Shown here: piece by piece, positions 1-64,000 of the stretch
How the letters are laid out: each line of letters begins with the position of its first letter
Position numbering within the stretch: position 1 is the stretch's first letter
Sequence record: OR352953.1
Length of the DNA stretch: 64,000 bases
Strand: one strand, 5' to 3'
Source of the DNA: Escherichia phage AV123
The notes under the pieces: generated by a model
Told to the model about the DNA's origin: nothing
Database searches by the model: none
What the model saw: the letters and a program-made list of their open reading frames with translations, nothing else
Program-made: the position numbers and the translations under genes

Positions 1-2
1 CT

Positions 3-752
3 GGATCAGATGACTGGGAAAACTCTACAATTGTTAGTAATATCAATTGTAATGTTTTTAAATGGCGTGGGCTACCATCTAGCTCTACCTTTAATAATAT
101 TCGTTGCCGTAGTATTGACTTTATTGGTCAACACGGAAGCGGAGAAGGAAGTGGTGGCGGTTTCTATACTCGCAGCCAATTCACGTATATGAAGTGGGTA
201 GGATGTACAGCACTTAGCGGAGATGAAACAACAGTTTCTTTTGCTAAAATCTACACTGATCGTTGCGATCAGGTTGGAAATAACTTTGGTGTTCCAACTG
301 CTGTTGATGGAACAGGTCATCGTGGGCCAGTTTTAACTACTATTTCTGAACAATATTTTACAACTTATGATGAATTCCCAGGTGGGCGTGAATTCCCTAC
401 TGGAACAGTTATTCATTGTGCAAGCGGTAAAAAACATGTTGTTACAGTAGGTGGTGCTTTCTTTAGTGCCAACGAGAAAATAAAAGCAACTGTTACAGGT
501 CAAACCTATCTACAGTCTAATGCTTTAAACTGGGCTAGTAATGGCTACGCTAAAGCAGCAGGTACTAAGATTGTTATTCCAGGTGCAGGTGCAAATGGCG
601 GCGATCTTGTGACAACTATAGCACGTGCTACATATGTGACAAATAGTTTGTACACAATAGATATTGCAGATCCAATTGTAACACCTACAGCAGAGAATAC
701 ACAAATTAAAGCTCTGAACCCTGTTACTTTTGTTACTGTCAATAATGCTTAA
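3..752 (+). CDS. C-terminal part of a structural (tail-fibre-like) protein; 5' end outside window
   Basis: Frame is open from base 3 to the stop at 750-752; track ORF 189..752 is an internal Met of the same frame; hairpin terminator follows. Confidence 0.5.
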   Translation, partial: GSDDWENSTIVSNINCNVFKWRGLPSSSTFNNIRCRSIDFIGQHGSGEGSGGGFYTRSQFTYMKWVGCTALSGDETTVSFAKIYTDRCDQVGNNFGVPTAVDGTGHRGPVLTTISEQYFTTYDEFPGGREFPTGTVIHCASGKKHVVTVGGAFFSANEKIKATVTGQTYLQSNALNWASNGYAKAAGTKIVIPGAGANGGDLVTTIARATYVTNSLYTIDIADPIVTPTAENTQIKALNPVTFVTVNNA

Positions 753-756
753 TTAA

Positions 757-776
757 AAAGGGGCGAAAGCCCCTTT
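757..776 (+). terminator. Hairpin terminator (GGGGC-GAAA-GCCCC then T-run)
   Basis: AAAGGGGCGAAAGCCCCTTT directly after the stop. Confidence 0.6.
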
Positions 777-793
777 ATAAAAGGAGTAGTAAA

Positions 794-2755
794 GTGATTT
801 TAACACGTCCAAATAGTGCCATTGCAGACATGGTAGAGTCTCGCTATAGAAAGCGTAGAAGTTTTGCAAGTGGTTTTACCTTAAGAGATGCTCGTGAAGC
901 ATTGCTCTTTGAAACTGACGGTAACTACTATCAGTGGAAAGGTTCTCTACCTAAAGTTGTACCTGCTAACTCTACTCCTACATCTACTGGAGGGATTTCA
1001 GATACAGCTTGGAAAAATGTGGGTAATGCAGATGACATTGCTCAAATAGAATCAGAATTAGATGCTATTGAAGCTGAAATTGAAGATCTTAGAGAATCCA
1101 TTCCAGAAGCTGGTAAATCAGCTTACCAGATTGCCGTAGACAATGGTTTCCAAGGTACTGAGACAGAGTGGTTGGCTTCTTTAAAAGGTGATCCAGGTGC
1201 TCCATTAAAGCTGCTAGGGACGCTATCTAATACCAACCAATTACCTACAACTGGAAACAATGCAGGAGATGCATGGATTGTAGGCGAGAATATGTATGCT
1301 TGGGATGGTACTGCTTGGAGAAAAGTAAACTCACAGGGGCCAGAAGGTAAATCGGCTTATCAAGTTTGGCTTGCAGCAGGAAACCAAGGTACAGAACTAG
1401 ATTATCTTGCTTCAATTAAAGGTGATAAAGGGGAGCCTGGCCCAGAGGGGCCACAAGGTGTACCAGGTAACAATGCTAATGGTTTTGATTACCAAGGTGC
1501 AGCTAATTCCGTTTCAGATCTTCCTTCTGCATCTCCTGGAAACACATCTCAAGCATGGAATATTGGTACATATCTATACGTGTCAAACGGTGTAGAATGG
1601 ATCAATATGGGCGCTATAGTGGGGCCAAAAGGAGATAAAGGCGACAAAGGAGATAAGGGTAACACTGGTGATTCAGCTTATCAAGTCTGGTTAAACGCTG
1701 GTAACGTTGGTACTATTGACGAATATATTGCCTCTCTGAAAGGAGAAAAAGGTGATAAGGGAGATAAGGGTGATCAAGGTGAGCAGGGTATACAAGGCTT
1801 GACGGGGCCAACTGGTGCAGGGTTGACCATTATTGATATTCTGACTGACACTTCTGAACTACCACAAACTGGAGAAGATGGTGATGGTTATCTGATCAAT
1901 AATGAACTTTGGGTTTGGTTGCAAGGAGCCACACAGTGGACAAATGTTGGTCGTTTAGCTGGTACTCCAATCACTGCAAAAGGACACGTTGCGTCTGCAA
2001 GTGCACTTCCTCCTACATCCAATTACGGTGATGCTTATTTGACGGAAGATACAGGTCATCTTTACATTTACACCTATGATGAACAAACTCAAACTGCTGA
2101 ATATGTAGATATGGGTAGTTTGAAAGGTGATAAGGGTGAGAAAGGTGACGCTGGTACTAACGGTACAGACGGTGCTACTTGGATTGTTAAAACAACAGAT
2201 CCAATCTCTAGTGATGGTAAACAAGGTGATTATGCCTTTAATATCTCCACTGGCGAGGTGTTCTTAAAAACATCTGCAACTGTCTGGACTTCTCAAGGTA
2301 CACTACCTAGCATCACAGATGCACCTAGTGACGGTAAGATCTATGCTCGTAAAGATGGAGCATGGGAAGAACTAACTAGTTCTGTAGATGGTCAAGATAT
2401 AGTTCCAACAAAAGTAACAGCTAATTTTATAGAGGTTACAGCATACACCAACAACTCTGTTACAGGGGACTGGACACCTCCAGGAACACATAACATGAAT
2501 GTGTTGAATCTTACTGGTAACTCTACTATAAAAGCATGGCCTGGTGTCGAAGATAGCACAAAACCTAAACCATTCTCTGCAATAGTTTATCTTATCCAAG
2601 ATGCCACTGGGGGTCATACTGTTACTTTAGATCCATCTTACAAAGTAATTGGTTCTAGTGATATTAATACAGATCCTAACGGAGTAACAATACTACAACT
2701 AACATATTGTGGTGTTGGTGATTACGTGGATGCTATTGTTGCTAAACGCACATAA
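794..2755 (+). CDS. Tail fibre protein with collagen-like Gly-X-Y repeats
   Basis: GTG start 7 nt after AAGGAG; repeated GDKGDKGDKG / GEKGDKGDKGDQGEQGIQGLTGPTG triplets in translation. Confidence 0.75.
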   Translation: MILTRPNSAIADMVESRYRKRRSFASGFTLRDAREALLFETDGNYYQWKGSLPKVVPANSTPTSTGGISDTAWKNVGNADDIAQIESELDAIEAEIEDLRESIPEAGKSAYQIAVDNGFQGTETEWLASLKGDPGAPLKLLGTLSNTNQLPTTGNNAGDAWIVGENMYAWDGTAWRKVNSQGPEGKSAYQVWLAAGNQGTELDYLASIKGDKGEPGPEGPQGVPGNNANGFDYQGAANSVSDLPSASPGNTSQAWNIGTYLYVSNGVEWINMGAIVGPKGDKGDKGDKGNTGDSAYQVWLNAGNVGTIDEYIASLKGEKGDKGDKGDQGEQGIQGLTGPTGAGLTIIDILTDTSELPQTGEDGDGYLINNELWVWLQGATQWTNVGRLAGTPITAKGHVASASALPPTSNYGDAYLTEDTGHLYIYTYDEQTQTAEYVDMGSLKGDKGEKGDAGTNGTDGATWIVKTTDPISSDGKQGDYAFNISTGEVFLKTSATVWTSQGTLPSITDAPSDGKIYARKDGAWEELTSSVDGQDIVPTKVTANFIEVTAYTNNSVTGDWTPPGTHNMNVLNLTGNSTIKAWPGVEDSTKPKPFSAIVYLIQDATGGHTVTLDPSYKVIGSSDINTDPNGVTILQLTYCGVGDYVDAIVAKRT

Positions 2756-2757
2756 TC

Positions 2758-2776
2758 AAAGCCCCTTCGGGGGCTT
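2758..2776 (+). terminator. Hairpin terminator
   Basis: AAAGCCCCTTCGGGGGCTT (UUCG-type loop) after stop. Confidence 0.6.
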
Positions 2777-2794
2777 ATTGTTTAAGGAGATTAA

Positions 2795-4681
2795 ATGTAT
2801 CCTATTCCTTTATTTATGTCAACAACATCAGCTTCAGTAGTAACAGCTACATCTATAACTACTTCCTCTATTGGTATTGCAATAGTTGGTGGTAAAAAAC
2901 AACTGACATACACAGTTACACCGGAAGATGGTGCATTATTTGATATAGCTTTTTCATCTTCAGATGATACCAAAATGGTTATAGATAATAATGGTATGAT
3001 GGAGTTTGTTGCCGAAGGTGGTTTTGATGCAATAATGACAGCTAAAAATAATTTAGGTGCTGTCTTAACTGATCAATCTGGTGGTTATGCTTCAGAATTA
3101 AGTGTGTACACTGAAAGTCTATCGGCTATGGATGTAGGCACTACTCAACAGTTGGTTGCTACAATCCGTCCAGAAGGTGCTAAAGACCTTCCAGACATGG
3201 TAATTACATACACCACAACAGATCCAGAAGTAGCTACTGTAAGCTCTACAGGATTAATAACTGCTCTTAAAGATGGCAATTGCCGTATAGGTTGTACTGC
3301 AACGTATCAAGGAACAGTTGTGGCCTCTGATAGTTCTTATTTAGGTGTTAATGCTATTCCTGTTATTTCTAATGTAACAGCCGTGGCAAACAGTTATGGA
3401 GACGTTCGTGTTGCTTGGGATGTAACTGATCCGCTAGATGGTGATACTTATACTGTAGAAGTATTAGATTTAAGTGATAATAGTGTCCAGTGGACTACAA
3501 CAACCACAAATACTTACGCCTACTTTGATATCTCTGACTCTATTCCTCTTTATGGGTTTGCTCCAACATACCTTAAAATTAGCGTTAAGAGCACCAAAGC
3601 AGCAGCCGTTATCTTTAATAGCTCAATAGCTACAGATGATTCATTCATTAAAGAAGTTATTGTCTTTGCTGGACAAGATAACGTAAATGCACACTTTACA
3701 GAACTATCTGGCGCAAATAAAGCAGCAATGAGTAGCACAACAGCCCGTAATGCATATGCTACGCAACGTGGTTTAGCAAATGCTGAAGTTCTTCCGTTAA
3801 ATGCAGCTTCTGGATCATCAGCAGCAGATAAATATGCAGATGATAAAGCCGGAACAGGAACGCCAGACAACTACTGGTATGATCTGGATAACACAGCAGA
3901 TGGGCCATGCTTAACTAACTTTATCACTAAAGTCACACCTTATGCAAGTAAGGTTAAAGCAATTATTTGGGGACAAGGTGAAAATGATGCTGTATCAGCA
4001 TCTTCGACTGTTGCAGGTAGGTACAGTAACACTACACGTTACCATGATGCTACGATAGCTATCTTTGATAAGATGCGTACAATAGTTCCTGCTTCTCAAG
4101 CAAAAATTGTTTGGCAGATCCTAGGACGTTCTTATTTATATGGTGTAGAAGTTAATGGTGTGGATTGGCAGAAGTACAGAAATGTACAAAGAACCATCTC
4201 TACAGCACGTGATGATGTTATCATTGGTTCTTGGGTAGATGGTGCTGAACGTTACAGTGGTTATGTTTATGAAGAAGGTATTGATGGTCGTATCCATTAT
4301 ATTTCTTCTGTATACCAAACAGCAGCTACAAAACTTGCTAAATCGGCAGCAGACGGTACAGACTTAACATCAGCGTCACCTGTTTGGGTTGATATGTCTG
4401 TTCCAACAGGAGGAGCCGCTGTAAGACAAGCTAACCAAGATGCAATTATCTCTTGGGAACCAGCAGGATATACTAAACATTACTTCCGAAATGTAAACGT
4501 CCTCACAGCAGCAATTCTTACAGAACAAACCCTGGATACTAACACTTACACATTTACTTATGCAGATCAGGTTGAACAATATGGATTTGCAGCAGGTACA
4601 ACAGCGTTTGATGTTGCACACTATGATGCTGATAATGACGTGTTATCACCTCTTGTCAGATTTACAGTCAATGTTACATAA
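2795..4681 (+). CDS. Large tail fibre/spike protein with possible SGNH/SASA-type esterase motif
   Basis: AAGGAG RBS; T/S/V-rich Ig-like N-terminal region; IIWGQGENDA resembles the W-x-QGE-xD motif of sialate O-acetylesterase-like hydrolases. Confidence 0.55.
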   Translation: MYPIPLFMSTTSASVVTATSITTSSIGIAIVGGKKQLTYTVTPEDGALFDIAFSSSDDTKMVIDNNGMMEFVAEGGFDAIMTAKNNLGAVLTDQSGGYASELSVYTESLSAMDVGTTQQLVATIRPEGAKDLPDMVITYTTTDPEVATVSSTGLITALKDGNCRIGCTATYQGTVVASDSSYLGVNAIPVISNVTAVANSYGDVRVAWDVTDPLDGDTYTVEVLDLSDNSVQWTTTTTNTYAYFDISDSIPLYGFAPTYLKISVKSTKAAAVIFNSSIATDDSFIKEVIVFAGQDNVNAHFTELSGANKAAMSSTTARNAYATQRGLANAEVLPLNAASGSSAADKYADDKAGTGTPDNYWYDLDNTADGPCLTNFITKVTPYASKVKAIIWGQGENDAVSASSTVAGRYSNTTRYHDATIAIFDKMRTIVPASQAKIVWQILGRSYLYGVEVNGVDWQKYRNVQRTISTARDDVIIGSWVDGAERYSGYVYEEGIDGRIHYISSVYQTAATKLAKSAADGTDLTSASPVWVDMSVPTGGAAVRQANQDAIISWEPAGYTKHYFRNVNVLTAAILTEQTLDTNTYTFTYADQVEQYGFAAGTTAFDVAHYDADNDVLSPLVRFTVNVT

Positions 4682-4683
4682 AC

Positions 4684-4713
4684 AAAAAGGAGCCTATTGG
4701 CTCCTTTTCTTTT
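4684..4713. terminator. Bidirectional hairpin terminator between convergent genes
   Basis: AAAAAGGAGCCTATTGGCTCCTTTTCTTTT lies between + gene end 4681 and - gene end 4717. Confidence 0.65.
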
Positions 4714-4716
4714 ATC

Positions 4717-5148
4717 TTAATCAGTGAAAATTACGCTTACATCTTCTTTAGAGAAGAGTTTATGATCTTCACCTTTTGTCTCAAGAGTTTCATACAGGTT
4801 AAGAAGTTCTGAAACATCCTTCTCTACCAGTTTCTTCAATGTTGCAATTTTCTGTTTGCGATTCTTAATACGTTCAGCTACAACCTTACGTTGGTATCCG
4901 GCAGTACGATAACCTGAGAAAGTTACACCAGTGAGACTTGCAGTTACAGGATCGTAATGACGTTCAATCTGAAATTTATTAAAAGGTACAGCGTCATCAC
5001 GAATAATCTTACCGCCATTACTTACTTGACGAAGACCAGTAACTTGTTCCAGTCGTGCCATAGAAATCTTTGGAGACAGACCAGAGTCCAGGTTCATACC
5101 GTTGTTAATCAGTGCTTTCAGGGTGATTTTGCTGTTCAGTGTACTCAT
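4717..5148 (-). CDS. Hypothetical protein
   Basis: GGAGGAA RBS before ATG at 5148; overlaps 3' end of the methyltransferase gene. Confidence 0.5.
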   Translation of the reverse strand: MSTLNSKITLKALINNGMNLDSGLSPKISMARLEQVTGLRQVSNGGKIIRDDAVPFNKFQIERHYDPVTASLTGVTFSGYRTAGYQRKVVAERIKNRKQKIATLKKLVEKDVSELLNLYETLETKGEDHKLFSKEDVSVIFTD

Positions 5149-5836
5149 TTAGTCGTTCCTCCGCTTGCTTAAAAATATTTACATCGGCTTCACAGCCTAA
5201 GTATTCTCTACCTGTTAAAAGTGCCGCAACTTGTGTTGTTGCACTTCCAGAGAAGAAGTCTAAGACTACATCTCCTTCGTTGGTGTGTATATTAATAAGG
5301 TCACAAAACAAAGTCAAGTGCTTTTGTGTTGGATGAAAACGATCTGCTCCTTGATAGATAGGATACTCAAACACACCCTTATGGTAGGAAGCATTGAAGG
5401 TTGGCTTCGAACCTTTAACACAAACAATAGCCATCTCTTTAGCGTTACTAAGGTAGTTAACACCACTGTTGATGGGTACAGGGTTTGTTTTAATCCATTC
5501 AATAGTACGGAACATACGAAAACCAAGCGGTTCAAGGATTTCACGTAGCTCCTGGATCTTCCAGATATCATACCAAACTATGCAAGTACCACCTTTTCTA
5601 AGCACCCTATAGGCTTCTTTGAATACTTCTTTAAAGTAAGGAATATCTACAACATCCCAATCACCAAAGTTGTAAGATACACGGAATCTATCTGTATCTT
5701 TTCCAGTAGGCTCTCCAGATTGAAAATTTGTATCACGAGAAATAGCATATGGTGGGTCAGTAAGAATCAAATCTACACTGTTGCTTTCGAGGGTTTGCAG
5801 GTAGTTTAATGCGGTGTTGTTTACAAATTCGCTCAT
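5105..5836 (-). CDS. DNA methyltransferase (beta-class N6-adenine or N4-cytosine)
   Basis: LILTDPPYAI (DPPY motif) precedes DFFSGSATT (FxGxG SAM motif); that motif order defines the beta class. Confidence 0.8.
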   Translation of the reverse strand: MSEFVNNTALNYLQTLESNSVDLILTDPPYAISRDTNFQSGEPTGKDTDRFRVSYNFGDWDVVDIPYFKEVFKEAYRVLRKGGTCIVWYDIWKIQELREILEPLGFRMFRTIEWIKTNPVPINSGVNYLSNAKEMAIVCVKGSKPTFNASYHKGVFEYPIYQGADRFHPTQKHLTLFCDLINIHTNEGDVVLDFFSGSATTQVAALLTGREYLGCEADVNIFKQAEERLNEYTEQQNHPESTD

Positions 5837-5854
5837 TATATCTCCTTCAAAGAA

Positions 5855-5874
5855 AAGGAGCCGTTAGGCTCCTT
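5855..5874 (-). terminator. Hairpin terminator
   Basis: AAGGAGCCGTTAGGCTCCTT between genes. Confidence 0.5.
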
Positions 5875-5896
5875 ATATTCACACAATATTTAACTA

Positions 5897-6844
5897 TTAG
5901 AAACAGTGCAGGAAGTTTCGACCATACTGCAAACCAATAGGAGCAAATGGGATATCATCATCGAAATCTTGAACAACAGGTTCTGGCTCTTTCGGTGCTG
6001 GCTCTTTCTTCTCTACTTTTTTAGTTTCTTTCTTAACTTCTTGTACTGGGGTAGACATTCCACGGATAGCAGCAGCTACTTTATCAGACAAAGCAAGAAC
6101 TTCACGAGCAGCTTCAATAATCTCTTCTGCCGTTACAGTTTTACCTGTATGATCACGACAAGCATTAAGAATTGCGTGTCCAACTGAAGCACCAAGATCA
6201 TAATCAGTTACATCAACGCCACGATCTTTAGCAATTTCAGCTTTCAGAGTAACAGTTGCAGATTGTACCACACCAGCCAAATCGAAAGCATCACCTTTCA
6301 CACCAGCACGTAGAAGCTCCAGAGCGCCGTTTACAGCGTGTCCTGTTTCAATCCCTACGGTATCACGTTTTTTGTAGTTAGGCTTGCTACCATCGTTATT
6401 AGATGGCTTATTTCCACCTTTTGAAGAAGATTGTGCTTGCTGAACACCTTCTGTTGAAAGAATAGTGATTTTACCTTTAGAGGAATTGTAGTATGTTTTG
6501 CCATTCCATTCAGAAGGTTTAACATCCATAGTTAGTTCTACACCTTTTTCGATAGTAACCCACTTATCACCATCTTTAACTTGCAGGTTTTCATGTTCTG
6601 GGTGCAGTTTAACTTCACCTAAGCTAACCCAAACACCTTTATCATCAGCACCAGCACCTTTCTCTTTAATAAGCAGAGATGCTTTGTGAGTTGATTCAAT
6701 TTTCTTATCTGGCTGACCTGCAACCTTAATATAAGAGACTTTCATTTCATCAAACTTATCTAGTTTGACATATTCGACAATACCTTCAGCCCAGAATGCT
6801 TCTTTTTTAGTACGGCGGTCGATTTCAGAATTAATTACTGGCAT
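5897..6844 (-). CDS. Putative ssDNA-binding protein with SSB-type acidic tip motif
   Basis: GAGGAG RBS; translation contains DFDDDIPF (E. coli SSB C-terminal tip) 18 residues before the end; K/E-rich linker. Confidence 0.45.
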   Translation of the reverse strand: MPVINSEIDRRTKKEAFWAEGIVEYVKLDKFDEMKVSYIKVAGQPDKKIESTHKASLLIKEKGAGADDKGVWVSLGEVKLHPEHENLQVKDGDKWVTIEKGVELTMDVKPSEWNGKTYYNSSKGKITILSTEGVQQAQSSSKGGNKPSNNDGSKPNYKKRDTVGIETGHAVNGALELLRAGVKGDAFDLAGVVQSATVTLKAEIAKDRGVDVTDYDLGASVGHAILNACRDHTGKTVTAEEIIEAAREVLALSDKVAAAIRGMSTPVQEVKKETKKVEKKEPAPKEPEPVVQDFDDDIPFAPIGLQYGRNFLHCF

Positions 6845-6860
6845 AAATTCTCCTCTATAA

Positions 6861-7259
6861 TTACATTACTTTAACACAAAACTCTCGTAAAAGAGTAGCG
6901 TCAGTTTCTTCCAACAGGTATTTACCAAGACCAATACCAAAGCCTATTTCACCACTTTCAAAATGGAGAATTTGTATCTTTTCTCCACCAAGATTAATTA
7001 CTTTTGCTTTTCCAGGATTATCCAAAACATCTCGTATTGTATCCTGTAATAACATAAGCTCACGTTTTGTGATAGTGGTTTCAGATATCTCTTTGTTTTC
7101 TACTCTCACTGTTAAACGATTGTATCCACCAAAGAGACACAGTATTTGAATAAAAAAGGTATTATCTTGAGGTTCAACATCTTTTTTGGTTAGCTCAAGA
7201 CGATTAGTTTCTCTACTGTAGAACGTCTCGACTAAGATTTTAGAACGATTATCTGTCAT
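6861..7259 (-). CDS. Hypothetical protein
   Basis: ORF with GAGGA RBS in operon context. Confidence 0.5.
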   Translation of the reverse strand: MTDNRSKILVETFYSRETNRLELTKKDVEPQDNTFFIQILCLFGGYNRLTVRVENKEISETTITKRELMLLQDTIRDVLDNPGKAKVINLGGEKIQILHFESGEIGFGIGLGKYLLEETDATLLREFCVKVM

Positions 7260-7302
7260 TCAAGTCCTCATAATAACACATAATTATAATGTTTGTCAAC
7301 AC

Positions 7303-7896
7303 TTAAATTTTAAATTCTTCATTGTTAAATGAATCCAGTGTACGTACTTCTGGTTCTTTGGGAATGAAAACGTCTTTTACAAAACGGAACATAGGGAAAC
7401 GTTCTGCCATTTTACGGACGTGTGCTTCTTTACCTGTGTATCGGTGATTAATAGTGCAAATATTAGTCTTCAATGCAAATTCAAAATCTGGATGATATAC
7501 ATAGTTTTGACCATCCCAGTAACACAGGCAGATAGCTACATCAAAGTTCCATACGATTTCACTGCGTACACCTTCTTCCATGATCATAAAGTTAAACTTA
7601 AGATCTTTATAGTATGCTTCAAATACCCATTTCAAATGTGGTAGTTCGGCATAAGTGTGTTCTGTTTGCTTAGTAAGTTGTTTCACATTACGTGCACCAA
7701 CACCCAACATCAAAAATTTCTCTACTAATACGAGTGTATTGTGGTTAGGCATACGCAAGTAAATGTCAATATCTTGCGCAGGTTTCTCTAATCGCCAATC
7801 ACGTACAGCGCCGCCAGCTACAATTGCAAACGGATCTACCAGTTGGCACATACGTAATACTTCTAAAGCTCGTACTTTTTGATCTTCAATATTCAT
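7303..7896 (-). CDS. Pol-beta superfamily nucleotidyltransferase (CCA-adding / poly(A) polymerase head-like)
   Basis: GGAVRD followed by DIDI catalytic motif in the N-terminal 50 residues; 197 aa. Confidence 0.6.
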   Translation of the reverse strand: MNIEDQKVRALEVLRMCQLVDPFAIVAGGAVRDWRLEKPAQDIDIYLRMPNHNTLVLVEKFLMLGVGARNVKQLTKQTEHTYAELPHLKWVFEAYYKDLKFNFMIMEEGVRSEIVWNFDVAICLCYWDGQNYVYHPDFEFALKTNICTINHRYTGKEAHVRKMAERFPMFRFVKDVFIPKEPEVRTLDSFNNEEFKI

Positions 7897-8033
7897 ATTT
7901 TCTCCTATCTCTTATGGTCTTTGCGTTATTCTAGATGTTCAAACATCTAATTATGAAATGGTTTAAAAGTGCGGAACAACCTTGGCAATCACAGATTGTT
8001 CCACATAAAAACTCCTTTAAAATCAAATAGATA

Positions 8034-10613
8034 CTAGTGACAACTGGCCCATGAGTTACCAACATCGTAACCAGCAGTGAGAGGTACATTAAGATTGTAA
8101 TACTCACCAGCTTTATTAACAGCGATAGATGCTAATTCTCCAGCACGACTGTAGGCTGTAAACCAACCACCTTTTGGAGACTCATGTACGTTAGCCCAAA
8201 TCTTGCCAGTACGTTTCTCTTCCTCTTCTTTCCAGGCATTAACTTTATCCAAACATTCTTTATCAATTTTCTTTTGTTCATCTGGATCATCAACTTGAGT
8301 CCAACCTAAAGATTCTTTAGAGAACCATTTAAAATGCACCAGATCACGAGTTACTTCAAGCTGTGCTTCATCGTGATATGCAATCATTTGTTGAACGAAT
8401 GACTTATTTTTCCAGTCATCAACAAAAAAGTCAACAGCTAATCCTTCTTCTTCGATAAGATCGTCGTAGATAACCATTGCTCTTTTTGCACAAATAACAC
8501 CACCACTCTGGAACAGAGAGTTAAGTATTGCGTGTGCAGATCGTGTAGGTACTTTTCTACCATCAATACCAAGAATGTATTTCTTACCTGTTTTAACCCA
8601 AAAATCATGCAGACGTTCTTTAAGAAGCGCAAGAGGTTTTGCAGCTTCCCAGAAAGCATCGTATACAAGCTGTCCTGTATACATATCACTACCTATAGTT
8701 TTTGCTACTTTTGCAGCTTGAGCACCATAAGTAATACCATACTTAACAGATTTAGCAGGGCTTCGTTCAAACTTACGACCAATAGTGTCAGAAATACGTC
8801 GAGCCATCATTGTATGAACATCATTAGGTTTTTCCAATAACAGAGCATTACAATATTCGTGTGGTTCCTGCTCGTACCGCCAACAGTAGTGTGATTCTAT
8901 TTTTGCCTCAAGAGAATCAAAGTCATAACCAATTTGGAAATATTTTGGAACTTCTACACCAAATAAGTTACGCATTTCATATCCGTACAGAGATGTTACA
9001 CGTGGGATATTTGCTACTAACCTATGTTTCATACGAGACGTAGCTGCATCACACGTTGCAGCAGGAGTTGGTATACGACCATCAGCCCTTACTGCCGCCA
9101 GATAACCTTTATCGTAATCCTCTTCATCTTCTTCCCAATCAGCACCACCCCCTAGGATAGAGTTTCTACGATGTTTATACGTAAGATACTGCACAATCTG
9201 CGTAGCATAAGGAAACTTTTCACCTAGTGCTTCCAAGTTAGGACAAATATCCTTCTCTTGCCCTTTTGTAAAGGAAGGGTTAGTAAGCACTTTAACACCA
9301 CGACCTTTAGCTTTAGCAATACGATCTCTTAGTTTCCATTCCAAAGTTTCTGGTGTGCACTCCAGATGATCACATCTGTCCTGGCAGAAGTTAGATGCTA
9401 ATGTTTGATCAACATAGTCACGAATAGCTTTCTCCATTTGTGCTTCATCTTTCTTAATCTTAGTGCCAGATTTAAGAGTGATATCTTTATCTTTATATTC
9501 AGATGGACTCCAACCTAAACCAACCAGCCAATTTTTAATATGCGTAGTGTCGTCTAAAGTAGCAGGTACTGTAGGATCACAAATAGGTTCCTCTGCTGGA
9601 ATAGGGAGTTTAAACTCTTTACCTAATGCAAATAACCACCAACCATCTTCTTTTTGTACAAGTTCACCAGAATGTTTCTCTGCAAACTTTACCATGTTAC
9701 TTGAAGGTTCACCATTCTTTTTAAACTGTAGTTTAGGTGGAATGAATGATTTCAAATAACCTTTAGTAGCAGGTTTAGGAGGTAGCACAGGTTCTGCCTC
9801 TAAACGACATGCTTCCATTCGAGCATCCAGATCACGAATATTATCTTCTGCTTGTTTCATATTGAAAGCAAAGCCACGGTGCTCTTGACGTGTAATAATA
9901 TCAGCTACACGTTGTTCTAAGTTAAATGGTTCAGACCACTTACTATAATCACCCCACTCTTCCATCAAATAACGGAACACTGCGGTGTTAGCTTTGTTAT
10001 CGTAAATACAGTAATACAGCATATCTGCTGCAAATGTTCTAAATCTTTCAGCTTCAGGAATGTTTTTTCTGAAATCAATTTTAACATCCCCTCCAGCCTT
10101 CTTAGATAACTCTGCCAGACTATGACCACCGAAGCGATCAGGGTTTAGTGTCTTACTTAAGATCATAGTATCACAAATTTCAATGTTACTATTACCCCAA
10201 GTATTGTACTTAACACTGTAGTTGAGTTTAAAAAATAATTTAATTGCCAGTAAGTCGAAGTTAATGATGTTGTGTCCAACTACTTTGGTAATTTTATAGT
10301 TTGAATTACCTTTAAATTTACCTGTTCCATTTACAAAATCAGGAAAATCTTTAAGAGGGAAATGGGTATATTCTAAATGCTCATATTCCTCCAGTCGGTA
10401 TTCATACTTTCCGTCAGTCTCAACATACGGACGACCATCGAAAAGATATTTATCACCATCATGGAAAGCAATAATCTCTCCAGTATCATGACTTTCGCAC
10501 ACAATACAGTGCATTGCAAAACTATCTTTTAAACGATATGGACTTGCCAAGTAATCTACACTTTCGTCATTAAGCAAGTTGTTACTTTCAATGTCGAAAG
10601 TAAAAGCTCCCAT
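8034..10613 (-). CDS. Family A DNA polymerase
   Basis: AGGAGGG RBS; motif A-like DFDSLEAKI, motif B-like RSPAKSVKYGITYG, motif C YHDE; 859 aa. Confidence 0.85.
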   Translation of the reverse strand: MGAFTFDIESNNLLNDESVDYLASPYRLKDSFAMHCIVCESHDTGEIIAFHDGDKYLFDGRPYVETDGKYEYRLEEYEHLEYTHFPLKDFPDFVNGTGKFKGNSNYKITKVVGHNIINFDLLAIKLFFKLNYSVKYNTWGNSNIEICDTMILSKTLNPDRFGGHSLAELSKKAGGDVKIDFRKNIPEAERFRTFAADMLYYCIYDNKANTAVFRYLMEEWGDYSKWSEPFNLEQRVADIITRQEHRGFAFNMKQAEDNIRDLDARMEACRLEAEPVLPPKPATKGYLKSFIPPKLQFKKNGEPSSNMVKFAEKHSGELVQKEDGWWLFALGKEFKLPIPAEEPICDPTVPATLDDTTHIKNWLVGLGWSPSEYKDKDITLKSGTKIKKDEAQMEKAIRDYVDQTLASNFCQDRCDHLECTPETLEWKLRDRIAKAKGRGVKVLTNPSFTKGQEKDICPNLEALGEKFPYATQIVQYLTYKHRRNSILGGGADWEEDEEDYDKGYLAAVRADGRIPTPAATCDAATSRMKHRLVANIPRVTSLYGYEMRNLFGVEVPKYFQIGYDFDSLEAKIESHYCWRYEQEPHEYCNALLLEKPNDVHTMMARRISDTIGRKFERSPAKSVKYGITYGAQAAKVAKTIGSDMYTGQLVYDAFWEAAKPLALLKERLHDFWVKTGKKYILGIDGRKVPTRSAHAILNSLFQSGGVICAKRAMVIYDDLIEEEGLAVDFFVDDWKNKSFVQQMIAYHDEAQLEVTRDLVHFKWFSKESLGWTQVDDPDEQKKIDKECLDKVNAWKEEEEKRTGKIWANVHESPKGGWFTAYSRAGELASIAVNKAGEYYNLNVPLTAGYDVGNSWASCH

Positions 10614-10680
10614 TCTCCCTCCTTAAAATATTTCTAAAGTCTTAATTTGTTAATACTGTACCATAAATTAATTGTTTTGT

Positions 10681-10699
10681 AAAGGGGCTTTCGCCCCTT
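10681..10699 (-). terminator. Hairpin terminator
   Basis: AAAGGGGCTTTCGCCCCTT. Confidence 0.55.
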
Positions 10700-10703
10700 C
10701 TTG

Positions 10704-11099
10704 TTATTTATTGTCAGCACTTAATTGTACTTTAATAAGGCAATTAGGGACACCATTGGTATTTCTCAAGCCTACACGGTCAATTTTAACTGTCCCTGTT
10801 AAGCCACTAAAAGTGGAAACAATGTTATTAATGTTTTCATCCTTACTAGCGATATCAAGAACAACTTTATCACTAACATTTTTCAGCATACGATCTACAA
10901 GCTCTCCCACAAAACCACTGGTAGTTTGAATGAGAAGGTATAGGCAACCATCCTCAAACCACAAATGTTCACCATAAGCATAACCATATGGTTCTAACTC
11001 CGATCCATCTTGAAATTTAAACTTAGCAACAGTTTTCGTATAATCATACCCTAACGCAGAAGGGGATACACCATAGAGGATATTTTCGTTGTCTTTCAT
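10704..11099 (-). CDS. Hypothetical protein
   Basis: Start moved to internal ATG (MKDNENIL) with AGGAGAG RBS, 11 nt downstream of primase stop; track ORF extended into the primase gene. Confidence 0.5.
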   Translation of the reverse strand: MKDNENILYGVSPSALGYDYTKTVAKFKFQDGSELEPYGYAYGEHLWFEDGCLYLLIQTTSGFVGELVDRMLKNVSDKVVLDIASKDENINNIVSTFSGLTGTVKIDRVGLRNTNGVPNCLIKVQLSADNK

Positions 11100-11109
11100 A
11101 TTTCTCTCC

Positions 11110-12882
11110 TTAATAAGAACCATCAGGAATATTCTCTGGGTTACTTGTATATTGATCGTAATCGTGAAGTGTAGCTGTTTTAATCTCATAGAAGAAACTA
11201 CCTGCTGCACCAGTCTCTGAGAACTCACGGTTCTTTAGAATGTAGCAATATGTACGGTTACGTTCCATAGGATCTTCAGCTTGTTTATCACGCTCCAGCG
11301 CAATTGTAATACCAGCACCTTTAGCAAGGAAGCTACTACCCATTGCATCATCTTCTACAATATGTTCATTACTATTGTTAGAAGACTTTTTAACGTGTGA
11401 AATTACAACAATGGTAATTGCGTACTCTTTCATAATGCGTTTCAGCCACGTCGCAAGTTCCTCTTGTTGTGACACGTCCATACCAGAAAGCAAATCAGAA
11501 TAAGGGTCGATAACAAGAATGGTTACTCCGAAATAAATAATCATTTCCAGAACCTTCTCTTTAATCACATCTACGTTAGCTCCACGATCATCACAAACAT
11601 AGAAACGTGGTGTTCCATCTTCTCGTTCGTAAAAATCACGAATCTTTTCTTCATTATCTTTTAAAATCTTTTCCTTCTCTTCTTTTGTTTTACGGTGAAG
11701 AGGGATATGCAAGAATGAAGACAGCAAGTTACGAGAATACTTCTTATACGTTGCCTCCAAAGATAAAATACCAAGAGTATGTTCTGGGTGTGCAAGAATA
11801 ATGTGTTTCGTAATCTCGTTAACCAACAGTGTCTTACCGATACTTGTTTTTGCAAGTATAACAGTAATTTCTTCTTCTACCAAGCCTCCACCTAACATAT
11901 TAGAAGCAACACGCATGAATGGAGGAAGGGTGATCATTTTAGCTTCCAGGCATTCCAGGGCTGCTTCATACAGTACGTTAGAAGCGTAAACACCAGCAGG
12001 TGTGTACAGTTTAGCTTTGAAAAAGCGATCAATAAAATGATCAATTTTTCCTTCTACTAGTGCCTGGTTAGGATCTTTAACATCCGTTAGTTCCATCACG
12101 TAAACTTTATTACGTGGTAAGATTTTAACACATTTCTCAACTGCTGCACGTCCAGCTTCATCATTATCCATACATAGAACAATCTTTTTAAATTGATCTA
12201 AGAATTTATAACGATGTTGAAGCTGCTTATGCAGAGATGTTTCGCCACAAGTACCAGATACTACAGCAGGAACAGGATATTTACCACCCTTATTATAATC
12301 TTTTAGCATCTGTGTTGCAGCCAGCATATCGTGTTCACCACCAACGATTAGAATAGTACCGCTGTGGTTACGATATTTAAACTCCCCAAAAAGATCACAA
12401 TCCTTTCCTGTTTCACCGATAGGATGCGAGAAATCTTTTGGATCGATACGTTGTTTATACCCAGCAATATTGTAATCTTTAGTTGTAGGGTATAGTGTTG
12501 AAATTACTTCGCCAGTAGCCTCATCGTACATATAGCGTACACCGAAAGGCTTAGAGATATCTTCACGAATACCACGATAACCTTTTGGATTAGTTCCAGT
12601 GCTGGCTTTTAGTTTATCATGTACTTCTTGATTAAACTCACTACCCAAGATATCCTCCTCTTCAATTTCTTCGCCGTGTGCATTTAACCATTTTTGATCA
12701 GGGATAGTAAAGCCACAAGAAAAACAATGTGCGCCTCGATGGTCTTCATCGGCATCTAAGCCATATACCATCAAATTGTTTTGTGATCGATCACGCCCTC
12801 CTTTCATACAACGAGGACACCCAGTATGTCCTTCTTGACTTAGATCAATGTTATACCCATATTTATTTACAACATAAGACAC
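11110..12882 (-). CDS. Primase-helicase (T7 gp4-like)
   Basis: GTG start after GGAGA; N-terminal Cys4 zinc ribbon (CPRC...CFSCGF), TOPRIM-like DNDEAG, DnaB-type Walker A AKTSIGKT. Confidence 0.85.
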   Translation of the reverse strand: MSYVVNKYGYNIDLSQEGHTGCPRCMKGGRDRSQNNLMVYGLDADEDHRGAHCFSCGFTIPDQKWLNAHGEEIEEEDILGSEFNQEVHDKLKASTGTNPKGYRGIREDISKPFGVRYMYDEATGEVISTLYPTTKDYNIAGYKQRIDPKDFSHPIGETGKDCDLFGEFKYRNHSGTILIVGGEHDMLAATQMLKDYNKGGKYPVPAVVSGTCGETSLHKQLQHRYKFLDQFKKIVLCMDNDEAGRAAVEKCVKILPRNKVYVMELTDVKDPNQALVEGKIDHFIDRFFKAKLYTPAGVYASNVLYEAALECLEAKMITLPPFMRVASNMLGGGLVEEEITVILAKTSIGKTLLVNEITKHIILAHPEHTLGILSLEATYKKYSRNLLSSFLHIPLHRKTKEEKEKILKDNEEKIRDFYEREDGTPRFYVCDDRGANVDVIKEKVLEMIIYFGVTILVIDPYSDLLSGMDVSQQEELATWLKRIMKEYAITIVVISHVKKSSNNSNEHIVEDDAMGSSFLAKGAGITIALERDKQAEDPMERNRTYCYILKNREFSETGAAGSFFYEIKTATLHDYDQYTSNPENIPDGSY

Positions 12883-12894
12883 ATGATTCTCCTA

Positions 12895-13164
12895 CTAAAA
12901 TGATTCGTTTGTCTCCATAATATATTGCATTTCCAAATCTTCCATATGTTTCTTAAATTGGTAAACAATTTCCGATGGGGAAATATCTATATCAAAAAGT
13001 TCTTTTGTGCCAGAATAAAACCTAATACCATCAACAATAAGACCACCATAATAATCCCAATCACTTTCTCGTGAGAAAGGATTAGGTTCTTCATAATAGT
13101 AATCTACTTCAACAATAATAGGTTCTTTATTATCTTGTTTATACTCAAAATCAAAAGTGTTCAT
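12895..13164 (-). CDS. Hypothetical protein
   Basis: ORF in operon, overlaps neighbour by 1 nt. Confidence 0.45.
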   Translation of the reverse strand: MNTFDFEYKQDNKEPIIVEVDYYYEEPNPFSRESDWDYYGGLIVDGIRFYSGTKELFDIDISPSEIVYQFKKHMEDLEMQYIMETNESF

Positions 13165-14108
13165 TATAAATCCTCGATAAGCAGTCTGCGGGTTTCATTT
13201 AAATCATCAATATTGTAGTTATCTCTTACATACTTAGCAAGAGCCAATCCTTTCTCAATACAAACATCAGGAGATTCGATTAAGTATTCTACAATATCTT
13301 TCCACTCTTTAACTGAATCAGCAAAGAAGATTAGGTCTTTAAATTCTTCAGTATAATAGTTCTCTCGTGGTGAACAAACGAGTGGCAAACCTTTAGCACC
13401 AGCTTCAAGAATTTTTAAATTACTTTTGGCATTATTAAAATGATTATTTACCAATGGAGCTATGGAGATTTGATGACCATCGTATGCTTCCATATAACAT
13501 TCATAAGGACGAATACCTTCATAAACACAATCTGGTTGAATATCTTCTTTAATTTGCAACCATTGAGCACTACTTAACTCTTCGTGATCTCTACGAAATC
13601 CACATAAAGTTAAATCTTTACCAAAATCAGGAAGAATTGCTAAATCATGTTTATGTGTTTCACTTCCCGCCCAAACTAGTGGACTTTTAGAATAACGGTC
13701 TTTCGTAAGAACAAACTGTCCTTCATCAAAAGGTAATCCGTTAGGCACAATATGTACATTATCATTGTATTGGCTTAATTCAACCTTTAATGCCGGAGTT
13801 GTTGTAGTTACAAGATCGCTTCTTTCAAGGAACCATTTTAGGTCATCTCGGATTTGATTTTCAAATAGTCCTTCAAGCATATGCCCTTCAGGAATAATTA
13901 AAGAATCATCCAGATCCATTACCAATTTAAACCCAAGTTGTTTAAGAGCCAGGAAACCTGGCTTTCCACGTGTTGGTACTCCATTGAACACAAAAATATT
14001 ATGCTTAGGATTAATTGTCAGTTTGCGTTTATATGGCAAAATGATTCTATGAAAATCACATACACTATACTTTTCATTTCCGCGTGTGTCAAGAATAATA
14101 TTAGGCAT
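13164..14108 (-). CDS. Glycosyltransferase (GT-B fold, GT4-like)
   Basis: C-terminal KILEAGAKGLPLVCSP matches the GT4 E-x7-E region; paralog of adjacent gene. Confidence 0.6.
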   Translation of the reverse strand: MPNIILDTRGNEKYSVCDFHRIILPYKRKLTINPKHNIFVFNGVPTRGKPGFLALKQLGFKLVMDLDDSLIIPEGHMLEGLFENQIRDDLKWFLERSDLVTTTTPALKVELSQYNDNVHIVPNGLPFDEGQFVLTKDRYSKSPLVWAGSETHKHDLAILPDFGKDLTLCGFRRDHEELSSAQWLQIKEDIQPDCVYEGIRPYECYMEAYDGHQISIAPLVNNHFNNAKSNLKILEAGAKGLPLVCSPRENYYTEEFKDLIFFADSVKEWKDIVEYLIESPDVCIEKGLALAKYVRDNYNIDDLNETRRLLIEDL

Positions 14109-14119
14109 ATAACTCCTTG

Positions 14120-15094
14120 TTAAAGACTTTCAATAACTTGACGACGCAGTTCATTGGCATCTGCAAGATTATAATTAAGACGAACGTGTTCTGCAAGCAT
14201 CATACCACGATCTTCTGTGTATCTAGGGTTCCTCATTAGCTTGACAACTTCATAATGCCAAGATGCTTTAGAATCTGCATAGATAACAGCCTTTGCATCT
14301 ACCGGATTGAAGTACGGCAGCACAGGAGAACAGATAATAGGAAGACCCTTTGCACCTGCTTCCAAAATCTTCAAATTGCTTTTACAGTTGTTGAAGTCAT
14401 TATCTACCAGGGGAGCAATTGCAATACTGTGACCGTCATACACAGACATATACTCACCTAAATTTTTAATAGCTGGTTTATACTGTGCATTTGGAATTTT
14501 ACGTTTTATTTTAACCCACTCCGCAGTAGTTAGATACTGACTGTTATTTCCAACAGGTGCAGAAGGATACACTTCATACCCTGCAATTGTCAATAGTGTA
14601 TCATCAAATGTATTAGCTACAAGAGATAAATCAGGTTCGTGGCTTGCTCCTCCAGCCCAGATAATAGGCGTGTCAGAATTACGGTCTTTTGTCAAAGTAA
14701 ATTGACCTTCGTCGTAAGGTAGTGCGTTTCTAATAACGACAACATTACGATTTAAATGACGAATTTTGTAAGCTAGGTATTCTGTTGTTACAGTAACAAC
14801 ATCTGCTAACTTGACCATCTCTACAATAGTCTTTGAGTGATTAGTAAATACGCCAGCCATATAATGTTCAGGATTAAGTGAATAAAAATCATCTAAATCA
14901 ACAATAATCTTAACACCTTGTGCCTTCAGGCGTTTAACCTCGTCTGCTCCACGAGAATACACTCTATTAAAAACTAAAACGTCTTTCTTAGGTTTAAACG
15001 TATTTCCAGCAAATGGCATTACAATACGATGGTAATCACAACCACTGCCTAACTTATTATCACACTTAAGTACAGGAGTATTAGGATTTACCAT
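14120..15094 (-). CDS. Glycosyltransferase (GT-B fold), tandem paralog
   Basis: KILEAGAKGLPIICSP and YDGHSIAIAPLVDNDFNNCKSN parallel the upstream gene; start set at internal ATG with GAGGAGG RBS. Confidence 0.6.
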   Translation of the reverse strand: MVNPNTPVLKCDNKLGSGCDYHRIVMPFAGNTFKPKKDVLVFNRVYSRGADEVKRLKAQGVKIIVDLDDFYSLNPEHYMAGVFTNHSKTIVEMVKLADVVTVTTEYLAYKIRHLNRNVVVIRNALPYDEGQFTLTKDRNSDTPIIWAGGASHEPDLSLVANTFDDTLLTIAGYEVYPSAPVGNNSQYLTTAEWVKIKRKIPNAQYKPAIKNLGEYMSVYDGHSIAIAPLVDNDFNNCKSNLKILEAGAKGLPIICSPVLPYFNPVDAKAVIYADSKASWHYEVVKLMRNPRYTEDRGMMLAEHVRLNYNLADANELRRQVIESL

Positions 15095-15767
15095 ATTTTT
15101 GAGCCTCCTCATAAGAGATAAAAGTTTTACCATTGCGAAGATCCTCCAGTGATTGTTTATATTGTTCCCAGTTTACACCAATCCCCTGTTCTTTCTCTTC
15201 TTTTGACAGATTCGCAAAAGGTAAAGGATTGTCTCCAAATACATCATCAGGATGGATAAACGCCATAATTCGAATAGGACATGGCACGCCTTGAATACCT
15301 CGGTTCAAACCTGCCAGTGGAACGCGATGAATCCACTCTGCATCTTCATATCCATAACCGTGGGTGTATGAGCGGAAATAGCCAGCTTTCTCAATAACTG
15401 CACGGGAATACATACCAAACTGGCACATACCTAGTTCCCAAATAACCACTTCCCCTTCAATACCTTTTACTTTATCTTTAAAGTATTCAGGCATACCAAA
15501 GAAATCCCAACCATTTTCCTTCGCCTGTTTTACAAAATATGTTTCCCAACCTTGAACAACAGGATAGCAATCATCATCAAAAATAAACCAGTAATCATAC
15601 CCTTCATCATAAAACTTTTTCATCAGTTCATTACGAGCATATGCAACACCTTTTCGTTCCCGATCATACTGTACAACAAAAGTAGCATTAGGATCAGTCA
15701 CAAGATAATCTTTAAGAGGACGCTTACCTACAGTAATAACACCAACACCAATTTTTGTATTTTCCAA
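15081..15767 (-). CDS. Putative GT-A-like glycosyltransferase
   Basis: TTG start after AAGGAG; WFIFDDDCYP DxD-type motif. Confidence 0.45.
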   Translation of the reverse strand: MENTKIGVGVITVGKRPLKDYLVTDPNATFVVQYDRERKGVAYARNELMKKFYDEGYDYWFIFDDDCYPVVQGWETYFVKQAKENGWDFFGMPEYFKDKVKGIEGEVVIWELGMCQFGMYSRAVIEKAGYFRSYTHGYGYEDAEWIHRVPLAGLNRGIQGVPCPIRIMAFIHPDDVFGDNPLPFANLSKEEKEQGIGVNWEQYKQSLEDLRNGKTFISYEEAQKYGKS

Positions 15768-15776
15768 AATAACTCC

Positions 15777-16340
15777 TTAAATAATTTTATTCATGTCTTG
15801 ACAATGTAAAAGGTGTGAAATAGCTTTTCTAGGATCATCATTACCTAAACGGTATGTGTGAAATAAGTATAACCCACGTAGTAAACCTAGCCTTTTATTG
15901 TTAGCGTGTAATGCTTTAGAGAAAATTATATCAAACTGTATTGACCTTTCCTCAAAAGGGATTTCATTCCACAGACTCTTACGAAAGAGAAGAAAGAATC
16001 CTGCTAAGATAGCATCTGTAGGTACTTCCTCTATTGAGTTTCCCCATTCTAGATGTGCTCTTTTTGCAATCTCAATGTGGTGTAATATATTCGGATCTTC
16101 ACTTCTTTCATTATTAAATAATTGATATGTTGATCCCAATCTGTTACAAGATGCACCAAGAACATCAAAATCAGGATTTGAACGGACAATTGATTCCAGC
16201 CAAGCAGGTTGTTCTGGAAGAAGAAACATTGTATCAATGTCTCTTAGGCAAATCCAACTATCTTCTGGTAAGACACTTATTGTGTCATTGATACCTTTTC
16301 CAATATCTCCAGAAAGATAGGGAGTTATGTGAAATATCAT
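15777..16340 (-). CDS. Putative nucleotide-sugar glycosyltransferase-like protein
   Basis: GGAGGGAG RBS; LRDIDTMF DxD-like motif. Confidence 0.4.
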   Translation of the reverse strand: MIFHITPYLSGDIGKGINDTISVLPEDSWICLRDIDTMFLLPEQPAWLESIVRSNPDFDVLGASCNRLGSTYQLFNNERSEDPNILHHIEIAKRAHLEWGNSIEEVPTDAILAGFFLLFRKSLWNEIPFEERSIQFDIIFSKALHANNKRLGLLRGLYLFHTYRLGNDDPRKAISHLLHCQDMNKII

Positions 16341-16397
16341 ACTCCCTCCGTATTATTACTTTAGCATTTTTAGACTAAAAAGTCCAAATGGTTTTAC

Positions 16398-16592
16398 CTA
16401 TTGATTACGTTTTGCGAGTTCCATTTGGATAGCTAAACTGTGATCTCGTGCTTCCATATACTCTTTATATGTTTCATTAAGATGATCACGACAAACATCA
16501 CGCAGTTTAATCAGTTTATCTGTAGGGATACCACTAAGATCATCCCAAGATTTTACAACTTCACCAGTATCATTGATCCCAATGGTTTTCAT
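16398..16592 (-). CDS. Hypothetical protein
   Basis: AAGGAGG RBS. Confidence 0.45.
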   Translation of the reverse strand: MKTIGINDTGEVVKSWDDLSGIPTDKLIKLRDVCRDHLNETYKEYMEARDHSLAIQMELAKRNQ

Positions 16593-16800
16593 CTACAACC
16601 TCCTTAATTGCTACAGCACAGTTTTTGCAGATACACTGCCCTTTACCTTTAGAAATCTGAATGTAAGGTTCATTTTCATTTTCGCCCTTACGTGAGTCAT
16701 ATATTACAGTATTGAAGCACACAACGCAAATATTTTTTAAGATTGTATACTTATCAACTTTCTTTTTTGTTTTAAAGTTAACTTCAATAACATCAGCCAT
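16570..16800 (-). CDS. Zinc-ribbon microprotein
   Basis: Start ATG overlaps upstream stop (TGATG); two CxxC pairs (CVVC...CKNC). Confidence 0.45.
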   Translation of the reverse strand: MADVIEVNFKTKKKVDKYTILKNICVVCFNTVIYDSRKGENENEPYIQISKGKGQCICKNCAVAIKEVVDENHWDQ

Positions 16801-17078
16801 CAGTGTAACACTCCCAGTATATTGCTTTGTGACATAACCATAGAACATTCAACATTATCGTGACTACGTGAAAAACGTTCCCAAACCTCTTCATCGACTC
16901 GTAAAGCTATACAAGGATAGACGTTATCATTGATCATTTCAATTGAATAAACATCCATATTGTCTTCGTCTTCGATGAACATCATTGCAAACTGTTCTAA
17001 ATGTTTCCTAATGTAATGTACATCCTCTTCTGTAAGACCAATAACAAGATAACTTGCAACGATAACGCCATCTTTCAT
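16800..17078 (-). CDS. Hypothetical protein
   Basis: ORF in operon. Confidence 0.45.
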   Translation of the reverse strand: MKDGVIVASYLVIGLTEEDVHYIRKHLEQFAMMFIEDEDNMDVYSIEMINDNVYPCIALRVDEEVWERFSRSHDNVECSMVMSQSNILGVLH

Positions 17079-17088
17079 CTATATCTCC

Positions 17089-17598
17089 TTAGCGATAAAA
17101 TTGATGTTCTTTGTAGCGGTACACTAGAACCATATCTTTTTCCCAGTGTGCTCTTATTGTAGATTTTTTAAAGTATAATGCTCCTTTTGTAATATCTAAT
17201 GCAATTCGTAATTCTGGAAAATGCGTATCGAGATAAAGTAGACGTTCTGCTATAGCCTTAGCTTCCTTCCACTTATCACGTTCCATAACGTTGAATGTCT
17301 TTGTGTAAGAGAATTGTCCTTTTTGAAACAAAACTTCTTTTATAGTATCAGGGAAATATGAATCTCTAGCCCTATTCAATACTACATTACCAACAGCAGA
17401 CATACCGCGCTTTCCTTGATTACGACTTTCTGCATAGATTGCACAAGCTAATAGATTTTCTTTACTATCACGCTTTGTACACTTGTGAACTACTTTAGCA
17501 GTTTTTACGTTTGCAGCTTCGGCTTGCGCCACAACAGGTGTAAATGTAAAAGCAGTTAAGGATAGTAACGCAATTGCGACAAAGGTTTTTATTGACAA
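17089..17598 (-). CDS. Secreted cell-wall hydrolase (SleB / Hydrolase_2-like), candidate endolysin
   Basis: TTG start after AGGAGG; N-terminal signal peptide ending AQAEA; AVGNVVLNRARDSYFPDTIKEVLFQKGQFSY resembles the SleB-type core. Confidence 0.6.
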   Translation of the reverse strand: MSIKTFVAIALLSLTAFTFTPVVAQAEAANVKTAKVVHKCTKRDSKENLLACAIYAESRNQGKRGMSAVGNVVLNRARDSYFPDTIKEVLFQKGQFSYTKTFNVMERDKWKEAKAIAERLLYLDTHFPELRIALDITKGALYFKKSTIRAHWEKDMVLVYRYKEHQFYR

Positions 17599-17660
17599 AC
17601 TTGCCTCCTATTTTGTTAAACGAACTTTTATTGTAACACAGAAGAGGCTGTTTTGCAAGT

Positions 17661-17680
17661 GGAGGGGGATAACCCCCCTC
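17661..17680 (-). terminator. Hairpin terminator
   Basis: GGAGGGGGATAACCCCCCTC. Confidence 0.5.
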
Positions 17681-17690
17681 TTACATTCTG

Positions 17691-18293
17691 TTAGATACTG
17701 TAAACCTTCGTATGAGTTACTACACCATCTTCTACAAAATCAATACGTTCTTGATCCGTAACTAGTGCAGACAATACTTTAAATTTAATTGTTACACGTT
17801 CAAAAGCTGGTTGACCATCTTTAAGATAATTATGTTCAGTTGTTACTGTCTTGTTTACAAAATCAACTTTTGCTTTACCGTTTTCGCGCAAGTGGAATGT
17901 TTTTCCTGCTTTATACACAATTTCAACATTACCTTCGAGAGTAATTCCTTCAAAAAGTTCACCCTCTTCTTCATTTTCTTCATTTTTGAACAGACGACGA
18001 AACTCTTCCATATCAAGATAAACAACATCTTCAGAATAACTATCAGTAAGGTATGTCTTACCATCCATTAACCCGAAATATTGCCAGATTGCAGAATAAA
18101 CATCACTAGTTGATCCAAGGGTTTCTCTGAGTTTAGTTCCACGGATTACTTCATAAACTTCAAAATTGAAACCAGACTGCAAAGCATTAAACAGTACATC
18201 ACTAACTTCTAAAGCATAATCTTCATTGTTGTCAATATCCACAAGAAAATTACCGCTGCGAATAAGTTTTTGACCTTCTAAAGTAATACCCAT
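17691..18293 (-). CDS. Hypothetical protein
   Basis: GAGGAGAA RBS; acidic 200-aa product. Confidence 0.5.
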   Translation of the reverse strand: MGITLEGQKLIRSGNFLVDIDNNEDYALEVSDVLFNALQSGFNFEVYEVIRGTKLRETLGSTSDVYSAIWQYFGLMDGKTYLTDSYSEDVVYLDMEEFRRLFKNEENEEEGELFEGITLEGNVEIVYKAGKTFHLRENGKAKVDFVNKTVTTEHNYLKDGQPAFERVTIKFKVLSALVTDQERIDFVEDGVVTHTKVYSI

Positions 18294-18322
18294 TGTTTTC
18301 TCCTCTTCTATTTAAAATATGC

Positions 18323-18338
18323 GCCCCGAAGGGCGCTA
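18323..18338 (-). terminator. Hairpin terminator
   Basis: GCGCCCCGAAGGGCGC. Confidence 0.5.
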
Positions 18339-18345
18339 TGATTTA

Positions 18346-18942
18346 TTACTCGAACCAATCGTCGCCAGCGCCAAACGCTTTAACTACATCATAAATGTCA
18401 AGTCCAGCTTTACCTACACCATATGCTTTCAGTTTCCATTCGCTATCTTCCCGCACCAGGGAGGCAACGTGGCAAATGGTATTACCTGCAAGTTCTGGAG
18501 CCAAGAAGTCAAAATCCAGCAGTTCAACGTTACGTTCATCATCGAAGATTTTAAGGAAACCTTCGGTAGCGTGACCAAGGCGTTTCTTACCCGTTTCGTC
18601 ATCAATAGTGATTACGAATGCAATTTCCTGTGCTTCAGCAGAGATATTATCCAGTGTAACATCAATCTGCTCCATTTGTCCTACACCGTCACGAACATCT
18701 TCACCTGCAAAAGTAGAACGTTCAGGATCAAATTTCTGTGCGTAGCATACCAGGTGGCGAGGAGACAACAGTTCCGGCAGACCAGATGCATTGTGTCGGC
18801 AAATCAGAGCACTAACATCCAGATCCAGTTTTTCGTTAGATTTCCAAGAGAATTCCAGACGAATGCGTTTCAGTGCTGGTGCAATCTTTTTCAGAGAAAC
18901 TTTTTCGCTAGAACCTTTTTTCAGGGAAATTTTCTGAGTCAT
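18346..18942 (-). CDS. TerD-family protein
   Basis: N-terminal ISLKKGSSEKVSLKK and acidic GEDVRDGVGQME region resemble TerD signatures; about 198 aa. Confidence 0.65.
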   Translation of the reverse strand: MTQKISLKKGSSEKVSLKKIAPALKRIRLEFSWKSNEKLDLDVSALICRHNASGLPELLSPRHLVCYAQKFDPERSTFAGEDVRDGVGQMEQIDVTLDNISAEAQEIAFVITIDDETGKKRLGHATEGFLKIFDDERNVELLDFDFLAPELAGNTICHVASLVREDSEWKLKAYGVGKAGLDIYDVVKAFGAGDDWFE

Positions 18943-19014
18943 AATTTATTATCTCCTTTGTTGTTAATTTACGTTGTCTATTTTACTAATCTTTTCTACA
19001 AAGTCAAGCGTTTT

Positions 19015-19809
19015 TTACGCTTTTGCTCCAAATTTTTTAACCCACTCGCCAAACTCTTCGGATAGCAGTTTATTGTAAAGTTCTTCGTCAGACAAGGACA
19101 AATCTGCAATACCGATAAAATCAACGTTATCGTATTCTTTTGCCAAGTCTTTCAGGAATTTAAAGTTTGCATTACCTACACCAACCATAAACCAGTAAAC
19201 AGGAGTGTTGCGGTGTTTGTTCAGCAAACTACGTACTGCTGAAGTATCCATGTTCTCCCCGTCAGTTTGGAAGAAAATCATTGCAGGAGTACGATCAACT
19301 TGTGCATCAGTATCTACAACCTGTTCTACAACAGTACGTGTAACTTCTACACGTTCTTTTTTACCAGTTAGTTTAGCAAGGAAACCCTTAGCCGGAACTT
19401 CTTCATACTCAACGACTTCGCGTGTAATATTTTTCATAGGTACACTACCGAAGTATGTATCATAGATCTCTTGCATTACTGGAGCATAAGCTGTACCACC
19501 ATTGATGCAAACATTAGACATACAAGAGCCGACATAATCATCATATACATCAGCCGTTGCAGGAGGCAGTTCAAAAGAAGAACTATTGAAAGCCCACATG
19601 TCAATCTGTGCATTATCATCAAACTTCATACCAAACGGCAGCAGCTTACCTACAAAATCACTGACAGTGCCATCACGATACAGCTCACACATACTACCCG
19701 AAATATCTAAGGCGCTACCTACACGAAGAACAACATCGTTAATCTTTTTCTTACGCAGGGATACAGTAAGAGTTTCTTGACGTTTTTTAAGACTGATTTT
19801 ATTGGACAT
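19015..19809 (-). CDS. vWA-domain protein (TerY-like)
   Basis: MIDAS motif DISGSM after a hydrophobic strand; TerD-like ISLKK N-terminus. Confidence 0.6.
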   Translation of the reverse strand: MSNKISLKKRQETLTVSLRKKKINDVVLRVGSALDISGSMCELYRDGTVSDFVGKLLPFGMKFDDNAQIDMWAFNSSSFELPPATADVYDDYVGSCMSNVCINGGTAYAPVMQEIYDTYFGSVPMKNITREVVEYEEVPAKGFLAKLTGKKERVEVTRTVVEQVVDTDAQVDRTPAMIFFQTDGENMDTSAVRSLLNKHRNTPVYWFMVGVGNANFKFLKDLAKEYDNVDFIGIADLSLSDEELYNKLLSEEFGEWVKKFGAKA

Positions 19810-19810
19810 A

Positions 19811-20080
19811 TTATTTCTCCTTTCTGACTGTAATGTTAGTAACTTCTAAATCCACTTCTACCACTTCTGTATCATATAAAATACAGTTAAGTTGACCTCT
19901 TTGTGAACCGTTCAGACACATTGCTTGGTTTGTATTAACCTTAATAAACACTAAGTTTCTGAACGTATCTAAACCAGCATCTTGATAGGCAACATAATAT
20001 ACGAATGTATCACCTGTGTCAAGTTCTCCAAAACATTTAGGTTCATCTGATTTGTCGTCTTTGATATTAAATTTAAGCAC
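19811..20080 (-). CDS. Hypothetical protein
   Basis: GTG start after AAGGAGA. Confidence 0.45.
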   Translation of the reverse strand: MLKFNIKDDKSDEPKCFGELDTGDTFVYYVAYQDAGLDTFRNLVFIKVNTNQAMCLNGSQRGQLNCILYDTEVVEVDLEVTNITVRKEK

Positions 20081-20636
20081 TGTCTTCTCCTTTACCTGCT
20101 CTCAAGCCTAAATAGAAAGCCTCTCTGGTGATCTTTTGCAACTCGTTTAAAGAGATAGTTACAACTAAATCATCTTCAATTTCTAGCTTTGAGTCTTCTT
20201 CTGTCTCAATGCAAGTATTATGCACTTTGTGGTAAGGATTGTCAACACGTTTAAATTTATTATTTTCAGTGCTGAAGAAGCAATCTGGATCTTCTTCCCC
20301 ATCACCCCAACCCTGGTTAGGATCTTCTTCAGATCTTTCTGTTGGGATCTCGCCTGTAAAGTGCTCTTCTAATACCAGAGCAATCCCATCTCCAAGATCG
20401 GAAGAGAACATCAAATTACAAACTTCTTCCCAAGGCATAGACCACTTAAATCTTTTACGATTGCCATGTTTATCTTCTTCGTTAGAGAAAACACTACCAT
20501 AGCTATCATAATTCCCATACATCTCTTCGACAACCTTACCACCTTTCAAAAGAAATAGGTAGCAAGGAGAGCCATCGAAAGAGGTAGAAAGAGCAGCATT
20601 ACCAGACTCTTTGCACAAGAAACTAAAACACCCCAT
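20073..20636 (-). CDS. Hypothetical acidic protein
   Basis: Start overlaps upstream stop (TAATG). Confidence 0.45.
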   Translation of the reverse strand: MGCFSFLCKESGNAALSTSFDGSPCYLFLLKGGKVVEEMYGNYDSYGSVFSNEEDKHGNRKRFKWSMPWEEVCNLMFSSDLGDGIALVLEEHFTGEIPTERSEEDPNQGWGDGEEDPDCFFSTENNKFKRVDNPYHKVHNTCIETEEDSKLEIEDDLVVTISLNELQKITREAFYLGLRAGKGEDSA

Positions 20637-20836
20637 TATACACCAGCCTTAAGATCAATTAAAGCCAAAGTTGTTTCAGAGTGTGTTTGCTCGTCTACAG
20701 GTGCAGTCATATGATAATACAAAAAATCTTCGGCATCATACCAATCTGATTCTTGACCTTGTTTCCAACCATCAATGAAAGCATCTTCCATAATGGTTTG
20801 CAATTCTTCACGAGTTAAGTGAATATCTTTACTCAT
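20636..20836 (-). CDS. Hypothetical protein
   Basis: Coupled ORF. Confidence 0.4.
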   Translation of the reverse strand: MSKDIHLTREELQTIMEDAFIDGWKQGQESDWYDAEDFLYYHMTAPVDEQTHSETTLALIDLKAGV

Positions 20837-21069
20837 TACACATTCTCCTCTTTTACCAATTCCATTGTTGAATTGTCAAAACCATCTTTAGAAGAATAGG
20901 TATAGACAGCACGTAGTTCTCGCAGGACAGTGAATACATTAGGATCATCTAACCAAGCATCCTGGAGGAGAACATAACGATCTTCATTGTCATACTGGAC
21001 AGCAATCATAGAGCCAGACAGTTTGTAAATTTTAATATTCATAATATATTTCTCCTTAAAGTAGACCAC
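20836..21069 (-). CDS. Hypothetical protein
   Basis: Coupled ORF. Confidence 0.4.
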   Translation of the reverse strand: MVYFKEKYIMNIKIYKLSGSMIAVQYDNEDRYVLLQDAWLDDPNVFTVLRELRAVYTYSSKDGFDNSTMELVKEENV

Positions 21070-22159
21070 GTTTAACAGTTTGAATCATACCATCTTCAAG
21101 AGATTGCACTTCTTGAATGTAATCAATACGAGCAGCACGGGCTTCAGTGTTGATTCGGTTAGTTTCTTCCAACATTTTAACTAAGTTTTCTTGATCACGA
21201 CGCAATGTTTCAATATCCAATACTTGACGATTAGCAAGTTGTGTAGCTTCAATCTGGTTTTGTGCAGCCAGATCACTACCCATTGCAATAGCAGCATTAA
21301 ATTCATTCAGTACGTTGTTCTGTGTATCGGCTGCTTTCTTCTGGCGCAGACTTTCAATATACATAGAAAAGTTTGCAGAGTAAGCAGGAATAACATTGTT
21401 CACAATATTACGGGCTGATCGCATCAAACTTGCAGATACTTTCTGCATACTTTGTACACGTGGCCCCATCTGAACGCACAGTAAGCGTAAGGCTTTCAGG
21501 TCTGCAATACGAATTTCAAGCAGATCCATAGTGTCACGAGTACGTTGACGCTCTTCTACTTCATTTTCAGGTAGTGTATTAAGGCGAACTTCTTCTTTTT
21601 CATAAGTAGCTGTTAGAAGCTCTATATCCCTGTTTAAGCTAAGAGCATATTTTGCAATAGCCTCCTCTAAACGTTGCAGATATCGTAAAGAATCTTCTTC
21701 TTTTTTCAAGTCTGTTTGGAGTGTCTTTACCAAACCCTCAATACGATTATTGATGGTGTCAAATTCTCCAAACAAATCTTCTTTCATACCTAATACTTTC
21801 TTAACTAACTTACCTAAACCTTTAGATTGTTTAATAGAATTAGGATCAAGTTGCTTTGCTTGCTTAATAAGTGCAGTTAAACGTTCACTCATTTCATCTC
21901 CCTGAGATGAACGCTGGTGTTTAAGCACTTCAGCATTAAGGTTACGAAGAGTAAGTCCTGCATCAGCACCAACTTGTTCAATCTCTTCACGAGACATTGG
22001 AGGCAGCATTTGTACAGGTCGTGCAACAGCAGGGGCATATACAGGACTTGCATCCATAGCACTTGGAGCAAACAAAGACTTACTTTTTTCTGTTGTTGCC
22101 GTGAATACACTCATTTCAGACGGTTTGCTTTTTACGGCACTGATAAAAGGACTGGACAT
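21056..22159 (-). CDS. Coiled-coil protein, possibly TelA-like
   Basis: 367 aa, extended heptad-rich helical regions; size and context within Ter-type cluster fit TelA/KlaB; no diagnostic motif seen. Confidence 0.4.
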   Translation of the reverse strand: MSSPFISAVKSKPSEMSVFTATTEKSKSLFAPSAMDASPVYAPAVARPVQMLPPMSREEIEQVGADAGLTLRNLNAEVLKHQRSSQGDEMSERLTALIKQAKQLDPNSIKQSKGLGKLVKKVLGMKEDLFGEFDTINNRIEGLVKTLQTDLKKEEDSLRYLQRLEEAIAKYALSLNRDIELLTATYEKEEVRLNTLPENEVEERQRTRDTMDLLEIRIADLKALRLLCVQMGPRVQSMQKVSASLMRSARNIVNNVIPAYSANFSMYIESLRQKKAADTQNNVLNEFNAAIAMGSDLAAQNQIEATQLANRQVLDIETLRRDQENLVKMLEETNRINTEARAARIDYIQEVQSLEDGMIQTVKRGLL

Positions 22160-22227
22160 TCAATTTCCTCCATATTCTTTAGTAGATGGTGATACCTCTG
22201 TACCACCATCATAACACAAATTAAGTA

Positions 22228-23079
22228 TTAAACAAACATATCTAAATAATTTGTAGTAATAAATGCTCCATCTGCTTCCAGATTAACATAACCAGTAGCA
22301 TTAGTGGTTAAGAAATCCAGATCGAAGGACTCTTTAACACCCCGTACCTCAACACGAGAGATATCGAATACAGGTAGTGTAACAGCCTCTTCGTGCAATA
22401 CCGTACCTTTGTAGGTTGCCTTAATGATAAACTTGATATTACCCGTTCCAGCATCATACAAAACACTTTCAAACCCTTTGAGAGTATATTTATCACCAGA
22501 AGTGAAGTGCAAAGTTGCTTTGTTTACAGTACGTTTTTTACGAGGAGTTCCTTTCACACGTTTATGATCACTACGTTTTTTGTACTTAGGAATGAATACA
22601 AACGATACATTCTGAAGAAAGGTATCAACATCAAGGATTTTAATATCCTCTGTTGCAGCAAATTTTGAAGTCGTTGCATCAAAATGCTTTTCCCTGCGAT
22701 CATACATAAAGATATCAAACCGATCTTCTAAATCAAACAAATTATGTATTTTAATTTCAGAATGCTTGCGCATTGCAGCAACCTTGAACTCTTCAAAACG
22801 TGGGTGTTCTACAAGTTCTTCAAGTTTTACACCAAAGACAGTATATTGCTTCGGAGTTTTTTCTGGTGTTGGCATTACAGAAGCATAATCCCCGATTGCG
22901 CTCTTAAAGCAAAATTGTTCTTGACCTGTATTTTTACCAACGAATTTACAGTATTCATCATTGTGCATACTTTCCTTAGTAGTACCAACAAACTCAAAAC
23001 CATCTTTATTCTTCTCAAGAATTTCTTGATTAAAGATCCAACCTTCCAGGTGATATACTTTACCAACTTCTAGTTTCAT
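22228..23079 (-). CDS. Hypothetical protein
   Basis: AAGGAG RBS. Confidence 0.5.
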   Translation of the reverse strand: MKLEVGKVYHLEGWIFNQEILEKNKDGFEFVGTTKESMHNDEYCKFVGKNTGQEQFCFKSAIGDYASVMPTPEKTPKQYTVFGVKLEELVEHPRFEEFKVAAMRKHSEIKIHNLFDLEDRFDIFMYDRREKHFDATTSKFAATEDIKILDVDTFLQNVSFVFIPKYKKRSDHKRVKGTPRKKRTVNKATLHFTSGDKYTLKGFESVLYDAGTGNIKFIIKATYKGTVLHEEAVTLPVFDISRVEVRGVKESFDLDFLTTNATGYVNLEADGAFITTNYLDMFV

Positions 23080-23114
23080 CTGTTTCTCCTTCTTATTTAA
23101 TCTGTATTAAATTA

Positions 23115-23720
23115 TTAACGACGACGTGAGCTACTAAAACTACGTTTCGACGAAGAATAACTTTTCGAAGACTTACTATAAGAGCTAATAGGACTTGAGT
23201 AAGACTTACGAGCAGAGTAATCACTATTCACTTTTGTTGTTGACGGGCGTGAATACGTTTGTACACTTTGCTGCTTAATTGTGTTTTGTTTAGTGGTTGT
23301 ATATGTATTCCCTTGTTTATCATAAAAACGATGCTTTTGTGTTGTATATGCTTTACTATTAGTTGTAGGAGCAGCGTTGTTATTGATAATTGTTGTATTG
23401 CTACCGCCATCTCTATAACCACCACCGCCACTATTACCACTCAACATATGACCAAGAAGCATACCTGTAGCAAACTCACCTACACCAGAAGAACCACTGC
23501 CGCCTCCTTGCACAACAACTGTTGAAGGTTGTGCAGGTGCTGCTTGAACAACTTGAGGTGCAGGCTGATTTACATATTGTTCATCTACCATCTGATTTGG
23601 TGTTTGTTGGTAACGTTGATTTTGTACATTTTCAGAATCATCACAACCTACCAGCAATGCACTACCTAAAACAACTGCAACAATAAAAGATTTAATGTTT
23701 TTCATTTGTAACCCTCTCAT
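23115..23720 (-). CDS. Putative lipoprotein with low-complexity Q-, G- and S/Y-rich regions
   Basis: Signal peptide with lipobox LVGC; C-terminal YSSPISSYSKSSKSYSSSKRSFSSSRRR. Confidence 0.55.
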   Translation of the reverse strand: MRGLQMKNIKSFIVAVVLGSALLVGCDDSENVQNQRYQQTPNQMVDEQYVNQPAPQVVQAAPAQPSTVVVQGGGSGSSGVGEFATGMLLGHMLSGNSGGGGYRDGGSNTTIINNNAAPTTNSKAYTTQKHRFYDKQGNTYTTTKQNTIKQQSVQTYSRPSTTKVNSDYSARKSYSSPISSYSKSSKSYSSSKRSFSSSRRR

Positions 23721-23898
23721 TTAAAGTCTCAACACAATTTTTAAAATCCCTAGAGAAACAATACATCTGTTCTCCGTTCCTGTTGATAGTAATTGTATGG
23801 TTATCAATGTATGTTGTCAAGATAAAAATCAAACAAAATAACCCTAAAGCAAAACAAATATTTTCAAACAGAATCCAAAGAACACGTAAAACTACCAT
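23692..23898 (-). CDS. Small hydrophobic protein (tentative)
   Basis: GAGGTGA RBS; fills otherwise empty gap upstream of lipoprotein gene. Confidence 0.3.
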   Translation of the reverse strand: MVVLRVLWILFENICFALGLFCLIFILTTYIDNHTITINRNGEQMYCFSRDFKNCVETLNERVTNEKH

Positions 23899-23937
23899 CA
23901 GATCACCTCAACAAAGCCCCCGAAGGGGCTTAATGAA

Positions 23938-24915
23938 TTAAGCAACAGTCTGGTCTTCTTTTTCAGGGAAGATTAAACTTGCAATAACACCCAACCCAAG
24001 AGTACCTAACACAATATACATACTGATCGTCGGATCAATGTGTGCTGGCAGGAAACTCATTTTTGCGTGCAGAGTTTCTGCAAACGGGTGATACATCAGT
24101 TTTACACCCACAAATACCAGGACTACGATAACTGCTTTCTCCAGATGAACCAAATACTTCAGTGCAACACTAAGAACAAAGAACAGAGCACGTAAACCTA
24201 AGATTGCACAGAGCATCGAAGAGAACACCAGTAGAGGTTCTTGTGTCACTGCAATTACTGCTGGAACAGAGTCTACTGCAAAGATTACGTCAACCATTTC
24301 CATTACAAACACACAAACCAGAGCCGGAGTTGCTACACGAACACCATTTTTGATTGTGAAGAACTTCTCACCATCCATCTGATCAGATACAGGGAACAGC
24401 TTACGAACAATGCGAGTAGCCCAGTGTTTAGAGTAATCAACTTCTGCATCATTATCTCCAGCGAATACCATTTTAGCCGCACAGAAAAGGATGACAGCAC
24501 CGAAGAAGATATTAACATACCAGCCCAAACTCAACAAGTAAGTACCTACTGCTACAAACACACCTCGGAAGACAATCGCACCTGCAATACCCCAAAGTAG
24601 AATCTTGTGCTGCAAGTGTGTGCTTTTAATACCAAAACTTGCGAAGACTGCCACAAATACTACTAAGTTATCTACAGAAAGAGATTTCTCCAACACATAC
24701 CCACTCAAAAACAAGCTCGCAAAATCAGCACCGTGTTGGAAGTATACAAAACCATAGTAGGCTAATGATACCCCAATCCAGAAAATTGACCAGCCAATTG
24801 CAGATTTAAATGAAATTTCTTTGTTTTCTCTGTGTCCAAAGAAGTCAATACAAATCGACAAGACTAAAATACCCACTAAAACAACCACATCAATAATTGG
24901 GAAACCCAGTTGCAT
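23938..24915 (-). CDS. TerC-family integral membrane protein
   Basis: Multi-pass hydrophobic profile; LEKSLSVDN matches the TerC E-x-SLS-x-DN motif. Confidence 0.75.
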   Translation of the reverse strand: MQLGFPIIDVVVLVGILVLSICIDFFGHRENKEISFKSAIGWSIFWIGVSLAYYGFVYFQHGADFASLFLSGYVLEKSLSVDNLVVFVAVFASFGIKSTHLQHKILLWGIAGAIVFRGVFVAVGTYLLSLGWYVNIFFGAVILFCAAKMVFAGDNDAEVDYSKHWATRIVRKLFPVSDQMDGEKFFTIKNGVRVATPALVCVFVMEMVDVIFAVDSVPAVIAVTQEPLLVFSSMLCAILGLRALFFVLSVALKYLVHLEKAVIVVLVFVGVKLMYHPFAETLHAKMSFLPAHIDPTISMYIVLGTLGLGVIASLIFPEKEDQTVA

Positions 24916-24933
24916 TCTTTTCTCCTCTTTAAT

Positions 24934-24952
24934 GCGGAGGACAATCCTCCGC
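24934..24952 (-). terminator. Hairpin
   Basis: GCGGAGGACAATCCTCCGC. Confidence 0.45.
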
Positions 24953-24992
24953 TCTATGTCTTATACTATAAACTGTTTTTAAAGAAAGTCAA

Positions 24993-25241
24993 CTAGTTCA
25001 GTTCTGTAATTTTAAGTTTATCTTCTTTGTTAATGACAGGGAAAGCTACAGCATCACCTACGTCATCAATAAAGCAAATAGCAATACCACCTTCCACTTT
25101 GCTAATCTGACCATTAAAGGCGTGATACGGGGCAGGAACTTGATCTCCATCTTCAAGGAGAATAGCCTCGTAAACCTTGCCGATAGTACAATCACGAGTG
25201 TTTCTAAATTTTTCAAGCACTTCAACATTTACTTTACGCAT
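24993..25241 (-). CDS. Hypothetical protein
   Basis: GAGAGGA RBS. Confidence 0.45.
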   Translation of the reverse strand: MRKVNVEVLEKFRNTRDCTIGKVYEAILLEDGDQVPAPYHAFNGQISKVEGGIAICFIDDVGDAVAFPVINKEDKLKITELN

Positions 25242-25255
25242 ATAAAAATCCTCTC

Positions 25256-25462
25256 TTATTTGTTAGATTGAAAGATACCACGAAGTACCGCAAGAATGAA
25301 CGTCACACAGACTACACTCCAAAACGTTACAGGAACATGATGCCAGTCTAAGCCGATAATGTCAATCATATAGTTGTATGCTAAAAGCAGTAGCCAACTA
25401 GGGATTAACACAATCAAAAACACAACAATAAAACAACCTAATACTGCTAAAACACCTGCCAT
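25256..25462 (-). CDS. Small membrane protein
   Basis: AAGGAG RBS; two hydrophobic helices. Confidence 0.45.
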   Translation of the reverse strand: MAGVLAVLGCFIVVFLIVLIPSWLLLLAYNYMIDIIGLDWHHVPVTFWSVVCVTFILAVLRGIFQSNK

Positions 25463-25471
25463 ACTTTCTCC

Positions 25472-26188
25472 TTATTTCAGTTTGTAAACAATTACATTTA
25501 AACCTTTGTTTACTAGAGTTTCTTCGATCATAAGTTTTACAATACTCCAAGAACCTCCAGCCAAACCACAACCAAGCATTGGTAAACCTACAATTTTACC
25601 GCCTGAAGATACAACATCGTCTCCCATACTATCTAACGCATTGTAGATAGCTTCATAATTCAGGTCACGCTTACCTTCCTCACGACGACTATAACCATAT
25701 TGTCCATATAAATTATAAATTGTCAAATTGTTTTCTGTATACTTAGTAAACGTACCTAATTTTTTATAATCACCACGTTTAGTGGCACAATCTGCTTTAA
25801 ACGCACCAGGCCACTTACTTTTAATTTTTGGTGCAATACCACTACCCATAGTGCAAAAACAGTTACAGCAGTGTGCTATAGCGTCTATATCGCCTCTCTC
25901 GGCTGCTGCTAAAAGATCACCGTATACCTCAATGATACCTGCTGGATAACTTGTTACAATTTCATCTTCCCAGTACATTTTCTCTACACCACCGATCAGT
26001 GCAAAGTTTTGTGTAATGCGATCATCAATATAGTTAAGACCTGAAACATACACAGCATATTCATCCTGTGCTGTAATACCTTGTACACGAATTCTTAAGA
26101 CACCATCTTTATCTGTTGCTACACGCCCAAAATCTTTTTCTGTAATATTGGTGATAGGATCTCCGAAAGTCATTACTTTATTAGACAT
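25472..26188 (-). CDS. Macro-domain protein (OARD1/TARG1/Poa1-like ADP-ribose processing)
   Basis: IAHCCNCFCTMGSGIA and LPMLGCGLAGGSWSIV...VIVYKL parallel the H-x-C-N...G-x-GIA and GCGLD...VYTL motifs of that macro family; start ATG overlaps upstream stop (ATGTCTAA). Confidence 0.7.
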   Translation of the reverse strand: MSNKVMTFGDPITNITEKDFGRVATDKDGVLRIRVQGITAQDEYAVYVSGLNYIDDRITQNFALIGGVEKMYWEDEIVTSYPAGIIEVYGDLLAAAERGDIDAIAHCCNCFCTMGSGIAPKIKSKWPGAFKADCATKRGDYKKLGTFTKYTENNLTIYNLYGQYGYSRREEGKRDLNYEAIYNALDSMGDDVVSSGGKIVGLPMLGCGLAGGSWSIVKLMIEETLVNKGLNVIVYKLK

Positions 26189-27038
26189 AATAATCCCCTT
26201 TAACATTAGATTTGTTGATAATGTTGCTTTCAAAAAATTGACGTAGGAAATCAAAGTTCTCTTTATATTTTTCAATGTTATTGTAGCCTTCTGCAAGGCA
26301 ACCAAAGAACAGTTGTTCTACATAATACAAAGGAAGCTGTGAAAGTGCAATTTTAAAATCAACTTCGCTTTGACTCATTAGATACTTAATAGGACGAACC
26401 AAACATTTAGCATCAGTTTCTTGCTTAATCATCTTAATAAAAGCTGCCAGGTTATTGATATAGTTGAAGTTAAGTGCAGCTTCGGTGTTGGCTTCTGTAC
26501 CTTCATACTTTGCAAAGTACAGGAAAAACGTATCGTTTTCAACACCTTCTTTGTCTAAAATTTCAATAAGTTTTTCTTCGTGCGTTCCTGTAATATTAAC
26601 ATCATCAATGAAAATCAGAGTTTTATTACCCCAGAAATCACGATTGATAGAGAAAGTGTCACCATCGATCAAAGCCTTACGATCTTCTTTGCTAAGAAAT
26701 CCATAATCATTGATATAGCTCACTTTACGATGAACGATATCCCACTCCACTGGTTTACCACCTTTGATAGAGATTAGGTAGTTGAGGTGATCTACAAAAT
26801 GTTCAGATAACACTGTAGCTGCATTTTTCACATAGTTATATGGAGATGGAATAACAACAAAACTTTCATTTACCAGTCGTTCTTCATACTTGGAAAAGAA
26901 ACTTTCAGCCAGAATGCGCCCCATTCTTTTTGCTGCCTGGTTACTACCAAACTTTAGTTTGGAATAATCTGCAATGTTAAATTTTGCTTCCTTCAGGTTA
27001 GTAAAAGTATTAGCAAAATGTTGAATTTGATTACGCAT
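26181..27038 (-). CDS. Phosphoribosyltransferase-like protein
   Basis: TLIFIDDVNITGTHEE resembles the type I PRTase PRPP-binding loop. Confidence 0.5.
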   Translation of the reverse strand: MRNQIQHFANTFTNLKEAKFNIADYSKLKFGSNQAAKRMGRILAESFFSKYEERLVNESFVVIPSPYNYVKNAATVLSEHFVDHLNYLISIKGGKPVEWDIVHRKVSYINDYGFLSKEDRKALIDGDTFSINRDFWGNKTLIFIDDVNITGTHEEKLIEILDKEGVENDTFFLYFAKYEGTEANTEAALNFNYINNLAAFIKMIKQETDAKCLVRPIKYLMSQSEVDFKIALSQLPLYYVEQLFFGCLAEGYNNIEKYKENFDFLRQFFESNIINKSNVKGDYYV

Positions 27039-27687
27039 TAATAAGTTCCTCTTTTTTAAGTTTAGCCAACAAGTCTTCTGGATTAATAATATGACAGAAC
27101 TTCATCCCTATGTCAACAGCTTTTCCATCATAAATCAAACTATCTCCAACGTGTAAAATCTCCTCTGGTGCGAGATCAAACGTCACCATTTCATCAAAAG
27201 AGAGTTTAAAAAACCTAGGATCTGGTTTACACAAGCAAAACTCGTCAGAAAAATGCATAAAGTCGAATGGTAATTTTGTTAAACCAGAATATACAGCTAA
27301 GAAACTACCTGGTACAAAATTAGTATTGCTCTTAATACTCAAAGAGTAGGTTGAACTTAGCTCTTCCAACTTCTTGCAAAGTTCAGGATTCAATGTTGGA
27401 GGATGTTTTATAAACATTGCCAAACAATCTCTTTTTAACCCATCCACTTTATCAAGATCAATGTTCAAACGAGTAGAAAGTGTTACCCAAGCATCCTTAG
27501 ACGTTCCACAAATGCCTTTTTCTGCTTTTAAATCCAAGAGAGTTTTTACCTCTTTATATACGGTAGCTGCTTCTGCCTCAGAACAAGAGGCATACTCGGC
27601 AATAACCTTGTTACGCTCTTCTGCATACAAAGGGTTAGCAGTAATAAGAGTATTCCATACATCAAAAGAAATATGCTTAACAGTCAT
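27031..27687 (-). CDS. HAD-superfamily hydrolase-like protein
   Basis: ISFDVWNTLI (motif I-like) and HVGDSLIYD (motif IV-like); start set at MTVKH after GGAGG. Confidence 0.5.
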   Translation of the reverse strand: MTVKHISFDVWNTLITANPLYAEERNKVIAEYASCSEAEAATVYKEVKTLLDLKAEKGICGTSKDAWVTLSTRLNIDLDKVDGLKRDCLAMFIKHPPTLNPELCKKLEELSSTYSLSIKSNTNFVPGSFLAVYSGLTKLPFDFMHFSDEFCLCKPDPRFFKLSFDEMVTFDLAPEEILHVGDSLIYDGKAVDIGMKFCHIINPEDLLAKLKKEELINA

Positions 27688-27689
27688 TT

Positions 27690-27845
27690 TTAATCCTCCG
27701 TCCAAAAGAATATCATCTGCTTAATTTTATTGATTTCTTGATGTAGTAACTTTCCAGCATGTGATTGATCTTTAATATTGACAGCAAGAATTTCAAGTTC
27801 CGTTAGTTTTTCTTGGATAGCTTTATATTCATCATCTGTAAGCAT
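27690..27845 (-). CDS. Small ORF (51 aa), not in track
   Basis: AAAGGGGAAG RBS before ATG at 27845; stop abuts HAD RBS. Confidence 0.3.
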   Translation of the reverse strand: MLTDDEYKAIQEKLTELEILAVNIKDQSHAGKLLHQEINKIKQMIFFWTED

Positions 27846-27856
27846 TTTCTTCCCCT

Positions 27857-28048
27857 TTAGAATGGTAATCTTTGTATGTCACTTATCCCCACACCAAGAA
27901 GTCTAGCAACATCCTTATCTAAAAGCAACTCTTTTTGTTCTAAAATGTTAATCAGATCTCCTAATACTTCTTTAATGTCACGATCATTTTTAGCAACGTG
28001 ACCACCTGCTGTATCAACTTTATCTTTAAAAACAAAATAATGATCCAT
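27857..28048 (-). CDS. Hypothetical protein
   Basis: Start set at second ATG (MDHYF) with GGAGGA 5 nt upstream. Confidence 0.4.
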   Translation of the reverse strand: MDHYFVFKDKVDTAGGHVAKNDRDIKEVLGDLINILEQKELLLDKDVARLLGVGISDIQRLPF

Positions 28049-28066
28049 AATATCCTCCATATAAAT

Positions 28067-28089
28067 AAAGGAGGCTTTCGCCTCCTTTT
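28067..28089 (-). terminator. Hairpin terminator
   Basis: AAAGGAGGCTTTCGCCTCCTTTT. Confidence 0.6.
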
Positions 28090-28094
28090 ATCAC

Positions 28095-29255
28095 TTAGTA
28101 AGAACGACCACCAAACACATACTCTGTGTAGTTTTTACGTTCTTTGTTTTTAATAACAACTTCAATGTTGTTGCCTTTATCATCGGTGAACACAAAGTGA
28201 TAACCGTCACCACCCATTGTACGGATGTGTTTTTCATCATACATCAGCAAGATACGGTCTACACCCCAGTAGTAGTCACCTTCTTCATCTTTATCTTCTA
28301 CGGTAACGACTCCTTCCATTTCAGGAAGATGCTCTTCTCCTAGCTTATGGTCTACAGCTACAACATAACGATTACCGCTAAACAAACCTTGTGCTGTCAT
28401 ACCGTCAATATCGGTATCTGACGAAACATCTCCTGTACGATCTACACCGTTAACTTTCAGAAGTTTAACCTCTTTTGCAGCATAGCGGTGTTCAGTAATA
28501 CTGATACCCATCAATGCAAGTGCATCAGAGAATTTGTCATTAGGGTAACGGTTAAGTTCTTCTACTAATGACTGAACAATATCAAAGTTCAAATCCACGG
28601 AGAGATTATAAAGCGTTTCAAAATCTGGTAAGAAGGCTTTGTTCTCCAGATTTTTAGCCAGATAATCATCCATAGTAGCTTTAGGTAGTTTCTTATAGCT
28701 AAAACTGTAGAAAATACGGCTAGGACGATTACGCAAAAATTCTGATACATAACCATCATTTTTAGTCAATACAAACAGTTTGTCGTAGCCACCAACACCA
28801 TCCAACAGGGTAAGCAAACCATCTTGTGCATCTTTTTCAGCATACAGTTTATCAAATTCATCGATCATAATCATCACAGGTTGTGTGATTTTAGACATAA
28901 AATTGATAAAACCTTCGCCATTAAAAGCACTGCCGATAGAAATAGTAGGAATACCCATTTCACGAAGAGCAGAAGACAGCATTTTAGCTTGCAAAGTTTT
29001 ACCGCTACCTTTCGTACCCTCAAGGAGAACACCTGTGTTTTTACCTTTGCGGCTAAGGAACGTTTTGATAATACGTTCTGATTTATCATCAGTATCACCG
29101 TATGTTACTGAAGGCACTTCCATATCGTTTTTAGGATACAGGAAGAACTCACCACTTTGAGTAACACCTACACCAAAAGTTCCTGCTGGAATTTCTTCAA
29201 TATCTGTACCAGATTTCTGACGCAGGAAGATTTGATTGCCGAATACTGTAAACAT
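28095..29255 (-). CDS. P-loop NTPase (AAA-like), paralog of 43218..44345
   Basis: Walker A GTKGSGKT, Walker B MIMIDEFDK; aligns along its length with the + strand paralog. Confidence 0.65.
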   Translation of the reverse strand: MFTVFGNQIFLRQKSGTDIEEIPAGTFGVGVTQSGEFFLYPKNDMEVPSVTYGDTDDKSERIIKTFLSRKGKNTGVLLEGTKGSGKTLQAKMLSSALREMGIPTISIGSAFNGEGFINFMSKITQPVMIMIDEFDKLYAEKDAQDGLLTLLDGVGGYDKLFVLTKNDGYVSEFLRNRPSRIFYSFSYKKLPKATMDDYLAKNLENKAFLPDFETLYNLSVDLNFDIVQSLVEELNRYPNDKFSDALALMGISITEHRYAAKEVKLLKVNGVDRTGDVSSDTDIDGMTAQGLFSGNRYVVAVDHKLGEEHLPEMEGVVTVEDKDEEGDYYWGVDRILLMYDEKHIRTMGGDGYHFVFTDDKGNNIEVVIKNKERKNYTEYVFGGRSY

Positions 29256-29275
29256 AGTTTTCTCCTCTATTTAAT

Positions 29276-29746
29276 TTAGTCAGATTCCCAAATGTTGTCT
29301 TTCTTAACCCACATTCGTTGATTATCTGAACCTCTATAACGTTTCGTTGTTGGTTGATTCATATCATACTTACCATCTATCACTATGTCAACCAGTTTTT
29401 TAATTTTCTCTGGAATTTCTTCAAAAAGATATCCTGTATATAAGACAATATCTTTTTTGTTTCCAAAACAATCTCTTACCTTCTCAAGAACATACTCTAC
29501 AGTGTCAATGTTCTCTTTGTCAAGAGGTTCACCACCTAAAACTGTTAATCCTTTAATGAAAGGTCGAGATAAATCTTCCAAGATAAGATCTAATGTTTCA
29601 GCAGTGAACTCTTGTCCGTAGTTATACGACCAGGCTTTCTGGTTAAAGCAGCCACGGCAACCGTGGCTACAACCGCTCACCCACAAAGAGCATCTTACAC
29701 CGTCACCGTTGAGCATGTCAACAGGTTCATATCCGGCGTAATTCAA
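29276..29746 (-). CDS. nrdG: Anaerobic ribonucleotide reductase activating protein
   Basis: Radical-SAM CxxxCxxC cluster CSHGCRGC near N-terminus; 156 aa; directly downstream of nrdD with ATGA overlap. Confidence 0.85.
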   Translation of the reverse strand: MNYAGYEPVDMLNGDGVRCSLWVSGCSHGCRGCFNQKAWSYNYGQEFTAETLDLILEDLSRPFIKGLTVLGGEPLDKENIDTVEYVLEKVRDCFGNKKDIVLYTGYLFEEIPEKIKKLVDIVIDGKYDMNQPTTKRYRGSDNQRMWVKKDNIWESD

Positions 29747-31542
29747 AAGTGTTTCTCCCTTTCTAGTACCTCTTGCATTTTACCTTTATTATAAGGGCGA
29801 GAGTTAGGGGCAGAAAGGTATCCTGACACTCTTCTGATCACAGATATGGATTCTTCTTCATGATTACCGCAACTTGGACACTCGAAGCCTTTAGCTGTTG
29901 CCTTAAATTCACCATGAAAACCACATTTGAAACACTGATCTACAGGTTGGTTCACGCCAAAATAAGGAATTTTGTTGTAGGCATAATCTACAAGAGTTTC
30001 CAGTGCTTGCAAGTTATTTTTAAGGTTTGGTGTTTCTACATAACCTATGTTCCCACCATTACTAATTTGTGCAAAACCTTCCTCATAATCCCATTTTTGG
30101 AACGGGGTAGTGTGCATCCATACAGGTTGATGGAAAGAGTTTGTCAAGTAGTCACGATCAATAGAACCAGGATAGCGATCATTTAACGCTTTGGCAAATT
30201 TATAGCACAAGGATTCTGCTGGTGTTCCATACAAACTAAAAGCTAAACCAGAACGTTCTTTAAATGTGCAACAGATATCCTTCATATATTGAAGGATGTT
30301 TTTACCCATTGCTTTTGGATTGGTGTTATTTGGGTATAAAATCTCCATAGCTTCTGCTAAACCTACATAACCGATACTAATAGAGGCATAACCACCTTCA
30401 AATAGTTTACCAATCTCTTCATTAGCTTCTAGTCGAGCTAAAGCCCCTTCCATAAACAATGTAGGGTTTTGAGATGCTTTGGTATGTCTAATACGGTTAA
30501 CACGTAGCATATGTGCCTTATACGCCATCTCCATATGTTGTTCCAACAGTTCAGTAAATAAGATGCCCTTTTCACGGGACTCTGCTGCAATGATAGGTAA
30601 GTTTAAAGAAACTACGCCTAAGTTGAAACGACCATCATATTTTTCACCTTGCTCTGTTGCATAGTATGACAAGAAGCTACGGCAACCCATGCTTGTGACA
30701 CGACCATCTGAAGATCCTGTAACTTCTTTGTTTAAAGGTACAGAGATAAAATCAGGATAAATGCGTTCAGCACAACACTCCATTGCCAGTTGCTTCAAAT
30801 CATAGTTTGGATCGCCAGCTTTCATGTTAACACCATCTTCCAAGAAGAAGATAACTTTAGGAAACACAGGAGTTACCCTATCTTTTCCTAATCCTTGTTT
30901 GTGCACCATTAGGTAGTTTTTAGTGATCATTCTACCAAAAGCAGAGGTATCCAAACCTAAACTAATTGTTATAAAAGGTGACTGACCATTTACACTCATT
31001 AGGGTGTTCACCTGGTAGATTAAAGTTTGCATTGCATCGTAAACCTGTTTATCTACCATACGCATAGCAATATCATAATCGCCAACATCGGCATATATTT
31101 TGTTAAAACTTGCTTTAACGTATTGACTAAGCCCAGTATCAATATGTGCACAAGTTTGTCCACCATATTGGCTAGAAGCTACTGCTTGAATAATTTGAGT
31201 TAGGACAGTAGTTGCTACGCCAATAGATTTTGGTTTTTCAATATGTGCATTACCAATACGGAAACCGTTCTCAAGCATATCTTGGTAATTTACCAGGCAA
31301 CAATTAGTTAGAGGTGAGAGTAAATAATCTAAATCGTGAATGTGACCATACCCACTTTTATGCCATTCTGCTAGATCTTCCGGTAAAATATGGGTCATTG
31401 CCATGTGCTTGCTTAGGATACCTGCTAGTAAGTCTCGGTGAGTATTAACAATCATTGCAGGTTTGTTTGCATTTTCACGAGTAAATTCTTCGGATGTTTG
31501 TTCGAGGAATCCGATTACATCCTCATATAGTTTTTGGGTCAT
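29743..31542 (-). CDS. nrdD: Anaerobic ribonucleoside-triphosphate reductase
   Basis: C-terminal zinc ribbon CFKCG...CPSCG and glycyl-radical-like RVSGYL; start set at MTQKLY after GGAGGA. Confidence 0.85.
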   Translation of the reverse strand: MTQKLYEDVIGFLEQTSEEFTRENANKPAMIVNTHRDLLAGILSKHMAMTHILPEDLAEWHKSGYGHIHDLDYLLSPLTNCCLVNYQDMLENGFRIGNAHIEKPKSIGVATTVLTQIIQAVASSQYGGQTCAHIDTGLSQYVKASFNKIYADVGDYDIAMRMVDKQVYDAMQTLIYQVNTLMSVNGQSPFITISLGLDTSAFGRMITKNYLMVHKQGLGKDRVTPVFPKVIFFLEDGVNMKAGDPNYDLKQLAMECCAERIYPDFISVPLNKEVTGSSDGRVTSMGCRSFLSYYATEQGEKYDGRFNLGVVSLNLPIIAAESREKGILFTELLEQHMEMAYKAHMLRVNRIRHTKASQNPTLFMEGALARLEANEEIGKLFEGGYASISIGYVGLAEAMEILYPNNTNPKAMGKNILQYMKDICCTFKERSGLAFSLYGTPAESLCYKFAKALNDRYPGSIDRDYLTNSFHQPVWMHTTPFQKWDYEEGFAQISNGGNIGYVETPNLKNNLQALETLVDYAYNKIPYFGVNQPVDQCFKCGFHGEFKATAKGFECPSCGNHEEESISVIRRVSGYLSAPNSRPYNKGKMQEVLEREKHF

Positions 31543-31560
31543 TAATCCTCCGTGGAAAAT

Positions 31561-31584
31561 AAAAGCCAGCATTAAGCTGGCTTT
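31561..31584 (-). terminator. Hairpin terminator
   Basis: AAAAGCCAGCATTAAGCTGGCTTT. Confidence 0.55.
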
Positions 31585-31631
31585 AGGGTGGATCTTTATT
31601 TTAAATCTTTTTCGTAAGATTGTCCTTGATC

Positions 31632-32582
31632 TTAGTCAAGGTTTTTGGTAATACGTGTACAACCGTCAGAAGTCAAACCGTCAACTTGAGTTTCCCAAGT
31701 ACCATGAATATTTCGGAACAATGTTGTTACACCTTTTGGTTCATTAATAATGATTGCCATAACAAGTTTAGGATCGATAACAGACATAATCTTTTCCTCA
31801 ATACCCTCTGTAATAACATTATTACGCACAATATTAATTACATCTTCTTGTACAGTAAGAGTGCTTACGTTCTTAAGAGTATATACCTGCTGCGTAGTGT
31901 AAATGATACGAACATAACTTACAGAACGAGTAGGCACAGGTTTACGTGGACGACGAAAACGTGGTTTTGGTGAAGATTCAGTCTTACTTTCATTTTTTGA
32001 ATAATACTCCTCAAACAGTTTAGTAAATGTTTTTACATCAACTACAAACCGATCTTTCCTATATGGAGAATTCTTATGTGCACCATTAATACCACTATTT
32101 TCATCGAAGAAAGTAATGTTTTCTTCAGTTGAATACATTAGATAATGATCTGCATTTTTCCAATGTGGTTGTGGACAATGAGGATTACAAACGGAAAGCA
32201 AGTAATTAATATTTTCCTCCGTGGCCTCAGTATCCAGGAAACACGTATTATGCACAGTCAGTTGTACTTTTTCAGCCATATCTTTTTCTTTATCCTCTTT
32301 AGCAAGATATTCAGTACGAATAATCTCCAGAAAACCTTCAGGTGTTACTTCCATAAATGTATATTCAGGATGAAGCTCCATATATTCAAATCCACAACCA
32401 TCTAATTGCTGTAGAAAGTTAGGGTAGAAGAACAAGTCATTAACACTGTGAATCAGATCATTGATTTCTGCTTCGGTTGTGTAACCAAAACTCTTGTGAA
32501 TTGCTTCGTTAAGAATATGCAGGATACCCATCTCTTCTGCTGCTTTTTTAACTTCCAGTTTATTAGCGTAAAATGCAATCAT
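31632..32582 (-). CDS. Hypothetical protein
   Basis: AAGGAG RBS; 316 aa. Confidence 0.5.
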   Translation of the reverse strand: MIAFYANKLEVKKAAEEMGILHILNEAIHKSFGYTTEAEINDLIHSVNDLFFYPNFLQQLDGCGFEYMELHPEYTFMEVTPEGFLEIIRTEYLAKEDKEKDMAEKVQLTVHNTCFLDTEATEENINYLLSVCNPHCPQPHWKNADHYLMYSTEENITFFDENSGINGAHKNSPYRKDRFVVDVKTFTKLFEEYYSKNESKTESSPKPRFRRPRKPVPTRSVSYVRIIYTTQQVYTLKNVSTLTVQEDVINIVRNNVITEGIEEKIMSVIDPKLVMAIIINEPKGVTTLFRNIHGTWETQVDGLTSDGCTRITKNLD

Positions 32583-32599
32583 TATGTTCTCCTTCTAAA

Positions 32600-33034
32600 T
32601 TAGTTTAAAATTTCTTTTGCAATGGTAGAAGCAAGTTTTCCATCATATTGATTCGGATACTCTGCTTTAAGGTGTTTCATCATATCTGGCATTTTCTTGC
32701 CTGTCAAGGCAAATTCTTCAGCAATAGCTCGAAGATCATCTTCAGATAGCATTTCTGGCAAATATTTTTCCAGAGTGGTGATATCACGCATAGCTCGCTC
32801 ACACTTGCTAATGGAGGCATTAACTTTCTTAAGTGAGTCTAGTTCCTCTTTAGCATGTGCAATACCAATCTTAACAATGTTAATCATAATATCGTCTTCT
32901 GATTTATTCAGATTTGCCTTTTGAGTACGAGCAAGGTCAAACTCACCAATAATATTAGTTAACAAAGCAAAAGCACCCTTATCGGTTGTACGTGCTAAGA
33001 TACGATCTGCTTTCATTTGTGTCACAATAGACAT
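32600..33034 (-). CDS. GatB/YqeY-domain protein
   Basis: LEKYLPEMLSEDDLRAIAEEF...MPDMMKHLKAEYPNQYDGKLASTIAKEIL matches the YqeY signature (yLP...G...DGk...v...L). Confidence 0.6.
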   Translation of the reverse strand: MSIVTQMKADRILARTTDKGAFALLTNIIGEFDLARTQKANLNKSEDDIMINIVKIGIAHAKEELDSLKKVNASISKCERAMRDITTLEKYLPEMLSEDDLRAIAEEFALTGKKMPDMMKHLKAEYPNQYDGKLASTIAKEILN

Positions 33035-33046
33035 TCTATTCTCCTC

Positions 33047-33619
33047 TTATTTGCTAATGCTTTGAATCTTATTTACAACACGGTTTATTGCCAGTGAAGC
33101 CCTAGGCTCCGCAATACCTGTTGCATAGATATAAGGATGACCTTTTGGAGACTCCCTCATACCGAATGAACCTAATTCTAAACCATATTCATCCTCTACG
33201 TCAACCCCAATATTAGTGGGTACTAAATATGTTTTAACTCCATAATAAGTAGAGAAGAAACAGCGCATAGAGTTAGCATACTCTTCAATTGTAGCATCAG
33301 GGTAGAACTCAATCAACTCCAATTTCAAGAAAATATTAAAATGGGTATCATCTAAATTTTCTTCTGTGCGGTAACATGGTGTTAGTGCCATATAAGGATT
33401 ACCTGCTGCAAATTCAAAACCATCCTTCTCCATTTGCAGGAAAGATTGTTCTGCACTAGCTACATAGTATTTACCGTTAGGATGCCCTAATGGGCGATCC
33501 TCTTTATTTTCTGGTAGTGTGTACGCCAGTATATCAGCATCCACGAGATATGGAACTTCCAACATTTGTGCAAACCGACCATAGTAATCAATAGCTTGAG
33601 CTATTACTGCAACATTCAT
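33047..33619 (-). CDS. Hypothetical protein
   Basis: GGAGG RBS. Confidence 0.5.
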   Translation of the reverse strand: MNVAVIAQAIDYYGRFAQMLEVPYLVDADILAYTLPENKEDRPLGHPNGKYYVASAEQSFLQMEKDGFEFAAGNPYMALTPCYRTEENLDDTHFNIFLKLELIEFYPDATIEEYANSMRCFFSTYYGVKTYLVPTNIGVDVEDEYGLELGSFGMRESPKGHPYIYATGIAEPRASLAINRVVNKIQSISK

Positions 33620-33867
33620 GATCGACCTCCATTGCGGAATGCACGTTTAGTAATGTTCGACATAGTGATCAAATCTTGAAGCGTCATATCAGGAAAATGC
33701 TGTTCAAGAACACCTTCAACAGCGCCTACAATATCTGATAACTCAATAAGTTGCATCAGCTTGCAATCTTGATCAATAGCATCCTGAAGTTCATAAAGCT
33801 CTTCTTGAATTTTAGCAATAGAACCATATTCCTCTTTGCTAATCTCCTTCAAATGATACCCTGCCAC
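33616..33867 (-). CDS. Small all-alpha NTP pyrophosphohydrolase (MazG-like)
   Basis: GTG start after AAGGGGG; EELYEL...ELSDIVG metal-binding-type helices; 83 aa. Confidence 0.45.
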   Translation of the reverse strand: MAGYHLKEISKEEYGSIAKIQEELYELQDAIDQDCKLMQLIELSDIVGAVEGVLEQHFPDMTLQDLITMSNITKRAFRNGGRS

Positions 33868-33877
33868 TTTAACCCCC

Positions 33878-35614
33878 TTAGTTTACCAGTTTATTTATGT
33901 CTGGTAAAAGATTTATTTCACCTAAAAAATCACCTTCACCTTCCTCTAGCCAACTCTCATATGCTTGTGCATGATTATAGTTACCATCAAAAGAATCTGC
34001 AACAAATTTTTCTACAGTTTTTCGAGATGTGCCAGCGCCAAATACACCAAGTTTAATACCATTGATCGGTAAAGTGGTACTTGTGGGTACTTTCTCTGTT
34101 GCAACACGGTTGATATCTATAATCTCCTGTACGGTTGTGTTCCATTGTAAGCATTTAACACAACGGGTATGCGCTACATACAGTAGGTTTCGCTCTGCCT
34201 CTTCCAGTCCTACCCATTCACCAGTCTTTTTATCATAGTTGGAAGGAAAATCATTAGCAACAATAACCTGATCCCACTCCAAACCTTTAGACTTGTGTGC
34301 TGTAGTCAGTGTGACTTTTGCTGTAGGAGAATTTCTATGCGTTCTAAGTGTATGTGCTATAGTGTTTGCCTTACCAGAAACTACGATGTTTAACAAGCGT
34401 TTAGCATCTGGATCAGCCTCTGCACACTCAACAAATTCATCCCAGTCTGCGTAAGGTAATACAGTTTCATGTTTTACTTTCTCAATATCTCCTCTACGAA
34501 GAGCATTAACACTATCTACCATAGAGATAAAATCCCTGGTATCTACGTTAATAATAATTTCTTCCCCATCTGCAATACGATCCATTGCCTCCATAAGCAA
34601 GGTTAAATTCTTGCGAAAGATGATAGTGTAAGGTTTTGTATAGTCTACAACATCTGATTTGTAGCTACCTACTACAGTATCAAAGCCTTTACCAACCAAA
34701 GGATGACGCAAAGGTTCTTTATCGCTTAAAATCATATTGGCAATGTTTGCCACTTTGGGGCCAAAACGGAAGCAAGCAGTTAATGGAAGCTCTGCCCCAT
34801 ATGTAGAGGTTTCCTTCATCATATTTTGGCTTCCACGGAACTGGTAGATGCTCTGATATTCGTCACCCACCACTACTACTTGTTTTGCAGATTTAGCATT
34901 TCGCAGAATAGACAAGAATGCAGGGTTAACATCCTGGAATTCATCCCCAAAAATAATGTCATAACCAAGATCAGCACCAGACAATTCAAACAATTTTACA
35001 TAGGTGTCATGCGTCATCAAAGTATCTGTATTAGGATCAATGCGCTCTCGCCACAATTGTTTTGCATACTTAACTACTTCTGTAATTAGTTTGTGTTCGT
35101 TAATACCTTTTCTTTTAATATCTGCAAGATGTACACCAGGAAAATGTTTACGGCTGATAAAAGGATCATCCGAAAATTCAAACTTACCTACGGTTTGCTT
35201 GATCATTAAACCAATCATAGCACGAGTTAAAAGTGTTTTCCCTCGCTTATCAATAAGATTATTAATCTTAAATTTCTTTGCTATTTCACTACCTGTACCT
35301 GCAACGTTAACATACTGTCCTTCTGGTCGTGACAGTTTTGCACGTAAACGATGATCCAGGAATTGATAGCAAATAGAATGCAATGTACGGCATTCTACAT
35401 TTAGTGGCATCTTACGTCGTGCTTCTTCTGCCATGCTTTTATTGAAAGCTAAGTAAAGAATGCGATCTTCTGTACTGTTAGCCAGCAAATAAAGTGTTGA
35501 CGTTTTGCCTGATCCAGATTTAGCTTGGATAGTTAAAAAGCGATGGTCTGGAAAAGCCTCCTTAATAGCTGTTTGCTCTTCTGTTGGAGTGAAGCTCAAC
35601 TCTTTCTTAGCCAT
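33878..35614 (-). CDS. UvrD/Rep-family DNA helicase
   Basis: Walker A AKSGSGKTS, motif II GDEFQD, C-terminal TAHKSKGLEWDQV; start set at MAKKELS. Confidence 0.8.
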   Translation of the reverse strand: MAKKELSFTPTEEQTAIKEAFPDHRFLTIQAKSGSGKTSTLYLLANSTEDRILYLAFNKSMAEEARRKMPLNVECRTLHSICYQFLDHRLRAKLSRPEGQYVNVAGTGSEIAKKFKINNLIDKRGKTLLTRAMIGLMIKQTVGKFEFSDDPFISRKHFPGVHLADIKRKGINEHKLITEVVKYAKQLWRERIDPNTDTLMTHDTYVKLFELSGADLGYDIIFGDEFQDVNPAFLSILRNAKSAKQVVVVGDEYQSIYQFRGSQNMMKETSTYGAELPLTACFRFGPKVANIANMILSDKEPLRHPLVGKGFDTVVGSYKSDVVDYTKPYTIIFRKNLTLLMEAMDRIADGEEIIINVDTRDFISMVDSVNALRRGDIEKVKHETVLPYADWDEFVECAEADPDAKRLLNIVVSGKANTIAHTLRTHRNSPTAKVTLTTAHKSKGLEWDQVIVANDFPSNYDKKTGEWVGLEEAERNLLYVAHTRCVKCLQWNTTVQEIIDINRVATEKVPTSTTLPINGIKLGVFGAGTSRKTVEKFVADSFDGNYNHAQAYESWLEEGEGDFLGEINLLPDINKLVN

Positions 35615-35615
35615 T

Positions 35616-36092
35616 TCAACCTCTCTTAATTTGTTTAACAAGCATAGGAACAAAATCTCGTTTTAAAATTTGTTCAATAATATGATCAGGTAGCTGTTGG
35701 AAATTATAATTAAAAGCTACTGTCTCACCTTTAGGTGTTTCTACCCGCACATATAACATGTTACGAAGTTTATCCACTTGTGCTGTATATTCTAAACCAT
35801 GTAATTGATGCATTGCAAACATCAAATCATCAGTTTCAGTTTGTAATCTATCATTTGCTTGCATCAAGGACAAGGTAAAAGGTAGATTTTCCCTAAGAGC
35901 CACCTTCTTAGGAACTAGTGAAGGAAAATACTCACCAATAACTTCCTGTGTAAGCTGGATACACTCTTTTTCAAGTTGGTTTTGTTCCTTAAGTTCACAA
36001 ACACTTTTTTGTAAAGTGTTAACCTCTTTTTGCAAAGCTGCTAGTTGAGCACTTAACTTTCTTTTTTGATTACGACCAAAACGTTTAGACAT
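35616..36092 (-). CDS. Hypothetical coiled-coil protein
   Basis: AGGGGGAA RBS. Confidence 0.5.
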   Translation of the reverse strand: MSKRFGRNQKRKLSAQLAALQKEVNTLQKSVCELKEQNQLEKECIQLTQEVIGEYFPSLVPKKVALRENLPFTLSLMQANDRLQTETDDLMFAMHQLHGLEYTAQVDKLRNMLYVRVETPKGETVAFNYNFQQLPDHIIEQILKRDFVPMLVKQIKRG

Positions 36093-36100
36093 ATTTCCCC

Positions 36101-36616
36101 CTAGTAAAACCCTTTAACAATCTGTATTAACTCGGCACAACGGTTGACCAACTTTTCCTCATACAATACACGTTGTGGCATATGTTGTATAATATACTCC
36201 ATTTGCTCATGCCATGTCCACTTTTCTTTTTTGTCTGGGATAACATCACTAGCACGAGAATTATCTTTTAATGTTTGTATAATCCAATTGCTTGGAAAGT
36301 GCTCTCCACCTTTCTTAAATGGTTTATAGTGGCCTAGAGTAAATTGAGAATCCCCTGTTAGAGCACCCAATTTATTTAGATGGATAATCAAACTACGAAA
36401 CACATAGTATTCATAGATGTTATCCACCGTATAGCAAGCATAATATTTCAAGATGCCCTTATCTCGCGGATACTTACCAACATCCAGATTGCACCAGTTG
36501 ACATTTTCTGGATCATAGTGGTGTTCCTTAAGCCATATTTCTCTTTCATCAAAGTCTGGATATATTACCGCTCTGCTTACAGAGTCAACAAGTGGAGATT
36601 GAGCATCAAAAAACAT
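36101..36616 (-). CDS. Hypothetical protein
   Basis: AAGGAA RBS. Confidence 0.5.
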   Translation of the reverse strand: MFFDAQSPLVDSVSRAVIYPDFDEREIWLKEHHYDPENVNWCNLDVGKYPRDKGILKYYACYTVDNIYEYYVFRSLIIHLNKLGALTGDSQFTLGHYKPFKKGGEHFPSNWIIQTLKDNSRASDVIPDKKEKWTWHEQMEYIIQHMPQRVLYEEKLVNRCAELIQIVKGFY

Positions 36617-36637
36617 TATATTTTCCTTATTGGTTTG

Positions 36638-37003
36638 TTAAACGTTTTCTAAATCTTTTAAGGCATTACCCAACGTTAGAACAATAACATCATTTGCTGC
36701 CTCTTCCCCATTGATATTGGTGAAATTTGGTGTTACAAAAGTAACCATATAAAACTCGTCCACCTGGAAGATAGCAATAACACCATCCATCTTAACATCT
36801 TGACGAAAGGAAAAACCAATCATCTTCTCTTGCAAAGGCATATCCCCTTCCTTCATTACTGCCAGGGAGTCTTCAGGAATGTTATATTTATCTGCTCCGA
36901 TGTAGATGTATGTAATGTTATCTTTATCGTGATGATACAGGGTTGCTTTTTCCATATCTAAACCTGACAGATCAAATACGTTAATTTCTTGTGTAGTCTT
37001 CAT
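36638..37003 (-). CDS. Hypothetical protein
   Basis: Start set at MKTTQE with GGGAGGA RBS. Confidence 0.45.
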   Translation of the reverse strand: MKTTQEINVFDLSGLDMEKATLYHHDKDNITYIYIGADKYNIPEDSLAVMKEGDMPLQEKMIGFSFRQDVKMDGVIAIFQVDEFYMVTFVTPNFTNINGEEAANDVIVLTLGNALKDLENV

Positions 37004-37367
37004 AAATATCCTCCCAAATCCAATAATCATCTGTGTAAGTAGGATGCCTTTTATCCCACTCTGTTCTAGCCCAAGCAACCGCTGCTACCAACACATCACC
37101 ATGACAAGGTTGAGGTGCGCAGAAGCAAACTAAGTCTTTCCCTTCTAATTCTAACAAATCCTCAAGAGTGATTTTACCACAACGAATTTGTTCCCACAAC
37201 CACTCTTTATATCTTTGTATAGTTGACCCTCGTGGTTCATCATCCTTTAACTTAAAAGGATTTGCAAACTTTGAGGCTTTTAACCCCATATGAGGCATAG
37301 CTCTGCCAATGTAAACTGCACCTTCAGGTATTACTTTACCTAAGTGGTAAAAATTTAATACTTTCAT
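36981..37367 (-). CDS. Hypothetical protein, DUF4326-like motif pattern
   Basis: YIGR...NPF and GKDLVCFCAPQPCHGDVL; start ATG one nt after upstream stop. Confidence 0.35.
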   Translation of the reverse strand: MKVLNFYHLGKVIPEGAVYIGRAMPHMGLKASKFANPFKLKDDEPRGSTIQRYKEWLWEQIRCGKITLEDLLELEGKDLVCFCAPQPCHGDVLVAAVAWARTEWDKRHPTYTDDYWIWEDIYEDYTRN

Positions 37368-37368
37368 A

Positions 37369-37719
37369 TTAACCCAAACACATCTGTGCAATCAAGCCCT
37401 GTATAAATTTATTAGCTTCTTTACTGTCGTAGTCAGTCTCTTCTGGATATCCATCTTCATCGTACACAACTGTACCTTCAATATACCCTGCCTCAATTAA
37501 GGCGCGGATCATATCAAATTGCCAGCATGAGTTACCAAATGGACGTTTACCATTAAAACACTCTTCTTCTCTCCATAACGTAGAGAGTAGTTGTCGGAAA
37601 TATTCCCGTACAGTGACAGTACCAAGATCTGAATCCTCAAACATAACATCCAAGGCATCAGGATTGCTTTTCTCTACATAAGGAATATATTTAACACCAT
37701 TAATAGTTACATCAAGCAT
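37369..37719 (-). CDS. Hypothetical protein
   Basis: AAGGAGAAA RBS. Confidence 0.45.
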   Translation of the reverse strand: MLDVTINGVKYIPYVEKSNPDALDVMFEDSDLGTVTVREYFRQLLSTLWREEECFNGKRPFGNSCWQFDMIRALIEAGYIEGTVVYDEDGYPEETDYDSKEANKFIQGLIAQMCLG

Positions 37720-38082
37720 TTATTTCTCCTTATCATCATATTCTAGGAACATATCTGCACGATATGCTTTACGCTCTTCAAACTTAGCAGGATCTACAAC
37801 AATAAGCAATACAAGGTTAACATCTAAATACTTCTTAACAAATAGAAATAAATCTTTTCCACAGTTAAAACCTACACCAGTATAGGCATCCCCATATTGA
37901 TCTACTGATTTAATCTTCTTACTAACCGTACACTCTATGCTATTCTTTTCTTCTTGGTATAAGGCTTTCCCACCCCAATATGTAAAGAATTTAGTACCGT
38001 CAGCACCAAGTTTAAAACCCTCTGTTGCATGTCCCGCAAATGAAAGTAAACATAACCAAGTGATCATCAGGTACTTTAGCAT
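37720..38082 (-). CDS. Secreted hypothetical protein
   Basis: Start at MLKYLM with GGTGG RBS; signal peptide ending AGHA. Confidence 0.45.
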   Translation of the reverse strand: MLKYLMITWLCLLSFAGHATEGFKLGADGTKFFTYWGGKALYQEEKNSIECTVSKKIKSVDQYGDAYTGVGFNCGKDLFLFVKKYLDVNLVLLIVVDPAKFEERKAYRADMFLEYDDKEK

Positions 38083-38083
38083 T

Positions 38084-38566
38084 TTAACCACCCAATTGTA
38101 AATGTTTAGAAAGAACAATATCCCATTGATCACCACAGCCGTTATCTATGCGGAACATAATGTACGTATCATCTTCTTCTACGACATATAATACCTCATA
38201 GGAATTACAACAACCTTCCCAATTTTTAACAGCCTCTGGTGTATCATGTGTAAGAATTTCATTACCATCGTATGACCAAAACAAAGGGGTAAGGTTTTCG
38301 AAGGTCAGTGAAGTAGGGTTTACTTCATCTTTAACTGCTTCCTCATATTCTTTATGCGTTTGTACTGCTTTAGTTAGTGTACTCATGTCTATCTCCTTTT
38401 CTCCTTCTTGACTATGGAGGATAGCGAACTCTCTAAACTCCACTTCACGCCATGTTTTTAGGTAGTGCTTTATAATTTTATCAACATCTGCCTGTTCAAC
38501 ATTACTTTTCAAGCAATAGTAATCATGGTCTTCGCCCATTCTACCCCATATGCTATACCTTGTCAT
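38084..38566 (-). CDS. Hypothetical protein
   Basis: ORF in operon. Confidence 0.45.
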   Translation of the reverse strand: MTRYSIWGRMGEDHDYYCLKSNVEQADVDKIIKHYLKTWREVEFREFAILHSQEGEKEIDMSTLTKAVQTHKEYEEAVKDEVNPTSLTFENLTPLFWSYDGNEILTHDTPEAVKNWEGCCNSYEVLYVVEEDDTYIMFRIDNGCGDQWDIVLSKHLQLGG

Positions 38567-38834
38567 CTGATTGATCCTTTACATTGCTCTTGGTATACAC
38601 AGGAATAACATCGTGTTGATCTTTATTACTTTCATCTGTTAAAGCCCAAAACAACTTACCTGCTGGATGTTTAAAGATGTAGGCAATAGGTTCCTCTTCC
38701 TGTGCTTCTTTGCTACGGATACCATCCCGCCAGGCAAGCCAAGTGTAGATCATCACTTCTTGACGTTCTTCTTCGTTAGGCCACATATGTGGTGGGAAGG
38801 TTTTATCAAACCATTGCTTAAATTCTTCGGTCAT
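38553..38834 (-). CDS. Hypothetical protein
   Basis: AAGGAG RBS. Confidence 0.45.
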   Translation of the reverse strand: MTEEFKQWFDKTFPPHMWPNEEERQEVMIYTWLAWRDGIRSKEAQEEEPIAYIFKHPAGKLFWALTDESNKDQHDVIPVYTKSNVKDQSDDKV

Positions 38835-38844
38835 AATCTACTCC

Positions 38845-39009
38845 TTAACGTACAAAGTTAACCTCTGCTTCTTTCAGCTTTGACACTTCTACATAACCAC
38901 CATGATCATCTTTAATCCATTCTTTTCCTTTACGGATGATAACAGGGTAGGTAGAGTGAGTAAGTTTAGGTACAGATCTTTTTGTTTTAGTGATAGAAAT
39001 GTTTTGCAT
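38845..39009 (-). CDS. Small ORF (54 aa), not in track
   Basis: AAGGAG 6 nt before ATG at 39009. Confidence 0.35.
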   Translation of the reverse strand: MQNISITKTKRSVPKLTHSTYPVIIRKGKEWIKDDHGGYVEVSKLKEAEVNFVR

Positions 39010-39069
39010 AATAATCTCCTTAGTAAACTTTACATAGAGTCTAGATTATTTAGTAGATAGAGTCAATAA

Positions 39070-39336
39070 CTAATTACTGTTAGATCTGTATTCTGTCTTC
39101 CATTCACAATGGTAAACTTCAACAGGTTCTAACTTCCAGTGTTCAGGAACTAGTTCAGGACAATATCTACAAAAGAGAAATAGATAGATAACTAAGACAG
39201 GTATTAAATAGTAAAATGGTATACGATCATAACCATACTTACGAGATAACATGTAGACATATAGATATGGTATAACAATTAAACCTATAACTATAAGTAA
39301 GAAGAGAAGTATAAACCTTAGTGTAGTAACATCCAT
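39070..39336 (-). CDS. Small membrane protein
   Basis: AGGAGAA RBS; two TM helices. Confidence 0.45.
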   Translation of the reverse strand: MDVTTLRFILLFLLIVIGLIVIPYLYVYMLSRKYGYDRIPFYYLIPVLVIYLFLFCRYCPELVPEHWKLEPVEVYHCEWKTEYRSNSN

Positions 39337-39500
39337 AGTATTCTCCTATACAGTAATATACTCTGTTCCTGCCCCTCCATGAGTGACAGGAACAATATCT
39401 ATAGAGAATACTAACTCGCTTCGCTCGTCACCTTTCAGGTTTAGGGTAGCATGTTTTTCTGAAAAAGTCAATACTCTCCACAAAACTTTACAAAATACTT

Positions 39501-39773
39501 TTACATAGGTACAACAGAATCTGTTTTGAAGTCGTACATATGATTTACACCTGTGATTTTTGACATAGAGATTGCACGTTTAGCACCTGCAATTACCTGG
39601 TCTGTCTTCTTAATCTCTTCACGGAACTTACGTACAGTTAAAGAGAAGAAACGATGATCCATCCATTGACGATTCACACGATCACGCTTGAAGTGACGGA
39701 AATCTTCAATCTGCTTATTGCGCAATCGGCGCAGTACATGCAATAGTTGATAGTAAGGGTGTTTATTTTTCAT
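39501..39773 (-). CDS. Hypothetical basic protein
   Basis: GGAGAA RBS. Confidence 0.45.
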   Translation of the reverse strand: MKNKHPYYQLLHVLRRLRNKQIEDFRHFKRDRVNRQWMDHRFFSLTVRKFREEIKKTDQVIAGAKRAISMSKITGVNHMYDFKTDSVVPM

Positions 39774-39776
39774 AAA

Positions 39777-40205
39777 TTATTCTCCAAATCGAAAATCGTC
39801 AATATCATCAAACCATACACAATGGCGAGTCCTTTCTTTTTCTGTTGCAGACATTGTTTCAACAGCTTTAGGACTAAGCACAACAGGAGTGTAACGAATA
39901 GGTCGTTCATAATAGTAGCCATACTTTTCTGTATTAGCTGCCTCAAAGACTTTACGGCGTTCTTCAAGATCTTCTATGGTGAATCCTACCATATAACCAT
40001 CATGTTTGCTACCCCATCCTTCCTCACTTTCAACAATCGGGATATAAAAGCCGTTACGCGTCCCTGACACTGGTTTTTCTTGAGCCTGAAGGCAAGCCTC
40101 CCATCCTGCTTTAAAGACGTTATAGAGCGATTTACGCACGTTATGAGTGCCGCTTTCGCTTGCTGGATAGAGTTCATTAAATTTGTCTTGAATTTGTTGT
40201 GTCAT
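39777..40205 (-). CDS. Hypothetical protein
   Basis: AAGGGGCG RBS. Confidence 0.5.
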   Translation of the reverse strand: MTQQIQDKFNELYPASESGTHNVRKSLYNVFKAGWEACLQAQEKPVSGTRNGFYIPIVESEEGWGSKHDGYMVGFTIEDLEERRKVFEAANTEKYGYYYERPIRYTPVVLSPKAVETMSATEKERTRHCVWFDDIDDFRFGE

Positions 40206-40348
40206 ACTCGCCCCTTAGTGATTATTTGACCAGCTAAACAAATAGCTTGTAGTACAATAAAGAAGTAGCCTAATTTTACACTACCTAATACCCAGAATGC
40301 AATGTTTGCAAACAAACAGAAAGCAATATTAAGTTTAAAGAATAACAT
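40202..40348 (-). CDS. Small hydrophobic ORF (48 aa), coupled
   Basis: GAAGGGG RBS; ATGA overlap with downstream gene. Confidence 0.3.
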   Translation of the reverse strand: MLFFKLNIAFCLFANIAFWVLGSVKLGYFFIVLQAICLAGQIITKGRV

Positions 40349-40549
40349 TTAATCCCCTTCATATTTAGGTAAAGGCATATATGCCACAATAGGAGGGTAA
40401 TCAAAGTGAAAATGATGGTTCACCACAATAATCTTACCAGACATACTTTTATGCACTTCACAATACCCTTTTTCACCATCTTCCATTACCACCACATACT
40501 CACCTAGTGGGATATCGTATGGATCTTCTACTTTTACCCATCCTGTCAT
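40349..40549 (-). CDS. Hypothetical protein
   Basis: GAGGAG RBS. Confidence 0.45.
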   Translation of the reverse strand: MTGWVKVEDPYDIPLGEYVVVMEDGEKGYCEVHKSMSGKIIVVNHHFHFDYPPIVAYMPLPKYEGD

Positions 40550-40698
40550 TTTGTAAACTCCTCATAGTAAGGTAAAGCCTTGATCAGTTGTTCTGAAGTG
40601 CCATTTTGCACCCACGTAACACCATTGTCAACAGAAACATACCCTTTTTTGTCAATAAATTTACGCAGACAACCAGTGAACTTATTTTTGTAGATCAT
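40546..40698 (-). CDS. Small ORF (50 aa), coupled
   Basis: ATGA overlaps at both ends; AAAGGAAAG upstream. Confidence 0.35.
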   Translation of the reverse strand: MIYKNKFTGCLRKFIDKKGYVSVDNGVTWVQNGTSEQLIKALPYYEEFTK

Positions 40699-40862
40699 TT
40701 CTTCTTTCCTTTTTTGATTACAGCCCCATCACTTCCTTGCCAAACTTCCGCTCTAAATTCCATCTCAAACCACTCACCACCGCAAAAACGGCTGTGTTCA
40801 ACACGTCTATCTTCCTTCATTGCTTCTTTAGCTTCGATAGAAGTTAGTTCGATGTTTTGCAT
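40695..40862 (-). CDS. Small ORF (55 aa), first gene of - strand block
   Basis: AAAGGAGAAAAG before ATG at 40862 (MQNIELTS...); track ORF 40695..41036 is an upstream extension. Confidence 0.4.
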   Translation of the reverse strand: MQNIELTSIEAKEAMKEDRRVEHSRFCGGEWFEMEFRAEVWQGSDGAVIKKGKKK

Positions 40863-40980
40863 TTGCTTTTCTCCTTTCATTTGGTATGCGCTAATCTTAA
40901 CAAAATAAAAATGTATGTCAATACTTGATTTGAAATTAGTTTCTGGTACTCTGTGTGTATCGTAACAAAAGAGGTTAGAT
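40863..40980. promoter_or_regulatory. Divergent promoter region at strand switch
   Basis: 118-bp AT-rich gap between divergently oriented first genes (- 40862, + 40981). Confidence 0.4.
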
Positions 40981-41271
40981 ATGAACATCACACTAGCAAC
41001 TAAGAATATTACAGAAACTTTCGATGGTTTTGGCATTATTATTGCTGTTCATGGGCATAACGAAAAATGGTTAGCCTCTTTTGAAGAGGACAAAGAACGC
41101 AATGTACGTTTGAATGCACCAATCAAAGTTTTACACCAGGTAGGTGAGAATAAGAAACAATGGAGATCATACAAAGAGTGGAACATTACAAACGAATTAA
41201 TACACAAACTTGACAAAGTGCTAAACATGTTCGACAATGCACCAAGCAGTGCAAAACGTGTTTTACTATAA
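40981..41271 (+). CDS. Hypothetical protein
   Basis: ORF with AGAGG RBS. Confidence 0.5.
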   Translation: MNITLATKNITETFDGFGIIIAVHGHNEKWLASFEEDKERNVRLNAPIKVLHQVGENKKQWRSYKEWNITNELIHKLDKVLNMFDNAPSSAKRVLL

Positions 41272-41282
41272 AGGAGAGTGAT

Positions 41283-41636
41283 ATGAAAATTGTACACGAT
41301 GAAATTCAATTTGAAGAGAGTGATCTTCTTGATCTGGATGTGACACTAAGTAAACTGATCTACAACGCACTTTCTGCATATCGTGCAAAAGTGATAGCCA
41401 CAAACAATGTTAAAATTCCTAGCGGGTTACTTCGTCGGATGTACCCACACGCTAAAGGTGACTATCTACCTTATATGGAAGAACGAGCAGCAGAACACTG
41501 GTTAGAAATTCTTGAAAAAATGGAGTCCTCTTTTAAGGATTCAACTCCACCTGAAGAAGTTAATGAAAAACAACGGCAAGAGCGTTTAGAAGGTCGTATT
41601 TTGTTTGCTAAGTATTTCCATAATTTGTGGAGCTAA
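41283..41636 (+). CDS. Hypothetical protein
   Basis: AAAGGAGAG RBS. Confidence 0.5.
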   Translation: MKIVHDEIQFEESDLLDLDVTLSKLIYNALSAYRAKVIATNNVKIPSGLLRRMYPHAKGDYLPYMEERAAEHWLEILEKMESSFKDSTPPEEVNEKQRQERLEGRILFAKYFHNLWS

Positions 41637-41716
41637 ACATATCTGGTAAAATCACTTATATGTTCTTAGTATACTTGTGTAAAGAAGTTATCGGTCTAAT
41701 TAATTAAGGGGAAGAT

Positions 41717-41968
41717 ATGATTCAGTTTCAAAAAGGTCAAAAGATGACAGTTCACGATGCAGAGGAAATGGAGTTTGCACTTAAACTTCTCGAAAATGCT
41801 GGGTTTGTGTGGATCAACGGTGGAGAGAAGCCTACAGCTTGGCTTCCGCATGAGAAAATAGCCAACCACACCTTCCCTGATAGTATCAATTGGCATTCTG
41901 ATGGTAAGATTTGCCGTGGAAGTTACCCAACAGGTGTTGAGTGGACTATTAAATTAGGAGGGCTTTAA
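41717..41968 (+). CDS. Hypothetical protein
   Basis: AAGGGGAAG RBS. Confidence 0.5.
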   Translation: MIQFQKGQKMTVHDAEEMEFALKLLENAGFVWINGGEKPTAWLPHEKIANHTFPDSINWHSDGKICRGSYPTGVEWTIKLGGL

Positions 41969-41969
41969 T

Positions 41970-42308
41970 ATGTTTAGTAAAGAAATGAGAGAAGTAATTG
42001 CCACTTTGGTAGTTGATCATGGTGTTGAAGTTGAGCGTCACGTTTGGAACGATGAACCTCCTTTCTTCGATTTGGCATCACGAGCTAAAAGTCATATGCA
42101 CCTGCTGGAAGACGGTAATGAGTTTGTTCTCCGTATGCGTTATGATCGAGAGTTTCGAATTCCGCTTGACACTGAACCAGATGGTGTAGTAATGTGGTTG
42201 GCAGAACATTTCGCATACGATGCACTACATGGAAGAAGTTTTGGTAATGAGCGTTGGGATGCCATTTGTCGTAAGCATAATATTGAACCAGAGTACGGAG
42301 TTTTATAA
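41970..42308 (+). CDS. Hypothetical protein
   Basis: AGGAGGG RBS. Confidence 0.5.
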   Translation: MFSKEMREVIATLVVDHGVEVERHVWNDEPPFFDLASRAKSHMHLLEDGNEFVLRMRYDREFRIPLDTEPDGVVMWLAEHFAYDALHGRSFGNERWDAICRKHNIEPEYGVL

Positions 42309-42559
42309 TGTTAAGTATCAAACCTAAAATGATAACAGCAGATGAAGCAGACTTTATTTTCAAATGTGGACGTGTATGGAGAGAATTCACAAAAGGGAAT
42401 GAAGTGGTGGTTGTTGTCGAACACAAGATATCTATCCAGGATCTGTTTGGACAATATGTTGATGTTATTAAATTAGGTATTGACAAGGGTTTAGTTGAGG
42501 TGTTAACATTAGATCAAGTTGAAGCAGAGCACCTCGACAAAGTAGTGGTTGAATTTTAA
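42308..42559 (+). CDS. Hypothetical protein
   Basis: Coupled (TAATG). Confidence 0.45.
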   Translation: MLSIKPKMITADEADFIFKCGRVWREFTKGNEVVVVVEHKISIQDLFGQYVDVIKLGIDKGLVEVLTLDQVEAEHLDKVVVEF

Positions 42560-42579
42560 AATACAGATGGGAGAAAGGT

Positions 42580-42753
42580 ATGAGTTTCTTTGTTACAGTA
42601 TTTATGGCTATCTGGATTGTAGTCTCACTCGTTCTTTTCCTGGTGGGTTGTCTGGAAGAGATTAAGAAAGCGGTTATTTGCGGTTTCTTTGGCTTTATTA
42701 TCTCTCCTGCCTGGATGTGGTTCTTCATTATGATTGGTTTCCTTAAAAGGTAA
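42580..42753 (+). CDS. Small membrane protein (57 aa), not in track
   Basis: GGGAGAAAGG RBS; two hydrophobic helices. Confidence 0.4.
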   Translation: MSFFVTVFMAIWIVVSLVLFLVGCLEEIKKAVICGFFGFIISPAWMWFFIMIGFLKR

Positions 42754-42767
42754 GTGAGGAATAAAGA

Positions 42768-43205
42768 ATGAGTAAAACAAACGCAATCGCAGATAAAGCA
42801 ACTGATGTACTTCTGAACATGGTTAACGTCACTATTCAAACAATGAGTGATGTTGTAGAGTTTGGAAAACAACAAATTCCAGAAGTAATTCATCAATTAT
42901 TAATGTGGAAAGCAGTATCCGCAGGTTTATGGCAACTTTTTAGTATTTGCTTTATGTTTATTACTTTTATTGTTGTGCGGAACCTCATAAAAGCAATTAA
43001 AGATAAAGAATGTCTGTGGTCACGAGATCGCTATGGTGAGGTATCTGCTTTGCCTATTGTTGGTCTTGTTGTCTGTGCTTTCTTTTTCTTTTTAGGATTT
43101 GTTATTTTCTTTTCGAATTTCGATTGGCTAAAAATTATTATTGCACCAAAAGTGTATCTGATTGAATTTGCTGCTGATTTAATTCGTTCATCTCAACAAA
43201 GATAA
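42768..43205 (+). CDS. Membrane protein
   Basis: GAGGAA RBS; several TM segments. Confidence 0.5.
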   Translation: MSKTNAIADKATDVLLNMVNVTIQTMSDVVEFGKQQIPEVIHQLLMWKAVSAGLWQLFSICFMFITFIVVRNLIKAIKDKECLWSRDRYGEVSALPIVGLVVCAFFFFLGFVIFFSNFDWLKIIIAPKVYLIEFAADLIRSSQQR

Positions 43206-43217
43206 AAGGGGTTTAAA

Positions 43218-44345
43218 ATGAAATACACGATTTATGGTGATATTGTAAGTGTAAATAAAGATATGGGCGTGGAATCTAACTATCTTCCACCTGGATTCTA
43301 TACTGTTAGTCGTGATCCCCTTGGCAATTACTTTTTAAGCCGTGGTAATCTAACAGGTGTACCGGATGTTCTGTATGGTGAAACAGAAAAACGAGCAAAT
43401 CACGTTATTCGTACATTCCATCGCCGGAGTGCACAAGGTAAAAATACAGGTTTGCTCCTGACAGGCACTAAGGGCAGTGGTAAAACTATGTTAGCCAAAC
43501 TCATTAGTCGTGACCTTGTAGAAGAAGGTATTCCAACTATTATGGTTACTCAAGCCTACAGCGATGCTAATTTCATTGAACTTATTAGCAAGATCACCGA
43601 CAAAGCAGTGATTATTTTTGACGAGTTTGATAAAGTATATGAGAAGAAACAAGATCAAGAAGCACTTCTCACTTTGTTAGATGGTACTGGCAGTGGTAAT
43701 AAACTGTTTATTCTAACTAAAAACAGTGGCTTTATCTCTGAATTCTTTCTAAATCGTCCTAGTCGTGTGTTTTATAATTTTAATTATGATAAAATCTCAC
43801 TAGAAACTATGATTGACTATTTAGATAAAAACCTGGATAACAAAGCACACTTTGATAATTTCCAAAGGCTTTGGGATGTAAGTTTAGAGTTGTCCTTTGA
43901 TGTGATCCAAGGTATAGTAGAAGAACTTAATTTCTACCCTGATTTATCCTTTAAAGAATGCATCTCTATGATGGGCGTTTCTTTGGGTGGTGGTAATAAG
44001 TGGGATATCAGCAGCGTTGTTATTAATGGGAAACTTCAGAAAGTTAGCTGGGTATCTAGTTGGCATAACTTCACACCTGCAATCTTTTTAGGTGGCTCGT
44101 GCACACTAGACGTGTACTTGTCATCTCCAAGTGATGCAGACTCTAAAGAAGCCCTTGCTAATAGCTCTTACGTGGTTTTTGATGATGAAGGAGATGCTCG
44201 AATTCCATTGAATGCGACAAAAATGAAAGCAGATCTTATTACAGGCGGTAAAATCGTTGTGTTTAGTGATGATCCAGAAGATTCTTTCCGTATTGTTCTG
44301 GAACCAACTATCACCAATGGTGCAACTTTGGCAAGCGTGTTTTAA
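43218..44345 (+). CDS. P-loop NTPase (AAA-like), paralog of 28095..29255
   Basis: Walker A GTKGSGKT, Walker B IIFDEFDK; LLTLLDG and NRPSR segments shared with the - strand paralog. Confidence 0.65.
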   Translation: MKYTIYGDIVSVNKDMGVESNYLPPGFYTVSRDPLGNYFLSRGNLTGVPDVLYGETEKRANHVIRTFHRRSAQGKNTGLLLTGTKGSGKTMLAKLISRDLVEEGIPTIMVTQAYSDANFIELISKITDKAVIIFDEFDKVYEKKQDQEALLTLLDGTGSGNKLFILTKNSGFISEFFLNRPSRVFYNFNYDKISLETMIDYLDKNLDNKAHFDNFQRLWDVSLELSFDVIQGIVEELNFYPDLSFKECISMMGVSLGGGNKWDISSVVINGKLQKVSWVSSWHNFTPAIFLGGSCTLDVYLSSPSDADSKEALANSSYVVFDDEGDARIPLNATKMKADLITGGKIVVFSDDPEDSFRIVLEPTITNGATLASVF

Positions 44346-44360
44346 GTAAGCCAGCAAATA

Positions 44361-44388
44361 AAAACCCGCTCCGGCGGGTTTTCTTGTA
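44361..44388 (+). terminator. Hairpin terminator
   Basis: AAAAACCCGCTCCGGCGGGTTTTCTT. Confidence 0.65.
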
Positions 44389-44419
44389 TTGATGCCAGAT
44401 TTAATAAGAGGAGTAATAG

Positions 44420-45409
44420 ATGACAGCACCAAAATCATGGGAACAATATAAAGAAGAGTGTATACCAATAGCAGAGAGTAAGCAAATCCAAATCTTAGGA
44501 TGGACGGGACAATGGAAAGGGGTCCACACAAAACTTGATTTGTTGTGCCATTGTGGTTATAAATGGGATACTACAAGTATTAACAGTTTTAAATGTGGTA
44601 GCGGTTGTCCACAATGTAGGAGGAAGAATATAAGGAAGTCACAAACAATGTCCGACGATCAACATATTGCAGATTTCTTTTCTACAGGGGAATTTAAGGA
44701 AGGCACTATCTTCACTAACACAGGAACACGGGGTAAAGGATGTAGGAATATTATCTGGATGGTTGAATGTCCTGTTTGCTCTCATGATGAATATGTTCAA
44801 GCAGGTGTTTGTGATGGTAAATTTTACTCTGAAGGAGATAACCTTAAACGAGGGTATATTCCGTGTCGTTGTGGGAACTATCGGTATACAGAAGACCAGA
44901 TCACCTATAGGGTAAAAAAGGAAGTAGAAGGGAAAGGGTATGTCTGGGTAGATTGGATTACCAAACCCTCTTCTATAGGTAAGTTTAAATATCTTTGTCT
45001 TGTGCATGGTGAGCAGATAGGGAGTGCTAATAATTTATTAAGCCTCGGTCGAGGTTGTCCTATGTGTGCTGGTCATAGTCAGCAGCAGTTATATATTAAT
45101 ATTGTTAAGGATGATAATATTATAGTTGCTCTTAAGTTTGGTATAGCTAAAGATAGTGATAGGCGATTAAACATTCAAAATAGCCGTAATCTGTTTTTTA
45201 TGGAACGTATTTGTTTATATGATTTTAGCACAGTGAAACAGTGTAAGGCTGCTGAAAGAGCTATAAAGAAAAAATTAAAAACTGGTATTTTAACAGCAAG
45301 AGAGTTGAAAGACGGTCATACAGAAACAGTAAGTGTTTCTGATTTGGAAAATCTTCAAAAAATTATTACACAATATGGTGGCAAGTTAGTATACAATAAG
45401 GAGGTGTAA
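44420..45409 (+). CDS. Multi-zinc-ribbon protein with C-terminal T5orf172 (GIY-YIG-like) type region
   Basis: At least four CxxC pairs; C-terminal LYINIVKDDNIIVALKFGIAKDSDRRL resembles T5orf172 core. Confidence 0.4.
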   Translation: MTAPKSWEQYKEECIPIAESKQIQILGWTGQWKGVHTKLDLLCHCGYKWDTTSINSFKCGSGCPQCRRKNIRKSQTMSDDQHIADFFSTGEFKEGTIFTNTGTRGKGCRNIIWMVECPVCSHDEYVQAGVCDGKFYSEGDNLKRGYIPCRCGNYRYTEDQITYRVKKEVEGKGYVWVDWITKPSSIGKFKYLCLVHGEQIGSANNLLSLGRGCPMCAGHSQQQLYINIVKDDNIIVALKFGIAKDSDRRLNIQNSRNLFFMERICLYDFSTVKQCKAAERAIKKKLKTGILTARELKDGHTETVSVSDLENLQKIITQYGGKLVYNKEV

Positions 45410-45961
45410 ATGCGGATTACTGATAAGTATGTGTTCTTCTTTTCAGCAAAAGATGAATTTAGCAACTGGTATCTATCATCTTTTATTGAACCTTTAGCAC
45501 CCAAGTATAATAATTCTATTACAAGTTCTGTTGAATTTACTTGTGTGGAACAATATATGATGTGGAGAAAAGCATGTTTGTTTTATGATTACAGTATTGC
45601 ATCTTCTATTTTAACCGGAGATCTAAGATATACAGGAGAAAAAGAACAAGCATATTATAAGCGACTAGGCAGATTAGTTAAAGATTATGATGAAGATACC
45701 TGGACTTCTTTACGGGAGAAGATTGTCAAACGTGGTTTGTATCTTAAATACACACAAAATGAAGATCTCAAAAATAAACTTATAACCTACGCAGATAAGG
45801 AGTTCGTAGAGGCAAGCCCTTATGATTCTATTTATGGTATCAAAATGGGGATGTGGGATCGTGACGTGGAAAATAAGGACTGTTGGAAAGGACAAAATCT
45901 TTTAGGAAAATGGCATACAGACCTTGCTGTTTATCTAAAAGCACAATCTGATATTTCCTGA
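45410..45961 (+). CDS. NADAR (YbiA-like) domain protein
   Basis: FFFS...SNWY...F...EQYMMWRKA...LGRLV...EASPYDSIYGIKMG...GQNLLGK matches NADAR signature blocks. Confidence 0.65.
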   Translation: MRITDKYVFFFSAKDEFSNWYLSSFIEPLAPKYNNSITSSVEFTCVEQYMMWRKACLFYDYSIASSILTGDLRYTGEKEQAYYKRLGRLVKDYDEDTWTSLREKIVKRGLYLKYTQNEDLKNKLITYADKEFVEASPYDSIYGIKMGMWDRDVENKDCWKGQNLLGKWHTDLAVYLKAQSDIS

Positions 45962-46177
45962 TATTTTGAAAATTTTTATTTTTATAAAAAGGGGTGTGGG
46001 TTTCATGTACGGAAATTCACCCTCTGAATAATATATTCAGAGTAAATATTATTTTGTACTCTGTTAATAAATTATTTAATTTGTTTGTTGGATTATGATA
46101 TCTGGTTTTTAAAAGGCATACTATCTCTTAACTACTATTTATAACAGAACAGTAAAATCATTTTTATAAAAAGGACA

Positions 46178-46390
46178 AAATTATTTAAAGTTTTTACAGA
46201 TTTTTGGATACAAATTTTGAAAATGAAAAGTTCAAGTTTGGTCAAAATTATTTAAAGTTTTTGTATGTATTTCTATCCAGATTTTGAAAATGAAAACTTC
46301 AATTTTTTAAAAATTCCCCAGTTTATTTAAAGTTTTTTTGCCTTTTTCCGTAGAAAAATCAAAAATGAAAAGTTCAATTTCGTGTTTTTA
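46178..46390. repeat. Three tandem direct repeats (66-78 bp units)
   Basis: AAATTATTTAAAGTTTTT...TTTTGAAAATGAAAAGTTCAA recurs at about 46178, 46244 and 46320. Confidence 0.6.
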
Positions 46391-46394
46391 TAGG

Positions 46395-46510
46395 TGTGTT
46401 AATGAGAATCATTTTCGTTTGTAAATGAGAATCATTATCATTTAACTATGTAAGTGATAATCATTCTCACTAAGAGAATGAGAATCATTAGCAAATGAGA
46501 ATTTTTCTCA
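46395..46510. promoter_or_regulatory. Cluster of Fur-box-like palindromes
   Basis: AATGAGAATCATT (46401), AATGAGAATCATTATCATT (46424-46442), GATAATCATTCTC, and perfect inverted repeat AATGAGAA-TTT-TTCTCATT (46492-46510). Confidence 0.5.
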
Positions 46511-46774
46511 TTTAGAGAATAACGCGCAGGGGTGGTGTTTGTCTCGCGCTCCCGTGTCCCCTCGCCATACAATAAGAATAGCATAACCAACAACAAAAGC
46601 AAGCGATTATTTTTATCTTTACATTTCTTTACAAATTTATTTTAGACGAGCTACCAGCGATCAACCTTCCAACCAGTGCCCCCTGGTATGTTAGCCCCGC
46701 CTTTACGCCGTGGGGATGGCGCTTCCTCTTCTGTATGTAAAACAGTATAAGCCCGATCCCTGGGCTTGTCAAGA

Positions 46775-47041
46775 TTATTTTTTGTTTTCTTGCCAGGATA
46801 GGACACCTAACCAAAAATACATGTCGCCCCGCGCCCCTGGCGGGATCTTGCTTTCCCCGCCGCCACTGCAAGCCCATAGATAACCATTTGCGAACGTATC
46901 AAAATGATCTATTTCTTCCACCTTATGATCGCCCAGGTTGAGAACGGTTTCAACCTTTAAGCCCGTTGCGCTTGCTACCTGGTGCACCGTGCCGCCTTGC
47001 CAGCCTAATGAGTGCATGAGGTGTGAAGTAGTATTTGTCAT
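46775..47041 (-). CDS. Hypothetical protein, GC-rich gene on opposite strand
   Basis: AAAGAAAGGGCG leader and GCGCC...GGCGC hairpin upstream on - strand; GC-rich codons. Confidence 0.45.
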   Translation of the reverse strand: MTNTTSHLMHSLGWQGGTVHQVASATGLKVETVLNLGDHKVEEIDHFDTFANGYLWACSGGGESKIPPGARGDMYFWLGVLSWQENKK

Positions 47042-47246
47042 GGTATCGCCCTTTCTTTGATGTGCGCCCTGGTTGGCGCGGTAGAAAGATAATAGCCCTT
47101 TCCTTTATAGATAGCAAGCAAAAAAGAAATGAAAAAAAGATTAAAAAAGGGGTTGACGGTTGGAACGATTAACGCTATTTTGTTAGCCGTTCCAGTGTGG
47201 ATCACTGTAGCAATTGTTGTTTCAATCATTCTATAAGGCGCACACT

Positions 47247-47529
47247 ATGAGCAAGGTAATTAATCATAAAGAGTTAAACCCTACCCTTTCAATGAGTGAA
47301 TGTACCGATGGTTTTTGGCTGTATGATGATACGCGCGGTATGAATTTAGCCATGCGTGAAAAAAACAGAAGAGGCGGCGTATATTAAAGCCCTGGGCTAC
47401 TATCAGGAGCGATTAAAGGAAGTAGAAAACAATTATAATAACCTAAAAGCAAAAGTAGATCACTTTATCAGCCAGGTAGCTCATGACGACGATGATCACT
47501 ACTGCGAACAATGTGGATCATATAGTTAA
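47247..47529 (+). pseudogene. ORF interrupted at an A7 run (possible +1 frameshift or sequencing error)
   Basis: Frame from ATG 47247 stops at 47385-47387; downstream frame is open to 47527-47529 and reads as a coiled-coil continuation; A7 run at 47359-47365. Confidence 0.35.
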
Positions 47530-47547
47530 AATTATCTAAAAATATTC

Positions 47548-47607
47548 TTGACAACGTTTTTTAATCTGATAAGATGTAACAAATAAGGCGGGAAGTGGTT
47601 TCCCACC
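47548..47607 (+). promoter_or_regulatory. Sigma70-like promoter plus leader hairpin (PeSL-like cassette)
   Basis: TTGACA 47548-47553, -10 TAAGAT, hairpin GGCGGGAAGTGGTTTCCCACC 47587-47607, then RBS and ATG 47633. Confidence 0.55.
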
Positions 47608-47632
47608 AGGCAATCAAAGAAAGGGTAACACA

Positions 47633-47995
47633 ATGAGCAAGCAAATCAATACTATCATGTTAAACCTGGTATCTTTCCGCGATGACGTGAAAAACCTTCC
47701 GCGTGATGCAGTGGATGCACGGATCGAAAGCTATCGCACACAGATCGCAACATTACCGTTAAAACGTGATCAACATGCCGCTAATATGATGCTTGATGCT
47801 ATGATTAAAAAGATGATTCAGTGTGATATTACCCTGGCTTATGAATATGCTGGCGATCTATTTGTAACATACAATAAACCCGTTCCAGGTATGAGCACAA
47901 CCGAAGAATTGCATGCCTTAAATCTGAGACAAGATGCATGGGATAACATGCGCCGTGTTATGGTATGGGTAGAAAGCGGCAAAATTTACGCGTAA
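47633..47995 (+). CDS. Hypothetical protein
   Basis: AAAGAAAGGG RBS after cassette. Confidence 0.55.
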   Translation: MSKQINTIMLNLVSFRDDVKNLPRDAVDARIESYRTQIATLPLKRDQHAANMMLDAMIKKMIQCDITLAYEYAGDLFVTYNKPVPGMSTTEELHALNLRQDAWDNMRRVMVWVESGKIYA

Positions 47996-47998
47996 AGA

Positions 47999-48051
47999 TT
48001 GACATTGCACTAAAACCTGATAAGCTATCTTAAAGCGGGAACTATTCCCGC
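47999..48051 (+). promoter_or_regulatory. Promoter plus leader hairpin
   Basis: TTGACA 47999-48004; hairpin GCGGGAACTATTCCCGC 48035-48051. Confidence 0.5.
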
Positions 48052-48070
48052 TTACATAGGATAAAACTTT

Positions 48071-48217
48071 ATGAAACAATATGTAATGAGTATTCACACC
48101 AAAAACGGCGCTACTGTTACGACTCCGGCACGGTTTGCACTTGTAAACCGTTGCAAAAGACTAAAACGAGAGCTAAAAAACAACCGTGCAACGGGCTTTA
48201 AACGCTGGGGAGGATAA
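48071..48217 (+). CDS. Small basic ORF (48 aa), not in track
   Basis: ATG 48071 after hairpin; stop 48215-48217. Confidence 0.3.
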   Translation: MKQYVMSIHTKNGATVTTPARFALVNRCKRLKRELKNNRATGFKRWGG

Positions 48218-48219
48218 TC

Positions 48220-48480
48220 TTGTTTTTTCTAAAAGTTTTTGATAATGTGATCGCTTTTGAACATGCTACAACGTTCGACCTGGCGAGATACGCTATCAGG
48301 TTTAAAGATAATGTTTATCCCCGTGCTGGCGGCGGTTACACTATTTTTAATCATCGCAACGCGCAACTAACTGATATAACTAATCCAGATCCTGGAGTGT
48401 ATCGGATAGGCTGGCTACCGTCAAAAGATGCGGCAAGCATGTTTAAGGTATGTAAACTACTAACAGAAGAGGCGAACTAA
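48220..48480 (+). CDS. Hypothetical protein
   Basis: TTG start 8 nt after GGGAGG. Confidence 0.45.
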   Translation: MFFLKVFDNVIAFEHATTFDLARYAIRFKDNVYPRAGGGYTIFNHRNAQLTDITNPDPGVYRIGWLPSKDAASMFKVCKLLTEEAN

Positions 48481-48481
48481 C

Positions 48482-49036
48482 ATGGGGCGTGAATATGTGA
48501 TCCAGTCCTGGGTAAAGCATGATGCTAATGATCCGCGCATAATACCAGATGACATGATCGATCACATGGTAGGGTATAGCGGGGAGCAGATAGGAAATCG
48601 AGCGGCAAAGAGCAACGGCAACACCAGGACGCGATCCGTTCGCCCTGGATGGCTGGCAAATGGTAACGCTGACATTGCAAGCGCCGCAGATCCAAGCGAT
48701 GACGCTAAAAATAATCCCTTATACAGTATTGATCCGGCTTTTAAGGTGTTGGAAGAGTATCCCGCTAAATTAGCCGCACTAGATAAAGCATACGAAGAAA
48801 AACGGGTGGCATGGACTGTATACAACACCGCTAAAATGGTGCTAGATGCAAAATTGATTAAAGCCCAGGAGAAGATCAATAAACTTGTTACCATAGCGCG
48901 AGAGGAAGACCAGGACGACCAGGAGGAAGAGGAAGAAATCATGCCTAACCTGGAAGAGGAAGAGATCCAGCCATACACGCCGACAGAAGAGGAAAAAATA
49001 CAAGCCTTAAAAAATTATAAAAATTGTATTGTGTAA
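48482..49036 (+). CDS. Hypothetical protein with acidic E-rich C-terminal region
   Basis: Coupled to upstream (TAACATG). Confidence 0.5.
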   Translation: MGREYVIQSWVKHDANDPRIIPDDMIDHMVGYSGEQIGNRAAKSNGNTRTRSVRPGWLANGNADIASAADPSDDAKNNPLYSIDPAFKVLEEYPAKLAALDKAYEEKRVAWTVYNTAKMVLDAKLIKAQEKINKLVTIAREEDQDDQEEEEEIMPNLEEEEIQPYTPTEEEKIQALKNYKNCIV

Positions 49037-49039
49037 GGC

Positions 49040-49095
49040 TTGACATATGCAAACAAGCCCCGTAATATGTACCACATAAAGCGGGGCAACGCCCC
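49040..49095 (+). promoter_or_regulatory. Promoter plus leader hairpin
   Basis: TTGACA 49040-49045, 17-bp spacer, TAATAT 49063-49068, hairpin GCGGGGCAACGCCCC 49081-49095. Confidence 0.55.
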
Positions 49096-49117
49096 ATAAG
49101 GTGAAATAAAAAATCAC

Positions 49118-49145
49118 TTGACACCTGAAATCAGTAAGCTATAAT
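49118..49145 (+). promoter_or_regulatory. Consensus sigma70-like promoter
   Basis: TTGACA 49118-49123, 16-bp spacer, TATAAT 49140-49145. Confidence 0.6.
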
Positions 49146-49182
49146 GCTTATATAGATTGAAACATTACTAAGGAATAAAAGC

Positions 49183-49362
49183 ATGGCTATTATTGCAAAG
49201 ACTGAGATCGTAGGTTTAGATTCTATCATCCTGGCATATGAGGAAGCTATAGAAATGTATGTGGTTTCCTATGGTGATTATATCCGTGAATATAAATCTA
49301 TTGATCTAGCTTTTGAATGCTATATTCGCCAGGTCAATAAAGCATATGATGATTATCGTTAA
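49183..49362 (+). CDS. Small ORF (59 aa), not in track
   Basis: AAGGAA RBS; sits behind two tandem promoters. Confidence 0.4.
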   Translation: MAIIAKTEIVGLDSIILAYEEAIEMYVVSYGDYIREYKSIDLAFECYIRQVNKAYDDYR

Positions 49363-49381
49363 AAGTTTTAGTCTTGTGCTA

Positions 49382-49411
49382 TTGACAACGAACGATAGTA
49401 CAAGCATAATA
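49382..49411 (+). promoter_or_regulatory. Sigma70-like promoter
   Basis: TTGACA 49382-49387 and CATAAT about 17 bp downstream. Confidence 0.45.
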
Positions 49412-49457
49412 ACTTTTATCGGGAATACTCCTAACTAATCAAAAGAGATTAAAGACT

Positions 49458-49823
49458 ATGGCTAAAAATATCAATGTTTCTGCTTATGCTACCCTGGCTA
49501 ACACTGCTAAAATTGAACTATCCAGCATTGAAGCGGTACATATTAGCGCCCGTCGCTGGTTTCAAAAGTCTTATGGTAATACTTATTTCTCTTTGATGGT
49601 TGACGTTGAGATCGGCGGTAAACTGATTGAAGTCGTTAACGTTCCGTTTCAATATGGTTATGGTGATCATTTTGATACCGTTGCCCTAGAAGAGTTTAGC
49701 AAGGTTATCAACCTGGAAGGTAAAGAGTTTTCAAATTATGCATACCTTTCCCGTTTTTGCCGTGATAATGGGATCGCTGTATACAGTCATGCAAGCGATG
49801 TTAAACGTAAAAAAGATTTATAA
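49458..49823 (+). CDS. Hypothetical protein
   Basis: AAGAGA RBS. Confidence 0.5.
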   Translation: MAKNINVSAYATLANTAKIELSSIEAVHISARRWFQKSYGNTYFSLMVDVEIGGKLIEVVNVPFQYGYGDHFDTVALEEFSKVINLEGKEFSNYAYLSRFCRDNGIAVYSHASDVKRKKDL

Positions 49824-49829
49824 AAAGCA

Positions 49830-49887
49830 TTGACAGCACGAATAAAAAGCATATAATACTTATATCGAGAGCGGGAATAGTTCCCGC
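49830..49887 (+). promoter_or_regulatory. Promoter plus leader hairpin
   Basis: TTGACA 49830-49835, TATAAT 49852-49857, hairpin GCGGGAATAGTTCCCGC 49871-49887. Confidence 0.6.
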
Positions 49888-49911
49888 CTCACTGAAAAAG
49901 AGATTAACATC

Positions 49912-50151
49912 ATGGCTAAATCTAAAATGTTCTTAGGTCACAAAAACAAAACTCATTGGAATGTAAGCCTTTGGATCAACAACGATGAAGGTTTTTATAA
50001 TCTTGCGCGTGAATTTATCGCAGCTAACACCAATAAGAATGACGCAGCGCGGGATATGATGTTATTTCTTGAAAGTATGGATCAAGATAAAACGCCAGAC
50101 GGATTCAAGTTCAGTAAAACCGCGATCCGTGCCGCTATGGTTGGAATGTAA
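49912..50151 (+). CDS. Hypothetical protein
   Basis: AAAGAG leader. Confidence 0.5.
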   Translation: MAKSKMFLGHKNKTHWNVSLWINNDEGFYNLAREFIAANTNKNDAARDMMLFLESMDQDKTPDGFKFSKTAIRAAMVGM

Positions 50152-50246
50152 AGGAGGTATAAAAATGAAACATCGTTCGACCTATCTCACAAAACGTTTT
50201 AGCTTAGATCATAAGTTAGGCTATTACGGAAGAAATAGAAAATAAT

Positions 50247-50306
50247 TTGACACTGTTTAAAATTCTGGTATAGTTTATCACATAGGGCGGGAAATGGTTT
50301 CCCGCC
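50247..50306 (+). promoter_or_regulatory. Promoter plus leader hairpin
   Basis: TTGACA 50247-50252, TATAGT, hairpin GGCGGGAAATGGTTTCCCGCC 50286-50306 (9-bp stem, 3-nt loop). Confidence 0.6.
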
Positions 50307-50328
50307 AAATCAAAGAAAGGTTATCATT

Positions 50329-50556
50329 ATGGCTATCGTTATTGTTCGCGTATCCGGTACGGTTGGAAGCTCCCAGGTAGTAGCAGTTATCACAGAGAAG
50401 AAAGGGGATGATCTTCACTCCTCCTTGAATAGCTGGGCGGTCGCTAACTTTGGGCAATGGTCGAGCGTTGAGTACATCGAATCCTACCAGGTGCCAACGA
50501 TTAGCCTAACCGATCTAAATGTTGATCGCTTGTTGTGCCTGGATCAATTAAACTAA
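50329..50556 (+). CDS. Hypothetical protein
   Basis: AAAGAAAGG leader. Confidence 0.5.
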   Translation: MAIVIVRVSGTVGSSQVVAVITEKKGDDLHSSLNSWAVANFGQWSSVEYIESYQVPTISLTDLNVDRLLCLDQLN

Positions 50557-50564
50557 AAATAATA

Positions 50565-50620
50565 TTGACAAGATAACTAAAATCAGTAAAATGTAATGCA
50601 TAGGGCGGCAATAGTGCCGC
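50565..50620 (+). promoter_or_regulatory. Promoter plus leader hairpin
   Basis: TTGACA 50565-50570, TAAAAT, hairpin GCGGCAATAGTGCCGC. Confidence 0.5.
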
Positions 50621-50643
50621 TCCTAGTGAGAGAGATTATCAAG

Positions 50644-50859
50644 ATGGCTAATATCCGCACACTGTTAAAAAATGCAAGTCAAGTTTTATTTTCAGATGAC
50701 GAGTATTTCAACAAAGACATTACAGGCGTGAAAAATTTAAAAGACGTGAAGGATGTTATCGGTATCCGTGGATCTTTACGTAAAGGTGACATATACGGTA
50801 ACAAGGTGCAATATAAACTGTCAAAAGATTATGATTTTACTTTGACATTTATTTCATAA
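50644..50859 (+). CDS. Hypothetical protein
   Basis: Start at MANIRT after leader; track start is an upstream extension through the hairpin. Confidence 0.5.
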   Translation: MANIRTLLKNASQVLFSDDEYFNKDITGVKNLKDVKDVIGIRGSLRKGDIYGNKVQYKLSKDYDFTLTFIS

Positions 50860-50865
50860 AACCGC

Positions 50866-50926
50866 TTGCAATACTGCAAAAATAAAGTAAACTGTATTCA
50901 TCAAGGCGGTGGAATAGCCCACCGCC
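50866..50926 (+). promoter_or_regulatory. Promoter plus leader hairpin
   Basis: TTGCAA, TAAACT, hairpin GGCGGTGG-AATAGC-CCACCGCC 50905-50926. Confidence 0.45.
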
Positions 50927-50949
50927 TAACAAAGAGAAGAGGAAACATC

Positions 50950-51120
50950 ATGATCACTTTCGCTACCCGTGAAGCCGCTCGCAACGTTGCACGTAAAGTT
51001 AACGCCGCCAACCTGGGCGCTACGCTTAAAGCCCCGGTAAAAGATGAATCAGGTAAATGGATCTTCCCTGGTCTGCGTCACGCTGATAAGCTGGGAACGT
51101 TAACGCTAAAAAATAAATAA
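50950..51120 (+). CDS. Small hypothetical protein (56 aa)
   Basis: AGAGAAGAGGAAA leader then ATG 50950. Confidence 0.45.
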   Translation: MITFATREAARNVARKVNAANLGATLKAPVKDESGKWIFPGLRHADKLGTLTLKNK

Positions 51121-51127
51121 AATCCGC

Positions 51128-51186
51128 TTGACAGTAGCATCATTTATAAGTAAAGTAACAACAACGGCGGGAAATGGTTTCCCGCC
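51128..51186 (+). promoter_or_regulatory. Promoter plus leader hairpin
   Basis: TTGACA 51128-51133, TAAAGT, hairpin GGCGGGAAATGGTTTCCCGCC 51166-51186. Confidence 0.6.
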
Positions 51187-51206
51187 ATCAATAAAGAGAT
51201 AAGATC

Positions 51207-51566
51207 ATGAAATCAGTAAAAGCAATTAAAACTTACATTGTGTCGGCTATTTCTTTTGATGGTACTACAACCGAAAAAGAAAAGATCACCGAACTGATGC
51301 GCCGTTTTAACTCTGAATACTGGTATCCCGATAATCAAAAACGTTACAATTATAACGTGATCAAGGCGATAGCCTCATGGTTACAAGGTTTACCGTCAGA
51401 CATTAACATCGCCTTTGATTATAACGAGATTGATCATTTATTAATTGAATGGAAGTACATAAAAGAAACAAGCAAAGAAACAACCGTTACCCGTGAGCGG
51501 GAAAATTATTGGTTATATATTGCAAGCATGATCGTAATCCTGGCAAAACAGCATAACGTGGCGTAA
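51207..51566 (+). CDS. Hypothetical protein
   Basis: AAAGAGA leader. Confidence 0.5.
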   Translation: MKSVKAIKTYIVSAISFDGTTTEKEKITELMRRFNSEYWYPDNQKRYNYNVIKAIASWLQGLPSDINIAFDYNEIDHLLIEWKYIKETSKETTVTRERENYWLYIASMIVILAKQHNVA

Positions 51567-51581
51567 TTAAGAGGAAGAAAC

Positions 51582-51719
51582 ATGAACGCATCACAGCAGA
51601 TCGAAAAATTCAACCGCAGCAAGGCGCGTAAAGATTGGAACGAAGAGATCACCAAAAAAGGCGACAAGCGGAACAAAACAAAGAGAGATCGCAGCACAAA
51701 AAGATACTGGAACGAATAA
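51582..51719 (+). CDS. Small highly basic ORF (45 aa), not in track
   Basis: GAGGAAGAAA RBS; K/R-rich product; terminator follows. Confidence 0.35.
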   Translation: MNASQQIEKFNRSKARKDWNEEITKKGDKRNKTKRDRSTKRYWNE

Positions 51720-51723
51720 CAAA

Positions 51724-51747
51724 AAAGGGCGCAATAAGCGCCCTTTT
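51724..51747 (+). terminator. Hairpin terminator
   Basis: AAGGGCGCAATAAGCGCCCTTTT. Confidence 0.65.
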
Positions 51748-51838
51748 AGCTTATATAGAGGCTTGTTACCCATAGGCAATGGTAACGCCAGGATAAGCCT
51801 ATAAATCAACGTTAGACGGCTTTACAGGAGCTTTAAAA

Positions 51839-52021
51839 ATGAAATTAGACGAAATAAGCAAGGCACTAGCCCAGGGGCAAAGGTTATGCGCCCGATATCG
51901 TGATCAATATGGCTTCATAACTAGCGGCGTGATCCTGGGGATTGAAGGCAATAAGATTTTTATTGACACGTTGAAAAACGTTGTATATAGTGACAATATA
52001 ATCTCAATAAAACATATATGA
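51839..52021 (+). CDS. Hypothetical protein
   Basis: AGGAG RBS. Confidence 0.45.
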   Translation: MKLDEISKALAQGQRLCARYRDQYGFITSGVILGIEGNKIFIDTLKNVVYSDNIISIKHI

Positions 52022-52029
52022 GGCAAGAA

Positions 52030-52431
52030 ATGAAAAAATTATTGATCGCTGGTTTAATCTCTTTTGGCATGGTTGGAACATCTAGCGCGGCGATATCCTC
52101 CACAGTAGCAGAATTAAGCGCCGTTGATGCAATGGAAAACGTCATGCTTATTAATAATGCGATCCCCGATGAAATCATGGAGGATTCACACATGATCGCT
52201 TATGGTGCTGTTACACAACTAACGGCAAAAATAGATAAATCTATTGTTAACGGCTTAAATGAAGATGTGCCATGTGAAATTATTACCAGTGTGCTGACTA
52301 CTCAAAATTTTACGCCGTGGTTAAAAAGTATTCAAAAAGTACACAGTACAGCCGCAGATCGTAGCAATGAAAAACTAGTGTCAGCACTTGCAACGTATAC
52401 CCTAGCAAAATGCACCGAGATAAAAGATTGA
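52030..52431 (+). CDS. Secreted hypothetical protein
   Basis: Start at MKKLLIAG with GAGG RBS; signal peptide ending SSAAIS. Confidence 0.5.
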   Translation: MKKLLIAGLISFGMVGTSSAAISSTVAELSAVDAMENVMLINNAIPDEIMEDSHMIAYGAVTQLTAKIDKSIVNGLNEDVPCEIITSVLTTQNFTPWLKSIQKVHSTAADRSNEKLVSALATYTLAKCTEIKD

Positions 52432-52456
52432 CAACATAGAAAGCACGTTATAAGAT
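52428..52456 (+). promoter_or_regulatory. Sigma70-like promoter
   Basis: TTGACA 52428-52433, 17-bp spacer, TAAGAT 52451-52456. Confidence 0.5.
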
Positions 52457-52478
52457 ACACACAACAAAGGAGAACTAC

Positions 52479-52781
52479 ATGAACGGCATAGCTAAAACGT
52501 TTTTTCTTTTTTCTGGTGTAAATGATCCATCAATAAAAGTCGATAGTGTAAAAGAAAACAATACTATCACCGCTAAATTGTTTCAAGATGAAACAAATAA
52601 CGTGCTAATCATTAATCTTAAAGAAATAACGAAAGGTTATTATACTATTGCTTACCATGCAATCTATCGTGCTGGTACTAGTGAGGAAGTGCAAACAAGC
52701 AACAACGAAAGCGCGGCACTACCTGGTGATCTGGTGCTGGGCGTTATCAGTTTAATTGTCAATGATTTTTTTAAGGAGTAA
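52479..52781 (+). CDS. Hypothetical protein
   Basis: AAAGGAGAA RBS. Confidence 0.5.
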   Translation: MNGIAKTFFLFSGVNDPSIKVDSVKENNTITAKLFQDETNNVLIINLKEITKGYYTIAYHAIYRAGTSEEVQTSNNESAALPGDLVLGVISLIVNDFFKE

Positions 52782-52785
52782 AACC

Positions 52786-52881
52786 ATGCCCTATTTACAT
52801 TTATTTTTCGGTATCTTATTGACAGGATCTTTTTTCTTCTGTATGCTTGTTTCTATTGTAAACCACGTTTTAAGACATTAA
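52786..52881 (+). CDS. Hydrophobic micro-ORF (31 aa), tentative
   Basis: AAGGAG 7 nt upstream of ATG. Confidence 0.25.
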   Translation: MPYLHLFFGILLTGSFFFCMLVSIVNHVLRH

Positions 52882-52890
52882 GGAAACAGC

Positions 52891-53010
52891 ATGAAAATTA
52901 TTCCCGTACAATATAGCGTAATAAATCCAGCATACGAGGAAGGAAGGAAAACAAGCATGGCTTTATGTTGTATTGCTACTATAGCCATGTTGTTATACAT
53001 TGTGTTTTAA
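52891..53010 (+). CDS. Hydrophobic micro-ORF (39 aa), tentative
   Basis: AGGAAA RBS; C-terminal TM helix. Confidence 0.25.
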   Translation: MKIIPVQYSVINPAYEEGRKTSMALCCIATIAMLLYIVF

Positions 53011-53110
53011 TAGGTTTTATAGTTGTACGCTTTAAAGGCTTGACAATTTTTTGTTATGCTTTAAACTATATCTTGAAAACGGCAAAGGCCGCAAACAAAA
53101 GGGTAAAATT

Positions 53111-53434
53111 ATGAAATCTGTGATCGGTGTTTATTTGGATAACTCTGATTTTTTCTATCATCGCGCGCGTTTACTTGATGCTATTGAAATGATAGAATCA
53201 GGCTTTAAAGAGTATCGCCTTGCACATGATGACCTGGAAGCATTACAGGGCAATAGTGTTTTTACATTGCAAGCGAAAGCACTATGCAAAAGCCGGATCG
53301 AGATTGCAAGTAAAAAGATACAACGCGGCATGTCCTGGTTGCGCACCGCAGAAATCAACATGGGGCAATGGTACGGCGAAAACTTAGAAAATAAACGCAC
53401 TTTTGTAAATGTAGAAAATCTTAAAGATTATTGA
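53111..53434 (+). CDS. Hypothetical protein
   Basis: Start at MKSVIG; TTGACA at 53040-53045 upstream. Confidence 0.5.
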   Translation: MKSVIGVYLDNSDFFYHRARLLDAIEMIESGFKEYRLAHDDLEALQGNSVFTLQAKALCKSRIEIASKKIQRGMSWLRTAEINMGQWYGENLENKRTFVNVENLKDY

Positions 53435-53496
53435 TTGACAGCACACCTAACAGATAGTATATTGTATCTCATAGAGCGGGGAAATGGTTTCCCCGC
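53435..53496 (+). promoter_or_regulatory. Promoter plus leader hairpin
   Basis: TTGACA 53435-53440, TATATT, hairpin GCGGGGAAATGGTTTCCCCGC 53476-53496. Confidence 0.6.
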
Positions 53497-53516
53497 CTTA
53501 ACAGAAGAGATAAGCT

Positions 53517-53801
53517 ATGAAGATCACAAAAGCACTTTCCAACTATGCAGCACGTCGCGGATTATGTTTAACCGTTGAAAATTTAGGGAAAGAAGATTTT
53601 TTGTGCTTTTGGGAGCTTGAGAATGATAATGAGTGGATCTTCTCTTATTCTATCTGCGAAGATCAAAACGGTTGTTTATTAACCTGGCGCGGTAATATCT
53701 ATCTACCGGAAGAAATCAAAGAAGAATTACCAGGCACGATCATGACTGAGAAACAGCTTAAGGAAGTGATCAATTTTGTAGGGCAAAACATTAAAAAATA
53801 A
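53517..53801 (+). CDS. Hypothetical protein
   Basis: AGAAGAGA leader. Confidence 0.5.
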   Translation: MKITKALSNYAARRGLCLTVENLGKEDFLCFWELENDNEWIFSYSICEDQNGCLLTWRGNIYLPEEIKEELPGTIMTEKQLKEVINFVGQNIKK

Positions 53802-53802
53802 T

Positions 53803-53862
53803 TTGACACTAGGCAAACAACGTAGTAAAGTTTATCACATAGGGCGGGAAATGGTTTCCCGC
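53803..53862 (+). promoter_or_regulatory. Promoter plus leader hairpin
   Basis: TTGACA 53803-53808; hairpin GCGGGAAATGGTTTCCCGC 53844-53862. Confidence 0.55.
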
Positions 53863-53885
53863 TCACAACAGAAGAGAAACAAATC

Positions 53886-54056
53886 ATGATCCCAACTATG
53901 TTTTATGTATCGCGCAAAGGTCACAATATTTTTTGGTCTGAAGATTTAAATGAAGCCATGACGTTTGCCCGTGATCGTGTTGCTATCGGTGGCGTTAACA
54001 TTACTGTAACCGATGAAAACGGCATTGAATACTATAACGGCGACGATGAAGAGTAA
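53886..54056 (+). CDS. Small ORF (56 aa), not in track
   Basis: AGAAGAGAAA leader. Confidence 0.4.
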   Translation: MIPTMFYVSRKGHNIFWSEDLNEAMTFARDRVAIGGVNITVTDENGIEYYNGDDEE

Positions 54057-54063
54057 TTAATAA

Positions 54064-54084
54064 GGCGGGGGAGTATTCCCCGCC
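54064..54084 (+). promoter_or_regulatory. Intercistronic GC-rich hairpin without own -35/-10
   Basis: GGCGGGGGAGTATTCCCCGCC; no T-run after it. Confidence 0.4.
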
Positions 54085-54103
54085 GTCAATAAAGAGGTAA
54101 ATC

Positions 54104-54373
54104 ATGAAAATATCTTTGGACGTTGCAATCAAGGCCATTGAATCCGGTTACACCCTGGTAAAAGATGATAAGGCTAAAACCGTGCACCACGTTAACAAGG
54201 AAACAGGCGAAAGCATGATCACATATAAAACCGCCTATTTTCTCCAATCAGTAGCAGATCCGCGCGTACAACGCCAGGTTACGGCGGCTATTGCTAAAAA
54301 ATTATGTGCTTTACAGGGTACAAGTTTTAACGAGATCGCCCCGTGTTTTGACTGGTCGAGCTTGAAAAAATAG
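54104..54373 (+). CDS. Hypothetical protein
   Basis: AAAGAGG leader. Confidence 0.5.
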   Translation: MKISLDVAIKAIESGYTLVKDDKAKTVHHVNKETGESMITYKTAYFLQSVADPRVQRQVTAAIAKKLCALQGTSFNEIAPCFDWSSLKK

Positions 54374-54374
54374 T

Positions 54375-54430
54375 TTGACAACAATTATAAATCGGGTAGA
54401 ATGTATTTCGTAGGGCGGCAATAGTGCCGC
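54375..54430 (+). promoter_or_regulatory. Promoter plus leader hairpin
   Basis: TTGACA 54375-54380, TAGAAT, hairpin GCGGCAATAGTGCCGC 54415-54430. Confidence 0.55.
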
Positions 54431-54453
54431 TCACAACTAAAAGAGAAATCAGC

Positions 54454-54648
54454 ATGGCGCTTAAAAAACTAACAAGCAATACTCGTTGGGATGAAATCGA
54501 CGGAGAAGTTTACATTTTCGCCCGTAAACCAGGTGATCAAAAATGGTCTAAGGCTTTTACTTGCCACCCTGCAACAATAGACCTGATAAAAAGGGAAGGT
54601 TTACGTGAAGCGGTAGCAAGAAGTTTACTGATCCCTTATAAAAAATAG
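54454..54648 (+). CDS. Hypothetical protein
   Basis: Start at MALKKL after leader. Confidence 0.5.
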   Translation: MALKKLTSNTRWDEIDGEVYIFARKPGDQKWSKAFTCHPATIDLIKREGLREAVARSLLIPYKK

Positions 54649-54713
54649 TTTGACAATACGCGGTTATCTGGTAAAGTGTACGACATAGGGCGGGGCAATA
54701 AGGCAACGCCCAT
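54649..54713 (+). promoter_or_regulatory. Promoter plus degenerate leader hairpin
   Basis: TTGACA 54649-54654; GGGCG...CGCCC stem. Confidence 0.4.
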
Positions 54714-54729
54714 TAATGAGGGTAGAATC

Positions 54730-54834
54730 ATGTTAGAGAAAATTTTCACGGTTGTAATAGTTGGCCTGGCGTTATCGGTTGGATTGGTTGCAACTATGGC
54801 TAACATGATCCTATCTTCCCACGGTATTGGATAA
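54730..54834 (+). CDS. Hydrophobic micro-ORF (34 aa), tentative
   Basis: GAGGG leader; single TM helix. Confidence 0.3.
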   Translation: MLEKIFTVVIVGLALSVGLVATMANMILSSHGIG

Positions 54835-54844
54835 GGTGAATCAA

Positions 54845-55060
54845 ATGATCACGAATAAGACAGGTAAAACAGAATTTTTACGCGGCTTGCAAATAGGTAA
54901 ACCTGAGATCTGGCATTGCACTAAATCCGCGCATAATGAAATGAAAGATTTTACCGCTACTTTACAACGTGTTAAAATATCTATCACGCAGAAAAAAGCC
55001 TTGTTAGTAGTAGAAAACGAGATACCGCAAACCATTATTATTGTCGAGCGTACAGCATGA
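54845..55060 (+). CDS. Hypothetical protein
   Basis: AAGGTGA RBS before ATG 54845. Confidence 0.45.
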   Translation: MITNKTGKTEFLRGLQIGKPEIWHCTKSAHNEMKDFTATLQRVKISITQKKALLVVENEIPQTIIIVERTA

Positions 55061-55443
55061 AAACTGAAATCATTATTGAAATCATCAACGGTTATAAAGA
55101 AGCCTTTATTTTTGCTGAATCAGCCAGGGATCATGAAGGCTATTTTATTGATAACTTAGACGATTATGATTTTTCAGATCAAGCCCATCAGCGGATCATT
55201 CATGACGTAGCGGCTTATTGTGATGCCAATGATGCTGCTATCTCTGAGGCAATGAGCGACGGCGCTACAGCAAACCAGATCGGGAATGATTTACATTTTA
55301 CCCGTAACGGTCACGGCGTAGGCTTTTGGGATCGCCCTGAAATATACACTACTAACACCGCCAACCGCCTAACAAATGCAGCTAAATTAATGCCATCGGT
55401 GCATGCTTACATTGGTGAAGATAATTTGATTTATATTGAATAA
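55057..55443 (+). CDS. Hypothetical acidic protein
   Basis: ATGA coupling. Confidence 0.5.
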   Translation: MKTEIIIEIINGYKEAFIFAESARDHEGYFIDNLDDYDFSDQAHQRIIHDVAAYCDANDAAISEAMSDGATANQIGNDLHFTRNGHGVGFWDRPEIYTTNTANRLTNAAKLMPSVHAYIGEDNLIYIE

Positions 55444-55449
55444 AAAGTA

Positions 55450-55508
55450 TTGACACCGATCCCCAATATGTTATTATTTACCACGTAGGCGGGAAATGGT
55501 TTCCCGCC
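55450..55508 (+). promoter_or_regulatory. Promoter plus leader hairpin
   Basis: TTGACA 55450-55455; hairpin GGCGGGAAATGGTTTCCCGCC 55488-55508. Confidence 0.6.
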
Positions 55509-55531
55509 AGGTAATCAAAAAGGTAAATACT

Positions 55532-55921
55532 ATGCGCAACCTGGTTTCTGTTTCTAACGTTGAAAAATTCCAATCTTTACAGGGTATCGTTAACAACGTA
55601 GCGCCTTTTTTAGTCAATGGCTTGATTGCAAAGATGAAAAATAAACATCATGCGGCATGGTCTGCTTACTGCTTTGATAATGATGAAAAAGCGGCTGAAA
55701 TGATGTTAAATATGCTGTTAGACAGTGTAGAATCATCTTTACCGGAAAACATCGCAGAAGAGATCACCTATCGTTATAATATGGCGATCACTTACCAGGA
55801 GGTTGCGCAATTTAATATGATGGATGATGACGAACAACAGGATCAGGAAATGTTCTGGGAGTATGCAGATCGTCAATCGGCTTTTGATGAAAAGTTAGCG
55901 ATGTATTATAACGAATATTAA
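55532..55921 (+). CDS. Hypothetical acidic protein
   Basis: AAAAAGG leader then ATG 55532. Confidence 0.5.
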   Translation: MRNLVSVSNVEKFQSLQGIVNNVAPFLVNGLIAKMKNKHHAAWSAYCFDNDEKAAEMMLNMLLDSVESSLPENIAEEITYRYNMAITYQEVAQFNMMDDDEQQDQEMFWEYADRQSAFDEKLAMYYNEY

Positions 55922-55934
55922 TACACGGTAAAAG

Positions 55935-55962
55935 AAAGGGGCGCACTAAGCGCCCTTTTTTG
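55935..55962 (+). terminator. Hairpin terminator
   Basis: AAAGGGGCGCACTAAGCGCCCTTTTTTG. Confidence 0.7.
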
Positions 55963-56305
55963 TATTCTTTTTCACAATGGAAGCGACACGTAAAGAATAG
56001 GCGTAAAGGTGGCGTAAAACCATCTAAAACCGACTGTAACCGCTTAAACAAGGTAGGAATGATTAATCACCTTACCAGGATGAAAAAGCTGTTATAAAGC
56101 TATCTAGAGCGTTTAAAGCACATAGGAAATAATTTGCTTTTTATCTTGCCTTTTATCCTGCTTTTGATTATTATTATGGAACGGGCGGCACCTGGGGACA
56201 GGGGAAGATAATCACCGGAAGATCCCGCTATATATTAATAGCTAATACCTATCAAACAACAAAACATCAAAGGAATAAACTATCAAATCTTTACAATCCT
56301 ACCTA

Positions 56306-56365
56306 TTGACACCGGATCGCCCTTATACTAAGATGTATCACGTAAGGCGGGAAGTGGTTTCCCGC
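56306..56365 (+). promoter_or_regulatory. Promoter plus leader hairpin
   Basis: TTGACA 56306-56311, TAAGAT, hairpin GGCGGGAAGTGGTTTCCCGC. Confidence 0.55.
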
Positions 56366-56384
56366 TCAATATAGGAATCATATC

Positions 56385-56615
56385 ATGATCGAACAAATTA
56401 AACGCGCTGAAGCTATTAACGGCAATGTGATCTATTCTGTCAGCAATAACGAAAAAGGCGTACCCTATGCAGCGGTGATAGTACAGCCTGACGGTGATTA
56501 TTGGTTTACTGTATACGGATCTTATTCTTTTGGGCGTCCAGTACATGATAAAATTTTGAAAGTAGCTAATCCCACTGGGAAGAATATCACAGTAGAAAAA
56601 TTTTTTGAAAAATAA
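56385..56615 (+). CDS. Hypothetical protein
   Basis: AGGAAT leader. Confidence 0.5.
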   Translation: MIEQIKRAEAINGNVIYSVSNNEKGVPYAAVIVQPDGDYWFTVYGSYSFGRPVHDKILKVANPTGKNITVEKFFEK

Positions 56616-56690
56616 CTTGCTTTATAGCCTCTGTTAACTTATAGTTATCGTGTAGGGCAAACAATTTTAAACGGTAAACGAGGAATCACC

Positions 56691-57074
56691 ATGAGCAATA
56701 TCATCAACCTGGCGGCTACTGTAAACGGTAAAGACTTTAACGGCGCTGTAGACCGTGATCCTATGTGGTGCTTGTCAGTGTTTAAAGGTGACTTGGTTGA
56801 AGTTAGAACAACCGAAGGGTATAGCGATGATTATAAATGCGAGATCCATTTACACAACTGGTACACGGGTAAAACTTATGCACTGAATCATGCGTTTATC
56901 GGCAAGGTTGAATATAGAGAAATGATCGACGAAGAAACGGGGCAAGATTTTAGCGAGCATGTTTATATTCGTTCAGAAACATTAGCCGAACGTTTGATCG
57001 AGAAAATGAAAGCAAAAAATAAAATTAATTTATCTCATTGGATTGATATAACAAACGATCCAGCTTATCAGTAA
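56691..57074 (+). CDS. Hypothetical protein
   Basis: ACGAGGAA RBS. Confidence 0.5.
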   Translation: MSNIINLAATVNGKDFNGAVDRDPMWCLSVFKGDLVEVRTTEGYSDDYKCEIHLHNWYTGKTYALNHAFIGKVEYREMIDEETGQDFSEHVYIRSETLAERLIEKMKAKNKINLSHWIDITNDPAYQ

Positions 57075-57088
57075 ATAACATTTCAAAC

Positions 57089-57116
57089 AAGGGCGCTTAT
57101 TGCGCCCTTTCTTTTT
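57089..57116 (+). terminator. Hairpin terminator closing the island
   Basis: AAGGGCGCTTATTGCGCCCTTTCTTTTT. Confidence 0.7.
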
Positions 57117-57321
57117 ACCTAAATAAAGATGATAGCTTTTACCTATCAAAAACGTTCACCGAAAAAAGTGAATAGATCGCGGTATCGAGCTAATCAAGGA
57201 GCAGATGAACAACCATACCATGAAGATCATAAGGCGCTTACAACGTGTTTTAGACCGCTTATTTTTAATTTCTTCATGTAATTACCTGGCAAAAACAGCC
57301 TTTTTCTTGTCTTTCCTCTTA

Positions 57322-57397
57322 AATGATAATCATTCTTATTTATAGCTGATTATTTATGCAATAAATTGCATAATGCAATAATGAGAATCATTCTTAA
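57322..57397. promoter_or_regulatory. Fur-box-like sites flanking an 18-bp palindrome
   Basis: AATGATAATCATT at 57322-57334 (exact Fur-box core), TAATGAGAATCATTCTTA at 57378-57395, palindrome TATGCAATAAATTGCATA between them. Confidence 0.5.
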
Positions 57398-57689
57398 CTT
57401 AAGACCATCTAACCTATAAAATAATAAGTTATCTAACTAAATTAAAACTAATTATCTCACCTTTATTTATAACTTACTGTTACTATCTCATTGATAACAT
57501 TGTATTAAACAATAATAACTAATATAAATCATTACTAAGCTAAATATAATCTATCTAACCCTTAAAACTACAATTATAATCTATCGAATTGTTGCACAAA
57601 GTAACTATTAAATTGTTAGTAACATTACTAAATAATTCACATCCTATCTATTTATGATCTAATCTTTACCTTCCTATCTATTACTTAGA

Positions 57690-57737
57690 TAATCATTTCA
57701 TACAGTAACCATTTCATGTAGTAATCATTCCATACAA
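57690..57737. repeat. Three tandem 16-bp iteron-like repeats
   Basis: TAATCATTTCATACAG / TAACCATTTCATGTAG / TAATCATTCCATACAA. Confidence 0.55.
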
Positions 57738-58241
57738 TAACTATAACAAGAAATATAATTCGCAAGCGTATCATTAGCAGCCTATGCCGGACACATAGGC
57801 GGCTAATAATAACGCAACTACACACCCCACATAATAACCATCACCGATAGTTATTATTTGTGCTTATGTAGCTTGCAACAATTGCAAGCGCAACAATATA
57901 CTAGGGTATATTGTATCCCTTACATTGTTGCGGTGCGTTATTATTAGCTAATGTTTAGAACATTGGCTATAATATAAGCTATCCAATAATAAACATGGTG
58001 AATAATGACACTGATGATCATAATGCGCCACCCTCCAGGGGGCGCTATGTGAACACAAAGAAATCTTTCTTGTCAAGAAAAATATCACCATTATTGCGCA
58101 AAATTATTTATATCTGAATAGATGATTTTTCATACTATTGCCCCCTTGATTATTACCATTTGTTGAGCCTACTTTCTTAAAAGCGCAATAAAATAGAATT
58201 ATATTGATTTTTAGTCGGTTTTATAGTACAGAAAGTATGCA

Positions 58242-58455
58242 AATGATAATCATTATCAGCTATCTTCCACGGGTGGCACTATTTCACACCAGATCATTTC
58301 ATTTGGCAAGGTGTATATAGATGTTTAGACTTGCCAAGCCATTGATTTCCTTAGAATTTATCTGTTTTGTTGTGAGTAGTACCTTTCTTGCTTAGAAAAT
58401 AATCAAAAGTCTTATAAGTCATTGAATGATAATACAAATGATAATTATTCTCATT
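58242..58455. promoter_or_regulatory. Fur-box-like sites upstream of the 58.8-kb gene block
   Basis: AATGATAATCATTATC at 58242-58257 (16/16 to positions 4-19 of GATAATGATAATCATTATC); AATGATAATTATTCTCATT at 58437-58455. Confidence 0.5.
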
Positions 58456-58814
58456 GATATTTGAGGGGGACGGTCGGCAGAAATCGGGGGGTGCTGAAAA
58501 TCGCGTTAAGCACCTCTCGCAAGCGAGCAGTATTTTGCGGCAAGTTATTGATATTATTGACTTTACGCTTATGAAAAGGGGGTGTGTCGAAATAAATCGG
58601 GTATACCGGAAAATTTTTGTGGCATAGATATTTATTTGTCTATATTATGTACAAAGGGGTGTGTTAAAAATAATAGGTATATATAGAATAATTGATAGGG
58701 AATATCTATACTAATTCCTCCATTAATGATATTCCTATGCTACTGCTCTTGTAATAGATGAAAAGACGCTGTATGATGTGTGGCATGAAACGTAAACTTA
58801 TAAAGGAGTCTGAT

Positions 58815-59180
58815 ATGTGTGTTCCTCTTAGCAGTCCACTGCTGTTAGAATTTTACAAAGCATGGATGCAAGATCATTCCTCAATGCATCGTGAGAATGT
58901 TGGTTTGTGTATTTGCCTTATGGATTATCTGGCAACCACTATGTCAAAGAAAAAACCTACGCGAGAAGATATAGAACATTTCAAAATGGTTCGCAGTAAA
59001 ACGCTGGAAGAGATGAAATTGCAATTCACGTGTGCTGGGCTATCCTCCTTCCTGCCCTTTAATGATGATCTTCTGTGTTATGAAGATGAAGGTAAGAAAC
59101 ATTCTTGCCATACTAACCCAGGGAGATTGCAGTGGGTGAAAGACAGACTCGAAGATGCAAATAATGCTTGCATTGAATAG
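58815..59180 (+). CDS. Hypothetical protein, paralog family member 1
   Basis: AAGGAG RBS before ATG 58815; shares LLxFY, GLCxCL, LxPFN, RxQWVxDR blocks with 60961..61329 and 61953..62537. Confidence 0.5.
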   Translation: MCVPLSSPLLLEFYKAWMQDHSSMHRENVGLCICLMDYLATTMSKKKPTREDIEHFKMVRSKTLEEMKLQFTCAGLSSFLPFNDDLLCYEDEGKKHSCHTNPGRLQWVKDRLEDANNACIE

Positions 59181-59250
59181 AAATGCCTGTACACTGTGTT
59201 CCATAAGATATGCAATATCGCGCATAACAAACTACTAATGAGAGGTGTAA

Positions 59251-59568
59251 ATGAGAACCTTAGCTTTGTATATTGATCCTCACTCCATTCGAGAAATGCG
59301 AGATGTACAACAGGATTATGAATTCTACCCAGAAATTTGTGAACGCTATGAAACTATTCTTAGTTCTGTAGAAGATCCAGATACTAGTGAAACAGGTGTT
59401 TCCCACTTACTGTGGATGTTGAATGAAATTCAGGATGGGTGTAATGATATGTCTGAAACCAAACGCCATCGTTGGCTAGGCTATATTCAGGGTGTTATGG
59501 TTATGAAAAACCTTATTACAGTGAATGATGAACGTAATGCTACACGCCCCGTCTTTAATGGAGCATAA
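59251..59568 (+). CDS. Hypothetical protein
   Basis: GAGAGGTG RBS. Confidence 0.5.
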   Translation: MRTLALYIDPHSIREMRDVQQDYEFYPEICERYETILSSVEDPDTSETGVSHLLWMLNEIQDGCNDMSETKRHRWLGYIQGVMVMKNLITVNDERNATRPVFNGA

Positions 59569-59569
59569 C

Positions 59570-59785
59570 ATGAAAAGCATTCAGGTGTGTATTGAAAATA
59601 ATTGTGGTTATCTGGGATTGACACATGTTGCTTTCCCTCTTATGTTAGATGCCGATATCGCTTACAGCGGAGTTGCTTATGTGTCATTCAAGACAATGAG
59701 CCAAGTACCTGGCTGGAAGTGGGAAGTAGTTGATGTTGTTGAAGGAGAAGACTATGTTTTCCTTCCACACGAATATACTGTTTAA
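59570..59785 (+). CDS. Hypothetical protein
   Basis: Start at MKSIQV, 1 nt after upstream stop. Confidence 0.45.
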   Translation: MKSIQVCIENNCGYLGLTHVAFPLMLDADIAYSGVAYVSFKTMSQVPGWKWEVVDVVEGEDYVFLPHEYTV

Positions 59786-59799
59786 AAGAGGAAAAGAAG

Positions 59800-59976
59800 A
59801 TGGATAAAGAGACTACTGTGTACTTAGTAACAAAGAATACCCCAGGCTGGAGCCAATGCAGCACTGTACCTTACAAAATCTGTGCAACACTAGAACTAGC
59901 ACAACGTGCAGAAGCAGAAGTGAATGCCATGCAATACAGCTATGGTGAAATCATTCCTTTTACTCTTGAACAATAA
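59800..59976 (+). CDS. Small ORF (58 aa), not in track
   Basis: AGAGGAAAAGAAG RBS. Confidence 0.4.
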   Translation: MDKETTVYLVTKNTPGWSQCSTVPYKICATLELAQRAEAEVNAMQYSYGEIIPFTLEQ

Positions 59977-59987
59977 GGAGTTGTGTA

Positions 59988-60440
59988 ATGTTTGAAATTG
60001 GTAAAGTGTATCGTTTTAAAAACCCATCTTATATCCGTAAGTTTGCTAACGTGTCTGAGTGCAATAGCAGGATTGCTTCTTTTTTAGGTGATTCCTATTT
60101 TCGTGTATTAGATGTGGATGATTGGTATGGTGTCACTGCTTTGCAATCCTTAGCAGGAGAACAAGAAATTATCGCTCAAAATGAAGGAGACTTTCTTCAG
60201 TGTTACACGTTGCTTGCAAAAAGTGAGTTTGAGTATTTTGTAGAAGTTTTAGAGGAAGCACCAAAAAGTAAACACGAAGAGAAATACCTGCTTGTAGTGG
60301 ATGGAGTTCCGATCATGGAAACCATCTCCCGTGAGGAAGTTGAAAAAGAGGCGAAACGTTACAAGCTGAATCGTACACAGAGTGTAGTTGAAGTCTATTC
60401 TCTTGTTGGTGTTGCAGATATTAGTGTGAACATTGTATAA
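59988..60440 (+). CDS. Hypothetical protein
   Basis: AAGGAG RBS. Confidence 0.5.
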   Translation: MFEIGKVYRFKNPSYIRKFANVSECNSRIASFLGDSYFRVLDVDDWYGVTALQSLAGEQEIIAQNEGDFLQCYTLLAKSEFEYFVEVLEEAPKSKHEEKYLLVVDGVPIMETISREEVEKEAKRYKLNRTQSVVEVYSLVGVADISVNIV

Positions 60441-60651
60441 TATATGTGTAATGACAGATACATTCTTCGTGTATCTGATAAGTCCCCTATGTTTGACTGG
60501 CGGGCTGGTGGCTACTAGCTCCGATGCAAGGTCTGACAGACGTGGAAAAGGAGGCTTATGTGTATACAAAAGAAGAGATAGAAAGTAGCCTTTATTTGAC
60601 AGATAACATTAAGAATGGTATCTTTGAGTGTAAATTGAAAGGAGAGGAAGA

Positions 60652-60951
60652 ATGACTATTACAGAAAAACTGCGCTGTATTGCAAAGCAAAGTGGAGAAG
60701 GCTTATGGTTTCCTATTGAGGAAATTATTCAGGACTGTTATGATCAGGCTAAGACTGGCAAATACTCCAAAGCATTTAAACCATCTGTTTTCGGTTTGGA
60801 TGATTATCCAAAAAATGAACAAGCAAAGAAACGACAAGTTGATTTGATTGATCTGGCTATGGAAGCACTACGAGAGCATGGACTTAGTAAGGTGTATGCT
60901 TTAAACACCAAAGAGGGCTTTGTAGATTCAGTGATCGTAGACTGGTATTAA
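60652..60951 (+). CDS. Hypothetical protein
   Basis: AAAGGAGAGG RBS. Confidence 0.5.
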
Positions 60952-60960
60952 GGAGAAGTC

Positions 60961-61329
60961 ATGCAAGAGAATAGTAAAGTGTGTAGCATGAAAAGCAGCC
61001 CCTATTTGCTACAATTTTATGAGTGGTGGTTAGAACAAGAAGATACAAACTTTAGCAAAAAGCATTATGGTCTTTGCACGTGTCTTGTAGACTTCTTATA
61101 CAATATTGCTTGGATAAAAGATGTTGAGAATGTAGCAAACCTCCAGTCCTCTGTACGAGAGGAAATGAAGGAACAGTTTAAGAAAGCGGGTTTGAACCAT
61201 TTACACCCATTTAATACAGATTTCTCACATTACTTTACGGAAACAGAGTTAGGCATTGCACACCTTAACAAAGAACGTGTACAATGGGTGATTGATCGTA
61301 TTCGTGATATGGAGGAATACAATGGTTAA
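60961..61329 (+). CDS. Hypothetical protein, paralog family member 2
   Basis: AAGGAG RBS; conserved blocks as in member 1. Confidence 0.5.
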   Translation: MQENSKVCSMKSSPYLLQFYEWWLEQEDTNFSKKHYGLCTCLVDFLYNIAWIKDVENVANLQSSVREEMKEQFKKAGLNHLHPFNTDFSHYFTETELGIAHLNKERVQWVIDRIRDMEEYNG

Positions 61330-61540
61330 GTTTAAAACTTTCTGTGCGATTACTGTTTGCCTTATTCTTGCATACGTGTTATTCTCTGGTATCGTTCGTT
61401 TAGGCGAGTATATGGCAAGAGAAGCTCGTGAAAGTGCAGCTAAAAAAGAACAGTGTATTGTGTTCAAGCATCAAAGAGATGCTGAAAAGTTTCTCGCACT
61501 TGATTGTAATCGCTATGTATCTTATCAAATGTATGAGTAA
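61322..61540 (+). CDS. Small membrane-anchored protein
   Basis: GGAGGA RBS before ATG 61322; N-terminal TM helix. Confidence 0.45.
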   Translation: MVKFKTFCAITVCLILAYVLFSGIVRLGEYMAREARESAAKKEQCIVFKHQRDAEKFLALDCNRYVSYQMYE

Positions 61541-61549
61541 GGAGGATTT

Positions 61550-61774
61550 ATGGTAAAACGTCTGGAATGGGATGCGTGTACTGCTCACGCTTGTCACTGT
61601 GATATTGTTGAAGACCCTAATGGAGAAATGGTGTATTATGAGGATTACGAAGCATTGCATAATGCTGTGATCGCTTTACTGGATGATATTAGCTCACGCT
61701 ATCCAGGACAACAGTTTACGTGTCCACATATCCAACTGTTAGCCAAACTTACGGAGTATCCAAGTGTTCCATAG
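61550..61774 (+). CDS. Hypothetical protein
   Basis: AAGGAGGA RBS. Confidence 0.5.
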   Translation: MVKRLEWDACTAHACHCDIVEDPNGEMVYYEDYEALHNAVIALLDDISSRYPGQQFTCPHIQLLAKLTEYPSVP

Positions 61775-61775
61775 T

Positions 61776-61943
61776 ATGGGTATCCCTGAACAACTGCTAT
61801 TTATTGTAGGATTAGTAGGTTTATTGGCGGCTGGCGCTAAAGCCGCTTCTCACACGCATCACATAATGTTAAGATTTCTATTCCTACTCCCTTCTATCCT
61901 TGTATTATTAGTCATACTGATTGATAACATTTTTCACAATTAA
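61776..61943 (+). CDS. Small membrane ORF (55 aa), tentative
   Basis: Fills gap between genes; two hydrophobic helices; no clear RBS. Confidence 0.25.
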   Translation: MGIPEQLLFIVGLVGLLAAGAKAASHTHHIMLRFLFLLPSILVLLVILIDNIFHN

Positions 61944-61952
61944 GGAGAGGCT

Positions 61953-62537
61953 ATGAGTAAAGTTATACCAAGCAGTTATGAATTATTACAGTTTTATGTG
62001 TATTATATAGACTGGGTTAGTAGATCGAATGTTAAAGACAATGCGATGTTTAGTAAAAACATCTGTTTAACAGAAAGTATCTTCCGTTACTGGCACACAG
62101 GTAGAAAGTGTACACACAGTGAAGCTATGCGCATTGTAGGAGAATATCTGGAGCAATTGCAAAAAGCAGAGCTACCTGTCCTTCACCCATTCAATGAATC
62201 TAAAGAAGAATTAGAACAAGAATGTAGGGAAGGTAAGTGCCATTTGAATGAAAAACGTATCGAATGGGTGAGGCAACGTTTAGCCGATGCAGGGAATCCT
62301 CCTAGTGACTCTGACTATACGTGGTATGATGTAGAGGGTTTAGTTCAAGGTTTTGAGGCTTGTGCTATAGGTAATACCAACTTTGCCAAAGTTTTATGCG
62401 AGGTTTATGATCTGGCAGATAAAATCCGAAATCACGGATGGAAACAAGAGCATAAAGAATCATATGAACGCCTTGACAAGATTTTCAAACAGATCTATTC
62501 TAACCACAAAGAGATGTTCCAAATGGAGGATGTGTAA
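61953..62537 (+). CDS. Hypothetical protein, paralog family member 3 (extended)
   Basis: AAGGAGAGG RBS; conserved blocks plus C-terminal extension. Confidence 0.5.
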   Translation: MSKVIPSSYELLQFYVYYIDWVSRSNVKDNAMFSKNICLTESIFRYWHTGRKCTHSEAMRIVGEYLEQLQKAELPVLHPFNESKEELEQECREGKCHLNEKRIEWVRQRLADAGNPPSDSDYTWYDVEGLVQGFEACAIGNTNFAKVLCEVYDLADKIRNHGWKQEHKESYERLDKIFKQIYSNHKEMFQMEDV

Positions 62538-63223
62538 TGAAAGAGATTATGTTTGAAGGGCATCGTTACGAAGTTCCAGACAATGCAAATTTCATGGCTC
62601 GTGATATCACTGGAGATGTGTTCTGGTTTGAAGATGAACCTGTGTTTTCTTCGAACAAACACTGGTTTTCACAACAATCTTCTTCGGAAAATATGACTTT
62701 TGGCTACGTAGAGCCTAAAGTGCGCTGCAAAGCAGCTTCTTCTTTGGTAAAAATTTCCCAAGATGATCAAGAAAATACTCCAGATGTTGTTAGTGCACTA
62801 CTGAAATACATTGCAGAACTTGAGAATAAAATTAAAGAAGCAGAAACTAAGGTGAAAGCACGATCAGCCATCATTGAAGCTATGTCTGAACGTATCTTAG
62901 AGCTAGAAGATTTGTGTGGAGAGGCTTATCAAGTGGTCGGTGCACTGGCTTATGAAGCACAAATGTTTGAAACTTCAGAACAAGTTTCACATATGTTAGA
63001 TAATTTAAGTGAATGTAAAATGATTCATGATGATGTATTGCCATTTTGTTGCAATGTTAACAAAACAGAGCAAACAGAAGATTCAGAAACAGTTTATGTT
63101 CCGCTGATGTGTGTTCCAGATCATTTAAAAGGTGTATTCTCTTGTAAATGGTCACTGTTGAGCGTTACTAATTGTGGTGAAAACTATTCTGCCAACATTG
63201 AATTGCTAAAACACGTTAAATAA
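62537..63223 (+). CDS. Hypothetical protein
   Basis: ATGA coupling. Confidence 0.5.
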   Translation: MKEIMFEGHRYEVPDNANFMARDITGDVFWFEDEPVFSSNKHWFSQQSSSENMTFGYVEPKVRCKAASSLVKISQDDQENTPDVVSALLKYIAELENKIKEAETKVKARSAIIEAMSERILELEDLCGEAYQVVGALAYEAQMFETSEQVSHMLDNLSECKMIHDDVLPFCCNVNKTEQTEDSETVYVPLMCVPDHLKGVFSCKWSLLSVTNCGENYSANIELLKHVK

Positions 63224-63233
63224 GGAGAGTAAT

Positions 63234-63638
63234 ATGTGGTCTGTTAAAATCAAATATAATGCGCAGTATTATGGTGGAAAGCCTTACGAAGTTGTTATTT
63301 GTGACTGTATCTCTAAAGAAGTTGCACAGCTTTGTGGCACTGGTGTTAGTGAAGCTATGAACAAAATGCATAACTCGACTGTGCGTTACCTGGATCAAGA
63401 TATTCCAGAAGATGTAAATGACTATGCTTACGAAGTTATTTACAGTGAAGGTAAGAAGCTCTCTATTGAAGATGCACTTAAAGCACTACCTGCTATGTGC
63501 AGCCCAACACCAGAAGCAGTTAAAGAGATTTTACCAGAATCCAACCCCGATGAATATGCCTCTATGGTTGCTTCAGACATGTGGAATCTCTGTCGAGAAA
63601 CTATGATTAAAAATCTTGTGGAAATGGCGCATGAGTAA
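63234..63638 (+). CDS. Hypothetical protein
   Basis: AAGGAGAG RBS. Confidence 0.5.
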   Translation: MWSVKIKYNAQYYGGKPYEVVICDCISKEVAQLCGTGVSEAMNKMHNSTVRYLDQDIPEDVNDYAYEVIYSEGKKLSIEDALKALPAMCSPTPEAVKEILPESNPDEYASMVASDMWNLCRETMIKNLVEMAHE

Positions 63639-63849
63639 AACACACTTTATACATCCGTTTGATCCAAAGAACAAGGCGGTTATACACCGCCGTTGGACTG
63701 AAACGCGCATTACAAAATGTCCTGTGCCAGCAGCACAGGAATATAACAAAACATATAAAGCAGAATTTGTGGAGTACACCTTTGTAAATAACAAAGGGAA
63801 GGAGGTTTATGTTCCAGAATACTGCCTTTGGATAAAATGGGAGGAATAA
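63631..63849 (+). CDS. Hypothetical protein
   Basis: Start at MSKTHF overlapping upstream stop. Confidence 0.4.
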   Translation: MSKTHFIHPFDPKNKAVIHRRWTETRITKCPVPAAQEYNKTYKAEFVEYTFVNNKGKEVYVPEYCLWIKWEE

Positions 63850-64000
63850 TGCAAACATTTTTTATCGACAAGTTCAATAAAAGTATGAATACGTGGATGG
63901 CAACATTCACTATGCAATTTGCGTCATTTAAAGAAGCTCAAGAATGGTGCGATCAACACAAGGATTTTGATTTTTACTATCAAGTTAATGCAAACCTTTC
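63849..64000 (+). CDS. Hypothetical protein, 3' end outside window
   Basis: GGAGGAATAATG start overlapping upstream stop; frame open to window end. Confidence 0.45.
   Translation, partial: MQTFFIDKFNKSMNTWMATFTMQFASFKEAQEWCDQHKDFDFYYQVNANL

Follow-up and report, generated by a model that had tools for sequence, protein, structure and literature searches.

What are tellurite-resistance (Ter) genes doing in a phage of Escherichia, and where does the cluster that holds them begin and end? In the 64,000-nucleotide stretch of Escherichia phage AV123 (OR352953.1) analyzed here, hereafter the window, a sequence-only reading had placed a phage-borne Ter-type cluster at positions 17691-24915. That a phage carries it is now clear, as the window belongs to the genus Justusliebigvirus (phi92-like, Stephanstirmvirinae), with 99% identity to deposited genomes and 97.9-99.2% identity to phi92, ALITA, and Paula, all Stephanstirmvirinae. 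We take this subfamily to be virulent. The cluster lies among helicase, class III RNR, and AAA-ATPase genes, and GenBank records of the same phage group already name its genes "tellurite resistance", "TerC", or "stress protein"; Ter genes in phi92-like phages are a previously annotated and published feature. The further premise that Ter systems are bacterial does not hold, since Ter clusters of lytic and jumbo phages, including those with a phosphoribosyltransferase (PRTase) and a HAD protein, have already been described (PMC7824862, PMC8386662, PMC9796965).

This locus holds a Ter system in reduced, phage-adapted form, split into two adjacent minus-strand units. In unit 1 (27687 to 25472), the HAD, PRTase_3, and macrodomain genes form an operon with translational coupling. 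Unit 2 (24915 to 18346) begins at a conserved sigma-70-like promoter and finishes at a hairpin; its products are TerC, TelA, a single TerD, a vWA protein of the TerF type whose MIDAS site is intact, a lipoprotein, and small membrane proteins. While the cluster itself is real, both of its proposed borders move: it extends upstream to 27687, taking in the three genes of unit 1 that had been missed, and the 5′ open reading frame of the interval (17691-18293, 200 aa) falls outside, past a bidirectional terminator-like hairpin, with no Ter similarity found by Pfam profiles or sequence comparison. The features are as follows:

27031..27687, minus strand: HAD-superfamily hydrolase, subfamily IA, REG-2/dehalogenase-like (phi92 gp187 equivalent)
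26181..27038, minus strand: PRTase_3 ("ComF-like") type I phosphoribosyltransferase (phi92 gp186 equivalent; PF15610, 1.5e-41)
25472..26188, minus strand: macrodomain protein, TARG1/SCO6735/DarG type (phi92 gp185 equivalent; Pfam Macro, 3.8e-7)
25256..25462, minus strand: small protein with two predicted TM segments (gp184 equivalent; hydropathy scan)
24993..25241, minus strand: 82-aa protein, no family hit, Justusliebigvirus-specific (gp183 equivalent)
24934..24992, minus strand: sigma-70-like promoter and GC hairpin, terC leader (promoter/terminator scan and sequence)
23938..24915, minus strand: TerC, TerC/Alx family integral membrane protein (PF03741, 1.2e-38)
23692..23898, minus strand: small protein with one predicted TM segment (gp181 equivalent; hydropathy scan)
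23115..23705, minus strand: Gly- and Ser-rich lipoprotein (gp180 equivalent; lipobox in translation)
22228..23079, minus strand: 283-aa protein, function not assigned (gp179 equivalent; PHROG 27504)
21056..22159, minus strand: TelA, toxic anion resistance protein family (PF05816, 5.1e-34)
20836..21042, minus strand: small ORF (gp177 equivalent; annotated in Paula)
20636..20836, minus strand: small ORF (gp176 equivalent; 50% identical match in phAPEC8)
20073..20636, minus strand: 187-aa protein of a widespread phage family (gp175 equivalent)
19811..20080, minus strand: 89-aa protein (gp174 equivalent; two paralogues in phAPEC8)
19015..19809, minus strand: vWA-TerF-like protein (PF10138, 1.4e-38)
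18980..19007, minus strand: sigma-70-like promoter match in the vWA–terD spacer (consensus match only)
18346..18942, minus strand: TerD-domain protein, single copy (PF02342, 5.1e-28)
18321..18336, unstranded: bidirectional terminator-like GC hairpin, end of the terD unit (terminator scan)

The Pfam matches listed above bear out the TerD, vWA, TelA, and TerC families read from the translations. TerC scores 322.8 bits against TIGR03718, the TerC/Alx "metal homeostasis" model (cut-off, 246.4 bits), carries the E-K-SLS-V-DN motif and about 8 TM segments in a hydropathy scan, and shares 47% of its residues, over the whole protein, with the TerC of a ter operon on a Chimaeribacter plasmid. Its DNA matches terC in 999 of 5426 E. 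coli genomes, and among the matches listed, the underlying features were all terC and none alx. The lipoprotein was also read correctly (lipobox LLVG↓C, then DD); it has a 35% identical orthologue in phAPEC8 and no family annotation in Pfam or PHROG. Of the small membrane proteins, the gp184 equivalent is conserved in Phapecoctavirus (60% identity to its phAPEC8 orthologue), and the gp181 equivalent has a phAPEC8 orthologue and a weak, sub-threshold match to DUF6693. TelA (PHROG 5890, "tellurite resistance") is 78.5% identical to that of phAPEC8 and 21-27% identical to its closest bacterial relatives; its AF2 model is all-helical and of low confidence (pLDDT 56), too poor for a scaffold role to be assessed.

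The vWA protein, with its DISGSM motif, had been called TerY-like. The MIDAS site stands, with DISGS (DxSGS), the GGT Thr, and the TDG Asp kept in all 13 aligned phage homologues, but the TerY attribution does not: no TerY_C domain was found by Pfam and no TerY-P match by PADLOC, and the protein is of the TerF-C-terminal type. TerD matches PDB 2kxt (8.6e-15) and bacterial TerE (up to 62 bits), with a derived acidic loop, GEDVRDGVGQMEQ versus the canonical GDNxTGxGDDE. Because Stephanstirmvirinae TerD has lost three of the acidic residues found in the canonical Ca2+ loop, Ca2+ sensing by this protein is uncertain. Nor is the set "full", as had been supposed: there is a single TerD paralogue, and the phage Ter set lacks TerB, the TerZ/A/E paralogues, ATP-grasp, and HpcH lyase. 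Among the remaining proteins, those equivalent to gp183, gp179, gp177, and gp176 have no Pfam match. The first also has no phAPEC8 orthologue; the 283-aa gp179 equivalent shows no similarity to TerD, vWA, or TelA, and only its C-terminal part is common to Phapecoctavirus (partial phAPEC8 match). The gp175 equivalent, although located within the cluster, is probably not Ter-specific; its family has no recognised fold.

The terC promoter (TTGACT-16-TATAGT, 24992..24965) is followed by a GC hairpin (24952..24934). The phAPEC8 leader has the same layout with compensatory stem changes and is annotated as a "host dependent promoter", so that upstream of terC two genera keep a promoter of the form TTGAC(T/A)...TA(T/A)(A/G)(G/A)T; Rfam found no riboswitch in the AV123 leader. 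The match in the vWA–terD spacer (TTGACT-16-TAAAAT) is not conserved in position in phAPEC8, and sigma-70-like consensus matches in general are not enriched (43 found versus 38.9 expected from shuffled sequence).

In unit 1, the HAD protein matches Pfam Hydrolase (1.2e-5) and, weakly, the NCBIfam models DREG-2, CTE7, and HAD_type_II. Its motif I reads D-x-W-x-T, with W at D+2 in 18 of 19 aligned phage homologues and Y in the other, while the remaining motifs are intact; since the general-acid Asp is missing, the label "phosphatase" is not assured. The HAD stop and the PRTase start overlap by 8 nt (ATGCGTAA), as do the PRTase stop and the macrodomain start (ATGTCTAA). The PRPP loop of PRTase_3, DDVxITGTHE, is invariant across 27 homologues, and a sequence search found no solved structure for this protein. 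The macrodomain protein, with an 84-aa N-terminal extension, matches PDB 5e3b (1.2e-15) and TARG1 (3.6e-10), and reaches 49 bits against DarG models over their N-terminal macro part only. In every locus compared, 16 of 16 from distant phages and 15 of 15 from bacterial genomes, a HAD gene adjoins PRTase_3; the two are an obligate pair, and the operon as a whole is a Ter-associated "nucleoside-like metabolite" module.

The Ter module is core to the subfamily. TelA and PRTase each occur in 131 records, compared with 133 for the helicase, at subfamily-level identity, and the module evolves about as slowly as the helicase (dN versus phAPEC8: TerD, 0.133; TelA, 0.159; helicase, 0.154; NrdD, 0.142). 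It is fixed in the whole subfamily under strong purifying selection, and conservation extends to the MIDAS motif, the PRPP loop, and the nucleophile, Ser, Lys, and Asp motifs of the HAD. TerC, TerD, vWA-TerF, TelA, HAD, and PRTase_3 also co-occur in unrelated contigs of uncultured phages, with their order shuffled, and a bacterial cluster of TerD, TerY/PP2C/kinase, and P-type ATPase genes likewise holds HAD–PRTase_3.

We infer that the likeliest role of the locus is to act early, at the inner membrane, as a guard against superinfection, colicins, or the damage done by abortive infection, with a ribosylated small molecule tuning it; for this mechanism as a whole, our tentative estimate is a probability of about 0.4. 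The genes would be expressed early by host RNA polymerase, as the conserved promoter upstream of terC and the phAPEC8 annotation suggest. TerC, as a TerC/Alx-type metal or ion transporter, would sit in the inner membrane (its 8 TM segments, the 1-TM and 2-TM small proteins, and the lipoprotein all point to a membrane location), TelA and the vWA protein would form a metal-dependent layer beneath it, and TerD would sense a cation or ligand. Jointly, they would preserve the membrane and ion balance of the infected cell and fend off secondary insults from pore-forming colicins, from superinfecting phages injecting their DNA, and possibly from abortive-infection effectors that depolarise the membrane. 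PRTase_3 would join a base to PRPP, the atypical HAD would take off or transfer a phosphate, and the riboside-like product would tune or feed the Ter complex, with the macrodomain trimming an ADP-ribose-type or ribose-1''-linked derivative. The near-complete presence among records, helicase-like dN, and conserved motifs argue for functional constraint, and the shuffled-order recurrence in phage contigs together with the bacterial TerD/TerY cluster suggests that the two units are functionally linked. Bacteria deleted for terC are less resistant to Te, Zn, and Mn and give larger phage plaques (PMC12054061), and competition with superinfecting phages has been proposed as the role of jumbo-phage Ter systems (PMC7824862). 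The takeover or superinfection control suggested in the sequence-only reading agrees with that proposal. The phage set, however, is without TerB and TerZ, both of them important in bacterial Ter systems, and the functional steps are carried over from bacterial Ter systems that are themselves poorly understood.

The two units could instead be unrelated neighbors, with HAD–PRTase_3–Macro acting as an independent nucleotide/ADP-ribose counter-defence or metabolic cassette in which, for example, the macrodomain removes DarT-type or other ADP-ribosylation and PRTase/HAD makes or destroys a nucleoside. TerD and vWA genes lie near HAD–PRTase_3 in only about half of the distant phage loci; 9/16 of these loci have the pair without nearby Ter genes, as do Rhizobium, Caulobacter, and Xanthomonas phages and also rhizobial chromosomes and plasmids, where it stands among ordinary genes, so its metabolite need not act on Ter proteins. 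The macrodomain is TARG1/DarG-like, its homologue in phiPsa374 adjoins NAD-salvage-type genes, and a promoter and hairpin stand between the units. We nevertheless consider such independence somewhat less probable than the guard mechanism, given the repeated co-localisation with TerD, vWA, TelA, and TerC in unrelated phage contigs, the pair's presence within a bacterial Ter/TerY cluster, the construction of PRTase_3 by Pfam as a Ter-associated family, and the adjacency of the units in both genera of the subfamily.

Less probable still is a metal-homeostasis auxiliary module, in which TerC would be an Alx/MeeF-like Mn2+/Zn2+ exporter and TerD, vWA, and TelA metal buffers, setting cytoplasmic/periplasmic metal for phage enzymes or detoxifying a takeover surge rather than excluding competitors. 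The TerC model score, the intact MIDAS site, the P-type cation ATPase at the end of the bacterial HAD–PRTase_3/TerD cluster, and the metal-dependent nucleotide-metabolism neighbors (class III RNR) are consistent with it, as is bacterial terC, which is induced by Zn/Mn and confers Zn and Mn resistance (PMC12054061). However, it leaves the conserved link to the PRTase/HAD pair or macrodomain unexplained, the lack of the Mn riboswitch usual in the TerC/Alx family (Rfam) gives no sign of metal-responsive control, and the host already has Alx. We also know of no metal-dependent phenotype of Justusliebigvirus-type phages.

A classical "moron" conferring tellurite or xenobiotic resistance on the host, as the deposited product names imply and as the first discovery of the TelA and TerC families through tellurite resistance might suggest, is very improbable: the genes are core rather than sporadic, and the host of a phage that we take to be virulent is killed before it could profit. 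TerB and TerZ/TerA, required with TerC and TerD for E. coli resistance (PMC12054061), are missing, and the phiPsa374 authors conclude likewise for their own phage (PMC9796965). Finally, decaying or hitch-hiking genes, as the degenerate TerD loop and the HAD without Asp+2 might hint, are effectively refuted by the conservation data, with 131/133 records, dN as low as that of the replicative helicase, intact reading frames and catalytic/metal motifs, and both "defects" strictly conserved.

Among known systems, the bacterial terZABCDEF locus with its divergent biosynthetic operon (IncHI2 R478/E. coli O157/Klebsiella type) shares the related TerC (47% identity) and the same two-part plan, in which a membrane module is combined with a biosynthetic module that contains a PRTase. 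In the stretch seen of the Chimaeribacter plasmid example, however, there are at least 4 TerD paralogues and TerB, no TelA or TerF-vWA, and a PRTase of another family accompanied by ATP-grasp, StiP, and HpcH lyase, whereas the phage has one TerD, no TerB, ATP-grasp, or lyase, and a W-type HAD and macrodomain alongside its PRTase_3. The Bacteroidetes TerD–TerY/PP2C/kinase–HAD–PRTase_3–P-type ATPase cluster (Tannerella MAG) has the same HAD–PRTase_3 pair beside TerD genes (PRTase 32% identical), but the vWA proteins there are of the TerY type, carry a TerY_C domain, and are joined by a PP2C phosphatase and a kinase (the triad of the TerY-P defence system), and neither TelA nor TerC was seen in the stretch. 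The abbreviated ter clusters of Pseudomonas phage phiPsa374 (Otagovirus) and Klebsiella phage phiKp34 have TerC, TerD, TerF-vWA, and TelA in one virulent-phage block. The phiPsa374 proteins are detectable homologues (22-31% identity) with a homologous macrodomain nearby, but in that phage TerC is shorter, the canonical TerD acidic loop is better kept, and the examined region contains no HAD–PRTase_3 pair. The lytic carriers described by Iyer, Anantharaman, Krishnan, Burroughs & Aravind in 2021, e.g., Acinetobacter phage vB_AbaM_ME3 and Caulobacter jumbo phages, share TerC, TerD, TerF-type vWA, and TelA, with PRTase and HAD in fuller versions, and the same proposed role in superinfecting-phage competition (PMC7824862). 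That study mentions "certain other related smaller tailed phages" in passing, without naming phi92, rV5, or phAPEC8. Unlike those jumbo phages, the present phage is a non-jumbo myovirus of 145-150 kb that couples the macrodomain translationally to the PRTase; what is novel here is the core status of the module in the subfamily, the obligate HAD–PRTase_3 pair, the W-type HAD, and a conserved terC promoter without a riboswitch.

The TerD, vWA, TelA and TerC proteins that the sequence-only reading had named at four ORFs were each matched to the expected family in the Pfam profile search, and the lipoprotein that it had placed among them carries a visible lipobox:

18346-18942, minus strand, TerD (PF02342, 5.1e-28; PDB 2kxt, 8.6e-15)
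19015-19809, minus strand, vWA-TerF-like protein (PF10138, 1.4e-38)
21056-22159, minus strand, TelA/KlaA (PF05816, 5.1e-34)
23115-23705, minus strand, lipoprotein (lipobox LLVG/C, then Asp-Asp)
23938-24915, minus strand, TerC integral membrane protein (PF03741, 1.2e-38)

Because of these E-values and the supporting details at the same ORFs, the Ter observation is real and far beyond chance; the interpretation first put on it is right in part. TerC scored 322.8 bits against the curated NCBIfam TerC/Alx model TIGR03718 (cut-off 246.4) and shares 47% identity along its whole length with TerC of the terZABCDE operon on a Chimaeribacter plasmid (L011). The MIDAS of the vWA protein (DISGS, of the form DxSGS) and its downstream Thr and Asp are kept in 13/13 aligned phage vWA homologues. 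In TerD, the first motif, DLDxS, is retained in Stephanstirmvirinae, whereas the second loop reads GEDVRDGVGQMEQ against the canonical GDNxTGxGDDE, three Asp having become V, Q and M; this form is constant within the subfamily, and the canonical loop is retained in other phage TerDs. No PDB sequence relatives were found for TelA, the vWA protein, TerC or the phosphoribosyltransferase described below, and the AF2 model of TelA, built from 19 sequences, reached a pLDDT of only 56.

In the lipoprotein, Asp residues occupy positions +2 and +3 past the lipidated Cys, the Gly-rich and Ser-rich low-complexity tails are long, and conservation between genera is only 35%. Asp-Asp in this position is an inner-membrane retention signal in E. 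coli. The protein is a candidate inner-membrane lipoprotein, either for superinfection exclusion or unrelated to spanins. Among the remaining ORFs, gp171, gp174, gp175, gp176, gp179, gp180, gp183 and gp189 (numbered after their phi92 equivalents) were compared with TerD, vWA and TelA profiles by hhalign and rejected as cryptic Ter paralogues, all at <2% probability. The gp175 family is large and highly conserved; its AF2 model has a pLDDT of 86.5, and no structural neighbour of it was found. As a new Ter component gp175 was set aside, a distant member having been located in the replication region of a marine phage, where no Ter genes occur.

The limits first proposed for the cluster, 17691-24915, do enclose the Ter genes but take in one ORF too many at one end and miss the upstream genes, as far as 27687, at the other. 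The ORF at 17691-18293 lies past a bidirectional terminator-like hairpin, has no counterpart in phAPEC8 of the sister genus Phapecoctavirus, and shows no Ter similarity. The proper extent of the locus is 18346-27687, and the signals around and within it are as follows:

28088..28067, terminator-like hairpin after the AAA-ATPase gene
24934-24992, minus strand, sigma-70-like promoter (TTGACT-16-TATAGT) and GC hairpin in the terC leader, between gp183 and terC
18321-18336, bidirectional terminator-like hairpin closing the second unit

The first unit runs gp189, gp188, HAD, PRTase_3, Macro, a 2-TM protein and gp183, and the second terC, a 1-TM protein, the lipoprotein gene, gp179, telA, three small ORFs, gp175, gp174, vWA and terD. 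The promoter calls are consensus matches only, with a total count not above shuffled expectation; the one before terC carries weight because it is conserved upstream of terC in two genera. In phAPEC8 (L002 12552-12631) the promoter and hairpin have a matching layout, and its annotators placed a "host-dependent promoter" at this site. Promoter, GC hairpin, Shine-Dalgarno sequence and ATG follow one another in that order; the leader is ~50 nt long with a simple hairpin, and between the two phages the stem differs by compensatory changes (GCGGAGGA/TCCTCCGC here, GCGGGGA/TCCCCGC in phAPEC8). Since it has no T-run, the hairpin is not a typical terminator, and it might serve to stabilise or process the RNA.

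Upstream of terC in the direction of transcription, outside the interval first proposed, Pfam identified three enzyme genes:

27031-27687, minus strand, HAD hydrolase (Pfam HAD, 1.2e-5)
26181-27038, minus strand, PRTase_3 "ComF-like" phosphoribosyltransferase (PF15610 family match, 1.5e-41)
25472-26188, minus strand, macrodomain protein, Macro (TARG1/DarG-type matches)

The HAD stop overlaps the PRTase_3 start by 8 nt (ATGCGTAA), as the PRTase_3 stop does the Macro start (8 nt, ATGTCTAA), and the three are therefore translationally coupled. The PRPP loop of PRTase_3, DDVxITGTHE, is invariant in the homologue alignment, and the label "orotate phosphoribosyltransferase" on a gene of this operon is misleading. 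The HAD protein retains its nucleophile Asp, Ser/Thr of motif II, Lys of motif III and GDxxxD of motif IV (19 phage homologues aligned). However, the Asp+2 general acid/base of HAD phosphatases (motif I, DxDx(T/V)) is missing in 19/19: motif I is D-V-W-N-T in the window, and the D+2 residue is Trp in 18/19 and Tyr in the other. Because Asp+2 is always missing, the name "phosphatase" is an assumption. The nearest NCBIfam subfamilies, REG-2-like and type II dehalogenase, scored far under their cut-offs. Across the HAD partners of PRTase_3 in the window and in comparison loci L002-L029, loss of Asp+2 defines the clade.

Matches to PDB entries (5e3b, 1.2e-15; TARG1, 3.6e-10) place the macrodomain in the TARG1/SCO6735/DarG subgroup. 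DarG models match just the macro part, at ~1e-13 (49 bits against a cut-off of 250; positions 4-147 of the 338 in the model); the C-terminal domain of the DarG antitoxin was not matched, and no DarT partner lies nearby. The macrodomain alone could reverse DarT-like ADP-ribosylation of DNA or protein, and its weak match to DarG was the sole one among the PADLOC defence models. An N-terminal extension of 84 residues occurs in Justusliebigvirus only and is absent in Phapecoctavirus. PRTase plus HAD has been described as a "nucleoside-like metabolite" module tied to Ter systems (PMC7824862), and the HAD–PRTase_3–Macro operon belongs in one description with the Ter genes.

The region 17000-28000 of the window shares 99.2% identity with Escherichia phage ALITA and 97.9% with phi92, and ~54 deposited Justusliebigvirus genomes span >=80% of it; the matching records, all of virulent myoviruses of ~146 kb, are classified as Caudoviricetes, Stephanstirmvirinae, Justusliebigvirus. 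Four records labelled "Campylobacter phage" (MG065639, MG065645, MG065656 and MG065689; host C. jejuni) have 98% identity to the window phage over 11 kb and are probably mislabelled or contaminant genomes. Every gene from about 5 kb to 40 kb of the window is on the minus strand, including that of the helicase used here for comparison:

33878-35653, minus strand, UvrD-type helicase (591 aa, contiguous in the window)

In phi92, muut, JohannJBalmer and others this helicase is in two pieces ~1 kb apart, labelled intein-containing in JohannJBalmer, and the allele of the window phage appears to be intein-free. The Ter block is directly followed (13164-16340 and 17089-17598, minus strand) by the gene of a SleB-type cell-wall hydrolase (Hydrolase_2, 6.5e-20) and by four genes named glycosyltransferase or disaccharide synthase in relatives, in an order unchanged in phAPEC8. 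With the Ter block, these genes form an envelope-directed stretch of the genome.

At subfamily-level identity, tblastn recovered TelA and PRTase_3 from 131 records each against 133 for the helicase, so the Ter module is a core feature of Stephanstirmvirinae rather than a sporadic moron. Phage records positive for TelA number roughly 250, and those positive for PRTase_3 156. For the window against phAPEC8, dN was compared alone because dS was saturated (>1). It was 0.133 for TerD and 0.159 for TelA, beside 0.154 for the helicase and 0.142 for NrdD; TerC (0.223), vWA (0.276) and PRTase (0.299) are under moderate constraint, and HAD and Macro (~0.44-0.50) under looser constraint. On these sequence comparisons, the Ter module is functional. 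TelA has <=27% identity to bacterial TelA and TerD ~32% at most to plasmid TerDs, and at the DNA level 17-20% of terC aligns with E. coli terC, at ~69% identity, in 999 of 5426 genomes; the E. coli features listed under these matches were all terC and none alx. These low identities of TerC, TerD and TelA rule out recent capture from E. coli, and the Ter genes are long-standing phage residents.

Bacterial ter operons protect against tellurite and pore-forming colicins and inhibit phages, and terZ, terC and terD are required for all three effects. By analogy, the best-supported reading, to which we give a probability of roughly 0.4, is that the Ter block acts as an early-expressed guard of the inner membrane, with HAD–PRTase_3–Macro supplying or editing a ribosylated small molecule. 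It is favoured because of these bacterial phenotypes together with the host-type promoters, the membrane-rich gene set, the intact MIDAS and the strict conservation. The Ter genes would be switched on early from host-type promoters; TerC would be an inner-membrane channel or transporter, TelA and the vWA protein a layer beneath that membrane, and TerD a sensor. Such a guard would keep the membrane and the ion balance of the infected cell intact and shut out secondary insults, and the enzyme operon would supply or edit its ribosylated compound.

The place of the enzymes in this reading bears on the alternative that survives best, in which their operon is independent, a nucleotide or ADP-ribose counter-defence cassette; this is compatible with an inner-membrane guard, and we hold it to be possible but doubtful. 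PRTase_3 was surveyed at 16 distant loci (IMG/VR, GenBank phages and metagenome contigs) and 15 loci in bacterial genomes, and a HAD gene of the same clade lay directly upstream in 16/16 and 15/15, so that HAD–PRTase_3 is an obligate two-gene unit. Within <=10 kb of it in the 16 phage loci were TerD plus a TerF-type vWA in 7, TelA in 5 and TerC in at least 4, with varying gene orders. In L012, L013, L018, L022, L024, L026 and L027, the six families of the window locus co-localise in differing orders, and repeated co-localisation in varying order is a classic sign that genes are functionally linked. In a Tannerella MAG (L043), HAD–PRTase_3 sits between a block of TerD x3, vWA x2, TerY(+TerY_C), PP2C and kinase genes and a P-type cation ATPase. 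On the other side, the pair has no Ter neighbours in Rhizobium, Caulobacter and Xanthomonas phages and stands alone amid ordinary metabolic genes on rhizobial replicons; the metabolite unit is thus autonomous and coupled to Ter only facultatively. The rhizobial loci (L031-L042, from Rhizobium, Sinorhizobium and Ensifer, e.g. pRL10 of R. johnstonii 3841) hold a stand-alone cassette beside LysE, GntR-aminotransferase, Clp-protease-like and lactonase genes, with no Ter genes within 10 kb. In phiPsa374 (L003 1-3675), genes with the annotations ribose-phosphate pyrophosphokinase and nicotinamide phosphoribosyltransferase, a pair that resembles phage NAD+ reconstitution pathways, are found within a few kb of the Ter block and of a homologous macrodomain.

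TerC/Alx proteins export Mn. Their NCBIfam name describes them as metal-homeostasis membrane proteins, and deletion of terC lowered Zn and Mn resistance and enlarged phage plaques (PMC12054061); an auxiliary function in metal homeostasis would fit these observations. TerC/Alx proteins of TIGR03718 are termed "riboswitch-regulated", yet the window TerC, above the cut-off of that model, has a leader without a yybP-ykoY riboswitch: an Rfam search of the window at gathering thresholds matched no family, hence no such Mn2+ element precedes terC, and a Mn riboswitch was dropped as a candidate. We consider the metal reading rather unlikely.

A more specific form of the inner-membrane guard, which we regard as a long shot, is a small-molecule pathway of the phage's own, in which PRTase_3 and the Trp-type HAD would make a riboside-like compound, the coupled macrodomain would edit or erase it, and an inner-membrane complex of TerC, TelA, vWA and TerD, which repairs or seals the infected cell's membrane, would be switched by this compound. 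If true, this would be a virus-encoded signalling and membrane-repair system that beats membrane-depolarising abortive-infection effectors and blocks rival phages, and a Ter system would for the first time have a defined ligand and a defined cellular output. True tellurite resistance for the host, one of the bacterial phenotypes, is very improbable here, and the "tellurite resistance" labels on the genes of this locus are misleading. Decay of the Ter genes, in a module so constrained, is scarcely credible.

Ter genes have resisted a clear functional assignment since the 1990s, in phages as in bacteria. Anantharaman, Iyer and Aravind reportedly described Ter in 2012 as a stress-response "hub". 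The idea that Ter systems are bacterial does not hold, as Ter blocks in virulent phages had already been published (Iyer et al., PMC7824862; PMC8386662; PMC9796965), with terC/terD/terF/telA blocks described in phiKp34 (PMC8386662) and phiPsa374 (PMC9796965). Within the phi92-like group, RAST called phi92 gp172, gp173 and gp178 Ter proteins in 2015, and GenBank records already carry Ter product names; as a class the block is therefore annotated and published, and its novelty is low. Our literature search found no experimental study of the phi92-like Ter genes.

The phage block differs in composition from the known bacterial systems. The terZABCDEF operon has several TerD paralogues (TerZ, A, D, E and F) and TerB around TerC, whereas the phage has a single TerD and no TerB, which was not matched in the 20 ORFs between 17089 and 29255 (Pfam). 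The cluster is thus not the full set first supposed: ATP-grasp and the HpcH/citrate-lyase-like enzyme are also absent from the Pfam-scanned ORFs, and L011 has all of these components. The TerY-P system combines a TerY vWA with a PP2C phosphatase and a Ser/Thr kinase; in contrast, Pfam found no TerY_C, PP2C or Pkinase in the window cluster, and all three in L043. The vWA protein, once called TerY-like, is instead of the TerF-C-terminal type, without a TerY_C domain or a PADLOC TerY-P match. Compared with these systems, the phi92-like group carries a compact, strictly conserved version, with one TerD, TerC, TelA, one vWA and a three-enzyme operon; deposits of its isolates give E. coli K-12 as host, and a minimal, strictly conserved version in a K-12-infecting phage is a good place for testing Ter function.

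What the first reader, a model, noticed from the sequence alone, without database searches (positions are those of the whole stretch)
25472..27687. Overlapping macro-domain / PRTase / HAD operon next to the Ter cluster
Three consecutive, translationally coupled genes encode an OARD1/TARG1-type macro domain, a phosphoribosyltransferase-like protein and a HAD-like hydrolase. Established work on Ter systems describes linkage to PRTase/HAD biosynthetic modules predicted to make nucleoside-like metabolites, and macro domains process ADP-ribose derivatives. The set could make or degrade an ADP-ribose or NAD-related molecule, which is an obvious route to counter NAD-depleting or ADP-ribosylating host defences. 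That function is inference.
Basis: partly seen in the sequence, partly recalled or inferred. Interest (0 to 1): 0.8.

Follow-up and report, generated by a model that had tools for sequence, protein, structure and literature searches.

The report
Phage macrodomain beside a HAD–PRTase cassette
The three overlapping genes are real, but they look like two separate units: a likely remover of ADP-ribose from phage DNA, related to a T4 anti-defence protein, and an inseparable hydrolase–phosphoribosyltransferase pair of still-unknown chemistry that travels with tellurite-resistance (Ter) genes in many large phages.

Summary
The window is a phi92-like E. coli myophage (Justusliebigvirus, 98–99% identical to Bas61/EmilieFrey). 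On the minus strand lie HAD (27031–27687), PRTase_3 (26181–27038) and a macrodomain protein (25472–26188). They are joined by two 8-nt ATGnnTAA overlaps, and the macro gene ends 557 nt upstream of the TerC start.

The "one three-enzyme pathway" reading is only partly supported.
- **HAD–PRTase_3 pair.** The two genes are adjacent in all 23 PRTase lineages examined: diverse large phages, rhizobial plasmids and Bacteroidota. They also occur as single HAD–PRTase_3 chains. Ter genes lie within 10 kb in 14 of the 23 lineages.
- **Macrodomain.** It is adjacent in only 5 lineages, all close relatives (PRTase at least 65% identical). Its family occurs in about 3,000 phage records, against 156 for the PRTase.
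- **Macrodomain type.** It is TARG1/DarG/SCO6735-like with the SCO6735-type Gln, not TARG1's Lys/Asp pair. It is homologous to T4 Tk.4/AdfM, a reported anti-DarTG2 factor (30% identity, E 1e-17).

Best reading: an orphan DNA de-ADP-ribosylase sits next to the predicted Ter "nucleoside-like metabolite" module. The product of that module is unknown. Its HAD has an invariant Trp where phosphatases carry their general acid.

All three genes are already annotated in GenBank and match published predictions: a new member of known kinds, of moderate interest.

The parts
27031..27687 (-). HAD-fold hydrolase, 218 aa (phi92 gp187 orthologue). REG-2/PH0253-like, with motif I FDVWNT: Asp nucleophile present, Trp at the D+2 general acid/base position.
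   Evidence: PF00702 E 1.2e-5. Profile against PDB gives 2om6 at E 3.7e-19 and HDHD3 3k1z at 4.7e-7. Motif alignment over 40 loci. Start and stop read.
26181..27038 (-). PRTase_3 (ComF-like type I phosphoribosyltransferase), 285 aa (phi92 gp186 orthologue), with the PRPP-loop motif LIFIDDVNITGTH.
25472..25933 (-). Macrodomain (residues 86–238 of the 238-aa protein; phi92 gp185 orthologue). TARG1/DarG/SCO6735 class, T4 Tk.4/AdfM family. Putative ADP-ribosyl glycohydrolase.
   Evidence: PDB sequence hits: 5e3b 1.2e-15, 2fg1 2.4e-15, TARG1 1.6e-10, DarG 4e-4. Foldseek TARG1 TM 0.90. T4 Tk.4 E 1e-17. DarG models E ~1e-13. N109 and Q163 invariant in 58 homologues.
25934..26188 (-). N-terminal ~85-residue extension of the macro protein. 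It is homologous to the N-domain of a separate MazG-like pyrophosphatase gene that sits between PRTase and macro in related phages (an in-frame fusion). Its fold is unknown.
   Evidence: BLASTP against L007 184-aa ORF E 6e-7, L012 1e-5, L009 against L007 1e-10. L007 ORF matches phrog_1247 'MazG-like pyrophosphatase' at 1.7e-23. AF2 pLDDT below 50 for residues 1–80.
28067..28088 (-). Terminator-like hairpin after the AAA ATPase gene. It marks the likely upstream boundary of the unit.
   Evidence: Annotated as a terminator in phage Paula.
27690..28060 (-). Two small ORFs (67 aa and 51 aa) between the terminator and HAD, in the same gene string.
   Evidence: phrog_17780 and phrog_24275, function unknown.
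24993..25462 (-). Two small ORFs (68-aa hydrophobic, possibly membrane-associated; 82-aa) between macro and the TerC promoter.
   Evidence: phrog_16065 and phrog_17459. The hydrophobic character is read from the translation, not tested.
24934..24992 (-). Sigma70-like promoter (TTGACT-16-TATAGT) followed by an 8-bp GC-rich hairpin in the TerC 5' leader. TerC appears to have its own promoter.
18346..24915 (-). Ter cluster: TerC 23938–24915, TelA 21056–22159, vWA-TerF 19015–19809, TerD 18346–18942, with interspersed unknown ORFs.
   Evidence: Pfam E 5e-34, 1.4e-38 and 5e-28. TerC by homology to PF03741-bearing orthologues.

Best explanation
The locus holds two functional modules that one phage subfamily has packed into one tightly coupled gene string.

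**Module 1: HAD plus PRTase_3.** This is an obligate two-protein enzyme system. It belongs to the Ter (TerC/TelA/vWA-TerF/TerD) network. The PRTase binds PRPP and transfers ribose-5-phosphate to an unidentified acceptor. The HAD partner then carries out the coupled phosphoryl step. It either dephosphorylates the product to a nucleoside-like molecule (the published prediction) or, given its missing general acid, hydrolyses a better leaving group such as pyrophosphate. The product is inferred to be a small-molecule ligand or signal for the Ter proteins during infection.

**Module 2: the macrodomain protein.** This is an orphan DarG-like ADP-ribosyl glycohydrolase of the T4 Tk.4/AdfM family. It most likely strips ADP-ribose from thymidine in phage DNA modified by host DarT2. 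That would complement the NADAR anti-DarTG1 enzyme reported for this phage lineage.

**Shown:** gene structure, domain and fold identities, conserved motifs, the strict HAD–PRTase pairing and fusions, and the lineage-restricted macro adjacency.
**Inferred:** all substrates, the product, and both biological roles.
For: **Pairing.** HAD lies immediately upstream of PRTase_3 in 23 of 23 PRTase lineages clustered at 85% identity. These include T4-like and jumbo phages, Rhizobium/Ensifer plasmids and Bacteroidota. No third universal neighbour was found.

**Fusions.** Single-chain HAD–PRTase_3 proteins exist in the same order (P0262, P0281, P0372, P0258).

**Ter link.**
- Ter genes lie within 10 kb in 14 of 23 lineages.
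- TerD directly follows the PRTase in L003, L014 and L020, and vWA-TerF follows it in L022.
- The P0281 fusion sits between TerD and vWA-TerF.
- The published prediction is in PMC7824862.

**PRTase competence.** Type I fold with an intact DDxxITGTH PRPP loop.

**Macro.**
- Adjacent only in 5 closely related lineages.
- Family present in 2,985 of 50,697 phage records, against 156 for the PRTase.
- Homologous to T4 Tk.4 (E 1e-17), which the HIDEN-SEQ preprint names AdfM and shows to be needed on DarTG2 hosts.
- Its closest solved relative, SCO6735, cleaves thymidine-linked ADP-ribose and needs Gln85. The window protein has Gln at that position, and it is invariant in 58 homologues.
- Bas60–62 carry the NADAR AdfN, active against DarTG1 but not DarTG2.
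Against: - No biochemical or genetic test exists for any of the three proteins in this phage family.
- The two 8-nt overlaps, and the persistence of macro next to the PRTase across Justusliebigvirus and Phapecoctavirus-like phages, fit a shared function as well as mere packing. In some relatives a MazG-like nucleotide pyrophosphatase sits between them.
- Macrodomains of this class also hydrolyse O-acetyl-ADP-ribose and protein-linked ADP-ribose, so DNA is not the only candidate substrate.
- The window macro is only 30% identical to AdfM, and the AdfM evidence comes from a preprint.
- The HAD lacks the D+2 Asp that 5'-nucleotidases use (Trp, near-invariant). This weakens the classical "NMP to nucleoside" step.
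- Nine of 23 lineages show no Ter gene within 10 kb. The rhizobial plasmids carry the pair alone. The pair can therefore work without adjacent Ter genes.
Confidence: 0.6

Rival explanations
1. One pathway. HAD, PRTase_3 and macro, with MazG in relatives, act in sequence on one ADP-ribose- or NAD-related small molecule. They would rebuild NAD or destroy an ADPr-derived immune signal, countering Thoeris, SIR2 or other NADase defences.
For: - Both gene junctions show translational coupling.
- The PRTase–macro neighbourhood is conserved throughout Stephanstirmvirinae-like phages.
- A MazG-like pyrophosphatase lies between them in relatives.
- A DUF4326 ADPr-network domain lies elsewhere in the window.
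- An NMN-transporter gene lies about 10 kb from the cassette in L007.
- Phage macrodomains have been proposed to process soluble ADPr derivatives.
Against: - Macro is absent from 18 of 23 cassette lineages, and the macro family is about 20 times more widespread than the cassette.
- HAD–PRTase fusions never included a macro in the 10 long chains scanned.
- The PRTase matched only PF15610 in Pfam and has a type I ComF-like fold. From general knowledge, the NAD-salvage PRTases are type II.
- No NAD-synthesis family was found among the roughly 40 window proteins scanned.
Confidence: 0.12
2. The HAD–PRTase_3 pair does not make a signal. It is a ShosT-like manipulator of the PRPP and purine pool. 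The PRTase consumes PRPP, and the HAD partner hydrolyses the released pyrophosphate to pull the reaction. The phage would use this for host takeover or to exclude competing phages.
For: - ShosT fuses a HAD-like pyrophosphatase to a PRTase, and the two activities are coupled (PMC11961720).
- The cassette also occurs as HAD–PRTase fusions.
- The HAD lacks the D+2 general acid. That loss is easier to tolerate with a good leaving group such as phosphate from PPi (the chemistry is inference).
- The pair stands alone on rhizobial plasmids.
Against: - The HAD profile search of PDB sequences did not list the ShosT entry 8zvb.
- The tight operonic link to TerD and vWA-TerF in many phages is not explained by pool depletion.
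- Neither protein matches any PADLOC defence model.
Confidence: 0.15
3. The macro protein is a housekeeping clean-up enzyme for ADP-ribose-1''-phosphate or O-acetyl-ADP-ribose, by-products of RNA repair or sirtuin activity. It would not be an anti-DarT factor.
For: - The family is annotated 'phosphatase / A1pp' in T4 and in PHROGs.
- Cassette-bearing phages often carry RNA ligase, 2H and CCA-adding genes nearby.
- TARG1-class enzymes hydrolyse OAADPr (the depositors' name for 4j5q).
Against: - T4 Tk.4 knockout is specifically sensitised to DarTG2.
- SCO6735, which shares the Gln-type site, cleaves thymidine-linked ADP-ribose and rescues cells from DarT toxicity.
- No KptA/Tpt1 or sirtuin was found among the window proteins scanned.
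Confidence: 0.12

Closest known systems
T4 Tk.4 / AdfM (anti-DarT factor Macrodomain; HIDEN-SEQ preprint 10.1101/2025.11.20.689424)
   Same: Stand-alone phage macrodomain of the same family (30% identity over 139 aa, E 1e-17). It shares the conserved HCxNC…MGSG, Y-x-Q and GxGxxxG-W motifs and has no DarT partner.
   Different: The window protein carries an extra ~85-residue N-terminal domain derived from a MazG-like gene. It sits next to PRTase_3/HAD rather than tk/vs genes. No phenotype has been measured.
SCO6735 (Streptomyces coelicolor; PDB 5e3b) and BT1257 (2fg1)
   Same: These are the best solved-structure sequence matches (E ~1e-15). Gln replaces the TARG1/DarG catalytic Lys, Ala replaces TARG1 Asp125, and the Asn and GCGLAGG loop are conserved.
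   Different: They are bacterial chromosomal proteins. SCO6735's Val25 position is Cys in the window protein. Activity on thymidine-linked ADP-ribose is shown only for SCO6735.
DarG antitoxin of DarTG2
   Same: The macrodomain is homologous (E ~1e-13 to the DarG models; Foldseek hits 5m3e and 5m31).
   Different: There is no C-terminal DarT-binding domain and no catalytic Lys. The score of 49 bits is far below the 250-bit equivalog cut-off. No DarT gene is adjacent.
Ter-system PRTase/HAD 'nucleoside-like metabolite' module (Anantharaman, Iyer & Aravind 2012; in phages, Iyer et al. 2021, PMC7824862)
   Same: The PRTase is a PF15610 member, paired with a HAD protein and linked to TerD, TelA, TerC and vWA-TerF.
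   Different: This is a minimal two-gene version. No ATP-grasp or TIM-barrel family was found among the window proteins scanned with Pfam. This PRTase/HAD subfamily is mostly phage-borne and gave no tblastn hit in enterobacterial ter plasmids. The HAD has DxWxT in place of DxDxT.
ShosT toxin of the ShosTA defence system (PDB 8zvb)
   Same: It couples a HAD-like hydrolase to a PRPP-binding PRTase, and the acceptor is unknown in both cases.
ComFC (H. pylori, PDB 7p0h)
   Different: Identity is 12%. ComFC is a competence protein (depositors' name). PRTase_3 has a ~90-residue C-terminal helical domain, and the HAD pairing seen here is specific to this family.

Membership tests
Macrodomain, ALC1-like class (TARG1/DarG/SCO6735) | Macro fold whose closest relatives lie in this class | tested here: met
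   PF01661 at 31 bits against a 22-bit cut-off. PDB sequence hits 5e3b, 2fg1, TARG1 and DarG. Foldseek TARG1 TM 0.90 with model pLDDT above 90 for residues 85–238.
TARG1/OARD1 proper | Catalytic Lys84/Asp125 dyad | tested here: not met
   In the HMMER alignment to 4j5q, window Gln163 aligns with Lys84 and Ala with Asp125 (GCGLAGG against GCGLDRL).
SCO6735-type DNA ADP-ribosyl hydrolases | Gln at the Lys80/84 position, plus the conserved Asn and Gly-rich phosphate-binding loop | tested here: met
   IYNLYGQYG aligns with VANMIGQHG. N109, Q163, G206 and G212 are invariant in 58 homologues. The requirement for Gln85 comes from PMC9411070.
SCO6735-type DNA ADP-ribosyl hydrolases | Hydrolysis of thymidine-linked ADP-ribose on ssDNA | not testable with these tools
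   Needs an enzyme assay.
AdfM (T4 Tk.4) anti-DarTG2 factors | Sequence homology to T4 Tk.4 | tested here: met
   BLASTP E 1e-17, 30% identity over 139 aa. tk.4-annotated hits in RB14, JS10 and phage 133.
AdfM (T4 Tk.4) anti-DarTG2 factors | Needed for plaquing on DarTG2 hosts | not testable with these tools
   Genetic test only. Shown for T4 in a preprint.
DarG antitoxin (NF048014) | Full-length match with the C-terminal DarT-binding domain and an adjacent DarT gene | tested here: not met
   49 bits against a 250-bit cut-off. Only model positions 4–147 of 338 match. The neighbouring genes are PRTase_3 and small ORFs.
Ter-associated PRTase_3 (PF15610) | Match above the Pfam gathering score | tested here: met
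   143 bits against 28.7, covering model positions 14–264 of 264.
Ter-associated PRTase_3 (PF15610) | Type I PRTase fold with an acidic-pair/TG-T PRPP loop | tested here: met
Ter-associated PRTase_3 (PF15610) | Genomic linkage to Ter genes | tested here: met
   In the window the macro stop lies 557 nt from the TerC start. Ter genes lie within 10 kb in 14 of 23 lineages.
Ter-associated PRTase_3 (PF15610) | Phosphoribosyl transfer to a defined acceptor | not testable with these tools
   The acceptor is unknown for the whole family.
Full Ter biosynthetic module (several PRTases, ATP-grasp, TIM-barrel lyase, HAD) | Presence of the accessory ATP-grasp or TIM-barrel enzymes (component list recalled from Anantharaman et al. 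2012, which could not be read here) | tested here: not met
   Pfam scans of about 40 window proteins found none. Only HAD and one PRTase are present.
HAD phosphatases | Motif I DxDx(T/V), with the D+2 Asp as general acid/base | tested here: not met
   Motif I is FDVWNT. The Asp nucleophile is kept. D+2 is Trp in nearly all of 40 cassette homologues (Tyr in one) and in the fused chains.
HAD phosphatases | Motifs II (S/T), III (K) and IV (acidic pair) | tested here: met
   SNTNF, (A/C/S)KP and HVGDxxxxD are conserved.
Phage NAD-reconstitution pathways (NARP1/NARP2; definition from memory of Osterman et al. 2024) | NAMPT-like (type II) PRTase with an ADPR-pyrophosphokinase or NMNAT partner | tested here: not met
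   The PRTase has a type I ComF-like fold. The three proteins gave no Pfam match beyond Macro, PRTase_3 and HAD families.

The most novel reading that the evidence does not exclude
The HAD–PRTase_3 pair is a single bipartite enzyme whose HAD half is not a nucleotidase: the D+2 general acid is replaced by an invariant Trp. It would make or consume a previously undescribed phosphoribosyl compound that TerD or vWA-TerF proteins sense. In Stephanstirmvirinae, the adjacent macro domain (and MazG in relatives) would process the same molecule. The whole string would then be a phage-encoded small-molecule signalling or anti-signalling pathway, not two unrelated modules.
Probability: 0.12. Interest if true: 0.75.

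Novelty: new member of a known kind. Interest (0 to 1): 0.4.

Why it matters
- **Macro.** If it is confirmed as an anti-DarTG2 enzyme, phi92-like phages would carry matched erasers for both DNA ADP-ribosylation chemistries: NADAR for guanine and macro for thymine. That bears on phage-therapy host range in E. coli.
- **HAD–PRTase_3 pair.** This is the more open question. The product of the Ter-linked PRTase/HAD module has been a prediction since 2012. Here it appears as a compact two-gene cassette, sometimes a single chain, in a lytic E. coli phage of the BASEL collection (Bas61). That makes a convenient starting point for identifying the metabolite and testing whether Ter proteins bind it.

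Tried and rejected
**Searches that found nothing or were unavailable.**
- PDB sequence searches with PRTase_3, as a single sequence and as a 70-sequence profile, found nothing significant. Fold comparison was needed.
- Searching the macro N-terminal extension in the 5.8-billion-protein index returned only fragments of itself. Its homology was found by pairwise comparison with neighbouring ORFs instead.
- The AF2 model of the extension has low confidence, so no fold is assigned.
- A regex hunt for a NADAR gene in the window found nothing. The AdfN gene of this lineage was therefore not located.
- Anantharaman et al. 2012 is not held, nor are the AdfN paper's supplements. The Ter prediction is cited through Iyer et al. 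2021 and Vornhagen et al. 2021.

**Ideas considered and rejected.**
- Membership in DarG proper: no C-terminal domain, and the score is far below the cut-off.
- TARG1-type catalysis: the Lys/Asp dyad is absent.
- NARP-like NAD rebuilding: wrong PRTase class.
- A PADLOC-listed defence system for HAD/PRTase: no hits.
- A third universal partner of the cassette: clustering ORFs within 6 kb gave only antisense shadow ORFs and Ter genes.
- Homology to the enterobacterial ter-plasmid PRTase/HAD genes: no tblastn hits.
Full report
**What the window is.** The 3.1 kb around the finding is 98–99% identical to 67 phage records. Almost all are Escherichia phages of the genus Justusliebigvirus (phi92-like, Stephanstirmvirinae), including the BASEL phage Bas61/EmilieFrey and phage Paula. 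In those records the three genes are already annotated. Bas61 calls them "putative macrodomain protein", "putative phosphoribosyltransferase" and "putative HAD-like superfamily protein". Paula calls them "phosphatase / orotate PRTase / hydrolase", as orthologues of phi92 gp185–187.

**Observation.** All three ORFs lie on the minus strand. From the sequence itself:
- HAD starts at ATG 27687 behind a GGAGGA.
- Its TAA overlaps the PRTase ATG (27038) in ATGCGTAA.
- The PRTase TAA overlaps the macro ATG (26188, behind AAAGGGGA) in ATGTCTAA.
- Macro ends at 25472.

So the coordinates and the "translationally coupled" description are correct. Transcription order is HAD, then PRTase, then macro.

The string begins after a hairpin-plus-T terminator at 28088–28067. 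It includes two small upstream ORFs and two small downstream ORFs. It ends at a sigma70-like promoter (TTGACT-16-TATAGT, 24992–24965) that precedes TerC. TerC, TelA, vWA-TerF and TerD follow on the same strand.

**The macrodomain.**
- *Pfam and structures.* Pfam Macro matches residues 106–217. The best solved-structure relatives by sequence are SCO6735 (5e3b, 1.2e-15), BT1257 (2fg1, 2.4e-15), human TARG1 (1.6e-10) and DarG (4e-4).
- *Profile models.* PADLOC and NCBIfam DarG models match only their macro part, at about 1e-13 and far below the DarG cut-off.
- *Predicted fold.* An AF2 model is confident for residues 85–238 (pLDDT above 90). It superposes best on TARG1 (TM 0.90), BT1257, DarG and SCO6735.
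- *Catalytic residues.* In the alignments, TARG1 Lys84 corresponds to Gln163 and Asp125 to Ala. The same Gln is in SCO6735, where Gln85Ala abolishes activity and the enzyme removes DarT-made thymidine ADP-ribose from DNA (PMC9411070). Asn109 and Gln163 are invariant in 58 homologues.
- *Link to T4.* The protein is homologous to T4 Tk.4 (30% identity, E 1e-17). A 2025 preprint names Tk.4 AdfM and shows that T4 needs it on DarTG2 hosts.
- *Prevalence.* The family is very common: tblastn finds it in 2,985 of 50,697 phage records. This agrees with the published estimate that about 40% of medium-sized phages carry a macrodomain.
- *Complementary enzyme.* Bas60–62 also encode a NADAR, AdfN^Bas60, that neutralises DarTG1 but not DarTG2. 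A thymidine-directed eraser would fill that gap. This last step is inference.

**The N-terminal extension.** Most homologues are about 150 aa. Only the Justusliebigvirus protein and one 53%-identical relative (L009) carry about 85 extra N-terminal residues.
- These residues are homologous to the N-domain of a separate 184–215-aa ORF that lies between PRTase and macro in related ~150-kb phages L007, L012 and L013 (E 6e-7, 1e-5, 1e-10).
- That ORF matches phrog_1247, "MazG-like pyrophosphatase" (1.7e-23). Its C-terminal half carries the acidic helices typical of MazG (my reading of the sequence).
- In the window lineage the MazG half is gone and its N-domain is fused in frame to macro.
- A third arrangement, PRTase directly followed by a short macro, occurs in L015.
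- The AF2 model of the extension is unreliable (pLDDT below 50).

**PRTase_3.**
- PF15610 matches end to end (143 bits).
- No solved structure is detectable by sequence.
- The PRPP-loop signature LIFIDDVNITGTH is invariant at D145, D146, T150, G151 and H153 across 70 sequences down to 31% identity.
- A profile search of 1.84 billion representatives finds 857 family members.
- Among annotated collections this subfamily occurs in 156 phage records: Stephanstirmvirinae, Klebsiella FBKp34, Rhizobium T4-like phages, Caulobacter and Brevundimonas jumbo phages, and Xanthomonas XaC1.
- Among plasmids it occurs only in 17 records: 16 rhizobial (Rhizobium/Sinorhizobium) and one Hymenobacter. It is absent from enterobacterial ter plasmids.

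**HAD.**
- The protein is HAD-fold. Its profile matches 2om6 at 3.7e-19, then PH1655, HDHD3 and haloacid dehalogenases.
- Motifs II to IV are canonical (SNTNF, KP, HVGDxxxxD).
- Motif I is FDVWNT. The Asp nucleophile is present, but the D+2 general acid/base Asp of phosphatases is Trp.
- This holds in nearly all 40 cassette homologues and in fused chains.
- The classical "dephosphorylate the NMP" step is therefore less secure than the literature implies. What the Trp means chemically is inference.

**Are the three genes one unit?** I collected 47 loci from metagenomes, IMG/VR, GTDB genomes and GenBank and annotated them with window-derived queries.
- At 85% PRTase identity there are 23 lineages.
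- HAD lies immediately upstream of PRTase_3 in 23 of 23.
- Ter genes lie within 10 kb in 14.
- Macro is adjacent in 5, all close relatives of the window phage. One further locus has a macro 6 kb away.
- No other gene family is shared across lineages.
- In L003, L014 and L020, TerD directly follows the PRTase. In L022, vWA-TerF does.
- On Rhizobium plasmid pRL10 the pair stands alone near repA.
- Single polypeptides with HAD at the N-terminus and PRTase_3 at the C-terminus exist (P0262, P0281, P0372), as does a PRTase–HAD–PRTase_3 chain (P0258).
- P0281 sits between TerD and vWA-TerF.

This is strong comparative evidence that HAD and PRTase_3 work together and with Ter proteins. It also shows that the macro is a lineage-specific neighbour.

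**Mechanism, with levels of support.**
- *Shown:* gene structure, folds, motifs, pairing and fusions.
- *From established knowledge of the families:* a type I PRTase with an intact PRPP loop binds a 5-phosphoribosyl donor, and Gln-type ALC1-like macrodomains hydrolyse the C1'' linkage of ADP-ribose, including N3-thymidine.
- *Inferred:* the macro removes DarT2 marks from phage DNA. The pair makes a ribosylated small molecule that Ter proteins sense. The HAD step is either product dephosphorylation or, by analogy with ShosT (a HAD-like pyrophosphatase fused to a PRTase), pyrophosphate removal that pulls the transfer.

**Novelty and score.** The arrangement is real and conserved, but each part maps onto a described kind and is already annotated.

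The contributions here are:
- the strict two-gene (and fused) nature of HAD–PRTase_3;
- its DxWxT motif;
- its mostly phage-borne distribution;
- the MazG-to-macro fusion history;
- the assignment of the macro to the AdfM/SCO6735 type rather than TARG1 proper.

The unknown product of the Ter-linked pair remains an open problem that this phage could help solve. That keeps interest moderate rather than low.

Noticed in passing
window 36981-37391 (-): DUF4326 protein (PF14216, E 1.8e-21). Iyer, Burroughs and Aravind 2022 describe DUF4326 as a rhodanese-phosphatase clade often fused to Macro, NADAR and SLOG domains, predicted to trim terminal phosphates of ADP-ribose derivatives. This is a second ADPr-network gene about 11 kb from the macro gene.
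   Followed up: partly
window 13164-16340 (-): Four glycosyltransferase-like genes directly downstream of the Ter cluster. The one at 15081-15767 gives a sub-threshold hit to TAGT (TET-associated DNA glycosyltransferase, E 3.9e-5, 24 bits against a 27.5-bit cut-off). Whether they target DNA or a surface sugar is not known.
   Followed up: no
window 24934-24992 (-): A sigma70-like promoter (TTGACT-16-TATAGT) is followed about 10 nt later by a perfect 8-bp GC-rich hairpin (GCGGAGGA-TTGT-CCTCCGC) inside the short TerC leader. There is no T-run on the coding strand. Phage Paula annotates it as a plus-strand terminator.
   Followed up: partly
GenBank MG065639, MG065645, MG065656, MG065689, MG065672 (hits H20-H23, H51): Four records labelled 'Campylobacter phage' (host C. 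jejuni; MG065639, MG065645, MG065656, MG065689) are 98.4% identical to this E. coli phage over the 3.1-kb locus, with genomes of about 146 kb; a fifth such record (MG065672, ~141 kb) carries a more distant homologue of the macro gene. The host labels are probably wrong.
   Followed up: no
P0271, P0299, P0315, P0358, P0384; L045 1222-3795: Chains of 550–1150 aa match the PRTase_3 profile in two or three stretches, and the three scanned (P0271, P0299, P0358) also carry a generic Pribosyltran domain. In L045 a PRTase_3 gene lies directly upstream of a HAD–PRTase_3 fusion. This suggests multi-PRTase assemblies like the larger bacterial Ter modules.
   Followed up: partly
L039 9905-10838; plasmids CP090199 and CP090115: In some Ensifer and Rhizobium replicons the PRTase_3 gene is split into two ORFs or annotated twice. 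It is a likely pseudogene, so the stand-alone cassette is not maintained everywhere.
   Followed up: no
window 23115-23720 (-): A Ser/Gly/Asn-rich 201-aa ORF with a lipoprotein-like signal (…LLVGCDD) recurs next to Ter genes in L005, L007, L009 and L018. It may be an unrecognised envelope component of phage Ter clusters.
   Followed up: no
L004 7152-8555; L005 10967-12562: In T4-like contigs that lack Ter genes within 10 kb, the HAD–PRTase_3 pair lies next to a DUF2828/DUF7788 protein and near RNA ligase, 2H and CCA-adding genes. I recall DUF2828 as vWA-related, but this was not checked here.
   Followed up: no

Follow-up and report, generated by a model that had tools for sequence, protein, structure and literature searches.

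Closely packed small genes of a phi92-like Escherichia phage appear to be exchangeable cassettes led by a probable remnant of a distantly Tad2-like domain

Introduction

Large lytic phages carry hyperplastic or mosaic regions of accessory genes, such as the early regions of T4-type phages, in which small open reading frames (ORFs) are exchangeable. Promoter stem-loop cassettes have been described as shuffling elements in T4-type phages. Small-ORF regions are also present in rV5-like and phi92-like myoviruses of the Vequintavirinae and Stephanstirmvirinae, with annotations available for phi92 (FR775895) and ECGD1 (KU522583), and rV5 is described as possessing 88 mainly small ORFs that are closely packed or overlapping, along with sigma-70-like promoters (PMC3606486). 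In bacterial and phage operons, genes can be translationally coupled by ATGA overlaps of stop and start codons. The overlap of four nucleotides is the most common overlap class in prokaryotes (PMC3887535). Another relevant system is Thoeris anti-defence 2 (Tad2; DUF2829, PF11195), represented by the gcADPR sponge of phage SPO1. The ligand pocket of Tad2 is formed by the β3–β4 loop and strand β4 (bioRxiv 10.1101/2023.05.01.538930).

Here we describe a chain of small genes in a 64,000-nucleotide stretch of Escherichia phage AV123 (OR352953.1; hereafter ‘the window’), which derives from a phi92-like myovirus (Justusliebigvirus) and is 99% identical to ECGD1. The chain is composed of the same genes as the rV5-like and phi92-like regions. 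Compared to the phi92-type arrangement, the window is of the ECGD1 type, in which ORF1 is truncated and the promoter segment is not inverted, and otherwise nothing essential differs. The locus resembles ATGA-coupled operons in its exact four-nucleotide overlaps and in the placement of Shine–Dalgarno (SD) sequences inside the upstream gene, but one of its four junctions is a TAA/ATG abutment, and coupling is proposed here from sequence. As with the T4-type regions, relatives of the window differ by whole-gene insertion, replacement and inversion at gene boundaries, whereas no element resembling a promoter stem-loop cassette was found at the window junctions. Finally, the family to which ORF1 belongs resembles Tad2 in profile and fold searches, although the E values against solved Tad2 structures are 0.2–1 and the window ORF1 corresponds to the first half of the domain.

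Results

Layout of the minus-strand genes

An earlier note on this DNA had pointed to four minus-strand micro-ORFs beside a strand switch, three of them below a 60-amino acid cutoff and all linked by ATGA overlaps. All of the coordinates proved to be right, and the chain continues into a fifth ORF (Table 1). The three short members are ORF1, ORF2 and ORF4, and the strand switch corresponds to a divergent intergenic region (40863–40980) that precedes the first plus-strand gene, which begins at 40981. The description of the junctions needed one amendment. ATGA overlaps are present at 40698–40695, 40549–40546 and 40205–40202, but at the ORF3/ORF4 junction (40351–40346) a TAA codon is followed directly by ATG with zero shared bases. 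All four junctions are nevertheless overlapping or abutting stop-start pairs on the same strand. ORF6, which starts three nucleotides past ORF5, is the final tightly packed gene and is followed by a gap of 164 nucleotides.

Table 1. Coordinates of the genes and sequence features discussed in the text.
Feature	Position	Strand	Description
ORF6	39501–39773	−	90 aa; ECGD1 gp216
ORF5	39777–40205	−	142 aa; ECGD1 gp217, phi92 gp210; joined to ORF4 by ATGA overlap
ORF4	40202–40348	−	48 aa; ECGD1 gp218, phi92 gp211
ORF3	40349–40549	−	66 aa; ECGD1 gp219, phi92 gp212, rV5 gp198 family
ORF2	40546–40698	−	50 aa; ECGD1 gp220, phi92 gp213
ORF1	40695–40862	−	55 aa; ECGD1 gp221
G-run (40724–40727) and A-run (40710–40715)	40710–40727	−	lengths vary among near-identical phages
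Segment inverted in phi92 and arall	40761–41631		from BLAST of window against phi92
Predicted sigma-70-type promoter of the leftward array	40894–40921	−	TTGACA, 16 nt, TAAGAT; TG before −10

The four ORFs are real genes, and dozens of phage genomes already list them as hypothetical proteins. Proteins exactly matching ORF1 through ORF4 exist in public databases, and annotations of the same ORFs are found in the records of ECGD1, PATM, phi92 and outra, among others. In ECGD1 all four have identical coordinates, whereas the phi92 counterparts in the chain begin with ORF2. Each of the four yields a significant PHROG profile match, in every case to a family that has no assigned function. A Pfam scan that covered these ORFs, their neighbors and longer relatives returned only DUF7325 and DUF7247 as significant families, both of them for neighboring or inserted genes, and Rfam at its gathering threshold returned zero family matches in the whole window.

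The claim that such phasing is unlikely to arise by chance holds up when ATG-initiated ORFs of at least 40 amino acids are compared with those in 200 dinucleotide-preserving shuffles, a test that rules chance out. The window contains 27 coupled junctions, versus 1.5 ± 1.3 in the shuffled sequences, and its longest chain is the one described here, with four junctions, whereas no shuffle produced more than two. When set against the gene packing of the phage itself, the clustering is only modest, as evident by the ECGD1 annotation, where 5 of 69 same-strand junctions are four-nucleotide overlaps and three of these five reside in the chain (permutation p = 0.036).

Signals for translation and transcription

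Neither of the two objections that the earlier note had anticipated, a lack of translation signal or a conserved plus-strand ORF in relatives, applies to the chain. Every start is preceded by an SD motif whose computed duplex with the anti-SD sequence ranges from −5.6 to −8.9 kcal/mol. ATGs across the whole window average −1.7, and just 12% of them reach −5 kcal/mol. The SD of each downstream gene is located within the coding sequence of the gene before it. Polymorphism in close relatives leans synonymous, with pN/pS values of 0.13–0.24 for ORF2, ORF4 (0.18; six synonymous and four non-synonymous changes) and ORF5 (0.24), and with just three changes in ORF3, although each gene contributes few codon changes (3 to 23). 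There is no conserved rival on the plus strand, where the sole long ORF (40606–40908; 100 amino acids) is broken in PATM and the corresponding region is absent from phi92.

A sigma-70-type promoter is predicted upstream of ORF1 and scores 10 of 12 in a consensus scan, with an extended −10 element. Such a scan finds fewer promoter-like sites in the window than in shuffled sequences (4 versus 7.1), and therefore our assignment relies on conservation. The window, phi92, arall, outra and Phapecoctavirus nepoznato all share TTGACA as the −35 element, the −10 element is either TAAGAT or TAATCT across the phages compared, and the promoter is retained in three lineages. Most likely, this candidate promoter drives leftward transcription of ORF1 through ORF6. 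A literature search found no transcriptome and no ribosome profiling study of phi92-like phages, and the sequence features lead us to suggest that the transcript would be made early and that ribosomes may couple translation of successive genes by re-initiation.

Gene exchange among related phages

Comparisons with other phages make it clear that the array is a mosaic of exchangeable cassettes. Phage 4MG (Vequintavirinae) preserves the gene order, with homologues of the ORF1 domain, ORF2 and ORF3 that each have a four-nucleotide overlap, and in KPP-1 a Tad2-like gene lies near ORF2 in a run of such overlaps. EmilieFrey, KMB37, arall and outra each carry an insertion of two or three genes at the exact boundary between ORF2 and ORF3. 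The insert junctions stay tight (−4 or 0) in three of these four phages, and arall has one gap of 11 nucleotides. ORF4 and ORF5 are both missing from nepoznato, and ORF4 is missing from Phapecoctavirus. ORF2 occurs in 121Q and LAPP1 with neither a Tad2-like gene nor ORF3 as a neighbor, and rV5, KP13-16 and DU_PP_V possess ORF3 and lack ORF2. Homology breakpoints at 40695 and about 40555 coincide with gene junctions.

The inversion seen in phi92 and arall takes in the first 34 codons of ORF1 and the divergent promoter region, together with a DUF7325 gene (40981–41271) and a gene for a 117-amino acid protein (41283–41636); in nepoznato this segment is oriented as in the window. We found no inverted repeat flanking the segment, and no specific shuffling element at the gene junctions, where the only common sequence is the SD together with ATGA.

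Conservation of the overlaps in related phages, which the earlier note had proposed as a check, is evident at most junctions and fails at one. The junctions between ORF2 and whichever gene comes next, between ORF3 and ORF4, and between ORF4 and ORF5 are kept, but the phasing of ORF1 and ORF2 varies with the lengths of two homopolymers near the 3′ end of ORF1. The ATGA overlap is produced by G4A6 in the window and ECGD1, and the frame is restored in outra and EC_OE_11 by an extra base at the G-run combined with A5. The G4A5 combination in PATM, PD06 and KMB37 yields a 59-amino acid ORF1 with a 17-nucleotide overlap, and G5A6 in EmilieFrey yields an ORF1–ORF2 fusion of 104 amino acids. Thus, the eight near-identical genomes include four with ATGA, three with the 17-nucleotide overlap and one with a fusion. 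Some of the homopolymer differences in public records could be sequencing errors. We also considered a programmed −1 frameshift at the A-run that would fuse ORF1 to ORF2. The in-frame sequence C AAA AAA G does not conform to the canonical X XXY YYZ heptamer, and for this reason we assign this reading a low probability.

ORF1 and its parent domain

Several observations indicate that ORF1 is probably a relic comprising the N-terminal half of a Tad2/DUF2829-like domain of ~63 amino acids. Only residues 1–35 match phrog_22208 and phrog_3474 (E = 4.5e-15). Against the family profile, ORF1 aligns at positions 21–53 alone (33 bits), whereas intact members align at positions 21–86 with 100–109 bits. 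Longer forms comprise 63 amino acids in 4MG, 129–153 in Phapecoctavirus and 183 in phi92 gp217, where the domain is joined to a homologue of window positions 41970–42308. Relative to the 147-amino acid form, ORF1 has been shortened by two in-frame deletions of 15 and about 74 codons, yet it retains the terminal KKGKKK. The first of these deletions is shared by P0015, a relative of 129 amino acids that is otherwise full length, and the short form of ORF1 is present in about 23 phage records. As read from alignments, four of seven nearly invariant positions of the wider family are gone, namely a Gly replaced by Asp in KEDRRV, a Glu and a Gly that were deleted with a hairpin, and a Trp replaced by Ala. 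The missing part may correspond roughly to the Tad2 pocket region, and the ancestral activity has probably been lost.

The start codon of ORF1 is preceded by a strong SD (AAGGAG; −8.7 kcal/mol). A longer version of 113 amino acids that begins at 41036, as annotated in KMB37, would cross the conserved promoter, reach into the divergent gene and start without an SD. We rejected this version because all lineages share the MQNI start that follows AAGGAG.

The relationship between the ORF1 family and Tad2/DUF2829 is suggested weakly but consistently by profile and fold searches. Both types of search give Tad2 proteins as the best matches among solved structures. With a model of the intact relative P0001 (pLDDT of about 80 for residues 10–70), the top three PDB matches are Tad2, with probabilities of 0.66–0.94, weak E values of 0.3–1.1 and target TM scores of 0.43–0.62, and searches of BFVD matched DUF2829/Tad2-like models at E values of 1.6e-3 to 1e-2. 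ORF1, nepoznato_174 and phi92 gp217 gave no match to PF11195 at E values up to 1 and hence fell short of the Pfam gathering score, and 17 of 119 distant representatives of the family match PF11195 weakly (best E = 5.8e-4). A library of 1.84 billion proteins contains 366 cluster representatives of the parent domain, which carries no Pfam annotation and occurs alone, extended by a basic tail or in fusions with other small proteins. A word-indexed protein search with the ORF1 family recovered close relatives only, and there is no second Tad2-like copy within the 64-kb window.

ORF2 through ORF6

ORF2 and ORF3 are widespread. ORF2 is a small, basic, soluble protein (phrog_2381, E = 9e-12) that was detected by tblastn in 224 phage records down to about 53% identity, including those of 121Q-like jumbo phages, Klebsiella Mydovirus and an Acinetobacter phage. 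The codons for its conserved C-terminal Y-E-E (TATGAGGAG) constitute the SD of whichever gene comes next. ORF3 is a small, acidic, all-beta protein (PHROG 7252, E = 1.2e-35) present in 269 phage records down to about 37% identity. A word-indexed search with ORF3 gave 2 matches, and a profile of diverse homologues was needed to obtain 35; a scan of IMG/VR gave two loci only, one of which is 100% identical to the window. For ORF3, the name DUF551 comes solely from the UniRef labels of near-identical relatives, and hmmscan with ORF3 and 31 relatives gave no match to this family at E values up to 1.

ORF4 is the most thinly supported of the four genes, in that it is nearly restricted to one genus (55 Justusliebigvirus records at 93% identity or higher), although its polymorphism is biased toward synonymous changes. 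It encodes a hydrophobic peptide (phrog_27111, E = 9.8e-36; Kyte–Doolittle GRAVY 1.47) with hydrophobic stretches at about residues 1–24 and 23–44, and may be a membrane peptide with two segments. A weak counterpart of 43 amino acids follows the ORF3 homologue of Klebsiella phage KP13-16 (E = 7e-4). The same phage carries a protein with 48% identity to ORF5 (phrog_25627, E = 2e-99) in the equivalent position, and another with 55% identity to ORF6, which matches phrog_14778.

Discussion

We consider it likely that the chain is the promoter-proximal part of an ordinary polycistronic array of independent small accessory genes that share one promoter and are tightly packed. The host-type sigma-70 promoter would give rise to a leftward transcript from ORF1 through ORF6. 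With each SD residing in the 3′ end of the preceding gene, and each start codon overlapping or abutting the prior stop codon, a terminating ribosome could re-initiate on the next gene without any non-coding DNA being spent. The exact phasing of the genes would then be a consequence of tight packing. The genes themselves would be independent, swappable cassettes rather than parts of one machine. Because of their position, size and variability, and given the Tad2-like ancestry of ORF1, they are most likely dispensable early genes for host takeover or anti-defence.

Some or all of these ORFs, which are very short, match no Pfam family and lie opposite an antisense ORF of 100 amino acids, might instead have opened by chance in AT-rich DNA between genes, or the true gene could be the one on the plus strand. 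This is very improbable, given the results of the shuffle test, the SD at every start, the PHROG matches, protein conservation at low DNA identity, and an antisense ORF that is broken in PATM and lies in a region rearranged in phi92; for ORF2 and ORF3 the comparative data already refute it. A more serious proposal is that the chain encodes one multi-subunit module, such as an anti-defence or takeover complex, whose coupled starts and stops would ensure equimolar production. The order and overlaps preserved in 4MG, which belongs to another subfamily, are consistent with this proposal, as are the proximity of the Tad2-like gene and ORF2 in KPP-1 and the clustering of ATGA overlaps here compared to elsewhere in the genome (p = 0.036). 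However, unrelated genes separate ORF2 from ORF3 in close relatives, both proteins occur without their partners (ORF2 in 121Q and LAPP1; ORF3 in rV5, KP13-16 and DU_PP_V), the phi92 inversion took ORF1 out of the chain, and Phapecoctavirus does without ORF4. We therefore regard a single module as quite improbable.

The status of ORF1 is less settled. It might be a working gene under selection, either as a minimal Tad2-like protein or as a newly functional protein of 55 amino acids. Its SD context is strong, its place is proximal to the promoter, the basic end is retained and the short form recurs in about 23 records. Since both deletions are in frame and the first is also found in P0015, ORF1 could still be a functional mini-protein. 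We judge this to be unlikely, though less so than the alternatives above, as ORF1 matches only half of the domain profile, has lost more than half of the nearly invariant positions (four of seven) and, if our mapping onto Tad2 is correct, lacks roughly the part that forms the pocket (β3–β4 loop and β4). Moreover, its 3′ tail is frameshifted in four of eight near-identical genomes. A bolder and somewhat less probable reading is that the ~63-amino acid domain is an unrecognised branch of Tad2-like sponges, that the trio of ORF1, ORF2 and ORF3 is an anti-defence locus, that the G- and A-runs toggle the ORF1–ORF2 fusion, and that the window copy has decayed.

Returning to the array of independent accessory genes that we favor, the locus is minor as a discovery, since the genes have been deposited and four-nucleotide overlaps are standard phage packing. 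It does illustrate that a 60-amino acid ORF cutoff misses real, conserved phage genes, as three of the four genes here fall below this limit. It is also a clean example of cassette mosaicism, in which whole genes enter one junction while the joint of SD and ATGA is retained. The lead worth keeping is the ancestry of ORF1 in an unannotated and distantly Tad2-like family. The intact versions carried by 4MG, Phapecoctavirus and phi92 would be cheap candidates in a search for anti-defence proteins. If the bolder reading were true, a widespread branch of immune-signal sponges would exist in enterobacterial myoviruses, and the trio would have been kept in two phage subfamilies.

Organization of the small-gene array

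The four consecutive minus-strand ORFs described in the earlier note are confirmed in the sequence and run directly into a fifth ORF at 40205 (see the table). The successive ATGA overlaps that had been reported hold for three junctions but not for ORF3/ORF4, where TAA is followed by ATG with zero shared bases. The chain does lie at a strand switch: beyond the intergenic region 40863-40980, a plus-strand gene begins at 40981.

Features of the array and its variants (window coordinates unless a relative's locus is named)
Feature	Coordinates	Strand	Description
ORF1	40862-40695	-	55 aa
ORF2	40698-40546	-	50 aa
ORF3	40549-40349	-	66 aa
ORF4	40348-40202	-	48 aa
ORF5	40205-39777	-	142 aa; entered directly from ORF4
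ORF6	39773-39501	-	90 aa; begins 3 nt past ORF5
Predicted sigma-70-type promoter	40921-40894	-	TTGACA, 16 nt, TAAGAT with TG
ORF2/ORF3 insertion site	40546-40563; L007 1197-2040, L014 947-1470, L015 947-1470, L016 1612-2120		Relatives outra, EmilieFrey, KMB37, arall
ORF1 form, 55 aa			ATGA overlap with ORF2; window, ECGD1, outra, EC_OE_11
ORF1 form, 59 aa			17-nt overlap with ORF2; PATM, PD06, KMB37
ORF1 form, 104 aa			In-frame fusion to ORF2; EmilieFrey

That exact phasing over four junctions is improbable by chance is borne out by simulation. When ATG-initiated ORFs with a minimum length of 40 aa are considered, 27 junctions in the window are overlaps or abutments, versus 1.5 ± 1.3 in 200 dinucleotide-preserving shuffles, and the four-junction chain is the window maximum, whereas no shuffle exceeded two. 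Measured against the phage's own gene packing, the clustering effect is milder: in the annotation of phage ECGD1 over the homologous 47.6 kb, 4-nt overlaps account for 5 of 69 same-strand junctions, and three of these five fall in the ORF1-ORF5 chain (permutation p = 0.036). Overlaps of 4 nt are the most frequent class in prokaryotes, and they are partly reproduced by simulation with no selective advantage (PMC3887535). More ATGA-coupled small-ORF pairs occur on the plus strand at 51800-61000 (starts 52018, 53111, 55057 and 60652), and therefore the same packing style recurs in the genome's other small-gene arrays.

Signs of expression and coding

The earlier note's reading of these ORFs as real micro-genes is supported by Shine-Dalgarno (SD) sequences at all starts, the conservation of ORF2 and ORF3, and polymorphism that leans synonymous. 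Complementarity to the anti-SD at each start is worth -5.6 to -8.9 kcal/mol, compared with a mean of -1.7 across the window's 2362 ATGs. Among nine close relatives, polymorphism is sparse and pN/pS is 0.13 for ORF2, 0.18 for ORF4 and 0.24 for ORF5; the value of 0.49 for ORF3 derives from just three changes. A conserved plus-strand ORF, which the earlier note had named as counter-evidence, was not found, since the sole long antisense ORF (40606-40908) lacks conservation. The -35 element of the predicted promoter is unchanged in the window, phi92, arall, outra and the Phapecoctavirus outgroup nepoznato. Because a literature search found no transcriptomic or ribosome-profiling studies of phi92-like phages, early timing and actual ribosome re-initiation are features of the array that we infer.

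Conserved and unstable junctions

The junctions after ORF2, at ORF3/ORF4 and at ORF4/ORF5 are conserved in relatives, but the ORF1/ORF2 junction is variable. In all Justusliebigvirus genomes examined, ORF3 abuts ORF4 and ORF4 joins ORF5 through ATGA. The junction 3′ of ORF2 is always -4 or 0, independent of the next gene. The SD of that next gene (GAGGAG) is encoded by the conserved C-terminal Tyr-Glu-Glu codons of ORF2. Phage 4MG, from another subfamily (Vequintavirinae), carries in the same order a 63-aa ORF1-type gene and homologues of ORF2 (62% identity) and ORF3 (40%), each with a 4-nt overlap.

Genomes sharing more than 98% identity differ in the lengths of a G-run (40724-40727) and an A-run (40710-40715) at the 3′ end of ORF1, and four length combinations yield 55-aa, 59-aa or ORF1-ORF2 fused products. 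Genuine slippage or relaxed selection could account for these variants, as could sequencing error, which may indeed explain some of them.

ORF1 resembles half of a Tad2-like domain

ORF1 matches its own PHROG families only over residues 1-35. Intact relatives are 63 aa long in 4MG and KPP-1; those of Phapecoctavirus (129-153 aa) have a helical region as well as a basic KGKGHNKLKKGKKK tail, and phi92 has the fused form described below. Compared with a 147-aa form, ORF1 lacks a 15-residue hairpin, a deletion shared with the 129-aa relative P0015, and about 74 more codons, with the terminal KKGKKK retained; both deletions are in frame. Against a wider-family profile, intact members reach 100-109 bits across positions 21-86, and ORF1 reaches 33 bits across positions 21-53 only. 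No second copy of the domain was found elsewhere within the 64-kb window.

The best PDB match of the family sequence profile is SptTad2 (8wjd; E 0.19, two collinear stretches), a Thoeris anti-defence 2 protein. When the 147-aa relative is modelled with AlphaFold2 (pLDDT about 80, residues 10-70), the three best Foldseek hits in the PDB come from SPO1 Tad2 and SptTad2 (probability 0.66-0.94), and the model also matches BFVD entries named DUF2829 or Thoeris anti-defence 2-like (E 1.6e-3 to 1e-2). An exhaustive HMMER search gathered 366 cluster representatives of the family; 17 of the 119 scanned matched PF11195 (Tad2-like; E ≤ 0.01), and no other family recurred to a similar extent. These independent profile, fold and Pfam results all hint at a place near Tad2. 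Scanned directly against Pfam, ORF1 and its long relatives did not match PF11195, and therefore the proteins are not formally classed as Tad2-like. ORF1 appears to be one half, now decayed, of a domain distantly like Tad2. Tad2 itself forms a helix-plus-beta-sheet tetramer and sequesters gcADPR; its pocket involves strand beta4 and the beta3-beta4 loop (bioRxiv 10.1101/2023.05.01.538930), and the part missing from ORF1 would roughly correspond to this region.

A mosaic of exchangeable cassettes

Homologues of ORF3 are present in 269 phage records, with identity as low as 37%, and include rV5 gp198, 4MG gp094 and one in a Pectobacterium T5-like phage. The basic, soluble ORF2 product has homologues in 224 records, among them 121Q-like jumbo phages, Klebsiella Mydovirus and one Acinetobacter phage; no structural or family lead was obtained for it. 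More distant phages carry ORF2 without ORF3 and ORF3 without ORF2, which argues against an obligatory complex. The strongly hydrophobic, two-segment ORF4 product is confined to 55 Justusliebigvirus records, apart from a weak 43-aa hydrophobic counterpart that Klebsiella phage KP13-16 carries at the same position. Phapecoctavirus genomes have homologues of ORF1, ORF2 and ORF3 and lack ORF4 and ORF5.

The ORF2/ORF3 junction is an insertion hot spot for unrelated small genes: EmilieFrey, KMB37 and arall carry two additional genes (85 and 89 aa) precisely there, and outra carries three, including one for a 107-aa DUF7247 protein. Homology breaks off at gene boundaries (40695 and about 40555), and the array is a mosaic of exchangeable cassettes.

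Compared with the window, ECGD1 and nepoznato, phi92 and arall carry segment 40761-41631 in inverted orientation. The segment comprises ORF1 codons 1-34, the divergent promoter region and two genes (one DUF7325, one of 117 aa). The inversion places the promoter region and those 34 codons on the opposite side, and through it an ORF1-type Tad2-like domain is joined in frame with a homologue of 41970-42308 in phi92 gp217 (183 aa). A search for inverted repeats flanking the segment found none.

Other observations in the window

In ECGD1 (127935-130024), the anaerobic ribonucleotide reductase gene nrdD is annotated as two pieces (gp200 and gp201) joined across a gap of about 280 nt, which suggests an intervening sequence in its window homologue (about 28400-30500), where Rfam gave no family at the gathering threshold. 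Phages of subfamily Stephanstirmvirinae reportedly carry more than 10 tRNA genes. Since Rfam found no family, tRNA included, at gathering score over positions 1-64000, these genes must lie outside the 64-kb stretch. The 83-aa plus-strand ORF at 42308-42559, annotated in ECGD1 and phi92 as a ‘potential large ribosomal subunit protein’, matches solely phrog_4868 (unknown function).

Relation to existing annotation

Across the region, identity to Enterobacteria phage ECGD1 is 99.1%, and nearly all of the 123 matching phage records belong to Justusliebigvirus or Phapecoctavirus (Stephanstirmvirinae). The ORF1-ORF4 array is already known from public records: ECGD1 gp221, gp220, gp219 and gp218 have identical boundaries and are labelled hypothetical proteins, phi92 gp213-gp211 correspond to ORF2-ORF4 and are annotated with ribosome-binding sites, and NCBI and UniRef contain the exact protein sequences of all four. 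Each of the four matches PHROG families of unknown function, and a Pfam scan matched no family to any of them. The equivalent region of rV5 was described as dozens of mostly small, tightly packed or overlapping ORFs (PMC3606486). The array is an ordinary promoter-proximal set of small accessory genes, with the usual SD-plus-ATGA packing, in a well-sampled phage group. What is new is the recognition of ORF1 as an apparently decayed, distantly Tad2-like half-domain, the construction of the array from exchangeable cassettes, and the instability of its first junction among near-identical genomes.
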